Assembly: GCA_965644265.1 (NCBI GenBank)
Contig: OZ286472.1
Location: 51,150,001-51,214,000, forward strand
DNA length: 64,000 nucleotides
Direction: 5' to 3'
Origin: Glycera tridactyla
Lineage: Eukaryota
The notes beneath the pieces are model-generated. The model saw nothing but the letters and a program-made list of their open reading frames with translations. It was not told the origin of the DNA and made no database searches. The translations under genes were made by a program, and so were the position numbers. Shown here piece after piece: positions 1 to 64,000 of this stretch (position 1 is its first letter; every line of letters starts with the position of its first letter).

Positions 1-715
1 CATGTATCTAACTCGTAAAACACCAGGAGTTCCCACTGATATATTGTTACTTAAGCCACCTGTGACATATTTCAGGGTATCAACTGTAGGCTCTGCATCA
101 TTTACCATGACAAATACTTGTATTATCGCTCACCGACAAATTAACATTCACAAATGACCAATAGCGATGGATATGGGTCTCAAATCAGCTAGTATTCCAG
201 TGCATCAGCATAATTGGTGGAAACGCAACTCACATAGGTCCGAAAATGCGACATCACCGCCTGAAATCCACACGGAATTTGAGATTTTCTGTTGTTTAAT
301 TTGCTGGCAATCAGTCATCAGGTATCGGGATACCTGTTGGCCAAACTGCCAGCGTCGAGAGACCCCGGTGGGGACCTCGAGTCGCGCCGCAATCCGAGAG
401 TAGGGACTGAGGCCCTCTTCAATGTCTCTGGTCCTGACCACGTGGGAAACCCTCCAACTCGTGTTTTGTAGGAAACTGCTGACCAGGATACTACTCACAA
501 ATTGGCTGATCTAGCCTTTAAACCATAACCTCTTCACAGTGACATCAGGATGGCGGAGTTGAAGCACACAGCTACTGATACAACTATGTGGTATTGATAT
601 ATACGAATTGGGACCAATGCTGCAAAGTTTCAAGAAAAGCAGGGGGATGCCCTTTGAAGATCATGAATACTCCGCCAAGTATAGCTGATGGTGCTGGGGC
701 ACTCTTTCATATACT

Positions 716-845
716 GTTGGTTGGTTGTTTCATTCACGTCCAGTGAGCACCTTCTGGGCTATATTGAGACCCTTATGCAATGGGTTTGGTGGGGATAATT
801 CAAGACTTCTCCTTCTTGGTCCTCAACAGAAGGTGGAAATTCGTG
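716..845. repeat. Dispersed ~130-bp repeat (copy 1), possibly a SINE 3' end
   Basis: ttggttggttg...gcaccttctgggctatattg...caagacttctccttcttggtcctcaacagaaggtg aligns by eye with 62723-62850. Confidence 0.6.
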
Positions 846-2639
846 AAATTCACGGGCACTTGCCTGAGTGANNNNNNNNNNNNNNNNNNNNNNNNNNNNN
901 NNNNNNNNNNNNNNNNNNNNNNNNNNNNNNNNNNNNNNNNNNNNNNNNNNNNNNNNNNNNNNNNNNNNNNNNNNNNNNNNNNNNNNNNNNNNNNNNNNNN
1001 NNNNNNNNNNNNNNNTAGGAAGAATAACTTGGGTTTGATATCCATTACAGAATATAATGTGAGGGCAATTTTCGCTGCACATGGGCCGTGGTGCTTCTTT
1101 TGCTTCCAAACATAGACTCACTGTAGGATATATCCTGAAGGTGCTAAAACAAATTCATAGATATCAATTCGCTATGTGGTCGAGCTACCTCAGAAATTTT
1201 TGCCAGGCGGATCCATATATCGTGTATGACGGATCTATCTTTGATCTGATGAGGAATTGGTATTGATGCTCGGACTCGGTTGGAAAAGTGATGATCAATT
1301 ACTCAGACTCAGCAGCGACTGATTATCGATCAAATAATCACAGTTTAGACTCACCTGGCTGACCACACAGTGCCGAAAATTTGCCACGAAATCGACACTT
1401 TGTAGCCATATTCAGGGTGATAAGCTTATTGTCAAATTATCAAACTTGCTTCAAGTAATGTGCCTGTTCTGACCATTACAGTTTTTATGTTCGTTTTACT
1501 TGTTCACTGTGAGCTTGGTAAAGGTTCCTAGAAAGCAAATGTAAAAGTTGGGGGGAAACACCGTCAAACTGTGTGTGCTTTTCTTTCTGTGACGAGGAAA
1601 CGCATATATACAAGAATACATTCACAGTTGTATCAACACTTGACTATATCAATGGTACATGAAATAATCAATAACAATATGGTGATACTCAAATTGTTTA
1701 ACTGCATGTATACATGGTGGATTTCCCTGCCCCTACAAGAGGCTATCAGTCATGACTATTACATATAATTATATATATTATTAGATACATATAAAGCGAT
1801 TGGCGTGTCAATGCAGTTTTGTGACTAAACAAATAAACATGTGAAAACTATGGAAAAACAACAGAAATATACTATTCACAAATATGTACATGGTTTGAAG
1901 GATATCAAGTTCTTTCTGTACTGACAGAATTGTTCCTCACACTGTGGGATATTAGCGTAAGTCTCAGTACAAGGATGTAATATTATATTGAGTTGACTTT
2001 TTTCATTATCTGGACAAAATCTAGGATATACGTAGGTATGTATCTCTCCTCACATTATACGGTATATGAATCATCACAGTTATTTTCAGTTAATTATATT
2101 AACTAAGCTATGACTAATTATTCATTCTTGTGTTGAGTCGGAATTGTTATTGGTGATAGTCGATATTTATGTAGGCAGATATTACTTTAAAGATCTTCCC
2201 TAATTAGTGATAACGTCTAGCTAAAGGTTCACCAATCTCTTTTACCTTTCGATCTTCTACCTGAGCATATGTACATGAGAGAATGGACGTAAATGATCTC
2301 CATTCTTCAAACTAGACTTCCACTAGACTCGCTATTACATATTCAAAGAAGCAATGCATTTGATAAACCAAGAAGCGAAATAGGCACTATTTCAAGCAGA
2401 GTGTTGGTAGAGCATTTGCACACGAATGTGCTCTGTTTTACATGACATCGAGATTTGTGTATCTGCTTAGGCAACGTAATCTGAGCCCAACATCGCAGTA
2501 GTATGACAGTAGTATGACATAGATTAGTCAATAAATTATTCTTTACACTACCATTGGCCTCATCTAATACTTGAACAATAGCAGGGTGATTATGCATGTT
2601 TTACATTTAAATTCAAATGCCCTGATGATAACTGGAACA

Positions 2640-2800
2640 ACCTGCTACATGCAAAGGGTCAACCGTCAGTCCAACCTAGTCTGTCCATTGATGATAGCTG
2701 CTTCTCGTTGGTCTTTGATCAGACGCTGGTAGAGTCAGAGTTTATGCCCAATATCGCCAAGGTTGTCCGAATTCACATTATGTGTTTTTGTGAGCCGGCT
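2640..2800 (-). mobile_element. Possible Penelope-like GIY-YIG C-terminal remnant
   Basis: Frameshifted peptides THNVNSDNLGDIGHK and REAAII resemble the H.IDWDN...REAI.I tail of Penelope-like elements. Confidence 0.3.
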
Positions 2801-2849
2801 TGAGATCCGCCTCCATTCAATCTTTTAGAGTAAAAGTCGTGAAGAACAC

Positions 2850-3500
2850 CCTGAAATGCGACCAGGCATAAGACCATCGAGATGGTGTATATCTGGGGGG
2901 GGGGGGATGTGTCACCCTTCTCAGTCAATTCACGAACCAGCAGCAGGTGTCAATGATCCACAGAATGGAGTGTTTGGCTATTCTGCTCTGTCATCATTGC
3001 TTTTTCTAGTTCCTCCGTTTGTGGACCAGTGTCTGATGTTAAGGTGTCTACGAAGTTCAATCATGGTCATTCTCTCTGTTGTTTCACGTATGTAGGCTGC
3101 CCATGTGCCATAGTATAGTTTTGGAGGCAAGCTCATTCTCTCTCCTCAGGCAGTGCCTTGCAAGCATCAGCCTTCTCCCTCTGATCCTTTTGCTTAGACT
3201 AGGCAGGTTTTGATAGAGATCTCCAATGATGACATGTTGTGTCCAGTGTACCCCTACAGCAGTTCTCAGCATTCTGGTGTAACATCCATCTATTTGTTTC
3301 CCCTGTTGTTTGCTGAGTGTCCAAGCCTCACAGCCATACAGTAGGACTGATTCTACTGTAGATCTAAATAGGCCCATTTTGGTTGATATGGGCGGAATTG
3401 AGTTCCATATTTTGGTGAGTTTGTTGCTCACCTTCCAGGCTAGAGCTTTCCTGACCTTAATGTTTGCCTCAGTGCTATCTATCCATGTTTGAAGATTTAT
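2850..3500 (-). mobile_element. 5'-truncated RTE-clade LINE, RT C-terminus
   Basis: WIDSTEANIKVRKALAWKVSNKLTKIWNS...LFRSTVESVLLYGCEAWTL...DGCYTRMLR...RIRGRRLMLARHCLR, then frameshifted FVDTLTSDTG..EELEKAM. Confidence 0.88.
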
Positions 3501-4299
3501 TGTAATTAAATGAGATTCTGGTCATTACCTGTTGATATTGGTAATATGCCATTTTGTTCATACGTGAGCAGGGTCTCCCCTTGCCACTCGTAGTATATGC
3601 CCATAGCCTGTTGATCACTGATTTTTAATGAACCATTTGATAGGACAGGATGTCCGAGTTTTTTGGATGATTGGTTAGTCTGAAGATACGTTGAAATACA
3701 AAACTTTATTTATACTCTTCTCATATAAACTAGCTAGCACGGAGAATCTCTCTTCATTTAGATAAATTCACATTATGCTCTTCAAGCAACGGCTCTGTCA
3801 ATGACAATCATGGTGGTGGGTAGCGATGGTGTGTTGATAAAAGTGATGTTGTTAATAGTGGTGATGGTGGTAAATGTGGCAGCTGGTGGGTTGCTCAATG
3901 TCTCATGCACAGGGGCAGGGATACAGAGGCCCATGTAACGCAAGTGTGGTGGTATCACTCAAAACGTCTTCTCCTGGATCCCCGCGGGAAGGTGAATTGA
4001 TATGATCGATTGATCAAGTAATGCTTAACGTCTACAAACCCAAGCAGGATAATGTGAGACAGAAAGAATGGGCCAGTCCCCAAACATATTGTCTAAACAA
4101 TACTTGGTCTTTAAAAAAGATATTAGGGCCTATTGGTAAATTGCATGAATATCATTTTCTGTAGATCTTCCGTTTTTGTTGCAAAATAATATTGCTTGAA
4201 GAAAATAGCACACCTGTCGGGAAATTACAGGTTGAATCTTATACCAGCAATTAGCATAGAAACTATTAAATCAAAATGGGAAATAAACTATTAAATTAA

Positions 4300-4900
4300 A
4301 TGGGCCTCCACAATCGACAGTCAGTCGTTCTGGACATATATTGTTAACCTTGGTGAAACAACCGATTTGAGCTTGTAACCAGTTGAGCGGGAGTCACTTT
4401 ATACCATATTTTTGTAATTTGGCAATCAATGTATTGTGATCAACTGTGTCGAAAGCTTTTTTTTTTGAGGTTCAGAAAGATCACTTCACAGGGCATACCA
4501 GTATCTATATTGTGATAAATATTATCAAGAAAATCAATCTAATAGAGGTTCACCCAGTGCTTTCATAGTGAGAAGGTCATCTTTACCGGCTTTGTTCGTT
4601 TTAATTTGTTGGATGACTATTTTAATGCAGTCTTGAGTAACTTCTGAGAGAGAAAACGTATCTGCAATAGGAAAGTCGACAGTCGACAGGTTCTAATTCA
4701 CCTAACAATGTTTTACCAATCGAACTAAAATACGAGTTTCATTGGCCATGTCGAGATCTTCTGCCTCTCCGAAAATGTCTTTATTCATACTGCTTTCTTT
4801 TGAATTCGGTCAAAATCTCCTGATGGTTTTCATGAGTTTCCGATATCATTTTGATGTTCAATTTTCAATTTCTTCGCTTCTGGCTGAATACCACTTTTCT
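4300..4900 (-). mobile_element. CR1/L2-type LINE reverse-transcriptase fragment, decayed
   Basis: FSLSEVTQDCIKIVIQQIKTNKAG and IDTGMPCEVIFLNLKK/AFDTVDHNTLIAKLQKYGIK.LPLNW (RT LDL.KAFD motif); a poly-A slippage frameshift interrupts it. Confidence 0.85.
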
Positions 4901-7559
4901 TTTTGCAACATTCTCCACTAGGATATACTTGGCATAAACCTTTCTTTGGAGAACAAAATTCCAACACCATCACAAGTGATAAGGCCGATCAAGTAGTCCC
5001 TAGATCAGGGTACTCTGAGACAAGGTCACATTGAGTGATGCGTCACAGCCAGGGTGGGTAAGTCAACAANNNNNNNNNNNNNNNNNNNNNNNNNNNNNNN
5101 NNNNNNNNNNNNNNNNNNNNNNNNNNNNNNNNNNNNNNNNNNNNNNNNNNNNNNNNNNNNNNNNNNNNNNNNNNNNNNNNNNNNNNNNNNNNNNNNNATC
5201 CAATCCATCCATTCATTCATTTATATGATTCTTTATTCAAAAATCATGAAATGTTCTCAGCAACATCATACTGATAAAGGAATGAGGGTAATTAGAGTTG
5301 TAAAAGTAGCGAGAAAATTGAGTTATCCCCCCTCATAAAACTGTCCTGGAGGTGGCCAGGAGACAGGAAGGACCTGTTTATCCAAGTTGGGTGATAGTAA
5401 TCCAACTCTTGCCACCAATTACACCAATCACGAGGGGACTACTTTCGCTCTTTGAAGTGAGTGTGCTGCTGCAACGAAAGGTTGACGCCAAGTATATATG
5501 TCTTAATTCACTGGCTTTTTTCTCTCTCTGAAATATGTTTGCCCCCTTGTACTCACTTGCTAGCCGTTTTTTGTTTCCTCATTGCCTGGGCGCTGGATCA
5601 TTCCCCATAGTGACAATGCTCCTGATTGGTTATTTTTCACTACAGTGCCAGCAGCATAAAATCAAGGTCAGGCGAATCCCAGGTACGGCTGGTCACCTCA
5701 ATTGTCCATCCTGCCCATAGGAGGTGCTCATCACCTTCTCCAGTTTTTCTTTGGTCTGGGTCTGCCATGTCACCTGGGAAAACACATTGGGTGATATTAT
5801 GGATGTGTATTTGACCAGCTTTCACCACTGATGGATAGGTAGATGTATTTTGTCAGCTGGTGTCACGTCACTCCAAACGTTGTGACACATCAAGCTGAAA
5901 GAATTTCTTTCTGATTAAACCAACAAGACTGTTTATTGTTACTACCGGTATATATGTTTTGTGATTTGCCCGCGAACAAATGAGTGAGGAAACCAACGAT
6001 GAGTGTCTGTACGGGCATTATTTCATTTCATGATTGAATCAAAAACACATTGTGCATCACATGGGGGTGGTGGTGACTCAACCTCAATTGGAAAAGGTGA
6101 TTCCATGGTCCTCAAGACAGTATCAATTAGACGTCAAGGAGTTGGTTGGCTCTTTGTTTCACGTTCTGAGAGCACCATCTATGCTTTACTGAGATCCCCA
6201 TGCTCGGCATGATCGGGATCATCCAAAACTGTTCCTCCTGGGTCCCCAACAACTTGAAAATCCATGAAATTCATCGACACTCAAGGTGTCATTTCTGGTA
6301 TGTAGCTATTCAATCATTATTCATTCACCATCCTTCCCTCCTGAAGGACCGCTCAACAGTTTTATACTGCTCGTGGATTGCCATACTGGTAACTGAATTC
6401 ACCATCTACAATCTGTGTCTTCCCAGTTCAAACAAAACACGGTACAATAAAGGTATACTTTCCAAGAAATTGGTTGTATTTATTTGAAAGATTCAGTATT
6501 ATACACATACTACAGACACAGAATAGGAGGAGGCCAATATTGTGGTTACAATGCACTATGTCAAATGTCTACTGTAGGTCCATAAAGTTGTTCTTTACTT
6601 GTCACTGAGTAACTAAACAGTTTATGAAAAGGTTCCAGGTTCAGAGCATCACAATATTTATTGCAGGAATAAGCTCCCCCCCCCCCCATTCATCAATGAA
6701 ACAGCATCACATGCTTAGCTGCATCAGCTTCACTCTTGCTTCTGTCTATCAAATGCATCCTAAAGAACACCTACGTAATAATTTCAAAGTTACATGTCAT
6801 AATTGACATTCACAGCAACATGGACTGATGTATCTGTGGGCATGTATGTTTTACAAAAGTTTGGGCTAAGCAAGCCAGTGGCCACTGAAAGACATAATCG
6901 TGAAGCAGGCGTACATGTAGTGATATTTCATCCATCAAATGATATCTTGAAGCACCTAATGTCAAACAGAAAGGGTCACCAAATCCATTTCCAGAATTTC
7001 TAGTTTCTTGAGAAATGCACCGAGCAATTCTTGATAATTCGAAAAGGAAAAAATATACGTTCACATTCTGACTGTTATCAATGCATATTTTAGCATTTCA
7101 TGTGAGACATGGTCCCACGAATGATGATCCCAGAAATTCCAAATCTTTGTTGTCTACATGAATTCACAAACCCGCTAGTAAAACCCAGATGCTCAACTCA
7201 GGTGCAATCAAGTCCCCTGATGTTTGTTGGCAACTATTAAGTATCACAGTCCAATCATTCAAAACTCCATTGCACCTTTCTCCAGCTAACTCTTCCTTCT
7301 CATTTATCTGAGAGATGGTAAAGGTCACCAGGACCTACCTAAAATTGGCAGAGGGCTAGCCACTATATGTCAGTGAAAACATACCTCAAAATCCCCATTT
7401 AATTTGCAGGCACTAGTTCAGAATCGTTGAAGAAGACCAACTATCAATGAAAACTTCCATCACCATTCCACCACCCTTGATAATTAAGGAATTCCTGTTC
7501 TCTTATAATTATAATGTGAGGATCAATCAATATGCTGAATACACCTAGGCCACAATCCT

Positions 7560-7870
7560 ACGGAAGCTTTTCAGCACTACATTTATTTAGAATGTGATGC
7601 ACAGTAGCATTTTATTGAAGAGGGGCCATAGCACATCACTAGTACCAATCCAACATGGAATGATCCGGGTCAAAATGGCTTACCTTCTAATTCAACAAGA
7701 TTTGGAGGAATGGTATTTGTTATGAATACAAAACTATGACATTCGTGAAACTTGAGGAGAAGTGATGGTTTCTGCCAGGAATGTCCTCACCTTCAACTAT
7801 GTCAAATGCAGTACCTAAGTCAAGATACTACTCATGTGCTGGATTGCTTGACACGAGAACACTGTAATAG
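7560..7870 (-). mobile_element. Decayed L2/CR1-like RT remnant
   Basis: YLDLGTAFDIV and TVHHILNK peptides amid multiple stops. Confidence 0.35.
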
Positions 7871-8329
7871 GCAAACCTCCTATGAATCATTCATCATCAT
7901 GCGTATATAACTATATACAAACTGCAACCTTTCTTGCCATGAACAGTAAAATAATTTAGCGAAATTCTGGTAATATCCAATAGTAAAAACATAATACATG
8001 TACCTAAAAACTGTACAACTGTACACCTATCATACAGACATTGGTTTGCTGGTATAGTACCCATTCTTCTGAGGAACACAGTCTGACTGCTGCAGATTTT
8101 GATGAAAATCAATTTTGGGCCTGTGAAATACCATTTGGTGATTTTGATTGTTTGTTTGAGGTTTAACAGCATGTATCAACCCTAGGTTTAAGTATGCCCT
8201 GTGTTCCTGATTACCATTTGGTGATTCTTATCTATTTCATGACAATATTTATATAGTAAGTTACCTATACCAGTAATCAATATTTTTCAACTTGTGGCAG
8301 TGATTTAATTTCATGCTGGTGGATAGTTC

Positions 8330-8480
8330 CCTAATTTGAATGTTGTCGCCCGTCTCTTCCCATGAACCAGTCAATAACACAAGAACTCAATCCCAATCAA
8401 TGGTGGCAGTCCTAGCAATTTCATGAATGATATGGTTGCTTCACTTAGCACCAATGCAGCATCTGGTGTTTCTGGAATTT
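8330..8480 (-). mobile_element. Possible Penelope-like endonuclease tail remnant
   Basis: HIIHEIARTATIDWD.VLVL...IQIREL resembles the IDWD...I.IR tail motif. Confidence 0.3.
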
Positions 8481-11184
8481 TGGTACTCACACTGCTTTAG
8501 TTCTAGACAATAATCTAGAGGGGTTACAGTACTTCTAAAGCAAGCACTATCATTGATTTGCAGTGAAATAGGCTAGATGTACTTCAAAAACCCAACATCA
8601 CAAGTACATTGACATTTCCAGAGATGGAAACCATTATTCTTGCCCCCAAATCGTGTAGTGTCTATCACCAATAGAAAGTTTAACATTAAAATCACGGATA
8701 CTGGGAGTGGACAGTTCTGCTTCATTTGTACAGGCATTCAAGTGGACCATAATAATGAATGCATTCAAGTGCGCAATGTCTTAAGTTAGCAAGAAGTTCT
8801 TTATATACAGACAGATCAATGTACACACACTTAACTATATACATATGCCATGCATGACTACATATATATCACATCTTTATACCACAGGTGAGTCCATGTC
8901 TATGAAATACATGTTCCTAAAGAGCGAGACAATGTCTGTATATCATACTGGTTATTTGGGAGGCAATAAAGGAAAAGACCCTGTGATTATGAAACTGCAG
9001 TTCAACTGGTATTTATGGTTGTTTGGCTGGTTGGCATTCAATGGCATGTATCAACCCAAAAGATTACAAACTTAATGTGTTCCTGATCTTCGATAGCTGG
9101 ATGCTCTGTCCCTTGCAGGCATCGCTCTCACAAACTCTAAACACAAATGATGATGGCCCAAAATGGTGGAAGCAAAGTGCTGCCTTGGTATTTCATATAA
9201 CCATAAATTCTAATCCACATACTGACTTGATGTATTATCTTGATGGCCGAATGGTCCGTAACCAAACTGAATGAAAGCAAAATGTCTATCTAGCTCATGC
9301 ATCAGATACTTTCAAAATGCTTTATAGTCAAGGGTCCATTTCACACCTTGCACAGAACTACTTTTTTGACAGCCATCATATGATATACAGATAAAATCTC
9401 ACATAATTCTTAACTGTGTAAAACTCACACCTCTGTGATATAAAGTTATTCATGAAAATCAATACAAAACCATGGCCCAAGTGACAACAAGAGGATGCAA
9501 TTCCCATCTTGGGAATGGCTTAATATACACAAGGCAGCATCTCGTATTGTACATGAAAGAAAAACGCATCATCTGAAGACAGGAATCTCAAGTATTCTCC
9601 TCTGACTAGTATTAGTATGAATTTGAACAAGCCGTCACTGTTACATATAAAAGGCCATTAGCTGTACTGAACTCTGCCCACTTCTGCCTGCCTCCTCACA
9701 TCCAGAGATGGAGCCTTCCTTCAACCATCACCATCAGGATGGGTGTTTATCAATGCGCCCCGGCAGGCTTTAGTGAGCATGAAGCTCGGTAACAAACTAA
9801 ACTCCTGGTCAAGCTAAAGCATTAATCATAAGATAGGACTCCTTGCTCTCATCTCCCACGCTTACTCTTATATTTCTTCAAACCTTATTCTCTATACCAC
9901 TTCATCTCCTTCCATACAACATATCTCCAGAGAACTGAATCTCATGAGCATAATGTCTACTGAGTTTCCATGAAAACACAACTAAACCCATCAAAAAGGC
10001 AAAAATCATGATAATCAATATTTTGCAAGAGAGATTTATCATCCATTGCACCTTCTTATCTTGCATAAACACATGAATCTGAAATTCGAATACATATAGT
10101 TATGAGTCTGCAATGAAAATAAACATTTTGCCAGCTTTAAAGATATCCCACACCACCCTCCTTACTTACCGGTACTGAATTACAGCACAATCATAGCATG
10201 AAGTTTTCTACACAATGGAAATATTCCACAAGTTCTCCTCCTGAGATAAACCCTCATGGCCAAAACTGGGCTGTGTGTGCCAATGTTGAGTATCTGAATC
10301 GACTGACTCGAGAGAATGAAGTACCAAGGCGATGGACAGAATAATGATATGTATACAAACAAGCATCTACATCCCGTCTTATCATACCTCTTATAGTGGT
10401 CAGCTTTGCCAAATATCATTGCAAATATATGACAAAATGTCATCATTCACCTAAGATATACTTCATTCTGGTGAAATGTAATAAATGAAGTTTACAACAG
10501 GTGCACCTGACTTGTATGTAGAAACTGACGGAGAAAGGGCATCTCTTCAAAAGACTCCCCTAAATAGCTTGACTCAATATTGAAAATTCTTTTTGATTTG
10601 GGGGCTTTGTGACCCCTGATAGGACTGAATAGGGGCACCTGATCAATGTGTGAAATGCCTCCATGGTGAAGATGCAAGCTGGCAGCCATAGCTAGCCAGG
10701 AGAAAGGCACCAACTCTGTGGCAGGATATTAGATCAAAAACAAGGCGAGATGACTGAATGTGAAAAGTTAGGCGTTCCAATACCAATTGATATGTCAACT
10801 GATGAGAGAAAAATCAAAGAAGAATCACAGAAACATATTCAAGAATAGACTGTTGGCCAGTATGCAATAAAGTACCCAGCATGCCTGAGATCACAAAATG
10901 AAGTTTAATACATCCACACAGGAGCAGTATTCATATAATGATTGCCCAATGAATAATTTGTTGATATGACTTGAACACAAATCTGAAAATTATTCTCTTA
11001 TCAGATTACAAATGAGGCCTTAAGTGACTATTCTTGCAAAAGCAATGATGCAGCACAGAAACAAATTATATGAATGTTATTGACTCAACAAAGCACGATG
11101 GTCAAGAACAAAACAAACAGTAGGTGGGGAGAAACAAGTATTCATTTGCCTGCAGAAACACACGCACGCACGCACGCATGCACG

Positions 11185-11220
<36 letters not shown>

Positions 11221-12929
11221 AAACTTTGGTTGATAAAACTGCAGGTGAACGAAAGTCAATTTCAATTCAGTGTCACATCGACAAATGACCTCTGAAGGTC
11301 GAGACAAGGCATGCTTTACTCCAGCAGTTACGCACATCACAAATACAGGAAGCGAGTGTCCGGAGTCATATCGGGCATGATGCATCATCAACAGATCCAG
11401 TACAGTATCCCACGCCAATGAGGTAGCAAGTGCCACTTCAAGAAGTGATACCTGAAACATTTTCATCCTGAGGTTGCACAATTCATCTCAATGAAATGAA
11501 CTTCACCTACAAAATCAGCTTGAAGTATCATACTCATAATTGAAAAAAAGGGCTCTGCATTCCATTCTTCTCGAGTAATGAATATTCTTTATTGGCCAGA
11601 ATTCCACATTTTAGGCACTACAAATAAAGATACTACATGTATGTACTTATGAGAATAGGCAGCAATTCTATATCCGTTCATCAAAGTTCTTGACGATGAA
11701 TTTCCATGACAAAATGCTGTTGACAACCTGATTATTATGGGAACATAAAGACATATTTCAGCATATCCAGCATCATTCCTGGCACATTTGATTCAAAGTT
11801 GGATGTCATACACATTGTATCAATCACAAGTTACACCCATTCTAAACTCACTGAGCTCATACATGTTGCTGGAATCCCACAGCAATATTGGGTAGTAGAA
11901 AACTAAATGTTTCTTTCTACTTCACCGAAATATCTGTCTACTTATCACAAGTAGAAATCTGTCTCACAATAGAGATTACATGGGGTATCCCCATCGATCC
12001 TTACAAAATTCAACAAATCGTTTTGGGGAATCCACAGAAATGTTCAAAATATCAAATGATGAATTCACAGAAACGTGAGAACACCCTGCAGTATTGGCAG
12101 GATATCTTCTCCGTCTCATGACAATCACTCCAGAGGCAAAAGGCTCATCCTATCATGATTGCAAGCACAACATTCAAAATATAAGATTCACATTACATGA
12201 TCATCATTGATTGGCAGGTGCAGAGATATACCATTATGATTGGGCAGAATTATACGGAATTCTCCATGTTGATTTTGTATCCTGGGTCAAAATGACCCTT
12301 CAAGACTCGGTGATTGCAGAAATGTTTCAATCGTGAGATGAAGGATAAAATACAGAAAGCTAGTGTGGCAGAAATTGTACTGTTCCACATATTAGCTAAA
12401 AAATTCAAATCAACATTACACATATGGACTCATGCAAATGGTGCAGGGACATTCAAAACACCACCTTAATTATATGGTTCCATAAGCTCGAGAAAATCAA
12501 TTAGATATTATTCCATGATTCCTGTACAAAACTGTTTTGTTGCTCTCCGGTTCATCTGGACTGCTATTCAAATCAGTTCACATAACATGATATAAACTGC
12601 ATAAAAACAGCAACAGAGATTGTTGACAGTTCTTCCTCTTTAGGTCAACAGAATTTGACCCAAAGCATTTATGGATGCAAACAAATGTAGTTTTAACTAA
12701 ACTTGTTCTAAAGGTCAGTGCACAGTGGGGCGGTCGCTATGTGCAGACATGTTTTATAGTCACAAAATACTTCATAACACAGATTTCATATTTGCATACC
12801 AATTGCTCATTTGCATGCATAATTGGATGACTTTGAATACATAATTGAAATGGTACCACCCTAAAGCATGAGCAATACACATATACAGTTGATGAACAAT
12901 AATTTAAATAACAAAATATCACATATAGA

Positions 12930-13180
12930 ACATCAATTATAAGAAGGCCTGGGTCTCCTTTCATAAGTTTGATAATTCGTGCCACAGATGTGTGATTATC
13001 CATGGGAGATGAGGTTGCGTATGACCATTATCTCCCACATCCAGCAATGCTGTGAGTCAAATAACATCCATGGTATAAAAGCAAGAAACCATACCTGTGA
13101 AAGATATCATATACCTGATCAGGTTGTCATTAAAGATCACTCAATTAATCAATTGAGCAATGAATGGGATTCATGAAGGA
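12930..13180 (+). mobile_element. Decayed CR1-like RT remnant
   Basis: PLSPTS and IISHIQQCCESNNIH...HTCE resemble RPISLTS...HLE.NN.L...SCE. Confidence 0.3.
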
Positions 13181-13973
13181 ATATCTCCTGATCATTGGCC
13201 CCATGAATTCCCACTAAAATCCCAATTTGCTGTGTACAAGTTGTGTCTTGCAAACGCATGGTTTCTCACTATCATCATGTAATATAACACACTTTCTGTG
13301 TCAGCACATTCATCAAACAAAACAAATGGCTCTTTGGTTATTGGTTCCCAGCCATAATGGTACATATTTATTTTGGCAGTTTTACTCAGGTCATTCTGAT
13401 ACAAATGCACCACTACTATCAATCCTATATTTGAAAGTCCCGATCAATCTCACCTCATAGAAACTATGTTGATTCCATTCTATTTCAATACTGCCACAAA
13501 ACATCCATTTACTCAGATCTGAGCACCAATATATTACTGATCAGTCTACATATCAATGGAAATCATTAGTGAAAGAGTGCATCTGAACAGGTTCATGAAA
13601 AAGCAGAAGTGACACCTATTGGCAGGGCCATAAACTATGTGATGGAGACCTAAACATCACAGAGTGGCCAGTAACGGAGATGCCTGTTACTGTGTACACA
13701 CTGGCGGTTCAAAATCAGATAGACACTGCAAATCTAATATCTCAATCAGAGGTGCACCTACTGGGCGGCTGAAACACTCATATCAAGTGAAAATGGATCC
13801 TGTTTTTCCTCTTTCAACTGCAGGGTCATTTCAGTGAAGACCAGAGTGTCAATGACACCGAAGCTCATCTGACCCTGCATCTGTGATATGCAAACTAACA
13901 CTGATTGCAGAATTTGAAAAGTGACCCAATCGGCCTAATTACCAAGTTGTCAACAAGAATTACCCACAAAATA

Positions 13974-14104
13974 CAGTCCAACCTCTCTATAAAGACCGCC
14001 TTCAGTCGCATCAGAAAGTGGTCTTTAGAGGGAGGTGGTCTTTATCGGGAGGACATTTACTGTAGAAAATACTACCACCATGGTCTTTAGAGGACGTTCG
14101 ACTG
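13974..14104. mobile_element. TA-flanked CAGT...ACTG MITE (Tc1/mariner-type), subfamily A, internally deleted
   Basis: ta|cagtccaacc...cgttcgactg|ta with aggtggtctttat motifs shared with 55071-55248. Confidence 0.75.
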
Positions 14105-14256
14105 TATAACCAGGTTGGGTGCACAATGCTTAGTTCTAAGCAATCCAAGGCATGAATTACAAAAGGTTTGCATACACACAGCTCATTGAGAAGGACAGAC
14201 ACACCAGGGCTCCATGTTGGCCGAATATTTGAAGGCCAGCTGATCCCAAGTTGTTA

Positions 14257-14418
14257 CAGTGAAACCCCCTGATTAGAGACCGCCTCCTACGCAAGACTAC
14301 TTTTGCAGGGCAGCTTTTCTATTTGACATAGTCAAATATACCTGTGATGAGAGACCACTTCTTTCGACAGACCACTTTTTATTGATATCTAGGGTGGTCT
14401 CTCGTCACAGGTTCCACT
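14257..14418. mobile_element. CAGT MITE subfamily B, diverged
   Basis: cagtgaaacc start; internal ctatttgacatagtcaaatatacc shared with 16181-16358. Confidence 0.7.
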
Positions 14419-14503
14419 ATCATTGGTAGCAATTGCCAAATATTGGTGGGCTGTCAATACATATTCAATTACAAACTCTGAAATTGTTAGTGGCCATTGG
14501 GTA

Positions 14504-14680
14504 CAGTAAAACCTGTCTTGGGAGACCACCCAAAGCGCCAATGAAAAGTGGTCTCTCAAGACAGGTGGTCTCTCATCGGAGGTATATTTGACTATGTCAA
14601 ACAGAAAAGAGCCGATAGAGAGCGGTCTTCCATTAGAGGGTGGTCTCCCAAGAGAGGGTCTCCCAAGACAGGTTTCACTG
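14504..14680. mobile_element. CAGT MITE subfamily B
   Basis: ta|cagtaaaacctgtcttgggagacc...ggtctcccaagacaggtttcactg|ta; long TIRs. Confidence 0.9.
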
Positions 14681-14723
14681 TACTATCTTTTATGATAGTG
14701 TAGCCATTTGGTACCCACAGGTA

Positions 14724-14725
<2 letters not shown>

Positions 14726-14792
<67 letters not shown>

Positions 14793-14841
14793 AACACACA
14801 CACATGCATACACACCTACAGGCACAGGCACAAATGTATGT

Positions 14842-14910
<69 letters not shown>
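14726..14910. repeat. Compound (CA)n microsatellite; other CA/TG tracts at 11158-11219, 21509-21535 and 59039-59128
   Basis: Directly visible. Confidence 0.97.
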
Positions 14911-14913
<3 letters not shown>

Positions 14914-15019
14914 ATCTTTTTAAATTAATTAGGAATGGGAAGGGCAAGGGAAGGATGAAATCAACACCCTAGTCATTGTTAAAGAATTCAATAGGTGTTT
15001 ACCACTGGAGAACCTTACA

Positions 15020-15920
15020 TAATGATGGAAGGGAAGCCCAGAGGAGTGCGTTCATTACAGAGAGGTCTCACACAATAGAGACTCAGCGAATGATTTGCGT
15101 CGATTTCAGCCATTTCAAGAATGCGCACTATTAAGCAAGTTAGGCTTGTACACAAATGTGAACAAAGTAGCCTAATTGCCAATTTGTTAACAATAATTTT
15201 ACACAAAACATGACCAGGCTTTATGCCCAATGCTCTCTTCTCACTAATGAAACAATCATAGTCAAAATCCATCAAGAATTGAAGGAGGAGATACAACTTT
15301 AGTGACCCTGGCTAATGACCCGATTAGCATAATTACCGAGTCATTAGCAAGAAAATCGCACAAAATGTGACCAGGATCTGTGTGCAATGGTTGATTCTAA
15401 CCAATAAAACAATCAGAATCAAAATCCATTGAGAATTGAGGGAGGAGATACAGTTTTTGTGATTTTTAGCTGAAAACCCAATTAGGTGTTTCACAATTAG
15501 CCTCATTACTGAGTTGTGAAAATGAATTTTTGAAAAACCCGACCAACTTTTGTGGGCAACGCTTATATCTCACCAGTAAAACAATCAGAATCAAAATCCA
15601 TCAAAAATTGAGGGAGGAGATACGTTTTTGGTGATTCTTGCATAATCACTCAATTAGCCTAATTACTAAGTCATTAATGAGAATTTCACACAAAATATGA
15701 CCAGGATGTGTGTGTAATGCTTTGTCCTGTCTAATAAAACAATCAGAATCAAAATCTATCAAGAAATGAGGGAGGAGATGCATTGTCTGTGAATTGTGGA
15801 CGACGACGGACGACGGACGACAGACGACGGACGACGGACGACGGACGACGGACGACGGACGACGGACGACGGACGACGCATGATGGCATAAGCTCATCAG
15901 CCTTCGGCCAGATGAGCTAA
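15020..15920. mobile_element. Helentron-like non-autonomous element (DINE-1/HINE architecture)
   Basis: Four ~160-170-bp internal repeats (aacaatcagaatcaaaatccat...gagggaggagatac), a (CGGACGA)n microsatellite at 15797-15879, and a terminal hairpin agctcatc-agccttcggcca-gatgagct-aa. Confidence 0.7.
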
Positions 15921-16180
15921 CAAGTAAACTGAGAGTACAGTTAAAAACTGAGGCTTCAAAGTAATAAGACCCATGTTTTCAAACCCTTTCAGCCTCTGCA
16001 AATGTGAACCAGCAATGCATGTACCATTGCAAAAACACCCAGCAGAGGTGAATCTTCAATGGCAGAGTCACATTCTGCAATAGAGTGTATGATATTGCAA
16101 GGGTACATATGATACTGTTCATCCAATTCCAATTATTGAATTTTCTACAACTAATCAATATTTAGGAAAACTAGCTAGTA

Positions 16181-16358
16181 CAGTGAAACCTGTCTTGGGA
16201 GACCCCTCTTTTGGGAGAACACCCTCTAATGGGAGACCGCTCTTTATCGGCTCTTCTCTATTTGACATAGTCAAATATACCTCCAATGAGAGACCACCTG
16301 TCTTGAGAGACCACGTTTCATTGGCATTTGGGGCGGTCTCCCAAGACAGGTTTTACTG
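16181..16358. mobile_element. CAGT MITE subfamily B, inverted relative to 14504-14680
   Basis: ta|cagtgaaacctgtcttgggagacc...aagacaggttttactg|ta. Confidence 0.9.
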
Positions 16359-17191
16359 TATAGTAAATTCAATATGAACAATTTCAGCTACTGATCACAA
16401 GAAATTCAAATCCCAGAGCCATATTCTCAAATGCAAGCAGCACCAACAAACAATGATTCAACTTCATGAAAGTACTTTAGTTGATGGAAAAAAATTGATA
16501 ATGCAGCTTGTACATCTCATGGCACCTTATTCAGGGCAGATTTCTGACCTAGGAATTTGGATGTTATCAAAGAAATATCACCATCCATCGTGGTCTTTCC
16601 GAAAAACCAAACCAACTTCATATAGAAATGCCATGAATGAACAAGTTCATGGTGTGTGAACAAGTGAAACCTGACTAAGTACTAACATTGACTCTGCTAT
16701 TTCCCAAGGCTGAAAGGGTTGACAACTGACAACTGATGATGTTTAACAAAGCTGAAAGAAAAATCACCAAGTACAGATACAGAGTGGCATCCTATCCCAT
16801 TCATTATCTTCTGTGAATGAAAGACACATGCCCCTATTAACAAAAAGAACATTAGAACTGTGTCTTTCCATTCCAAGTATTTTCATGACCTCCATGTTAT
16901 CGTTTGGCAGAAAGCTCATTAAAGAATTGCGGTGATAAGAGTCATAAACAAGCTTCAAAACATGTCTGGAGACAAAATGACATTCACAACCTTCCAATTG
17001 ATCTAAGTTGATTCATGCTCAGGGAAGTGAAGAAAGTGGCGTGAGTTGAACTGAGCTGACAAGATGGATGACAATCACAGTGTGCGGCAGTGGCGGCGGC
17101 AGTGGCAGTGTTGTTGGTGGCGGTGGTGACCAGTCAACATGCATAACGTTCCGGGCGAGAACAGCACCGTGGCACGTTATTTCTCAACTCA

Positions 17192-17305
17192 TCATACGGC
17201 TGAGTGTTTCATGGAAGCCATACATTCGAGCAATGCCTCAACTGTCACCGCAACCTGTGATGTACCCTTCTCTTCCAAGATGGCCGACGGTGAGCACATC
17301 TTGTC
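17192..17305 (-). CDS. LRCH: LRCH distal alternative last exon: DKMCSPSAILEEKGTSQVAVTVEALLECMASMKHSAV* (soluble, PDZ-motif end)
   Basis: Acceptor ttggttgctag|GAC in phase 0, matching the phase-0 donor at 31122. Encodes 37 aa and ends in tandem stops TGA TGA. Resembles the ILEEKG..QVAVTVQALL C-terminus I recall for vertebrate LRCH isoforms. Confidence 0.9.
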   Translation of the reverse strand, partial: DKMCSPSAILEEKGTSQVAVTVEALLECMASMKHSAV

Positions 17306-19174
17306 CTAGCAACCAATAAAAACACACAGTTGGCATTATAAGGCAAAATCAAAATACTTTCAACGACAAAACAAAAATACATAATGTTCTTAAGACTGCA
17401 AATGTGAAATAAATGAAGAATGGTGATTACTTTCTAATATATGAATGGATATATAAATAGCATTTAAATATGACACGAAAAGCAAGAATTGCTGGGTTAC
17501 TTTCACCACTGTTGGACTGGCTTCAACTCTAAAATTTGCAAAACCTCATAAAGCAGATATGAGATTGCATCTGTACAAAACAAGGAGGACGATACGGGGC
17601 ACACAAGGAAGAATCTGCTGCAAGAACTAACCGACTAAGTGAGTAGGACATCTAGCCAATCAGGAGGGACTTCACAGCAGTGAGTGGAGGCAACAGTTTT
17701 GATTGGCCAAACATTACGACCAATCATATGCCATGTCAGTGTGAAGTAAAAAATTCATTACAACCAGTAGCAAAGTTGAAAACAGCAAGTGCTGCTAGAC
17801 AAAAGGACTACTTATATTTATAAACTATTCATATGTACACGATCAAAATGATCATGGCAAGGCCACAAATATTTGTGCATTGAAAAGGAATGACGCAAAA
17901 TATTTTTTTCTTTAAGTACACAATTGTTTTGTGTTTGGACCCAATAGCATCTCCAGCCTCATCAATACTTATATCATCAAAAGTGGTACAAACACACAAA
18001 TAATTGTAAATATATATCACAAAATATCCATGCCTGCTGGAAAGCACATATATACTAATTACACCTCAAAATAGACTTGGGTTTTCAGCAAATCATGTCC
18101 CTTTTAAGTGACACAGTGTGCACGAAGATTCTGGTGTGAATGTCACACAAGACTCATTACTTTGAGCATGGATGAGTCCATGGACTTGGGAGTCAACCAG
18201 CATCATGTGGAAGCCTATATAATTGTACAAGCAGGTCTCAAAAAGACTGTGGTGACCATTATGAAGGTCGACTTATAAACATTTCACCATCTGTCAAGTG
18301 AGTTACTGAGCTGCGTACCTAGGTAAGACACTATATTGAATGGAAATTTGCACTGACCCTAAATTGATTCAGTTGTTCAAATATGAGAGCCAAATATAGG
18401 TGATAAAACAAAGAATAATATTGGTTTGGTCTTTTATGGAATGCAATTCTTCGAGACATGATTCTTTTCATATACATTCAATTATTTTGAATGGGTTTTT
18501 TTCAGAGGGATTCTGTATAACTTTACTTCAGCTCAGGAATCAATTGACTGATGGTATAAAGACCATCTCCCGAGGGGCATTACATACAAATTTATACATC
18601 CTAAAGTACACAAGTACAAACTAAATCACTCCTCCAGTGAGTGAGTAAATATTCTATGATTTCAATTCTCTGGGTAAGCTATACAAGAAAGAGAAGATCA
18701 CAATTCTACTGGACATCAGAATACAAGTCCTTCCTAGAAGAATCCACATGCCATTAATAGCTCTCTTATTTCATTACGTCACCACATGAACTCAGAATAT
18801 CGGCCCAAACCCATAAAAAAATCCAAGATTTTCCAACCTCATTTAAATGACCAACATCTGAGTTTTGATGAAGCCCTATTATCTAGGGTGGTCTCTCATC
18901 GCAGGTTGAACTGGGAATGTTATCTATAGCAGTGATACATGATTGCGATGGAGAGCTGTAGTATTTCTCAAATTGGAACTGGGACATGAATAGTGACAGT
19001 AGTTGCTAAGAAGATTACCCATAGGGCACCCATAAAGTCATGAAACATTGCATCACTGCTGACTACAACACAGAAGTTCAGAATTTGTATGCTGTACTTT
19101 CCCAGATGGGTCAAAAGTCACATAGAGATCAGTATTTTCTATAAGTGCAAAAATGGATGATTTCTGTGAAATTA

Positions 19175-19318
19175 CAATAAAAACTCTTTTGGTAGATGGA
19201 CCCAAATGCCAACCACAAGCCGTCTCTCAAGAGAGGTGGTCTCTCATTGGAGGTATATGTGACTATGCCAAATAGAAAAGAAACAATGAAAAGCAGTCTC
19301 TCAAATAAAGTTTCACTG
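19175..19318. mobile_element. CAGT MITE subfamily B, diverged
   Basis: Internal ggtggtctctcattggaggtatat; ends tttcactg|ta. Confidence 0.7.
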
Positions 19319-20961
19319 TATATAAATATTGAATTCCATTCAATACTCTTCTCATTCAATAATGAATTTCAAAAGCAATATTCTTTGCAACTTCGAGATT
19401 GGATGACCAGAAATACAAAAATCCTATCGAGACTGATATGGAAGCTGAAGTCACAGATTGAGACATGTTACGAAACAGATATTTTGAATGTGCAAAACCA
19501 TATTTCGAATGCTCCAAGGAACACTTTCCCATAATGCCTGGGTTATGCCCTGATACATCTTTTACCACAAATCTCAACCAAGAAGACGTTCAGGAGACTT
19601 ACAGTGGATGGCTGGATCTTGCACCTGTCTCAGAAGCAAGCTTAAAGTTGTTATTATTCAAGCCAGCTTGGTGATGAGGCGGAGGAAATATCAACTGCGC
19701 CAGTGATCCAACAGCTGCATTGAGCAAAACTTACGATTTAACTATGTAGCATTGTTATACAATGTGAAATCTGTGAGCAAGCATTTGCATGCTTGAATAC
19801 AACTCCTCAATCATATTTCAGTATGATCTCTGTTAATGTTTGAATTTCCAGGATACGGTTTCATCAATGCATGAAACTTGTTCTACAAAATGAAATGAAC
19901 TTAAATCAGGCAAAAATTAAGACAGCATACTGCAATCGGTTATGATTCATACTGGATTATCTTTCAATAGTCTGAAAGGTCAATCAAGTACAATTATATT
20001 GCGTTGATCCCCAGAAAATTAAATGCCCAGAAATTATCATCGGCGGTTTTGAACTTGGCACCAACATGGCACCAATTTATGCCTGAACTGTGCCGGCAGG
20101 AGCAGTCTCCCTTCTGAGCCAAGATCATGGCTACAATTACAGCCAAATAAGCCAGGACTTCACCCCACATCTTAACCAGTCCGAGACATTGAAATGCAAT
20201 GAAATGAAATTTGACTAAACTGAAAGTAATCATAATCACACTCAGATGAGCGAGAATATGATGCTGCACCCATGACATGACTATCCCAATTCCAATATAG
20301 ACTACATCAGCTCTCCATTGTAACCAAACACTCTCTCATGTGCTTCCCAGATCTGTTATTCTATGGACAATCATGTAATGCACAATTTATCCTCGTTCCC
20401 ACTCCAGACCAGACTGTATTCATGCAACATTCCCCAAATATCCCCTTCACATTATCCAGTTATACAAAAATCATGTAAATAAAAATACAAAGAATAGAAC
20501 TGGCAAGTTTGAATGTGCTTGTGCAAACTCTTCACATCACAAATGATAATTGGGAAATACATCTTTAACCCATCCCCCATTTTTAAAAAAAATGCCCTGA
20601 TAATAAATATGACAAGAAATTACAATGCTAAATGATCCTATTCTAAACTTCTCCTTTTCCAACATGGAATGACTAGCATTTCATATGAAACCCCTCCTCA
20701 GCCATGACAACGAAATGTTCAACAGAAAGGAAAACAATGCTAAAATTCAATAACTGTTGGAACGAAAGGAAAATTGACAATCTTGAATAATATGATAGCA
20801 GGCGCAATTGAAAACAAAGGTAACTAAATATCCCATACTTAAGATGGACATTCAAATGATTCCCACAGAAATGTCAGCAACAAAGATTTCAAGATATATC
20901 ACACCACAAGGGTGAATGCTTTAGCTACAACTCAAAGACAAACTGATCAAACCCAAACAAT

Positions 20962-20967
20962 TTTATT
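20962..20967 (-). terminator. Candidate poly(A) signal for the TM isoform
   Basis: Minus strand AATAAA-attgtttgggtttgatCA-gtttgtctttgagttgt: canonical hexamer, a CA about 20 nt downstream, then a GU-rich element. It is the first AATAAA I found after the TM stop. Confidence 0.5.
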
Positions 20968-23257
20968 TTCAAACAAGGTTTCCCAGAACTAAAACACAAC
21001 AACCACTACAATGATGCAGAAAGCATGCATTGTGAAAGACAACCTGCATAATAGCTCATGCATATAACTACAGCATGCCTGTTGATCATTGGTTGATCTC
21101 CTGAGATCACAGCCAATGAGCAAAGCCCAATAAAAGCCAGCCATGTGATTGGCTTATTGTTAACCAATCATGAACAATGTTCCATACAGGCAGTGTGACT
21201 GACACTCAAAACAAACTTTGGGACAAAATAGCAAATCTAGCTCTAAGATATGAGAATAAGAGCAATAATTTATGAAAATATGAAAAAATATCTTTTTACA
21301 ATGAAAAATGTCAAGACATTAGCCTCATTTTGAAGACATCTTTGGAATTAGTTACAAAATTAAGTGAATGAATTTAGTTTTTAGTAAATCTCATAGGAAT
21401 GAACTCTGGATGGAAAGGCGACAATGTCTGATCTGGTGCCTTTAGAGGAAAAATATAAGCATCACATTTGTGCATAAAAAAGTATCACATTTTCCCTGCT
21501 CTGCAATGGAGTGTGTGTGTGTGTGTGTGTATGTGTTTCCGGATGTGGACATAGGGTTGGTGTGAACAGAAAGACAACACAAGGTTAGATTGGGCGTGAC
21601 ACAGCAGCTTGGATAGACGACAACACAACTACTACATCTACAGCACATGCATCGGCTAAATTGGTGAACAGTGAACACGACAGTAGAAAAATGCGTGCTT
21701 GACGGAAATCATGCTGGAATGTGACGAATGACTTAGTATTCACACAAGTACGGTGATTATTCTCTGAATGATTGCAAGATACTTCGATAATTTCAATTGT
21801 GAAAACTGAAATGAAGTGATGTTAATAAAAAGTGAGAGAATAATGGAGATGAACTTATGAAAGCCAATTCTCTGAGACGAAAGAAATAGGAGACCCACTG
21901 TCGTGTTATTTGAGTAGACAGAAAGAAACTAATCCAACTCCTCCTCATTTTTTTTGCTCGTGTCCGCACACGGTTAGTCCGACATACTATCCAAAACAAT
22001 TGCTGCAGAACACCATGGCCAGATGTCAGCGAAAAAGGATCCTAGCATGGAGAATTGCATGAATCCCACACAGATCAGACCAGGTCAAGTCATATGTAGT
22101 AATTTGAATACAGTGCTCTGATTGGGGAATTTGGCCATTGATCAAAAAGTAGTTCCTATCTTAATTTCTCAAATTCAGTGGGGTCGACACGGGGATATCA
22201 CTCAGCTTTCAGACATTCCTGTCATCTGGCATATTACATTTCCCCAGACATAGTAAAATACAAATCAAATGAATGATAGGTTTCTATCAAACTCGATGAT
22301 CAAACATTAAATGAAAGTGATGGGGCCAACCAATCACAATGTTCCATCCATTCAAAACCAATCACAGCGCTGACAAGACCAAAACATATGCAAATGTTCT
22401 ACCCCTAATCCACTCAGTCAGGCACAACCAAGACACAATCAAACCCAATGTTTATGTGTTAGTGTGATTCATGGGGAAGACATTTATCCATCTGGCAACT
22501 CTATCCTCATTGGTAATTTTGAATCCAGCCAGTGCAAGGTCATAGCCAGACAGAAAACATCCAATGGATCTGAAAATTTTGCAGCATTGAAAATGATGAA
22601 AACATCCTGTGCAGTATTTAGCAATTAGATGAAATTTGTGCTGAATAAAAGCGCAAAATTTGGTCAGCAATGCATGAGAACCTGATAAAAAGCCCTGAAA
22701 GAAATTCTGCGTTTTTATGTTTGAAAAAGATGACAATTAGTGATCTATCATCTTTGAAAAATAGGGGCTAATCTGTTGAAAAAGTGTTGATTTGATGGTG
22801 AATAAACTGTTTTACCATCTCATTTGTACAAAATGAATTTGGTTGATATGAATATGAATTTCAAGGCTAAGTCCCAGTCTTATGACATAAGTTTGTGTGG
22901 TGGACCAGATTTTCAGGAATATTTTTCTATTTCTACATGTGGGTCATTCACTGCCTGCAAATTGAAAGAATTTGATTGATGCCAATTCATATTTGCAGCA
23001 TCAAAGCTGTTGAGATGTTCTCCCTTCTGGCAGGGGATGGAAATATCCCTTCTCTATAAACTGCACGTACCAGCTCTGCTGGTTAATGCTCATGCCATTT
23101 TGGAACAATTATTACTTATTCATATCCAGCTACGCTCTAAAATCAAGACACTCAAGGCCTCCCTTTTTCAAGATGGCAGCCTGTATTCTGGCAACTCAGC
23201 GACGCATGCCCAGGTTATACGAACTACCGGTAATTATTGCATGATGAGAAGTTGGAT

Positions 23258-23437
23258 TTAAGCCTGGGGAAGATTGAGAACAATAAGAACAGTGAGGCAG
23301 AAAAAGGCGAAGCAAAGCCACGAGATGACGTGATCTCGCGTGGTCAGGCGAGGTATAAGGACTAATTGTTGCACAGTTTTAGCGACGCGGTATGGGCGTA
23401 ACTCTTCCAATATATCGTCGCATGCACACAGCGTGTC
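23258..23437 (-). CDS. LRCH: LRCH proximal alternative last exon: DTLCACDDILEELRPYRVAKTVQQLVLIPRLTTRDHVISWLCFAFFCLTVLIVLNLPQA* (TM tail)
   Basis: Acceptor ctatctttgccgtttcattgcag|GAC, phase 0. Contains the final CH helix (LC..DIL....V.KTV..L) followed by a hydrophobic stretch VISWLCFAFFCLTVLIVL a few residues before TAA. Confidence 0.9.
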   Translation of the reverse strand, partial: DTLCACDDILEELRPYRVAKTVQQLVLIPRLTTRDHVISWLCFAFFCLTVLIVLNLPQA

Positions 23438-23508
23438 CTGCAATGAAACGGCAAAGATAGGGCACATTGTCAGATGGCTAGTTGCTTCATGGTTATACTT
23501 TAGTTGGT

Positions 23509-23522
23509 GTTACCATGGTAAC
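23509..23522. promoter_or_regulatory. Perfect palindromic X-box GTTACCATGGTAAC
   Basis: Matches GTNRCC-N2-RGYAAC; lies ~70 nt from the TM exon acceptor. Confidence 0.4.
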
Positions 23523-25654
23523 AAAAAGAGAGCAGGGCTTGATAGTAATGTCCCCATGCCTGACCTCCCTCAATTGGAGCAAAACACTTCGAAGAAGGGA
23601 CAAAAGTATCAGGAATGAATAATATGAAAATTTATCTTCTCGTGTTCTGGGATGCAAAGTGCCATGGAACTGGGCCGGTCTTCTACAAGGTTCATTAGTC
23701 TCAAACCCTGCCAGATAATATCATAATAGAAACAATAATGACCTGGACAGCAAGAAATAATATCAAAATTATGGCAAAAATCTACAGCTCAAGGTTGAGA
23801 TCAGCAGGCAACAAACATTCATGGAATGATGGAAACACAGGTGGGCGGTTACTGTGGCTATTCCTCATAATATTGGCTAATTCTCAGTCAAAATAGAGAA
23901 ATGAAATGCACTCCATACATTGAGGTATCAAAGTCTGCTTCCATGCAAGTACAGCACCTCAGATATTTCTTTACAAATCTAATGCTTGATTTAAGAATCG
24001 AAAACTTCCTGATACCCAAAGAGAGATCTATGAAACAGCTCCTGACAAACATTCATGGGTTCAATTTTGACGTATCTTTTCTCATTTGAGATACACACTG
24101 GAATATGCAGCTTATATTCAAAGTTAAGATTTTTATTTGAAGCAGCATGACTTTCAAAGGACCTGCCTGAGAGCAGGTCAAATTTGGCCACTGCAGTGAT
24201 ACAGAAAGACGAAAAGCGGGCAAAAGAGTGAAAAAACAAATTCAAATGAAGTCAGGAAGGTGAAGCCAAAGTCATTAATTCTACACTGGTGTTAGGAGGA
24301 AAATGTCCTCCAGAAATCTGACAAGCCATCATTCGCAATGTGAGTGAAAAACAAAGCCAGAATGTGGGACTCCCTCATCAAAGAACCACATTATCTGGCA
24401 ATTCCAATTCACATGTGACAGCAACATAAATGATAAATCCTCCCAATATGGGAATCTTGATTCATCCGATATAATTGCCGATATGAAGCTGATATGCTTG
24501 GAGATCCCTAGTGCTAATTCAATATCTTAATTAGACTAGCATGAATAGTCACGGGGATATTCTCACTCCAGCTTTGACCCTACAATGAACTGTTTGCGCA
24601 AACATAAATTCATCAAGATGAAAACTGTGCAACAATTAGTTGGCCCTTGCTTAAAGCAAACTTAAGTGACAATCACCAATTTGTACCTGAAGCCTTCCCT
24701 AATTTCAAGATGATTAAAGCACTTCACAAATGGTCCAAGTTTCTCAGAATGTGTGTTAAAAGATCGTCTAGGATTTTAGTATGGCTAGATAAGTATGAGT
24801 GTAACTATTTTGTTAGGTGAATATTAGGAATAAGGAATTCTGAGGGAATAATAATCAGAAATGTTTACTACTCTAACTAGCCTACACTGACTGAATTATA
24901 ATTCAAATTGTGACCTGAATAAAGCACATAATTAGTTTTTCAATCATGCAGAGGACGAACAACTCTGGAATGTAACCGGGGGGTCTAAATGTAGAACAAG
25001 CCCTCGCTGAGGAAAGAACGAATCATCATGACGCCAAAATATCACAGAATGAAGGCATTTTCCTTTGTTTTATCCACCGCATGACAGAGCCAGTCACACC
25101 ACCTACTTGACAATTCATCTAGTTCTCATCAATAAAGAATGTGTAAAGACACATATATGAGCAAAAGAAAATGAGGTCATGAGCAATGATGACCTCCGAA
25201 CAACCACCACTTATGAGCACAACTGTGAGTAGGTAATATAGGCTAGCTGGACTTTAATCGACAATGTCGAATGGAATGGGCCATCCAAAAGTGATCTCTT
25301 AGAACAAGTACCTAATGCTGATAAATGCCCAGGGCAATTTTTACGTCACTTACGGTGGTTTTGTGAGAGAGTCCCCAATTGCATGTTCAACTCACCTCAG
25401 TGATCAATTAGTGCCCAGATTAAAATCCCACATTTTGATCAAAATCTTCAGAATGACAAGGACAATTTTTGTTTTCCAAGATGGACAGAGATGGGGTTCC
25501 CAAATAGTGATCTTTCCAAACAGGTCACCCATCAGGGCAATCATTTTCCATGCTTGTACTAGAATGGATTATTCCTACATTAACTCAATTTGAGCCCTTA
25601 TCATCTCCCTGGCTGGGTCACTAGAGGTCACAACACATCAAGGTCAAACACAGG

Positions 25655-25864
25655 CAGGGTTGCATCCAGGATTTACAAAATTCGGGGCAAATGCCCCCTC
25701 AAATTCAAGAAAAGGGGAAATACCCAAAATGGATCCACTCAATACCAAAAAGTGCACACTCCTCGCTGAATCAGGAAGCATTGTGGCCCTTAATCGTCTT
25801 GAAAAGGGGCACAGAGTCACAGAATTTGTGAATTGCCCCCAAGCCCACTCTGGATGCAACGATG
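25655..25864. mobile_element. CAGGGTTGCATCCAG TIR MITE (hAT-like)
   Basis: TIR cagggttgcatccag / ctggatgcaac; 6-bp flanks cacagg and cacaag; second copy at 48975. Confidence 0.7.
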
Positions 25865-26537
25865 CACAAGTGGTGTGGTCTCTTAAAATATGAATAACTA
25901 TTCCTGTTTAGTGAATAAATAAATTTACACCAGAATATCACACTCACTGCCACTATTCTTAAATCAGACAACATAGAGACCAGAGGGGATATTATTCATC
26001 GCACACTGATGTTACCATAGTAACAGAATGATATTTGTGGATTAGAACATTTAATAACAGACATGAAGTGTATCCAAACTTGACACCACACAAGATATTA
26101 GTAAAAATGGACATAAAGTTCCACCACAAATAAAGCTCGGGACAATACATATTCAACTGCCAGCAGGGCGGAGGATAACACGACCAAACAAAGACTGGAG
26201 GACATACTTCAGGACAGAAATGTTTGCATACAATCGAAGATGACTTGTACACAAAACGTTGTGAACACATAACGTGCAAACATACAGATGATGCAGACAT
26301 TTATGTGTTGTGGATAAATGCAACTGAATGGTGTTCGGGATGAGTGTACTTCGACTGGGTTGATTTGACGGAAGAATGGAGTACTGTAGATAAGACTATG
26401 TGTAATGATAATCGGGCAAGAAGGGGCAAGTACTCCCAAGTCGGGTAAGGTTTTAGTTATTTGAAAAAGACCAGAAACCCACTTCTTTCACTGCAGGTTC
26501 ACTTACAATAAAACCTGTGACAAGCAAGCACTTTATG

Positions 26538-26690
26538 CAGTCAAACCTGCTAATGAGACCACCTCTATATGAAGGCCACCTGCCTACATGGCCACCCTGT
26601 GTAATGACTGTGTGAGTATTTTCCACTATAAATGACCTCTCTATAAAGACAACACAGGTCAAAACCACTGTTGTTTTCAAGATTTCATGG
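26538..26690. mobile_element. CAGT MITE subfamily A, partial
   Basis: cagtcaaacctgc...gaccacct...aaatgacctctctataaagac. Confidence 0.6.
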
Positions 26691-29150
26691 ATCAAAATAC
26701 ACAGTAATCCATACCAGAGCAACCACAATTCAAACCAAGAAAAATTTGTAATTTCTGATAACTTGATTTGTTCAAGAACTGTGAGTTTGATGAACTGTTA
26801 ATGGCTCTGTGGGACAGTGAAATGGTGCAATTCACCACCTCCACCTTAATCTGGTCCAGGACAGATGTATCAATATCAATTTCACACACCGCAAGAACTT
26901 ATGGTTGCAGGTATATCAGGGATCTACATGGAACTCCTGCCCTAGTAGAACTAACAGGCAGGTTGAGAGGAAAGGCTGGTAATTTCATTAGCCTACCTGC
27001 CCAATGAGCATATTCACAACTGTCATTCAGGCTATGATAATATGCTGCAAGGCAGAGGGAAAATGAAGAGACTGCAGGTTGAAATCCCACTTCAATTGCC
27101 CAAAGGACAACTGGAGGAAAAAGTTCCTGTAGAGCCCTGTATATTTGTGAAGGAATGAGACGAAAGTGACTTTGGAAAAATGGTTGCGCATAGGTTCCTC
27201 GGTACCCTCAATTCAAAACAGGTGCTCTTAGCTGCTGCAGATTTAGGAGCGCATGTCATTTATACGTTCAACCGAATATAGGCCAATCAAATAATTGGGA
27301 CTACAGACTAGACAACATCATCTAGTCATCAGCTGGTACCTCCCTTTTACACTTTTGTACATCACAAAAGATTTGGAATGGACCCAGACTGATACGAAAG
27401 TGACAATAATTGCACTGGTGTGAAATTGATAGGAAAAGTCAAGCATAATCGGTTGCACCAAAAACTTACTCCAAAGTTACTTGTTTGGGTTTAGCCTCCT
27501 ATCAAATGAGATGAACTTTTCACAATGGAAGAGGCCATATTTGTGAAATCCATCAATGCATTTTGCAGGAAAATGTGATAATTATTCTATTGTGAATGTG
27601 ATCCTCATATTTCTCTGTTTTTCGGTGAATGTTTATTTTGTATCAGAATAATTTCATAAGTTTCTAATCACACTACACCTAAAGAAGCAGAAAGATATTA
27701 TAACTGCATAATGAATGAAGAAGATATTCCTGATGGCAAGACAGACCAAGCATACAACTGATGACTGAAGGAACAAAAACCACCACGGACCATCAATAGT
27801 GAAAACCACAAAAAGACGGCAAAAGTGAAATACATGGATGCAAACTGATGACGCAGAGAGAGAATGTGATGCTACTAGGGGTGCATGACATGATACAATG
27901 CTGAAGAAGTGACGGCCAGTGCTTCTTGCTACCATGAACAGCCACTAGGGGGAGGGAAGCAGTTGCGGTGATGAAAGTCAGAACAAATTTTGCAAAAGAA
28001 TATCATTCGACTGAACGCGGGTGATCTACAGCAATGCTCAAATCTACTTTTGGTCACCTATCAGTCAATTCTTTATAGAAGAAAAATATGTGAAAAAAGT
28101 CTGATTTCATTGGCTGATTTCTAAAAGAGCATTTCCTGCGATATTCATACAAATTATTTCACTTTTACTCACTATTTAAAGCACATATTAAATGAGTATA
28201 CAAAGTACCCTGTCAGCAATGTGTCATCTGTGACTCCAGTCATGGCAATTTTTGACTATAGACAATGGAATCAATTTTTAATAATTTCTCCTATTGATGT
28301 TTTATGAAAACGAGTTAAGACATTCGACTATGTGAGATGGCAAACTGCCGACTCTTAAATGAGTGACGCTGGTACTAATTATCTCACAACTCATATGTTA
28401 AATCTGATTGATGGCTGTGCACTCACAGACCTTTCGGGAGGTCTTTGTTTGCCCTTATCTAAAGACCAAATATATATAACAGTGAAACCTTTGAAAAGAG
28501 ACCACACTAAATGGGCAACGAAAACTGTCCTGACTGAACAGCTGGTCTCTCATCATGAAAATATTGAACTAGAAGAGGCTTCAAATTAGTCTTTCAATAT
28601 GGATGGTCCACGCCAGGAGAGGTGCAAGAAACAGGGTCACAAAAAAGTAGAGCAGCATTGCAATAATATTTTTGTCCTTGCCCTAATATGAAGGTTAATT
28701 CCCAATTTCTGATCTAAAGTAGGTGATTTCAAAGCCACCCTTATTCCTTGAACTACTGAAATCAATGAATCCTTGATCACATATTCTAGAATGTTGCCAT
28801 GCTAATTTATCAGGATACAGTTGAGAATCGGTTCACGTGTAGCCATGAGTTCAAAATTATGAGCTACATCCACATAACATTTCTCTGGTATCAAAAAGAA
28901 GTTTACCCATGCAATTTTGATTAAGGCACCAAAAACAGACAATTGTATGAAATTCCGATTATCCTAGCTTCGAAAGAAGTAATTTTCCTGGTGAAATTTC
29001 CCAAATAGATGTTTCCCATCAATCCAGAGTTCAAAGGTAATGAGAATCACATATTTGGGCAGACATGGACAATCTGACTCAATGAAATTTTGACAAATTG
29101 CCAAATATCCGGTGCAGGATGACTACATTGGAGAAGGTACGGGTTGCATA

Positions 29151-29289
29151 CAGTTAAACCTGCAATGAAATATTCCTGACAACAGACCATCTCCAAATGA
29201 AGACCACTTTCCCGGGGAAACTTATATATCTCCTGCAAGACCAATTTTTTGGTGACATTTGGGATGGTCTCTCACCACAGGTCTCACTG
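29151..29289. mobile_element. CAGT MITE
   Basis: ta|cagttaaacctg...caggtctcactg|ta. Confidence 0.7.
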
Positions 29290-29437
29290 TATTTCAGGCC
29301 AGATGAGCTTATCGGAAGTGCAAGGGGCAAATTACAGTAATATGACTGAATGACTTGAATCAAAATGGCTGATGCCAGAAAATATATGTGACACAGCATA
29401 TTACTTCAATTATACCTGAAAATGAGCCCAGCCATAG

Positions 29438-30012
29438 CATCACTGATGCCAGAATACCACATCAATGATGTTCAAATGAGTGCGCCAAATTCAAACATCA
29501 CTGATGTTCAAATCAATGTGCCAAATACCATCACTGATGTTGAGAGAAATATCCCAGTTCCAACATCAGTGATGGTGAGATAACGGTGCCAAAATTACCA
29601 TTTGTAATGTCTGCCAAAGTCACTAATTGCATCAATGATGCTGAAATGAGTGACGAATCACAATACTATTCTGACGATAAACAAGCTGAATATAACATCA
29701 TTGATGCAATGATGAAGGTAACAAATTTAACATCACTGATGTTTCAAAATGCACAAGCCAAATTCAAACATCACTGGTGCTTTGGGATAAAGAGCCAAAT
29801 TTAACATCACTGTATATATATGATAGGAGTCATGTTTGATATCACTGACGTTAGAATGCAGGAGCCAATTCCCACCATCAATGCTGTGAGAATCAAAACA
29901 TCAATGATACCGGACTATGGTGGACTCATCCTAATGTCAGTGATAGAGAAGGTATACACTTAATGATTATAACGATTACATGATATAGGTATGAATTCAT
30001 GACATCAATGAG
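29438..30012. repeat. Degenerate ~33-36-bp minisatellite with a palindromic CATCA-N-TGATG core
   Basis: About 14 core copies, e.g. 29438, 29460, 29497, 29529, 29563, 29629, 29696, 29731. Confidence 0.7.
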
Positions 30013-30513
30013 GCTATACTGGTGAGGTTAAATCTCGACATTTTTTGTGATCTGTCCGGAGCAAAAGAGTACCCTAAATGAGTGCATTAGAATGGATGCA
30101 GTAATAAGCGAATCACTCCTGATTCGAACCTCTCCCTGAACATATTCTTGAAAATTGAGTGCACAACCTACAAGTTGAAATTTGGTGGTCAAATACCACT
30201 CATTTCCCACCACGATGTGTACAAACACAGGTAAGATATCAGGTGTGGAAGCCATTTCTGGTTCGCTCTACAAAATTCTTCTTAAAACATTTGAATACAT
30301 AACCCCACCACGACAGAGTACACCCCTTTTGCTGATGATATTTTGCGATAGTATATCCTTGTAGGCACTTACATCAGGAATGGAAGTGAGATTTCCCTAA
30401 CTTTCACTGACTTTTTTTCTAACCAAAGTTCCTAAACATAAGAATTCCTGACTTTCTACTGATCTATGGGGATCCTGTACAGCTGGTGATGAGTGTGTTC
30501 TCACTTATGTATG

Positions 30514-30874
30514 CAGTCTTCACGAAAAACTTTTTCAACAACTCTCCCATCGGGAGAGCAGATTGGGAGAATCACTCTCCCGAAAATGAATTCACTCTCC
30601 CGAAATTGTGCAAGTACCACTAATATATGTTTTCATGAGGTAAATTCTTCAGAATCATACATGTGCAGGGAAATGCAAAGCCTACTAATAGGGACTGGAG
30701 ATTATCGGTAGTGTAGTCAAAATTGTGGTGTTCTGTCTTCACAGAAAATCCATCACTCTCTCATCAACTGAAAATTTTTCACTCTCCCATCAGGAGACTA
30801 AGTTGAAAGTTTCACTCTCCCGAAATCAAATTCACTCTCCCCGGGATTCGGGAGAGTGCTAAATTCGAAGACTG
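30514..30874. mobile_element. 361-bp TIR element with a 6-bp TSD and subterminal CACTCTCCCGA repeats
   Basis: tgtatg|cagtcttc...gaagactg|tgtatg; about 8 copies of actctcc near both ends. Confidence 0.75.
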
Positions 30875-31121
30875 TGTATGCATGCACTTGAATGCATTCA
30901 TCTAGGGTACAAAATTGCGGCAGTGCAGTTTTTGCAATGCAGTCAACCAATGTAAGAAGTGCTGCTCCTAATTCAAGATATCAATGAACATGGTCACAAC
31001 CTGATACTTCACCAACAATGCGGGGGAGATGGGGTTAATATTAAAGAGCATGTAGCATTAGGGAGGTTATCTAATATGTAGCCTATCAATAATCGAAGGA
31101 GTCAAATCAAAAGTTTCTTAC

Positions 31122-31199
31122 CGGACTGACACCTATACGCCTGGCTGCCTCGAGAAAATTCTCCACATTTCGTCGACATTTGGCCATCGACAGTTTTGG
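31122..31199 (-). CDS. LRCH: LRCH CH-domain exon PKLSMAKCRRNVENFLEAARRIGVSP
   Basis: tttctcag|CCA...CCG|gtaag; 78 nt; phase 0-0. Confidence 0.96.
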
Positions 31200-31264
31200 C
31201 TGAGAAAGTAAACAGACACAGTTTGGTATCAGTGGGTATTAATAATGATAATAATAATAATAAT

Positions 31265-32443
31265 AACAAGGCATCAGTGATGCGGGGTCCCCCGACAATG
31301 TGGGACTATGACAGTGAGCACCTCTGCTTCCTGAACTGCGCAGAAAAAATGTGTTAGTTTTCTTCATATGGGGTCGACAACGTACATGCCATTATGGAGT
31401 GTTTCAAGTATGCCCATGAGCAGCCTAGCACTTGCCCAAGCCCAGAATAAATGTGCCAGTGCACATATGAGCAATGAGAAAGATCAATAAGATATGATTT
31501 GGTATGAATCAGTGCATCAGTTTTGAATACATGGGTTCTGCACAGCGTGTACCATCCTGAAGTGTTTGAAGCTTTTCAAGAAGATGCTTAAAGAAAGGTT
31601 GATTCAGTGTGGATTGGTGCAGCAGTCCACACTACATGGGTTCCTATAAGTCCATACCATCGACATTTTAAATGTCAATGGGCAGCCTATACTACCCATC
31701 ACCTGCCCAAACCCATGATAAATAGGTCAGTGCACAGCTACATATAAAGACACTTCAGGGAAAGTTCATTCGATGTGGATCGGTGAAGCCGTTTTAGAGA
31801 GATGAGTTCCATTAAGTCCAAATAAGAGTGCATGCCATATTGAAGTCCTTCAGATATTTCAACTGCCCATGTGCAGCCCATTGCATGTACAAATCTGTAA
31901 TAAATCTGCCAGTGCACACCTACACATCAGGACGCTTCAGGAAAACTTTATTTTGTGTGAATCGGTGGAGCGGTTGTGGAGACATGAGTTCTGCAAAGTG
32001 TGGATGGGAGTGCCTAGCATTCAGACATTTCACCTGCCCATGGGCAGCCCATCACATGGCAGAAGCCAGAATAAATGGGCCAGTGCACACCTACACATCA
32101 CGGCACTTCTAGGAAACTTGATTTGGTGTGAATCGGTGCAGCCATAGTGGAGATATGAGTTCAGCAAAATCCTGATGACATCCTGAAGTTTTCCACATTT
32201 CACCTGCCAGTGGGCAGCAATCACATGCCCAATTCCAGAATAAACATGCCAGTGCACACCTACACATCAAGACGCTTCCAGGAAACTTGATTTAGCGTGA
32301 ATCGGTGCAGCGGTTCCAGAGATACAGGTTCCGCAAAGTTGGTGTGCGCGGATGGACACCGGACGGACGGACGGACTTAAGGACGGACGGACAGACGCCC
32401 ACTATTTTATAATCCCCCTTCCGGTGTTCCGGCGGGGGACAAT
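31265..32443. mobile_element. Second Helentron-like non-autonomous element, in the intron between the two CH exons
   Basis: aacaag start; ~170-bp tandem units (aataaa..gccagtgcacacctacacatc); (GGAC)n tract; GC hairpin cccccttccgg-tgtt-ccggcggggg; (TAA)n on both flanks. Confidence 0.7.
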
Positions 32444-32637
32444 GATAATAATAATGATAATAATAATAATAATAATGATGATGGACATTTTTCAACCACG
32501 TGAAGAGTCTGCCATTACCACTTGGGTGATACCTTACGGGTAATTATGATCAATGAAAACAAATGGTCTTGATCAAAATCAATATCAACTTTGAACAACC
32601 AAGATGAGAATGAATAGAAAGAGCTGTGCACACTCAC

Positions 32638-32775
32638 CACAGCGGGAGACGGGACATGTATACTGGAGACTGAGCGAGGTCGTACATGATTTGCAAGATG
32701 ACAGAGTACAACACCGTCCTTCAAAGCTGCTGGAAGGTCATCAGGTAAGGTCACCTTCAAACGGCCCTCGATAGT
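32638..32775 (-). CDS. LRCH: LRCH CH-domain exon TIEGRLKVTLPDDLPAALKDGVVLCHLANHVRPRSVSSIHVPSPAV
   Basis: tttctttgttcacag|ACT...GTG|gtgagt; 138 nt; phase 0-0; contains the DGVVLCHL CH motif. Confidence 0.97.
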
Positions 32776-33478
32776 CTGTGAACAAAGAAACATTGCCATT
32801 GAAACAAACGATTCACAGAAAAGGTGCAAGTTACAATGTATATACAATGAATCATACATCAGAAGATTCCTGAAAACAACAAAATGGGGTCAAGATTTGG
32901 AGGGAAGAAGAGAGGGAGAGTGATATGGGGAAGAGGGAGGGAGGGGAGGGAGAAAGCGGGGGGAGGGGTGGCAAGAACGACAGAGCTGAGGCTGAAGAGG
33001 GACAGAAAGACTAGATGGAAAGAAATTGTGGTCAAGATTGGAGAGGGAGAGAGAGGGAAAGGGAGATGCGAGAGAGGGAGGGTGGATCAGAAGGAGGACA
33101 AGAGGGAGAATGCAAGCAAGAGAAAAAAATGTTCATTAAAGTATGGAAATTGTTCTTTCAAATGGCCCATCTTGAGATCTATGTGATTTTTATGTGGTCT
33201 CTAAGATAAATCAGCTTATTTCCTTTCTGATATTACAAACCTTAAATACTGTTTCATAGCAGGAAATGAATCAATGGTGGATAGAAATAGCCCATTTATT
33301 CGATACATACTGAAATTAGCCACATCTTTAATAAGGTCTCTGTATTCATTTGGCATAACAAATTGCCGTCAAGAATATCACTGAATATTGAAGGCATTTA
33401 TCTGCAGAACTGCAACCCTCATCTTACACATGAATAATAGGTGTGCTGTTTAATTTTGGAATATAAACAACTACTTAC

Positions 33479-33612
33479 TACTCGTAACTGCTCTATCATT
33501 TCACACTCTTCCTGGGCTTGTGCGAAGTGGCGGCGTATGGTGAATGCTGGATTCATGCTGTTTAGGTCCTTGCTCATCTCCTCCAGACCTTTCTGGACAG
33601 CAGGAGGCAAGG
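33479..33612 (-). CDS. LRCH: LRCH pre-CH exon (A)LPPAVQKGLEEMSKDLNSMNPAFTIRRHFAQAQEECEMIEQLRV
   Basis: ttttgtttttctag|CC...GTA|gtaagt; 134 nt; phase 1-0; contains the P.FTIRR...EQLR motif of LRCH proteins. Confidence 0.93.
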
Positions 33613-33772
33613 CTAGAAAAACAAAAGTAACATACATTAACCCACTGACACTCACATTAGTAGGGGTGGGACTATTCACCGAAATTTCGATAATATCGAT
33701 CGTTTCCAAACAAAACAATTGTTTCGAAACTACCTGGAGTGTTTCAAAATATAAATAAACAAGTCATGAATA

Positions 33773-33949
33773 CAGTGAAACCTGCTTGAGTGTAAACCAG
33801 CGCTAGGCGAAATCCTGTCTTAAGCACATACCCCACAGTCTGCCCGGATGTTTTATTCTCACTATAATTGTCCTGCGCTCAGCAAAATCCTGTCTTAAGT
33901 GAAAGAAAAATTTGGTCCCGTGACTTTTCACTTAAGACAGGTTTTACTG
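33773..33949. mobile_element. CAGT MITE with a different interior
   Basis: ta|cagtgaaacctg...caggttttactg|ta; internal cctgtcttaag repeats. Confidence 0.8.
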
Positions 33950-35505
33950 TATGTACAAATGCCAATAAATACAGAAAATACATCCTGTTCCAAAGAAAAC
34001 CGTGGGGGATACCTCAAATGACGGGGATTTGATGAGCTTTTTATGGGACACATCTATATTTGATAGTAGTAGGCCATAATGCAAGGCCACCAAAAGACGG
34101 GTGGCTTGCTCATGTCACTTGAACTGGGCAGGAACAATTCAGATTCCTGAATGAGGGTTTGCTTGGCGTTTTGATTCGTTTCGTGACTCATGTGTTTCGT
34201 CCCAGCCCTACACATTAGCGGAGCGAGGATTCTGCCATGCTTGTTCTGTCAAAAGAGCCACAGAGGAAATACTTCTGCGTTGGTGTGAGAATACTTTTCA
34301 AAGCAAACATGCCTACATCAGTTCCACTTTTCAGCCAAATCTCTCAAGCTTTAGCAAAATCTTCTTTGAGATTACTCCAATTTCACCATCACTTTCCTCT
34401 CAAACTGGTTTCTCAAGTTCTGAACATATGAGATCTATATTCCAGCCCCATGTCATACATAAAACATGGATTTCTCATGACTGCATGAACTACACAAGAG
34501 GAAGTAATCTTCCCAATCTTATCCCCTTTAGCCAGTTCGGCTAGGGTATTTTCTATTTAGCCAAATGAGATGAGATTCAGCATTCGGCTAATTGACTTAT
34601 GGTTAATGCTAACACAGTTCTCCGCTTCCATTCATTAGTCTAGGCTTCACAACTAGTCCACAATATGAAATGGTCATGGGAAATTCTGCAGCCCAGAATA
34701 TATCTAACTGTAGAAAATATTATTGTAGTCACGACTCGAGGTAGCCTTTTTAGGCAGTTGGCCTCTGCATAGAGGTGGATAATTCAGTAGGTTTGACTAT
34801 GATCTAGGAAGGTGAAATTGCAAATCACCTGTCTGAAATATACCCGAAATGAAAAGTTGAATCGGCGCCTGATCTCTCATCTTACCCAAATGCCATCTTA
34901 TCTGGGTTCAATATTAACCTTCAGCTACATATATCTACCTGATAAGAGCATGACAGCATTTACAGTTTGAGTCTACCCATTTTTTCAAGGAAAGGGATAC
35001 CCTCCAATATGCCAAGATGATAGATCAATTCAAACTCTGTGCTCTATCTCCATTAATTGTGGTCCATTGTGAAAAGCCAAAATAATGCTGTCAGATGCAC
35101 AGCTTGTTCAGTGTCCAATCTAGAGAAAGGGGGTGTTTTCATGAAAAATAGGGGTATTCTTGGAGGATGGGGGATTTTGCCAGGCAATGCCATGATGTTT
35201 CAAATACATGGAACAAATGAGCTTGGTCGTGTGGCCAGGTGGAAACAACCACCTGGTAAACAGAATAGACAATGTAATTCAAATGCATCAATTGGGCTAT
35301 CTGAAGGGGCAAAATGCACCTCTCCATCCAGAAACAAGGGGCATCCTGTCAGTTTTGGTGGTCATTTGCCCCCTCTGGATTGGACACTGCTTTTTGTGTT
35401 TTTGATCAAAAGTATGGAACAATCACATCCCTGATCAATGTTCCAACTTCTGTGGTTAGTAAAGTTAGTATTGAAGAAATTAAAAAAGACGACACATACA
35501 CTCAC

Positions 35506-35662
35506 CGTTCCGCGGTTGTCGTGGTAACGTGGTATTGCCGAATGAAGTGTTTGGTGTGCTGTCTCGGCTGAAGGAGAAGGTGCTGTCTTCATCGCTCGAG
35601 GCTGACCTGTTGGCGCTGGAACGCTGTAATGATGGCGACGGGACATTCTGATTGGTTGCAGG
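35506..35662 (-). CDS. LRCH: LRCH Ser-rich linker exon PATNQNVPSPSLQRSSANRSASSDEDSTFSFSRDSTPNTSFGNTTLPRQPRN
   Basis: Long pyrimidine tract, first AG tatttag|CCT (an in-frame alternative cag|AAT at 35647 also exists); donor G|gtgagt; phase 0-1. Confidence 0.85.
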
Positions 35663-35936
35663 CTAAATAGGTGCCGTGGTAACAGAAGACCCAAAGCAGG
35701 AACGGAAAAAAAAGAAAACAAGACAAAACGGCATTCAGACATCACACAGCAACTACCATGCAGGTGCAACAGGCGTGATCATTGTACATTTATTCACCAC
35801 AAATTCACCAATACAGAGACATCTTTCTCATCAACTAGTCAATCATGGAACTTCTATACACACATAGTTGATTATTAATCCAGATGCATTCAGATATCAT
35901 CCAGATTCTTTCTTAGGCCATGGACATTGCAGTATT

Positions 35937-36138
35937 CAGCGATGTACATTAATCTTTTTCCCCTTCGGGCAGGTGAAGTGTAATTACACTTCACCTGCCC
36001 TCCCTGTCATTTTCACCTCTTCCTGCATATAATCATAGACTAAATAGTGGTTAGGTACCTGCCCATCGGACTGGCAGACTGATAAAATCACCTGCCCTAA
36101 CAACAAATCCACCTGCCTGTGTCTCTAGGGCAGCCCTC
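35937..36138. mobile_element. hAT-like MITE with CACCTGCCC motifs; related copy at ~41060-41188
   Basis: Repeated cacctgccc/gggcaggtg; terminus ttaatgta(g/c)a..cctg shared between the two copies. Confidence 0.55.
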
Positions 36139-36984
36139 AGCATGAGGCTGTTGCTGGGTGGACATCATCTGACAGTGTTAATAACCTGATAGATTGGCAT
36201 GAGAGTGTGGTGACCATAGTCCCTGTTGAGGTTGGGCTTCATACCAGTGATTTAATCACATCGTTTTTGTCACCCTCCTCTAGTGACTAGCCAAATATAT
36301 GTAGTTGAGTTCACTAAACACTGGACTCCTGAAGTGGTTGGACATATTGGGTCAACCCTTGATGTTTATCAAGCTGGGAGAATTCTGACTACAATAAACA
36401 GGGATGTGACTGGCTCATAATCCAAAACCCTGAAAACCTGACTGGAGGTGCTTTTCACCTCCAAAGATTTTGTGGACCAAGAAACCCATCAACTGCTAAC
36501 TAATGGCTACTATGGCTGCATATAAACTCAATCTCCACTAATTCTGGTCGTATTTTCAAGATCTAAAATCCCAAATAATTAGCATAAAATGCTCTTTTCT
36601 GTAATAAAATAGAATGTGAAAAGCACATCCATCTCCAGTAAAATCATCCAAAAAGTTTTGTTAGTAACTCCCTCATGGACAAGAATAACAAAGCAAAAGC
36701 TGATACTATGATTCACGATTAATTTAACAGGAAGCCATTTTGCAATTGATAAAGACAACATGGAGAGGCATGATTTCAATGATGCCGACAACTCATCAAT
36801 TGTCAATAAACAGTGGGTAACTACCAAACATAGGCTGGAATGAATACTACTGGTGAATTTGCGGTAAAACATGTAAGCATGGTATACAATCAATCGGATG
36901 CATTTGATTAGTTTTCTGAACATAAAGACACCTCAGACACCCACAAGTCTTCAAAACATCACAAGCAAAAATCACAGAATATCT

Positions 36985-37200
36985 CAGGGATAATTTTGCG
37001 CTGTGCCCTGTGCTAAAAGGCACATAAAGTTGTAAAAGGGCACCTCAAACCATATATCTTGTGCCCAGAAGGCACATTGAATTTTCTATACTTTGATATG
37101 ATTATATGGTTTAGGGCACATACAGATCCGAAATGGCACATGGAATCTGCATCAATGTGCCCGAAAGACCCATACATATTCTCGTGTAAGAAAATCCCTG
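36985..37200. mobile_element. 216-bp TIR element with a 6-bp TSD
   Basis: atatct|cagggat...atccctg|atatct; many gggcac/gtgccc/ggcaca subterminal motifs. Confidence 0.75.
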
Positions 37201-38108
37201 ATATCTGATCATTCTATAATCATAATGACTGGTTAGACTGACATCTAGACCCAGAGTGAAGCTCATGCTTTTGAGCTCAACACTTCCACCAGCTAGTAAT
37301 TTGCGATAATGGGAATATGAGACATCAGAACATTGCATTGATTTGGTGATTTCATATAAGATGCCTCAGTGCACCATCTGACACAAAGTCGGCTGAATGC
37401 TAACAAACTTGAATTGAATGAAAATCACTAAACAATATGGATTTTATTATCACAATCTCGTCACTAATTTGAAGATTCTGTGGATCCTAGATTCAGCTGC
37501 ACGCCATGAAGTACTAGGAGTATGAATGGGAAATATTGTCCTTTACAAAGTGAGAAAACTTCAAAAGATCAGGTAAAAGTCCATCGTCTAGTGCAAAAAA
37601 GGTAATGAGTATCCATGATAGGATACCTTGATTCAGGACAAAAGTTGAAAAAGTTGTGCACTAGTGATTGTTACAGAAATTGTTAAATTGAACACACACA
37701 TTCAAGACAAGACATTATTCCACAAGACAAGACACTATTTTCATGAAATTAGAATCAACAGAGTGAAAAGAAATGTATTAGCCGATAATGGGAAGAAAAA
37801 GATTAAGCGATGAATGTTTCCTTGACATGTATGCAACTACATCAATTTCAATTTTGGTGATAGGAAATGAACATCATGAAATGTGAAACGTTGACGAGCA
37901 GTGCGACAGATAAAACCTGCCAGAGGATGCCAAATCTGAACTTTTGGTCAAGGATTGACCATCCATTAATTGTGCTACATGACACAAATTACTTAGCTGC
38001 ATATAATAAACATGCAGTATGCTCAAAGTGTGCAGCAATTTGTCAGGCGATAATTGATAAGTAATGAACGAGATAATTAAAAATGGCGAAATGAATGAAT
38101 ATGATATA

Positions 38109-38264
38109 CAGTGAAGCCTGCAATGAGAGACCACCTCCAGCGGGAGACCTCTTTTCCAAGGCAGCTTTTCTATTTGACATATTCAAATTTACCTCCGACG
38201 AGAGACCACCTATTTTGAGACCACTTTTTGTGACATTTAAGGTGGTCTCTCGTAGGTTTGACTG
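38109..38264. mobile_element. CAGT MITE subfamily B
   Basis: cagtgaagcctg...ctatttgacata...aggtttgactg. Confidence 0.75.
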
Positions 38265-40289
38265 TGTCCACCAAAACCTGGATCATGACCACTGGTCACT
38301 GAGTTTTTGCGAGAATATAAATTCATATCAAACACAGATGTTGTCAATCTTTTTGCAAGTAAGACATTCTGAATAAACTTTTGGCCATTTTTGTTACAAA
38401 TGCACCTAGTCCATTTTCCGAGTATATAGTTGTATTTGAAGATGATCACAAACTGATTGAAGTGTCAGTTGAAGCATGCTTGTCAGTGCTTGAGTTTGAG
38501 TGTCCAGACATGCTCTATGAAGTTTTTCATTCATATCCTCAAATACATTTTCATACAAGAAGCTCATCAACTAGTTGCATACATGTACATGGTGTGATAA
38601 AGCTGTGATAATACTGGCTGGGGGCGGCAAGCTACTGGTGGAAACGTCATAAAATAGAAGTTAGCGGAAAATCATGTGTGAAAAAATATCCTCCATTATT
38701 TGTGTAAATCTGACTAAACAAGTCTACAACAAACAAAGCAATGCTACGCCTGTGTTTCATTTGAAAAAACAGATTACATAACATACAGAAACATTTTATG
38801 AAAACTGATGTAACTCATAACAAAAAAGACACAGTATAGTGAAATCCCTGCAAGAGACCCTGTAATTAATGGTTTTTCCCTTTTGTGAGAAAGATATCAG
38901 CTTCCATTCAGATTGTTCCAGGGATAAGGCCCTTGGTCTCAATAATTTGGTCTCCCTAATATGGGCAACTAGCCCATTTTGTTTGTCCATATCAGCCACT
39001 GATAAATACACGTCACAACATATTGTGTGATGGCCAAACAATATTTCTAGTTTATCGCAGCTATAGTTAATCAGTGAAGTCAAATCCTTGAGAAAATTTT
39101 ATAAAATGATTGGCATTTCTGATGGCACAAAAGTGGTCATGGTGGCCCATTGTAGATGAACATTTTCCCTTTTTCATTTGTTCTGGGGAAAAGAAAAGCA
39201 ATAGAACTCTATTTGACATGAGGATGACTTTAATTTTTCATCTTGGTGAACTGATTCAATGAAATGTTTTCAGATTTCTATGAACTGCTTTTTGAATTGC
39301 TATAATTATTTCAAATCATTAGCTAAAAGGCTTTCCATCCTGGAGGGAACCCAGCCCTCCTAGAGACCACCCTAATTTGGTGTGACTCAACAGAGGTCTC
39401 AAAACAAGGGTTTCACTGAGGGAGGAACAAGGGGTGTTCTACGCTATGTAACACTTATGAGATAAACATGGGGGAAACAAATATGATATAAGTGCACTTC
39501 AAGATAGAGAAATAGACATGTAATCTACAATTAGATCTATCTCTTTTGTACAACTCCTGCAGAGCAAAACTCCCAAATCCTAACCCCAATAAGGTGTTCA
39601 ATTATCAAAGCCACTGTGGGGAGAAAAATTACCGTGATTATGTGGAATGTTAGACTTCAGTCTCAAACTTGAAACTATTCACAGATGAAAACTGACTATT
39701 ACAAGTTTGTAAAGAACAACAGGATGTTTTCTCTTCCAATCTTCCAGATCTTATTCCTTACAAATGAAGAAAAAAACAGCAACATGCTTTCTATGTATGA
39801 ATGTCCATGTCTTACACGGAATTTCCTATACCTCACAAGAAAATATCACTGTAATTTAGATCAAAAAGGACAGTAGATGTTTAGGAAGATGTAGTTGGTG
39901 GGAAATCCCCATAGGGCAGGCATAACTCATGCGATAAAGTGAAAAAGATCTACCGACAGCACTCTCCCACTTGGTTAAATTCTGAATAAATGTTGTCTGT
40001 CCATTTTCTATACCAGCTGCACTGGACAAGATGTATGAAGCAAAGGTTCAGAAAAGTAACTTGATCCCCAATGCATTCCAATGAAGGCTGATTGATTGAT
40101 TGATTGAATGATATTCTATTTCTTTTCAACCCAAGCAGGATCTCATGAGAAAGAAAAAAATAACCAATTTCCAGATATATTGTCAACGTAATATTTGAAC
40201 AATAAAAATAGGGAAGGGATTTTCTTGGAAGTAAACTAACAATACATGTACTTCGCAAACCAAATCCAGAATATTCATGATTGCAAATA

Positions 40290-40546
40290 CAGTCAAACCT
40301 GTCTATATAGAGAGGTGATCTCTCAAGCAGGTTCATCTGTATACACCTCTAATTTGATCGTCGCACAAAATGCTGCACTTGAGAATATGAATGTGATTTA
40401 TGAAGATTTGAACATTGAGTCACTTCCAGATGATTAGAATATACAGTTGAACCTGTCTAGAAAGTACTACCATGGTCGCAGCTCAGGGTGGTCTTTATAG
40501 AGAGGTGGTCACTACAGAGAGGTGGTCTTTAGAGCAGGTTCAACTG
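40290..40546. mobile_element. Two short CAGT MITE derivatives (40290-40339 and 40444-40546)
   Basis: Each is ta|cagt(c/t)(a/g)aacctg...caggtt...ctg|ta. Confidence 0.7.
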
Positions 40547-40701
40547 TATCATCTGATTTGAGTGCCTGTCAGATATGGTTACGACTGTGGGGATTTCACT
40601 TTATCTTGAGTCATCAGAAAGAAGAAAAAAACAAACTCACAAACACAAATTCCTTTCAAACCCACAAACACAGGCGTAGAAGCAACATTTTTAAGACTTA
40701 C

Positions 40702-40944
40702 ATAATCACCAACCTGAATCGAAACTTTATTGAAATAAGAATACAGTGCATCTTTCTGAATTTGCCGTATTCTATATTTCTCAGGATCTTCACCACCTGG
40801 TGGTCTTAATCGAAACTGTTCATCGTCCTGCTGTTGTAGCTGTATGAGTCGTTGTTTCTCTTGTTCAAGGCACATTCGTATCCGCTGTGCTTCCTGGCGC
40901 TGCGCTTCGATCATAGTCTGATGACGTCGCCGATACTCTGCCTC
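40702..40944 (-). CDS. LRCH: LRCH coiled-coil exon EAEYRRRHQTMIEAQRQEAQ...EDPEKYRIRQIQKDALYSYFNKVSIQVGDY
   Basis: gttacag|GAG; donor TAT|gtaagt (CAG|gttggt at 40714 is an in-frame alternative); 243 nt; phase 0-0. EKYRIRQIQKDAL resembles the EKIRTKQIQRDAV segment I recall from vertebrate LRCH. Confidence 0.85.
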
Positions 40945-43900
40945 CTGTAACACAAATTCCGCCATGCCTTGCCAATCAGAATGACATGTTTTTCATCTCT
41001 CATCTGATCAGAGTTAGAAACGCTGAGAATGTGAGTGATGAGATGGTCCTATGAGAAGTCAGAGCTCAATGGTAAAGCCCTTACTAGCTCATTTACATGG
41101 AGAAGGGCAGGTGAAAATGTTGGGAGAGCAGGGGAAAATTCCACATCACCTGCCCCAAAGACAGGTGAAAAGTTAATGTAGAGCCCCAAATTCTGATCAT
41201 TGGCAACCAAATGGTCAGTCCATCAAATGTGATCGGCTGTTAAAAATAAAACTGATTTTTTTTTCATGAACCATACAGTAAGTTCTAGCTCCTGAATCTA
41301 TCACGAATTGATGAGATGATCCAATGAACTAACTACTGGCTAGCTATCACAATTCGGATTTGGCTACTTGAATGTGACTAACAATGGCTAGTCAGGCTCA
41401 TAAATATCTCAAACAAACAGTGGAAGCTGGTTGTTTTCAGAGACAATTAGGGTGGCTACTCCAGACATATTTTGCTGAGGATCGTACATGGACAGTACAT
41501 CTCCCACTGTACAGAGCGACCCTTGTTGTAAGGAGATGAGGGATTTTGATGGCTGAATAAGGTGCACGGTAAAATTTGACAATAAGAGTAGAGGATGATG
41601 AACAATGCCCTACTGATAAAATGAAAAATGCTTTTGGAATCTCAATATATTCTCTCCCATGGTGATGATACAACACAAGTTATGTTTGCCACTGATACAA
41701 TCAACTTGAAGACAGATAGATACAAATCCAGATCAGATTGGAGGCTAAAAGACTTTTTATCTCTGATTGTCAATTGATAGGCTATACTGATACTGATCAA
41801 GCAAAAGCAGCTGGAATGAGGTCCTTGCTCAAGTGATGTGACACGCTCCACAGTGCTTACCACAAGGGGACCATAGCAACCCATGGCAACTGACTATGAT
41901 GTCATAAGTGAAACCAAAAATGAGGCTGCTGGGTGTGGGCTCCAATAATATTTGGTAAGTGCATTCTACACAGCTTTGAACGCATCATAATGATGAGATG
42001 GAAACAGACCACTTCCAAATCCTACAAAATTAGTGATGCAATCAACATCGCTGGAATCTCTACAAAATTAAAAGCAAGCAAGGAATGGTAGAATAAAAGA
42101 CTGGCTTGAACACAAACTGTTTAAAATGCGAGGTAAATCTTGGCATTTAATAACCATTAACCATCTAGGAGTAAAGTATATTCAGTTGTTACCACTTCTA
42201 TGGTTAATTAAGCTACTTCTGTTAAAATGAAAACCAGACTAAACTTATGTGAATCCTACAAAATGCCTTCATCACAATGTTGAACACAACCACACTCATG
42301 CATTTGACATTAAGTACTAGAAATTGACTATTCATACTTGAGCTATATTAGCTACATTTTGTTTCTTCTACTCTGGTGCTGTAATGGAAAAAATATGAGG
42401 GCGCACAATTTTCAAGGACACAGCTTGTTTGATCAGGGTAATATGAGAATATTATTCCATCTACTTCCTTGACCTCTTCACTTCTGGTTAACTGATTCTC
42501 CAAGCTGCCTCAGTATTTCCCAATCCAACAAGTTATATTACGTAATGGCCAGAGATGAAGCGATCAAGTGTGACAGATTGTATAAATCTCCCACAGGTCA
42601 GATGGGGCCAGGTCATGTGTAGTACTCCAAATTCTGGATTCTGATTGGTCAGTGTGTCAGTTAGTTGGAAAGTAGTCCCTACATAAACTCAATCCTTTGA
42701 TCAAAAAACGTAGCCATGGTATGAAAACAAGATCATAATCCTTTACAGGTGAGGTAATGAATTACACTTGATACAATTGGCATGGCAATTTCACTCAACC
42801 ATTGGCCTCATGAAGTGCCTCGGCAATTCCCACCTTCTGACAGAGTTCTACTCTCATGTTTTCTTACTATGATATCCAAACAAATAAGTTGGCCAAGAAT
42901 TAGCTTCCAAATGCATTTCCAGTGAAATTACCATTCGAAATGCCATGGCATTGGGTGCCCGACTTTGCAGCATATAGAGGGCTGTTATGTTCATAGATGA
43001 CAATAAAGGCGTTGTGTGTCAGAGAGCATGGGTACCATTGTTATCCTGTAATTACCTTCATACACTATTTCAACAACCACCAGCCAAGTCCCACAAGGAA
43101 TTTACTCCATATTTATTTGAATTTGAGATCCCTCCAGAAGGTTGGTTAAATTGGAAGGCATCCCTATCAATCCCAATGACATCACAACATGAGAAATGAC
43201 TGCATCCTTTTGATGGAAATAAAAAGTTTGTCAGACTTTCAAATTTCCTATCCTTGCCTTCCAGACTCATCCAAATATTGCATGAAAGAGGCCATGCCTT
43301 GAAAATAGATGTAACCATTGAAATATTGCATCAGTGCTTTCTATCTTATCTACTATATGTATGCAAAACTGTTTGCTCATCTACCTTCTTTTTGATTTTA
43401 TGGCTGATGTGACATGATTCGAACATGAGCTACAACACACACTGAAAGATTGAACCTGTGCATGCGTGCAAGTGAGCACATGAATAAGACAGGCAGGCAG
43501 ACATAGTCACAGAGGCAGACAAAGTCCCTTATATATATCTTAACGTAAGCAGATGCTCATCAGTGCAAATGAGTGTCAGATAAACTTGAATATTAGACCA
43601 CCTGAAAGAAATACGGTCATGAAGTCTGTGGGATGAGCCTTAGAAAAACTCAATTGAGAGAACTTTATGGTTGAGTTGAAGCAAAGATGTGAGCAATCTA
43701 CAGGTAGTTTGTTGTCTATTGTACATCCAAACTTCAAGCGGAACTTCCGAGTTGCAATGATTTTCTCACGTTACCACAGCAACCAGTTGAACCTGCTCCA
43801 AGATGAGACGCCCCCAGAGGAGGAGCCCATAAGGCATCTCAAAAATTTATCACAAGCAAGGCCTTAAATGAACTACTCCACTTGTTTCAAACACAGATCA

Positions 43901-44549
43901 TATATATGCAGGCTTTTGGCATCCATTTCACTAAAACAAATATGCACTCAGAACGGACATCAGCACTATCGACTGCTACCATTTTCTTAGAAGGAAATAT
44001 AGCATCAGCACTATCGACTGCTACCATTATCTTAAAGAGGAAATAGAGCATCTGATAGAACCTCTGCCATTTTGAAGTGCATTATATTGTTAGTGGAATG
44101 GGTTATGAAACACACACAGGGGCACACAAGACAGGTTAGACAATGCAGGTCATCACATGGCAAACCCCCAGACATGGACAAGACACACTGCGCAGTACTG
44201 GCATGCGTAAGCTTTAACATTATATCTGACTGGTACTACAATCTTAGACCTAATAAACCATACAGGTGTGCACATCCCGTGAAATGATCCGGTGTGGATA
44301 CACCAGGCAACATTGAATGACTATCTGATGATGAACTTCGTTCTTTATGCCATATCTTAGTCAATTTCTAAGTAAACTCAACATTGGCCACATCAGTGGC
44401 AGCATGCTGAGATGCCCATGCAGTCAGCATGGGATGGTGATCCTGCAATTCTTCGACAGAAACAGCAGTTCTATGAAATTTGTGGAGGCATGAAAATGCA
44501 ATTTTAGTAAGACGAAGCATTTTTTGATACTGATGGTATACTACAATAG

Positions 44550-45940
44550 AGATCTCAGAGAAAATGTCACAATGCATCCATAAGCACTTGAGCACTAATG
44601 ATTCATCAGGCATAACTTCAGAATTGATGATAACAAATTCAATATGATGGACAATGTTGAGGTCCCTTCAAATATTATCAACAATCGAAACATAGAGTGA
44701 TTGGATGGTTTTTGAATTGGCACCTCACTGAAAAAACTCAATCAAAGGTGTATACAATGGCTTCATACGATGGCCATGGGATCTCATGGAAATCTGCACT
44801 GAAGAATACACTGCCAAAGTAGATGCATGACTGAAATAACCTCCTTGTGATGAATGGATCTCGATTTCATTAACATGATAGCTAGATAATAGTGACAATT
44901 GCGGTTCACTTTCAATAACAGGAGAGAAAATAAACAATGTGAAAAAAGAAACATCTGTTCTGACTCAGAGGATGGGATCTTCCACATTCCCTGCCTTTTA
45001 TGAGGCACTTTTGTAGCTCAGGATGCGGAAAGAACACGTAAAACTAATATCGAAAGAGAGGATGGCACCTGCAGGTTTAACATATCATGCGAATCTGTCA
45101 AAAACACTTCCCAATCCAGTCAAACAGATGACAAACAATGAAATCAGTCCTGGATCTCAGCAGCTAGTAAAGCTATAAGGCATAAATTCTGCTCTCTACT
45201 GAAATCACCTCAAATATATGAGACCATGCAAGATGATCTGGGATCCAAACTGCCAGAAAAGAAAACTATTTGGCGAGGAAGCAAAACATTATTATTTTAT
45301 CAGAGTCCTTCAAAAACTATTCAAAATTTAGTACTTCATGTGAGGTCAAATAAACTGAAATCACACTGAAAAGTGATCAATCATTAGATTATGTCATCAC
45401 CCAATGAGAATAAGATATATTTTGAATATCACATACAGAAATTTGCATCTTAAAGATGATGTACTGGAACCAACCATTAATGAATGGTCCCAATCTTGGT
45501 TGTTCTCTTGAGTGAGGTGGTTTTTTTTGTGCATCTCAGTAGTATTTACCATTCCACCGTTGGTTCAATGAATCTTTATTGTAATTCTCATCACCTGAGA
45601 AAGCTTCTAGTGATGCCAAGTTTATGCACATTTGTCATATGCCTTCAAATATTCTTGGGCAGCCTTAATTCTTATTTTGTACGACTCCCAAAGTGAGAGG
45701 AACTCAGTCCCATCAAAGGCTGCAATGTCACTGGATAAATATAAAAAGGAAGCCACTATCTGCACATGAATACATCTCTGTTCAATTTTCAAGCTTCATA
45801 AAAGAAAATCTCCCATGGGAATGGCAACCAAATTTGACCATTTCTCCCCTGGCACTGTGCAGACTGGAGATGATACATTTCACAATGGATCGATTGAAGA
45901 GTTACAACAAAAACAATCTGTTTCGAAACTGGGACTGATT
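44550..45940 (+). mobile_element. Decayed CR1/L2-like LINE (EN-RT linker and RT start)
   Basis: HLSTNDSSGITSEL; SWISAASKAIRHK; KGCNVT...KGS; LTISPLALCRLEMIHFTMDRLKSYNKNNLF; many stops and frameshifts. Confidence 0.4.
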
Positions 45941-46048
45941 CCAACTTAGTGACTAGGTTGGGAAGTATTATGTCAGACCGGCTCAGTTTGTCAGTTCTAT
46001 GCATGCTCCCGGTACAGCGTGGGACAACATGACGCTGGAGTCACTTAC

Positions 46049-46090
46049 ATGTTGCTTGATATGCTGCTCAAACTGCGCTATAATCTCAGA
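46049..46090 (-). CDS. LRCH: LRCH 42-nt exon SEIIAQFEQHIKQH
   Basis: ttttgcgttttgctctgactacag|TCT...CAT|gtaagt; phase 0-0; helical composition continues into the next exon. Confidence 0.8.
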
Positions 46091-46183
46091 CTGTAGTCAG
46101 AGCAAAACGCAAAATGTAATAGCTTCGCTACATTCAACTCAAAATATCACTTACTGCTTCTGAATAAAGGGCTCCATTTTGCC

Positions 46184-46615
46184 TACATTCAGTTCCATTT
46201 TTTTACCCATGTCAGGTTTTTTATGAGCCCCAAAATGCAATTTAAATGCCAGTTCTAGAAGTATTGACACAAGATAATATTGATCACTATGTTTGGTATT
46301 TCCTATATTTGTACTAGATGATATGACTCACATATCAAATCACAGTGATATAGCACAGTGTTGGCTCTGAGGTTTGGCTCAAGCGAGACATTTGTCTCTG
46401 CACTATTGAAATGTGAGACATCTGTCTCATCACTTTTCAAACTGTGAGACATTACACTGTTAAGAGTTCCGAAGGTCTCTGAATATCACCAGTGATACAG
46501 GATTGGCAATATATTCAGAGATCACAGAGAAATGTGGGGTAAAATGTGTTTTTGAGAGCAATAGTTGCACCCCAAGTCCTGTAAAATCAAATGTGTATGA
46601 GTGGAACTGAATGTA
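46184..46615. mobile_element. ~430-bp TIR element
   Basis: Perfect 14-bp inverted termini tacattcagttcca / tggaactgaatgta; internal gagaca.ntgtctc palindromes. Confidence 0.55.
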
Positions 46616-48261
46616 CCTAGTTCTATCTATGCAGCACTCCCTCCCCTGCTAATCAAAATAAGAGACATTCATTCATGAAATCAACATGATACGTACGATA
46701 TTATCCTGACTCAGTTTTGCTTTCAAGATCGATGGTTGGCCAAGCCAAACTGAATGATAATCAAGGACTTATTCCTATCATACATCATGCTTGATTCCCG
46801 GAAGACCCAAATACAGGGATGCCAACCATTGATGGCCAAAAATAGTAATTATGCCCATTTTCTAGAGTAATGATATCAGTATATGTATTTTTTCGGGAAT
46901 ATGATTGAATTTTCCAAAAACACCCTAACTGATTCTCAGGAATATTTGTCATGAATCTACTTCTCAAATTCAAATTTTCACGCAATTTTTTGCATTGGCA
47001 TTACGACTGGTCAACTGATTCATCATAAGCAATCACTATTCATGAATGATTGTCTGTTCTCAACAAATATATCACTTGAATAATATAATATCTATCTTGA
47101 TATGAGGGTACACCAAGCTGCTTGAGATAATGACTAAGGGGGATCTCGTGATTGGTCAAATAAAATATATCAAATGTCATTGATGCAGGTAATCAAATAC
47201 AATCAGCATGATCACTATTTCAAAAGAGGAAAATGGCAGTGACAAACATGATGCGATGAATGCGATGAGCTTCGTACATGGGAAAGGCTGTATATGTGAG
47301 GCCATCCTGCAGGTAGACTGCACACAAGGCTGAATGCTGGGTTGTAAATATGAATAAAAATACTTGGGCCCAAACCTTCTGATTAATGGTGACCTGGGCC
47401 AATGTGACCCTGGCCCAATTTTCACATTTTGAGCCCGCCAATATCTTTATGTGTCAGCTGGCCCAGCTTTTTCATTCCAGCCATCCAAGGATAAATAGAA
47501 GGCCCATCATTTTGAGGAATGGTCAATGATATTTCTGGTTCAAGGGCCATAAGGCCCACTCAACTGTGAGATAATTAGAAGGTAGGAAGGCCACTAAAAT
47601 TCGAAGATTCTAGGCTATTCTTCACAAAAACCTGCAAAATGGGTTCACTTTTTTGAGAAATGTTCCAACCATCTTGGTAATTTTGTAGGCAGAGTGCCTG
47701 GAAAACAGACCATCACTGAATGAAATGTATGAAATGCTCCAACAGTCCTCCTGGATGCAACCCTTCGAAGGCATCAGGCAAATTCTTCCAGCATGAGACC
47801 TCATATACACAGCACAAATTGGGTTCTGTATTTATTATTTGATATGCTTAGCCACAGGTTCTCATGAAATTTTTGCTATGGTTCATCGCTATGTAGACAT
47901 ATGCAATCATAACAAACTGCCAAGGGATTGTAAAATAACTCCTGTACAATGAAAGGCATTTTTTCAAAGAATTGTTTGTAATCGGTAACAGTCAATATAT
48001 TTTCTTCTTCAGAAAATCCCCCCAAATGGGTACATTAAATAGGTAATTTTTCTTCACAAAATCCTATCAAACGGGTACAATCAATAGGGAATAAATGCAA
48101 AACCCTTTTGCTGATTTACCTGTGTATAAGTATATCAGATAATGAAACAAACTTGACAAACAATGCAGACAGTATCTTGGTGGCAAAAAAATGAGCGACT
48201 ATTCAAAAATGAAATATCAGTCTTGCTGAGTATAACGTGATGTAGGATGGCGAATACTCAC

Positions 48262-48442
48262 AGGCGAGAGGTTGTGGTTGATCGTGGGCAAGCCACCGTT
48301 GTATGATGGCACTTCAATGCTGCTCGATACAATATGTGGCGACGCCGGTGCAGGGGCCTGTGGTGGTGCTGGCGCCGGTGCTGGAGGCTGTGGTGGTGTC
48401 GGTGGTGGTGCATCTATACTACTGGAGGATTCAGAACCCACA
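48262..48442 (-). CDS. LRCH: LRCH Pro-rich exon VGSESSSSIDAPPPTPPQPPAPAPAPPQAPAPASPHIVSSSIEVPSYNGGLPTINHNLSP
   Basis: ctcttcctctgttgcag|T...CCT|gtgagt; 181 nt; phase 2-0; GC-rich relative to the flanks. Confidence 0.85.
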
Positions 48443-48486
48443 CTGCAACAGAGGAAGAGTGGGACTGATTGGCTGGTTCGCTGACC

Positions 48487-48549
48487 GGCTGATTGACAGA
48501 CAGACTGACAGACAGACTGGCTGGTAGGTTGTTTGACTGAATGGCTGAT

Positions 48550-48609
<60 letters not shown>

Positions 48610-48800
48610 TGACTGACTGACTGACTGACTGACTGACTGAATGACAGGCAGGTTGGCTGATCGACTGACTGACTGACTGACCGGCTGTTTACCTGACTGA
48701 CTGACTGCCTGACTGGGTGGCCAACTAACTCACTTGTTGGCAGGCTGACTGACTGAATAACTTACATACTGGTTGACTGACTGAATGACATACTGGATGA
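48487..48800. repeat. (GACT)n microsatellite, just upstream of the Pro-rich exon acceptor
   Basis: Directly visible. Confidence 0.95.
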
Positions 48801-48974
48801 CAGTTCTGTACTTATCATGGTAAACCTAGCTGATGTCTTAACATAGATGCCAACCTCTGATGGATGAAACTAGTAGCAGTCTATTATTCCATTGTGGATA
48901 CTGGCAGAGCTACTCTTTGAGCTAGACTGCCTGAATTGAGAGACCTCTCTCTAAAAACCCTTTTCCATTTGAGA

Positions 48975-49151
48975 CAGGGTTGCATCCAGGATTTTCAAAA
49001 TTGGGGGTATATACCCACTAAAATTGAGAAAAGGGCAAAATTCCCTCCTTGCTGATTCAGGGGGCATCCTGACCTGTGATTGCCTTTGAGAGGGGCAAAC
49101 AGTCGATTAAATGCGTGAAATGCCCACATGCCCCCTCTGACTACAACCCTC
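48975..49151. mobile_element. Second CAGGGTTGCATCCAG MITE copy
   Basis: Same first ~30 nt as 25655; ends ctacaaccct. Confidence 0.65.
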
Positions 49152-50239
49152 TTAAAATATACCTTTGAAGAGAGACCACCTCTTTTTTAGGACCAAATCA
49201 AGTTGACTTTTAAGCATCCTCTTGTCACAGGCATAGGTGGTCACTGAGAACATGTTTAACTGTAATTTTATTTGTCAGTTGGCAAAGTGAAGTATGCAAA
49301 GTAGTGTACATGAACAGCACAATCCACAATTAAAACAGATACAACAAATACAGTGCAAGCAGGCCCTAGATGATATGTATACACCAATACCTTTATACCA
49401 CATATACCATACATGCAGATCCTCAAAATAATATCCTGTGCAAGATTCAGTATGTGTCCAAGAAATCGAGGAGAATGAGATATGAATACTATACCTCACA
49501 CAGGATGTTGCATCCCACTTCAATCTCCCACCTTCAACTGAATTCACTATGACCTATCTCTATCAAATTACTAATCGTATTCCAAAATCGTAGGCTCACT
49601 AATCTTGACCTGGTACCATTGCACTCGACATTTCATATAGGCTCACAATCACTTGGATCTTCAAACAAAAATTAAGTTTTTTGTGCTAGGGGCACAGTCG
49701 ATCATTGGCACTATTCGGGAAACATAGAACTTTAAATGGACTATTTAACCAAATGAGGAACACACATGCATATAATTTGTCCAGCTTAACATGCAAGGTG
49801 TACTTGACTGGGACACAAGCAGAGTTAACTATCTATACTCCATACCACATTTTCAGAGTATTATCATAGTGAAACTCAATCTTTGGATAGTAGCCTTACA
49901 GCAGAAGTTTCCAGTTCGCAGCAGTGTGAAACCTATCACAGAGCGTACCCCAATTTGATGACGGAAGCAATCCTTTTCATCATATGAAGATACTGGTTAG
50001 ATTCATAGTTTTAAAAATCTAAATCTGATGTACAACATTATGGTGTGAAGATCTTCCGACTTGGAATTCCATTAAAAATCAAACGAAAAGAGTCTAACTG
50101 TGATAGAGATCCTGTTCATGAATCAGCATCATCAAATTTCAATGCTATCGATTCATTTTTTTAGGAAAGACTTGCTATCAAGGAGTCAATAGCAGACTAT
50201 ACATAGCTGTTTCTATGACGGTGAGTGCTACAAACATAC

Positions 50240-50386
50240 CTATTAGGCCAGCTGGCCCCTTCACTGCCATCTCCGGCATCGCGCTGACTGGTAAAGGCAG
50301 ATTCCGAAACTGTCCGCCGATAATTATTATTAGAATGATCCTGCTTTCTCTCCTCCTCTCGGAAACTCTGAGAATGAGGCAGACGT
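50240..50386 (-). CDS. LRCH: LRCH linker exon RLPHSQSFREEERKQDHSNNNYRRTVSESAFTSQRDAGDGSEGASWPN
   Basis: tttccacctttgcag|A...AG|gtatgt; 147 nt; phase 2-2. Confidence 0.85.
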
Positions 50387-52554
50387 CTGCAAAGGTGGAA
50401 ACGTGAAAGTGGTAGGGAAAGAGCATGCATGAAATGAGACTTAACCTTCAATCCTACAAAGGAGACAAAGCAGCAAAGCCACATTGAACTGTGGATCGGG
50501 CGTATGACCCCCAACTCTCTATCTTGACTCATTCTGCATCACAGATCAATTAATTAATGCAGTCTTTTCAAATAGAATATCTACTAGGAAGCAGCACTGT
50601 CATAGGATATTCTCAGCTTGCGACCCTGTGCCCTAGAAACATTGATTGAGCAAATGAAACATAGCTCATATAGAAATATGCTGGCTTGGCATATATTTCT
50701 TGAGATATTCACAAATGTCTCTGATATTAGTATGTACACTGAAAGATTTCACCAATGGAGAAAAAGGTTTCATCACATCTGGCAGACTGTATGCAGCAAT
50801 GTTTCACTCCCTGGAAACTTTTTTCAAGGCACATGAAGTTCTCTGGGATGTGAATGATGTCAATTTGACTAGAAATAACTTCGCTGTTTTGTGCTGGTTA
50901 TGCAATTTGTTGTGCTACAAAGGCTACAGATAGAGTGTTTTCTCTTATTCTCAGAACAACATTCATCAGAAGTCCAGTTCAAAGATCTGAGGAAACAATA
51001 GATCCTGTCTCAGCAAGAGCTGCAATGAGGGAATCCACTGAAGTGATGGTGATACCGTCTCCAAAAGCATTCTCCTATTATCCTTCAGAAATCTCAGGCA
51101 GTGTGGTTCCCTTCACCCATCATACATCACTGGTGCATTAGAAGTCAAGGTCAAAGACGAAAAGATGGGTGATGCTGGCTGGGCAGTGCATGGATGAGGG
51201 ATAGAAATGAGCTTCAATCAAGATGTGATCAACCCTGATACAAGGAGAACATCAATACTGAATATGACATCTGAGTTTCAAATTTCAAAGCTCTATAAAC
51301 AAGAGAACACTGGACCTAGAAACTGTTTCTGATTAAAAGAAAAGGGAAAATCCTGTTCGTAATGGGCTGTTCATGTGTAATCCAATTTCCAAAGTACTGA
51401 ATAAAAGTGAAATCACTTCTGAATAAGCTACATAAAACCTAATGCAGTGATGCCTGTGATATGAAGCGAACTTTTGAAAATTGGTATTTTTTTCGAATAC
51501 CACATATGCTCAACAGTGTCTGTCCCAAAACTTCCAGCCAGATTGCAGTATCCTTTTCAACTCAAATCTTTCATCATATTTTCCGAATTCCATTCTTATT
51601 GGGGGGGGGGGGGGGGGGGGGAGGGAGGGAGGGGGGGGGGGGAGATATCACTGAAAATGTGGTCTAAAATCAGGGTGGTTCCCACCAATTTATTTTTTTT
51701 CCAGGAAGAAGGGGCAGGGGTAGGCCAGCATATGTGTGGATGAGTTACACACAGGTTTTATGGGCATTGCTATTACATACGACAGACAACAACCTCTCAA
51801 TGCATTATCAAATTTTGACAAAACTGGATTGGTTTGTCCTAACATGATCTTGAATACAGTGGAATCCAAAGTCATCAATTTTCCATTTGATAATGCCATT
51901 CACGGACGAACATGATCACAAAACTCCAAAGGACCAAATTCACCAACATGGAACAACAGCTAAATATTCAACAGTCAAAAAATATGTGGCACAAATTTCA
52001 GTACAACCGGCACCATTACGCGAGCACAAGCTGGACGAAAAGCAGGATACTTCACTCGAAGATTCAATATATTTCCAGGATTCTATATATTGTTTCAGAA
52101 AATGCCACAGAAGAAAGAAATCATATACAACATGAAAATGAATTCTTTCAACATTCATGCCTGCTTTTATTTAGATGGAAAATTTTAGAGCAAAAGAATG
52201 GCAATTACAGCCATATTTCATTCTTGTGTCAAAGGCACTAAGCTAACAAGTGTCAATATCATACTTGTCATTTCAAACCAATAAGCACGTCAAGAGAACT
52301 GGAAATTAGGTGATATGGGTCCAGATTTTCAGTTGATTAAGAGTATAAAACTGGGAAAATTCTGTTGAAAATGTCTTGATTTGGGGGGCTAAACAAGATA
52401 GGCTACATTCTTGGAAGGATATGAGCATTAAGTTGATATCTTAAATAAGGAAGATTGATTCACAATTGTCTTGTGAGACCAAAACCAAGCACTTGAGTGT
52501 AGATCGCAACACCACCATAGAAAAATTTCACCTGGATAATGAATTGCAACTCAC

Positions 52555-52626
52555 CTGGACTGTGAAGCATCGGCCTGCTCCATATAGCTGGGGAATGATG
52601 GGGAACCAGACAAACTACCAGGCATA
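52555..52626 (-). CDS. LRCH: LRCH 72-nt exon MPGSLSGSPSFPSYMEQADASQS
   Basis: ttctctctttgttgcag|T...AG|gtgagt; phase 2-2; open in the required frame. Confidence 0.8.
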
Positions 52627-52900
52627 CTGCAACAAAGAGAGAACTGGAGTTGGATGGCCACCATATGATCACATGAAATGAGGATTAAATATATCGTGGA
52701 TAAGAGATGAATTGAACGTTTATCATCTGTTTTAAATTGACTATGGTGGATACTTCAGCCAATTACACTTTCAAACTTAGGATCAGGCTGGTAATGAAAC
52801 TCCACTCCTACCAGATTTGACATTCGTTGACCTTATAATGTCCTTTTACATGCAGAAGGATATTATCACAATGGCGCACTTTTAGCAGCCTCTTCACCTT

Positions 52901-53574
52901 GTATGAATCAAAAACCATTACAATAACTCTAGTATTTCTAGACTGCCGGCTGGTATGAATCAAAACCCATTACAATAACTCTAGTATTTCTAGACTGCCG
53001 GCTGGTATGAATCAGACCCAATACAATAACTCTAGTATTTCTAGACTGCTGGCTGGTATGAATCAGAACCCATTACAATAACTCTAGTATTTCTAGACTG
53101 CCGGCTGGTATGAATCAGACCCAATACAATAACTCTAGTATTTCTAGACTGCCGGCTGGTATGAATCAGACCCAATACAATAACTCTAGTATTTCTAGAC
53201 TGCTGGCTGGTATGAATCAGAACCCATTACAATAACTCTAGTATTTCTAGACTGCCGGTTGGTACAAATCAGACCCATTACAATAACTCTAGTATTTCTA
53301 GACTGCCGGCTGGTATGAATCAAAACCCATTACAATAACTCTAGTATTTCGAGACTGCCGGCTGGTATGAATCAAAACCCATTACAATAACTCTAGTATT
53401 TCTAGACTGCCGGCTGGTATGAATCAAAACCCATTACAATAACTCTAGTATTTCTAGACTGCCGGCTGGTATGAATCAGAACCCATTACAATAACTCTAG
53501 TATTTCTAGACTGCCGGCTGGTACGAATGAGACCCATTACAATAACTCTAGTATTTCTAGACTGCCGGCTGGTA
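52901..53574. repeat. 51/52-bp minisatellite, 13 copies
   Basis: Unit gtatgaatcaaaacccattacaataactctagtatttctagactgccggctg; starts at 52901, 52953, 53005 ... 53521. Confidence 0.97.
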
Positions 53575-54855
53575 TTCTAAGGTTCAAAAATTCAAATGTC
53601 GCCTCAGATTGACTCTAATATGTAGCTCAGACAACTGGGAGCTGTTTTTGCATCTAGAATGGATCCATATTTGATTTCAATGTCTCCAACATTTGCCATT
53701 TTATGATAGATTTAAAAGGGTCTGATACGATTGAACTGATCGGGACTTCAATCTCTCAAACAGGATGAGTGTGTCCTGTCAGTGGCATAAAGGATCCATT
53801 CATGATCAGACACGTCATCATATTCTACCAGCTTTTGCTTCAACATCCGGTACTCAACCCTATCAGGTGTCTTTCTCGAATCTAGGAATAACAAGAAATG
53901 GTAGAAGGTCCTGATCTGATGTGCATTTCATCACCCTTACATATGAAACAACCGTTGGGAATATTTCCAGCATGCATACTTCAATCTAAAATCCCCAACA
54001 ATGACAAATGTCGCATGGAAATATTGCCCGTGGTTATCTCCAACTTTTTTTGTTCTTGTACATATCTTGAACTTTACAAGGTAAAACAAGTCAATGAAAC
54101 CCAAAATGGCACAAAGGTATCAGAAGGGTATAATAACTTCCACACCAATCAATCAATGAGTCAATAATGTGACCAAAGGAAAAATTGACCGGTGTAACAC
54201 ATGAAGACTATGCCATTGTGGACACACTGTCCCAACTATACAACAGAGCATTCAGATTTTAAGATTCTGTTCATGATAAAAAAAATTGCAGGCAACATGT
54301 AGACTATATTTCACTCAACAACTCGTCATGCATCAATACATCACAATTAGTCACTCCAGCAAGGTTACAAAAAAAAAGGTGACAATTACAATTTCATCAT
54401 GCTATATATTGCATCTTGTGCACAGTTGTGTTGACATCCTAAAAATATACCTGTACTTAAAAACTCATATACCATGCTTCCACAACCACTTCAGATAAAA
54501 TAACTGGAAATAATATCCACCACTTTTGTCTACCGTAACAGTGCTGCTGGTAGATTTCATAATCCAGTGATGTGAAAAGGACAAAATAAGGTTTTCTGGA
54601 ATATGATCAAATTTACCCAAATGTAGCCCCCCTCCCCCACACATTCTGAAAAAAATCTGTTCAGAAATTCCAAGCCAAATTGCAGCAACCTCTCAGTTTA
54701 AATTTTTTTATCCAATTTTAGAAATTCCAAAACGTTAAAAAAATTGGCATCATTCATAATAAAAAACCAGATGCCCTTTTGGCCCGATAAATAAAGATAT
54801 TGATCAAATGAGTGATTTCTCATCAAAGATTCTACCATATTGAATGTTCTCACAC

Positions 54856-54950
54856 CCCCGGTAAAAGTCGGTCTTGCGCATAAGTCGACCCACATGTTTT
54901 CGGCTCATATTCCGGTCGAAAAAACTCGACTTATATGCCAGTATATATGG
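54856..54950. mobile_element. One end of a Tc2/pogo-type MITE
   Basis: Reverse complement ta|ccatatatactggcatataagtcga matches the CCGTATATACTCG..TATAAG.CGA terminus I recall for Tc2-like elements. Confidence 0.55.
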
Positions 54951-55070
54951 TAATTGAAATGTATATCAGATGCTTGATATCTTGCCAGAAAACTAATAAA
55001 AATCACTTGTATGAATCCTTATTCCCCAATGTCGGTTGACAACCTCCCAAAAACTGATTTCCACAAATTA

Positions 55071-55248
55071 CAGTCGAACCTCCCTATAAAGACCGCCTTC
55101 GGTCGCACCAAAAATTGGCCTTTATAGGGAGGTGGTCTTTATAGAGAGGTCATTTACTGTAGAAAATACCACCACGGTCGCAGTTCAGGGCGGTCTTTAT
55201 AGGGAGGTGGTCTTTATAGAGAGGTGGTCTTTAGAGGAGGTTTGACTG
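55071..55248. mobile_element. CAGT MITE subfamily A, full length
   Basis: ta|cagtcgaacctcc...ggaggtttgactg|ta; repeated aggtggtctttatag. Confidence 0.9.
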
Positions 55249-55282
55249 TACTTCGACATAAATAAAAACCAAAAGCACATAC

Positions 55283-55309
55283 CTGTCACACCTTCTATGG
55301 TCATACTGC
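55283..55309 (-). CDS. LRCH: Tentative 27-nt LRCH microexon (QYDHRRCD in the phase-2 frame)
   Basis: aatttgttag|G...AG|gtatgt; strong donor, modest acceptor; length is a multiple of 3 and open in phase 2. Confidence 0.4.
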
Positions 55310-57078
55310 CTAACAAATTGTGAATATAGCTACAACTCACTGACATTCACCCGTCTATTTTTGACATGCTGCCCCAACTCACTCGACGGATTCACACAAA
55401 GTTCCCACCACATACTGATATCAGAATGTAATCGAGCTTGAAGGCAAACCTTCATAAATCCATCTCATCACTCAGCCAGCCATACAACTTGGATACCCAC
55501 ACATCCCATACNNNNNNNNNNNNNNNNNNNNNNNNNNNNNNNNNNNNNNNNNNNNNNNNNNNNNNNNNNNNNNNNNNNNNNNNNNNNNNNNNNNNNNNNN
55601 NNNNNNNNNNNNNNNNNNNNNNNNNNNNNNNNNNNNNNNNNNNNNNNNNNNNTTTCCATGTGTTTGCATATGCTCCATTCTATACATCAAGCAGGTTACA
55701 TACTGTAGGTGCACTGTTCCAAGAGAAACAACTATACACCTCTGTATTTTGACATCATAATATCAAATTTCTGAGCCTTTCCAATTCCCAACATTTTGCC
55801 ATCGTACATCTCAGAATTGTTTAGCAGTGTGAAACTCATTTTGACTGCTATCTGGCCACTTCATACACACCCATACCCAAATCGTGCATTCCAACAGATG
55901 ATCCCCAAAACTGCTTGACTCAATGTCGTAAAATATCACTGATGATGACAAGAGCCTTTCACATGATGCATCTTCCTCCCCAAAGACCCATAGATACATT
56001 GATAAGAAAATAATATAGCATTTATAAAAAATCACATGTCCACTGAACGAGTTGAGAGGGGCGGATTTCAAATTGCAGAGGAACTGCCAAGAAATATGAA
56101 ATGATTATCACATGCTATGTGTCATGACTATCAAGTTTCACTCAAGTCAACTGAGATCCACGTGAAAAATAATTAGCTCAGAGAGCTAGAGAAATGGCAT
56201 CAAACACTAAGAAAACCATTGAATGCAGGCCCATCTCGTCAAAGTGTTATAGGACTCTTATAGGCCTGACCCTTCTGTCCTCTCAATTCTTTTTTCTAAA
56301 GATTTGGCGGTAAAGGAAAAAACTTCACCAGCCTGGAAGTTACAATAAGGCCATGCTCTGATGAAGTTAGCAGGCAATTGGATGCTTGGTATCAACATCT
56401 GAATCATCCAAACAAATGGAAGAGGAGAGGGGAATTGCCCATGCAATTTGTTCCAAATTTTCAATGCATGATTATCTGAATTAAGTCTTGTATTCGCAAT
56501 CGAGAGAGGTCAAACAGGAAAAAATGAACGTCATCATGGAAAACTTGTTAGAGAAGAAAAATACCAAAAAATGTAACAATTGCATCCAAACGGAGTTAGG
56601 ATTTCTTTGTGAACAGGAAGCAAGAAAATAGAGCTAGTATGACCTGTTGGCCCTCGTTGCCATGACAACACAACACGGAATGTGATTTAGAACGTGTAGG
56701 AATATATAGGCGAATGCACGCTTTTGGAATCGTCCACTTTAATGGAAACATGGACCAGGACTGGTTTAGTTGAGTGTCTGGAACAGCACAAGCAGAGAAT
56801 GTGCACTGTTAAGTTATTATACTGGATCCAAGCTGACGGGCAGCACAGAAAATAATCTAATAATATAGGGAGAGAATATCATATACTTGACAAAACCTAC
56901 ACCTCCATCTCTCCTTCATATCCATGGCACTTTTTATTTGTCATTCAACAACTCAAGTTCAATTATAGGGACTGTATCTTGACTTATATGGATAATCACA
57001 CCAGGTACACTGTGCTGAAAAATACATAAAATTGATTGCCAAAAGGCACATAGCCATCAATGAGACCAAATGCACATA

Positions 57079-57221
57079 CAGTCCGACCTCCTCTAAAGAC
57101 TATCTCTCTATAAAGGCCACCCTGACCTGTGACCGTGGTAGTATTTTTAACAGTAAATGACCTCTCAATAAACACCACTTCTGACGTGACTGAAGGAGGT
57201 CTTTATAGAGAGGTTTAACTG
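57079..57221. mobile_element. CAGT MITE subfamily A, inverted relative to 55071
   Basis: ta|cagtccgacc...aggtttaactg|ta. Confidence 0.8.
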
Positions 57222-57612
57222 TATAATATTGATGACTGGTAACTTGAAAAATTAGCCGAATGGCACATAATAATCTCTCAACTCATCACATCTCTCAACT
57301 CATGACTCGGTTCATGGCTCCTTCCAAATCTACATATGTCTGTGACAATACAATGCCCAAAATTGATATTATACCATGTCATGTTCAAGATTACATACTA
57401 GTTAGGTGATATGATGATTTTGATCATAATTATATTCGGACACAAAACAAACACCAAGCTGTCCACCCTTGTTAAATAGTTTTCCAAAATAAAATAAAAA
57501 TATTTGTGACACAGCACCCAATAGATAGATGATTTATGTTCAAGCCAAGGTTTCTGCTGAGGGGGAGGGATGATTCAAAAGAGAGGGCGATCTGACTGCA
57601 GAGTGACATGTA

Positions 57613-57789
57613 CAGTCGAACCTGCTGTAAAAACTACCTCTCTATAAAGACCACCTGTCCATAAAGACCACCCTGAGCTGCGACAGTGATAGTATTTTCA
57701 ACAGTAAATGACCTCTCTAAAAAGACCACCTGCCTATAAAGACCACTTTTGATGCGACCGAAGGTGGTCTTTATAGACAGGTTTGACTG
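57613..57789. mobile_element. CAGT MITE subfamily A, inverted relative to 55071
   Basis: ta|cagtcgaacctg...caggtttgactg|ta. Confidence 0.9.
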
Positions 57790-59037
57790 TATGATATAAA
57801 AACAGTATAACACTGATAATTACAGTATAAGCCAATAACATGAGTCAGAAAACAAGTCAGCAGCTATTTCAGATGAAACTGACTCCACCTAAAACTGTGA
57901 CAATTCTCCTGGCAGCAAGCGCTTGCTGTGAAAACTAGTATGATTGGGGTTTCCCTCACATACTGCGAGATGGAAATCTACTGATCCACAGTCAGGGACC
58001 TGCAATTGATCTGTCTATTATTAGTTTGATGACCCAGTCCGAGAGACCAAAATGGCTAAGTCATCCTGACTGTACAATGAATTGGCCACACAGGAAACAT
58101 GCAATTGAAAAACGTCAATACCATAATGTGGGTATGTCGGAGGTCAAAAACCATACCAGAATTGGTTGTGGGATAAAAACAAGAATCCTGTAAGAGCAGG
58201 ATATGCATTTCTTCTGGATTAGTGAATCAGATTCCAAAAGACCCATGTGCTTTGCTTTGCAGCTCTCACTGGCTGACCCATGATTCACGGAAGTAATGTA
58301 AATCCTCTATCCATTTTGATCACTCTATGATGTGATGAAGGCTACTCGTACTGCGGGCAAAAAGTCATGGTCAGTTCGGGAAAAATCTACTTGGTTGAGG
58401 TGTACTAATCATTACGCCAAAATCACGATGGCTCATATATATGTGAGATACAAATTCCGATTCTAAAGTTAACGTTGGGTGAATTACATGAATTCTGAGG
58501 AAGAGAAGCCAGCAAAGGTAACACTATGACATTGTGAAAGGAGATTGAAATTATGGAAGCAGAGGTTTTACTGATGATGATAGCCCCACAGTGCTGCAAG
58601 AGGGCACTTGCGTTGGATGTGTTAGATGCATTNNNNNNNNNNNNNNNNNNNNNNNNNNNNNNNNNNNNNNNNNNNNNNNNNNNNNNNNNNNNNNNNNNNN
58701 NNNNNNNNNNNNNNNNNNNNNNNNNNNNNNNNNNNNNNNNNNNNNNNNNNNNNNNNNNNNNNNNNNNNNNNNNNNNNNNNNNNNNNNNNNNNNNNNNNNN
58801 NNNNNNNNNNNNNNNNNNNNNNNNNNNCACAGACACAGACACTATGCCAACCCTCATGATCATGAAAGCTTACACAACTCATGCTGGATATTTTTTTATG
58901 ATTGACAGTATATCATTTTATGCGGGATATGAGATATTGGGAAGAGATTTACCAGTTATTTTTTACACGGAGGAGACTATGAAGCAGACTATATAAGACC
59001 ATGCCCATAGAGGGGAGAGACCCAGAAAGCAGGGCCA

Positions 59038-59102
<65 letters not shown>

Positions 59103-60678
59103 ATGCATGGTGTGTGTATATGTGTGTGTAGGAGCTTTCGTTTGTTTGTTTGAGGTTTAGGAGCAAGCGTGTCAGAGAGAGAATGTGTATGTACCTGTGC
59201 GCATGCACATGAGTATAAATGCACATATTTTAGAACATAAATTAAAAACTCCTGATCGACCAGCTTCTCTCCAACTCAATCTTAAAGCTATTTTGTGTGA
59301 AATGCCAAAATTAGGATACTTTGATTTCATTCACAATCAATCTCATTTTATTTGTTTTTGTTTTAGGATCAACAGCATGTATCAACCTAGAAGATTATGT
59401 ATGCTGTGTGTTCCTGGTCAATGCAAGCTAGATGTTCGGTCCCCTACTGACATCACTCTAACAAACCCTGAACACAAGATGATGGGAAACGTGAAAGGTT
59501 GTCAAGTGGAAGTAGTTTACTTTATAGTGTAATATATTTGTGTTCAAAAAGCAGCATGATACATGATGACAAACACACAGGGACAGCCACAATCCACAAC
59601 CATCCAGCACTGTACTGTGAAATTCTTAATATTTCTATCAATTTGCTTATTCATTTATTGATTTATTTATTAATCATTTGTGTGTGTGTGTGGGGGGGGG
59701 GGGGGGGGGGATGAGTATACTCATCACACTGCCTCCATTGTCTGTGAAAATCCACAATGTCATATTCAAATCATGATTGCGGTCCGATGCTGATGCTATT
59801 TCCTTTTTTCTAGGAACTGGTGAAAGAAACATGGGCCGAGTGATATACCTATACATGTGATTCTCTTAGATGATATTGTCATATTCCAGAGTGGCAGGTA
59901 CTGCACTTGCAATTTCCATGATGTAATGTCAATGTATCTAAAGAAATGGAAGAATTGAATTGATGCAGTAGTTACAAAATATCACTCATCACAATCAAAT
60001 CACTCCAATTGATGAACAAGCGACATTAGTATTCGGTCTATCAATTTTAGTTTAGGTGCTTATTACTCAGTGGAAAAAGACGACTACAGATAGTTCACGA
60101 CTTCACAAGTAGGTGCTTCACACACACAGTGAATACATCAACATACAATATTGCATTCAATCTCTATGGCACTGACTTATCAAACTAAAGAATGCAAAAT
60201 AAATCCAATCAAAGGATGAATGGTGGTTCTAAAACTGATGTGCTGATTTTGTGTGGATCACTTACTGCACATTGACATTCATAAAGTGAGTCACAGAGGA
60301 CAACAGGGAAGGTTGCAACAGACAAAATGGCAGACACTGGGTAGCGTACATTAACAGTGCAGGTGCCAAATGCAGGCAAAACTAGGCAGCATATACTGAT
60401 GAAAAATAAGGAAAGGTTCATACCGTACTGAGGATACCACATACATCCCAATATAAGGAAAATAAGGCCATATAACTAGAAAGATTATTTAAATGTGGTA
60501 AATCATGAAATAGCAAGGGGACTTTGCAGGGGTGAGCCCGGGTAAGGCCTCCACCCATGGCCCAGATGACAGTGCAGAAAGTCAGTTGCTGGGGCAAAAA
60601 TGAAATAAGGATGCGTAGAATGAGCAAACAAGACAAGACTGACAGAAGCAAGTACAGGGTCTGACATTAGTACACTAC

Positions 60679-60723
60679 CTGTAACCGTTAGAGACGACGA
60701 GATGCTGAGGTCGTGGCCTCCGG
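60679..60723 (-). CDS. LRCH: Tentative 45-nt LRCH exon (RRPRPQHLVVSNGY in the phase-2 frame)
   Basis: gtgttgttttttag|C...AG|gtagtg; CpG-rich like the other exons; open in phases 2 and 1. Confidence 0.5.
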
Positions 60724-60866
60724 CTAAAAAACAACACATGCCGCAAAAATCCAAAATTAACACACCGATGGGTAGAAACTTGGCAACAGAAAAACAACAA
60801 ATGTAGCCTTCACATTCAAACACTGGAAGAGCTGATAATCAGATTAACAAAATTTACATGCCAACA

Positions 60867-61110
60867 GTTGCTAAGCAACAAAGCTCAGCAATGAGGACAT
60901 AGAACAGTTGCTAAGGATACATGGAATGTATCTGGATAACTGCATCAAGACAACAGGCAATGCAATGAGCATGGGTAGCCATGGCAACATAGATGCAGGG
61001 TAGAATGCTGTACATATACCATGACATACATACAGTGTGTGACTTAGCAACAAACACGGTATCATCATGGCTGCCTAGCAACAGCTAGCAATGCATAGCA
61101 ACGAGATTGT
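60867..61110. promoter_or_regulatory. Cluster of RFX X-box-like motifs
   Basis: gttgctaagcaac (60867), gttgctaaggatac (~60908), gtagccatggcaac (60975) and further ctagcaac/catagcaac half-sites. Confidence 0.4.
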
Positions 61111-61854
61111 AGCTTTCATATCACATGTATAGTAGCATGTACATATGAGCGAAGCAGATTTCTTCCATATAGCCTGCGATAAGGAGCAAATAGCGTAATC
61201 TTTGTTTCTCACTGTCAAGAACATCTATATATAGATACCATAATCTATTTATTGAATCAGTGATTGTAACATTTTCTATGTGACATATTCTTCAGGTATT
61301 TTCGAAAATTCTTCATCGAAGTCCATTTGGGAAATTTTCCACTGTTGCTTTTTTCATATGCCAAATTGTGCCATCACCAGGGGTTGGGAGTGAAACAGAA
61401 TCATCATGCGAGGTTCTTCCGCCAAAACGTGGATGGAATGAAGGGGTTGGTGATTCACTCATTGTTCAAGCAACACTCTTGAGAAACACATCTGAAGCCG
61501 AAAAGTGACCTGTCACTGTATGCAAGAGCAAACTTCATTCAAATCAATCTCACATCCAAAAAAAACACACGGCAACAAATCGGAGGTAATTCAACACATG
61601 AGGATCAAGATGCATGAAAGGTTCAAGTTCCAGGGATCTTAATATCAAGCAAATTGACGTATAAATACCCAAAACATAAAATCTACCCTAAATATTCATG
61701 AAGGGTTATCACCCAATTTTATACTTTCTGTCTAGGATAATATACACATCGGCACAGAATAGATTCACACATAAATCATACAATATCAGTTAAGACAAGG
61801 CTGTCTCATGGGCGAGACATAATAATGGCAACGCTAGTCGTATGAGGGGCTGGA

Positions 61855-64000
61855 ACCACCACCACGACCACCATCACCACCACCACCACCATAGACCACC
61901 ACCACAACCACAGACTACTGCCACCAAAATCGACCACCACCAGCACCTATACCACTGCCACTGCCGCGGACCACTGCCACAACCACAAGCCCCATGGACC
62001 ACCACCAACACCACCACCATGTACCACCACCACCATCATGAACCACCACTACCATGTACCACCACCACCACCACCGCCATGTACCACCTCCACCACCATG
62101 GACCACTTACACCACTACCATGCACCACAACCACTGCCGCCAGCATGGACCACCACCACCATGGACAACTACCACCAACATGGACCACCACCACCACTAC
62201 CGTGTACCATCACCACCACCACAACCGCCATGTACCACCACCATGGACCACTTACACCACTACCATGTACCACAACCACCACCATGGACCACAACTACCA
62301 CCAACATGGACCACCACTACCATGGACCACCACCAGCACCACCATGGACCACCACCACAACCACAGACTACTGCCACCAAAATTGACCACCACCAGCACC
62401 ATGTACCACTGCCACAACCACAAGCCCTATGGACCACCACCAACACCACCACCACCACCACCATGAACCACCACTACCATGTACCACCACCACCACCATG
62501 TACCACCACCACCACCATGGACCACTTACACCACTACCATGTACCACAACCACCGCTGCCACCTTGGACCACCACCATGGACAACTACCACCAACATGGA
62601 CCACCACCACCACCATGAACCACCCCCACTACCATGTACCATCACCACCACCACCACATGGACCACTTACACCACTACCATGTACCACAACCACCACCAT
62701 GGACCACCACTACCACCATTTGGTTTGGTTGGTTGTGGTTTAACGTCATGTCAGCACCATCTGGGCTATATTGTGACGCCCATGCAATTGGCATGGGTGG
62801 GATCTTCCAAGACTCCTCCTTCTGGGTCCCAAACGGAAGGTGAAATGATATGAAAATCACAGACAAAAAGTGTCATTTCAGATATCCAACATGTACCACC
62901 ACTACCATGGACCACCACCATGGACCATCACCATGACCACTGCCACCACCACCACCATGGACCATCACCACCACCACCATTGACCACCACCATGAACACA
63001 GCTGCTGCCATTGATCACTTCCAAAACCACAAGCCCCATGGACCACTACCAACACCACCACCATGAACCACCACCACCATGGACCACCACCACCACCTCC
63101 ATGTACCACCGCCACCACCACCATGATCCACCACCACCACCACCACCATGGACCACTACCTCCATCACCATGGACAACTACCACCAACATGGACCACCAC
63201 CACCACCATAAACACCATGGACGACGACGACCACCACCACCACCATGGACCCCCATCACCATGGGCCACCACCACCACCCTGGATCACCCTGTCATGGAC
63301 CTCCACCACCCCCAACACAACCACCATGTACCATCACCATGAACCACCACATACACCACCACCATGGACCACCAACATGACTATCATGGACCTCCAACAC
63401 CACCATGGACCACCACAACCATGGCCCACCACCGCCACCACCACCATGCTCCACCACCACCACCACAACCACCACCACCATGGACCACAACCTCCACCAC
63501 CATGGACCACACCTACCACCAACATGGACCACCACTACCATGGACCACCACCACCATGAATCACCACCACCACAACCATGAACCACCAAAGCCACCACCA
63601 CCACCACCATTGACCTCCACCACCACTATGGACCATCACCACCACCACAACCATGGACCACCACCACTACCATGTACCACCACCACCACCACCATGGACC
63701 ACCAACACCAACGCCATGTGCCATCGCCACCACCATGGACCATCAACACCACCATCACCACATCATGGCCCGACACCACCATGGACCACCACCATGGACC
63801 ACAACTACCACCAACATGGACCACCACTACCTTGGACCACCATCACCACCATGGACCACCACCACCCTCACAATTGACCTTCACCACCACCATGATCGAC
63901 CACCACCACCATGGACCACCACAACTACCACCAACATGCACCACCACTACTTTGGACCACCATCACCACCATGGACCACCACCACCCTCACAATTGACCT
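61855..64000. repeat. CCA/ACCATGG-rich cryptic satellite, running off the window end
   Basis: Permutations of accaccaccatggacc with higher-order duplications (e.g. 61895 vs 62350; 63793 vs ~63910). Confidence 0.92.
62723..62850. repeat. Dispersed ~130-bp repeat (copy 2) interrupting the CCA satellite
   Basis: ttggttggttg...gcaccatctgggctatattg...caagactcctccttctgggtcccaaacggaaggtg; same orientation as 716-845. Confidence 0.6.

Follow-up and report, generated by a model that had tools for sequence, protein, structure and literature searches.

In vertebrates, both transmembrane (TM) and non-TM isoforms have been reported, for three human genes (LRCH1, LRCH3 and LRCH4) and one mouse gene (LRCH4) (PMC7536344); the initial annotation of the locus described here had correctly named vertebrate LRCH1 and LRCH3 in this connection. 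The products of LRCH1, LRCH3 and LRCH4 diverge immediately beyond the penultimate calponin-homology (CH) exon, whose sequence ends in ...IGV-x-x; one product carries a C-terminal hydrophobic helix and the other a short soluble tail that often ends in ...SAV. The LRCH literature searched neither presents these ends as duplicated exons nor calls them a tail anchor or a PDZ ligand. A more general class of comparable systems is formed by tandem-duplicated alternative exons: adjacent homologues that share a phase, code for one structural element, and enter the transcript singly.

Outside the vertebrates, RefSeq assigns the TM and soluble tails to isoforms of a single gene both in Tubulanus and in Lingula. 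Among the five isoforms of Tubulanus polymorphus LOC141911413, X1, X2, X3 and X5 have the TM tail and X4 ends in ...SLSTV, while among isoforms X1-X7 of the Lingula anatina 'LRCH2-like' gene, X4 has the TM tail and X3 ends in ...QQSTV. LRCH3 models on one contig of Branchiostoma lanceolatum terminate in either a TM tail (P0078) or ...QTSAV (P0272-275), and gastropods, decapods, insects and vertebrates have both tail types, though often not within one species.

The 64,000-nucleotide stretch of the Glycera tridactyla genome analysed here (the window) contains the 3′ part of an LRCH (leucine-rich-repeat and calponin-homology) orthologue on the minus strand, the last coding exon of which is present in two duplicated versions. 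All exons and 3′ elements given below lie on this strand. An upstream LRCH coding exon, at 40702..40944, encodes a charged, coiled-coil-like sequence (EAEYRRRHQTMIEAQRQEAQ), has its acceptor (ttacag) read at 40944 and its 3′ boundary at 40714 or 40702, and gives a weak tblastn match to the Lineus LRCH protein P0165 (37% over 73 amino acids, E 2.6e-5). The exon that precedes the CH domain (33479..33612; ..EMSKDLNSMNPAFTIRRHFAQAQEECEMIEQLRV) ends at the donor GTA/gtaagt at 33479, has its acceptor at 33612 or 33592, and is matched by 53 LRCH proteins in tblastn. It is followed by a CH-domain exon of 46 codons at 32638..32775 (TIEGRLKVTLPDDLPAALKDGVVLCHLANHVRPRSVSSIHVPSPAV), which is in phase 0 at both ends and is matched by 484 database proteins at E<=0.001, with a top identity of 91%. 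This exon alone aligns to positions 25-54 of the Pfam CH profile with 25.3 bits (E 1.9e-5), below the cut-off of 26. The last constitutive CH-domain exon (31122..31199; 26 codons, PKLSMAKCRRNVENFLEAARRIGVSP) ends at the donor AGTCCG/gtaaga at 31122, which cuts after a complete codon and is shared by both versions of the last exon. Spliced constructs of 109-131 amino acids are 72-80% identical end to end to annotated LRCH proteins, and the encoded region corresponds to the C-terminal type-3 CH domain that characterizes the LRCH family. The LRR exons would lie past the end of the window; the orthologues matched by the exons within it carry LRR_8, LRR_4 and LRR_1, and an LRCH orthologue is matched by CH domains from both calponin and Vav in the PDB.

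The initial annotation had proposed that the phase-0 donor at 31122 can be joined to an acceptor at 23437 or to one at 17305, and on re-reading, its coordinates and frames were exact to the base. The proximal of the two terminal exons, exon A (23258..23437), follows the acceptor ...tttgccgtttcattgcag/GACACG at 23437, which has a strong pyrimidine tract, and encodes 59 amino acids (DTLCACDDILEELRPYRVAKTVQQL...VISWLCFAFFCLTVLIVLNLPQA) up to a stop codon at 23260-23258. In its product, the last CH helix is joined by the linker PRLTTRD to the hydrophobic segment HVISWLCFAFFCLTVLIVL, and the residues NLPQA close the chain. The hydrophobic segment occupies residues 36-54 of the 59, has a mean Kyte-Doolittle hydropathy of 2.44, and is followed by just five residues. 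In tblastn searches with annotated LRCH proteins, exon A is matched by the Lingula TM isoforms (E 5.5e-15). It is 39-56% identical to the TM tails of eight species, and over 125 amino acids the identity between the spliced A form and the Lingula TM isoforms is 73%. Judged by its sequence, exon A is clearly a conserved coding exon, and its frame, the quality of its acceptor, its conservation and the isoforms of orthologous genes suggest that it is used in G. tridactyla.

The distal terminal exon, exon B (17192..17305), follows the acceptor ...tttttattggttgctag/GACAAG at 17305 and encodes 37 amino acids (DKMCSPSAILEEKGTSQVAVTVEALLECMASMKHSAV), after which comes a double stop that runs to 17189. 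These residues make up the last CH helix, followed by a short soluble tail with the C-terminus ...K-H-S-A-V. Annotated LRCH proteins match exon B in tblastn at E 7.9e-6, and the spliced B form is 72% identical to Haliotis asinina X3 over its full 109 amino acids and 76-80% identical to amphioxus and vertebrate LRCH3 over ~100 amino acids. RNA contigs of 793, 2088, 378 and 842 nt, from runs X1-X4 of one study, cover 17180-17306 and extend beyond it. In the run X2 contig, a 30-base loose end is identical to 31123-31152 of the window, which places the junction at 31122->17305, one of the joins that the initial annotation had suggested looking for. Exon B is therefore used, because RNA contigs from the four runs join 31122 directly to 17305. 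Within exon B, the sole difference between contig and window is a synonymous A>G at 17252. The 3′ untranslated region (UTR) of this transcript extends over at least ~1.9 kb by contig, with 1839 nt of the run X2 contig lying below 17180, and spans ~2.8 kb if read to about the first AATAAA, at 14383 (14378..17191). A SINE-like repeat copy lies near 16250-16350 within this UTR.

Exons A and B resemble each other more closely than expected by chance. Among 1654 open six-frame segments of the window, they are reciprocal best BLOSUM62 local matches, with a score of 45 and next best scores of 32-39. When profiles of the exon families are compared, columns 1-29 of one match columns 1-29 of the other in register, with an hhalign probability of 95.4% and an E value of 1.7e-8, and a tree of the shared 29 residues divides by exon type and not by species (support of 97/89 for the split between A-type and B-type). 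The two exons are thus homologous, adjacent, both in phase 0 and kept as a pair, as in a tandem exon duplication, in agreement with the initial annotation, which had aligned them over the last CH helix and judged that they look like ancient duplicates. Because both exon types are shared across phyla and the tree splits by type, the duplication is older than the protostome-deuterostome split, and both would derive from a single tandem event. Either exon supplies the closing ~29 residues of the type-3 CH domain, which comprise its last short helix and its final helix, so that the CH domain is complete in both products, as had been claimed for this locus. For both isoform types of orthologues, the match to the Pfam CH model extends to position 104-107 of 109, and the solved CH domain of calponin (1h67) aligns through the B-type helix. 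AlphaFold models of the orthologous C-terminal regions place the helices identically in both forms, although with mean pLDDT values of 59 and 50 these are low-confidence predictions and lend weak support.

The order of the exons is also conserved. In the window, in Tubulanus (locus L001: core 36010, TM exon 37944-38120, soluble exon 43003-43113) and in Lingula (locus L002: core 18460, TM exon 24894-25076, soluble exon 27099-27212), the three genomes checked directly, the core is followed by the TM exon and then by the soluble exon; the TM exon also precedes the soluble one where gene models of Batillaria, Nucella and Gambusia fuse the two. The Tubulanus and Lingula genes resemble the locus in the window in their two C-termini and in the sequence signatures of exons A and B as well as in exon order. 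They differ from it in that their introns are ~2-6 kb long, compared with 7.7 and 6.1 kb in the window, and in that the soluble exon occurs twice in Tubulanus, as identical copies. Vertebrates differ in having four LRCH paralogues and TM tails with longer and divergent linkers. The common order in three genomes, and the presence of both tail types in spiralians, ecdysozoans, amphioxus and vertebrates, argue that both forms are functional. The one-gene isoforms of Tubulanus and Lingula, together with both tails in amphioxus, molluscs and arthropods, also bear out the earlier suggestion that the switch predates vertebrates. The feature is well supported and largely known, since annotations of many other animals already include this switch and the vertebrate TM and non-TM isoforms are published. 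What the locus adds is a 3′ gene model of LRCH for G. tridactyla, with two terminal exons, a long distal 3′ UTR and one RNA-confirmed junction. Modestly useful to the LRCH field is the view that the TM/non-TM choice, which had been known from a few mammalian isoforms, is a switch between exons duplicated long ago.

Very probably, then, the LRCH pre-mRNA ends in either proximal exon A or distal exon B, ancient duplicates with predicted tail-anchor and PDZ-type ends, respectively. After the exon ending at 31122, the transcript would either be spliced to exon A at 23437 and cleaved downstream of it, or skip exon A and be spliced to exon B at 17305, acquiring the ~2.8 kb UTR. Because the two are alternative last exons, the choice would be set by competition between the two acceptors and by 3′-end formation after exon A. 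The locus differs here from tandem-duplicated alternative exons in general, in that each exon is terminal and has its own stop and a predicted 3′ end of its own, so that 3′-end formation would be involved beyond cassette splicing. The initial annotation had attributed the switch to alternative polyadenylation. Its choice between terminal exons stands, although the process would be described more exactly as selection of a proximal or a distal exon, with splicing coupled to 3′-end formation. Beyond the CH domain, exon A contributes the conserved linker P-R-[IL]-T-x-x-D, followed by a single hydrophobic helix that stops about five residues short of the C-terminus, and exon B contributes about ten residues ending in S-A-V, a putative class I PDZ-ligand-type C-terminus.

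The free C-terminus encoded by exon B carries the class I motif [S/T]-x-hydrophobic, and from this motif the soluble form would be predicted to bind PDZ domains. In 11 hand-picked aligned soluble tails, serine occupies position -2 in >=90% and valine occupies position 0 in 11 of 11. There is nonetheless an appreciable chance, smaller than even, that S-A-V is not a PDZ ligand and has been kept for another reason or by shared descent alone. An [ST]-x-[VIL] ending is found across phyla in 22 of 54 distinct soluble tails only, with insects and several vertebrate paralogues ending otherwise (e.g. IVN, LFT, AAV and VSM), and the literature searched yielded no paper on an LRCH PDZ-binding motif. Against this, tails of brachiopods, nemerteans, gastropods, amphioxus and vertebrates repeatedly end in S-[AT]-V, with T-P-V or S-N-V in crustaceans, and the frequency of the motif is far above the ~3% expected for a random C-terminus, a rough estimate for sequences that are not independent.

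A tail-anchored protein has a single C-terminal transmembrane domain (TMD), lacks a signal peptide, and is inserted into the membrane post-translationally. The A form resembles this architecture in its single hydrophobic segment of ~20 residues near the C-terminus, and its N-terminus, to judge from orthologues, would be hydrophilic. In 30 distinct orthologous TM tails, the hydrophobic segment ends 3-10 residues from the C-terminus. The N-terminus of the gene lies outside the window, and signal peptides were accordingly sought in orthologues: 13 orthologous TM isoforms have a hydrophilic N-terminus and, with the LRR region set aside, a single strongly hydrophobic 19-mer, which sits at the C-terminus. 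Over the first 40 residues, the 19-residue mean Kyte-Doolittle value is <=0.6 in 12 of these isoforms and 1.33 in the remaining one, a fish sequence. With no signal peptide, the A form would be tail-anchored, with its LRR and CH parts in the cytosol. The published view of the LRCH4 TM isoform assumes the opposite orientation (PMC7536344). As recounted there, Aloor et al. (2019), the sole functional study of a TM isoform in the literature covered, found that only TM-containing mouse LRCH4 supports lipopolysaccharide (LPS) binding and signalling, and the TM segment is taken to give the LRR and CH domains an extracellular position. That the TM form of the window's gene is such a surface receptor appears unlikely, given that orthologous TM isoforms have no signal-peptide-like segment and that their lone membrane-length hydrophobic stretch ends 3-10 residues from the C-terminus. 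The LRCH partners described in the same article, namely DOCK proteins, septins and myosin VI, with the name 'DISP complex', are moreover cytosolic.

The tail-anchor reading and the PDZ-type end can be combined in a broader proposal, to which we give somewhat less than an even chance. The pair of last exons would be an ancestral bilaterian device kept for >500 million years, with a truly tail-anchored TM product that keeps an LRR-CH scaffold, with DOCK, septin and myosin proteins as its partners, at the cytosolic side of a membrane, contrary to the 'extracellular LRR' picture of LRCH4, and a soluble product directed to PDZ scaffolds through S-A-V. If so, the juxtamembrane P-R-[IL]-T-x-x-D and the conserved residues of the TMD would mark a specific partner or targeting signal beyond a greasy anchor. 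The architecture would also predict how the TM form is oriented and in which membrane it sits, as tail anchor or surface receptor, and a PDZ-type end of the soluble form, questions left open in PMC7536344.

It is improbable that exon A is an unused relic and that the soluble form alone is made. The exon B junction is the only one seen in RNA, in stretches lying outside exon A itself. In four low-depth runs of one study, contig depth was absent from 20980-22179 and 22980-23179, within the presumed 3′ UTR of exon A, and no canonical poly(A) hexamer (AATAAA or ATTAAA) occurs within 2.3 kb downstream of the exon A stop, the first AATAAA being at 20962..20967. However, the word depth of the LRCH contigs in these runs was ~5-8, at which a minor or tissue-specific isoform would escape assembly. 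The 59-codon reading frame of exon A is intact behind the strong pyrimidine tract of its acceptor, and its resemblance to the TM tails of other phyla includes the linker and the hydrophobic helix.

An arrangement in series, with exon A as an internal exon spliced on to exon B, has phase-0 GT dinucleotides inside exon A and three deposited models that read the TM exon into the soluble exon (P0012, P0015 and P0109, from Batillaria, Nucella and Gambusia) in its favour, but is extremely improbable, as all six of these GTs are poor donors (GTCGCT, GTGCAA, GTCCTT, GTCATC, GTTCTT and GTTCTC), the product would contain the last CH helix twice, the Tubulanus and Lingula RefSeq isoforms end in either exon and not both, the RNA contig runs straight from 31122 to 17305, and the fused models are 'hypothetical protein' predictions. 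Gene models of other species that fuse the TM and soluble exons were flagged as annotation errors.

The C-terminal exons of an LRCH-type gene lie on the minus strand of the window and include a 46-residue CH-domain exon at 32775-32638 (TIEGRLKV...DGVVLCHLANH...HVPSPAV; donor GTG/gtgagt) and a core CH exon at 31199-31122 with the product PKLSMAKCRRNVENFLEAARRIGVSP, which ends in a complete codon at the donor AGTCCG/gtaaga. From this phase-0 donor two last exons lie within reach. Exon A, 7.7 kb downstream, has its acceptor (...tttgccgtttcattgcag/GACACG) at 23437, and comprises 59 codons closed by a stop codon at 23260-23258. Exon B follows 6.1 kb beyond exon A, with 6,132 bases between the two acceptors; its acceptor (...tttttattggttgctag/GACAAG) is at 17305, and its 37 codons end in ...KHSAV followed by two stops. 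Every coordinate in the initial annotation proved exact when re-read in the window. Upstream, exons at ~33612/33592-33479 and ~40944-40702 on the same strand match LRCH proteins weakly. An LRCH intron also contains a degenerate ACC-rich minisatellite, a ~2 kb array at 61855-63986 built from a 19-nt unit (ACCACCACCACCACCATGG) with ~44-49 copies per block, 63-67% matches, a GC content of 0.56, and strong GC skew. Elsewhere in the window, a 145-codon open frame at 3087-3521 on the minus strand shows similarity to the C-terminal region of a retroelement polyprotein, and its sole Pfam match is a sub-threshold one to DUF6451 (18 bits).

Exons A and B resemble each other at their start. Among the 1654 open six-frame segments of the window they are reciprocal best local matches, with a BLOSUM62 score of 45 compared with 32-39 for the next best, and the same comparison turned up no further helix exon beyond these two. 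Profiles made from nine TM tails (alignment A1) and eleven soluble tails (alignment A2), other animals included, align in register from residue 1 across 29 columns with a probability of 95.4% and an E-value of 1.7e-8. A maximum-likelihood tree was calculated from 22 rows of 29 residues, with arthropod and vertebrate TM tails omitted because of their indels and divergence. In this tree every A-type row is split from every B-type row with support of 97/89, and exons A and B of the window each group with the rows of their own type; with 29 columns the branches within either group are unsupported, while the rows clearly separate by type and not by species. Together, the reciprocal best match, the profile alignment, and the split by type show that exons A and B are old duplicates, neither recent copies nor a chance likeness, as the initial annotation had proposed.

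Each ending was also predicted to rebuild a complete CH domain, and this prediction holds. In orthologues of each ending type (Lingula X4 and X3, Tubulanus X2 and X4, and Priapulus; the X-numbers after species names denote RefSeq isoforms), the Pfam CH model reaches profile position 104-107 of 109 and ends ~29 residues inside the alternative exon. For the calponin CH domain of solved structure (1h67), the alignment extends across the exon B-type segment to residue 104 of 108. AlphaFold models of two Lingula C-terminal regions, calculated from shallow nine- and ten-row alignments with the first CH helix cut off, have low confidence, with mean pLDDT values of 59 and 50. Helices fall at matching positions in the two forms (53-69/70, 80-84, and 89-101/102), and the TM form has one more at 107-129. 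The coincident helix positions may add a little to the case for a CH domain completed in both forms.

When the whole of a representative protein library was scanned, the 46-residue CH exon had 484 matches at E<=0.001, the highest with 91% identity, and the C-termini of these proteins are of the same two types as exons A and B. Both types occur in single genes or on single contigs outside the vertebrates. In Tubulanus polymorphus LOC141911413, isoforms X1, X2, X3, and X5 carry the TM tail and X4 ends in ...NPSLSTV; in Lingula anatina, X3 ends in ...QQSTV and X4 in ...ISWMCLVVFLGTCLLLGFHPWFI; and on a single contig of Branchiostoma lanceolatum, the LRCH3 model P0078 carries the TM tail and P0272-275 end in ...QTSAV. 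The models from these three species bear out the suggestion that the switch is older than the vertebrates. Annotated TM-type tails are further found in Priapulus, Lineus, Haliotis, Gigantopelta, Mytilus, Ruditapes, Octopus, decapods, a millipede, beetles, and vertebrate LRCH1 and LRCH3, and annotated soluble tails in Haliotis, Littorina, Penaeus, a barnacle, beetles, and vertebrates. Over 125 residues, the spliced A construct from the window shares 73% identity with Lingula TM isoforms; the spliced B construct shares 72% with Haliotis asinina X3 across its full 109 residues and 76-80% with amphioxus and vertebrate LRCH3 across ~100. A search for taxonomic spread with the Lineus TM tail (P0165:948-1007) returned the self-match alone, and an uninformative word search with the exon A peptide among proteins of 33-103 aa (short transcript-derived fragments) gave no candidates.

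Vertebrate LRCH isoforms with and without a TM segment have already been described, with a putative TM segment in two of the three human LRCH1 isoforms and in the longest isoforms of human LRCH3, human LRCH4, and mouse LRCH4 (PMC7536344), in agreement with the initial annotation. NCBI annotation already carries both ends for many invertebrates. Therefore, the locus is not of a new kind, and the comparative points made here are a small and unsurprising addition to a known one, with the initial interpretation supported. The functional difference between the TM and non-TM forms has been posed as a question in a review (PMC7536344), and both isoforms and a TM segment go unmentioned in Foussard et al. 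(2010). In the searchable literature we found neither an account of the two ends as an exon duplication of bilaterian age nor a paper that treats LRCH as tail-anchored or as a PDZ ligand; the one apparent match was the plasmid name LRCherry.

Exon order was checked directly at the Tubulanus (L001) and Lingula (L002) loci, and the order of core exon, TM exon, and soluble exon is common to both and to the window. The three exons lie at 35933-36010, ~37944-38120, and 43003-43113 in Tubulanus, and at 18383-18460, 24894-25076, and 27099-27212 in Lingula. The TM-then-soluble order also appears in gastropods and a fish, where the gene models Batillaria P0012, Nucella P0015, and Gambusia P0109 ('hypothetical protein') fuse the TM and soluble exons and thus contain the last CH helix in two copies. 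These fused models are most likely prediction errors, which a two-terminal-exon model would correct. In Tubulanus the soluble terminal exon is present twice, at L001:43003-43113 and L001:45694-45804, 2.7 kb apart with identical translations, reflecting either recent tandem duplication or an artefact of the assembly. The Lingula assembly has the CH exon twice (L002:9079-9156 and L002:18050-18127) and divides LRCH between two gene models, one of 775 aa with the LRR part and one of 541 aa with the CH part, which is probably an artefact of assembly or annotation.

The exon A product ends with the linker PRLTTRD, the hydrophobic segment HVISWLCFAFFCLTVLIVL (mean KD 2.44), and five further residues. 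In 13 orthologous TM isoforms the N terminus is hydrophilic and, apart from the LRR region, a strongly hydrophobic 19-mer occurs solely at the C terminus, and in 30 of 30 distinct TM tails the hydrophobic segment stops 3-10 residues before the end. A single near-C-terminal hydrophobic segment with a hydrophilic N terminus is the architecture that defines tail-anchored proteins. We infer that the A product is tail-anchored, which would leave its LRR and CH parts in the cytosol. For mouse LRCH4, the literature assumes the orientation opposite to that of a tail anchor (PMC7536344). In alignment A1, a juxtamembrane motif P-R-[IL]-T-x-x-D at exon A positions 29-35 and the start of the hydrophobic helix, [ST]-[YW]-[LM]-C, are both kept from Priapulus to molluscs and brachiopods, which may reflect a targeting signal or a specific interaction.

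The C terminus of the exon B product, S-A-V, has the class I PDZ-ligand pattern and would fit a candidate PDZ ligand. Endings of the form [ST]-x-[VIL] occur in 22 of 54 distinct soluble tails, counted regardless of phylogenetic kinship. Because such tails are spread across sequences of brachiopod, nemertean, gastropod, crustacean, amphioxus, and vertebrate origin, the PDZ-ligand-type ending is probably ancestral and was then lost in many lineages.

With one proximal and one distal terminal exon, the choice between them would be set by acceptor pairing and 3'-end timing: first, by whether the spliceosome pairs donor 31122 with acceptor 23437 or 17305, and second, by whether the transcript is cleaved and polyadenylated downstream of exon A before the distal acceptor comes into use. 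The alternative polyadenylation proposed in the initial annotation stands as the alternative-last-exon kind and not as the tandem-UTR kind. Contigs of four RNA runs from one study (X1-X4), each run with 8-14% of the words of 16900-23500, were mapped on 17180-23179. One contig per run (793, 2088, 378, and 842 nt) covers 17180-17306 and continues past it, and the continuation of the X2 contig is identical to window positions 31123-31152. Therefore, the predicted junction 31122->17305 exists in RNA, and X1-X4 do hold RNA. This direct join, together with the single-tailed RefSeq isoforms, led us to reject serial use of exon A and then exon B. The X2 contig reaches 1839 nt below 17180, so exon B has a long 3' UTR, and the first AATAAA after the exon is at 14383. 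The sole mismatch between window and RNA within exon B, A in the window and G in all four runs at 17252, is synonymous (GTT->GTC, Val) and is a polymorphism or strain difference.

In all four runs, contig depth is zero at 22980-23179, where the mapping covered 80 bases of the presumed exon A UTR, and at 20980-22179; the word depth of LRCH contigs is only ~5-8, at which a minor or tissue-limited isoform would escape assembly. Judged from its conservation in other animals, exon A would be used in this organism. Contigs from runs X2-X4 that end at 20189 and 22263 were considered as extra exons between A and B and rejected; because their continuations are absent from the window, they probably derive from transcribed repeat copies elsewhere and not from LRCH exons. 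A SINE-like interspersed repeat (...CCCAAATGCCAA...GGTGGTCTCTCATTGGAGGTATAT...), for which Rfam gives no match, lies at 19180-19379 and 16250-16350. It reaches ~10,000 summed contig word depth in four of the four RNA runs, with many differing loose ends, and one copy lies within the exon B 3' UTR.
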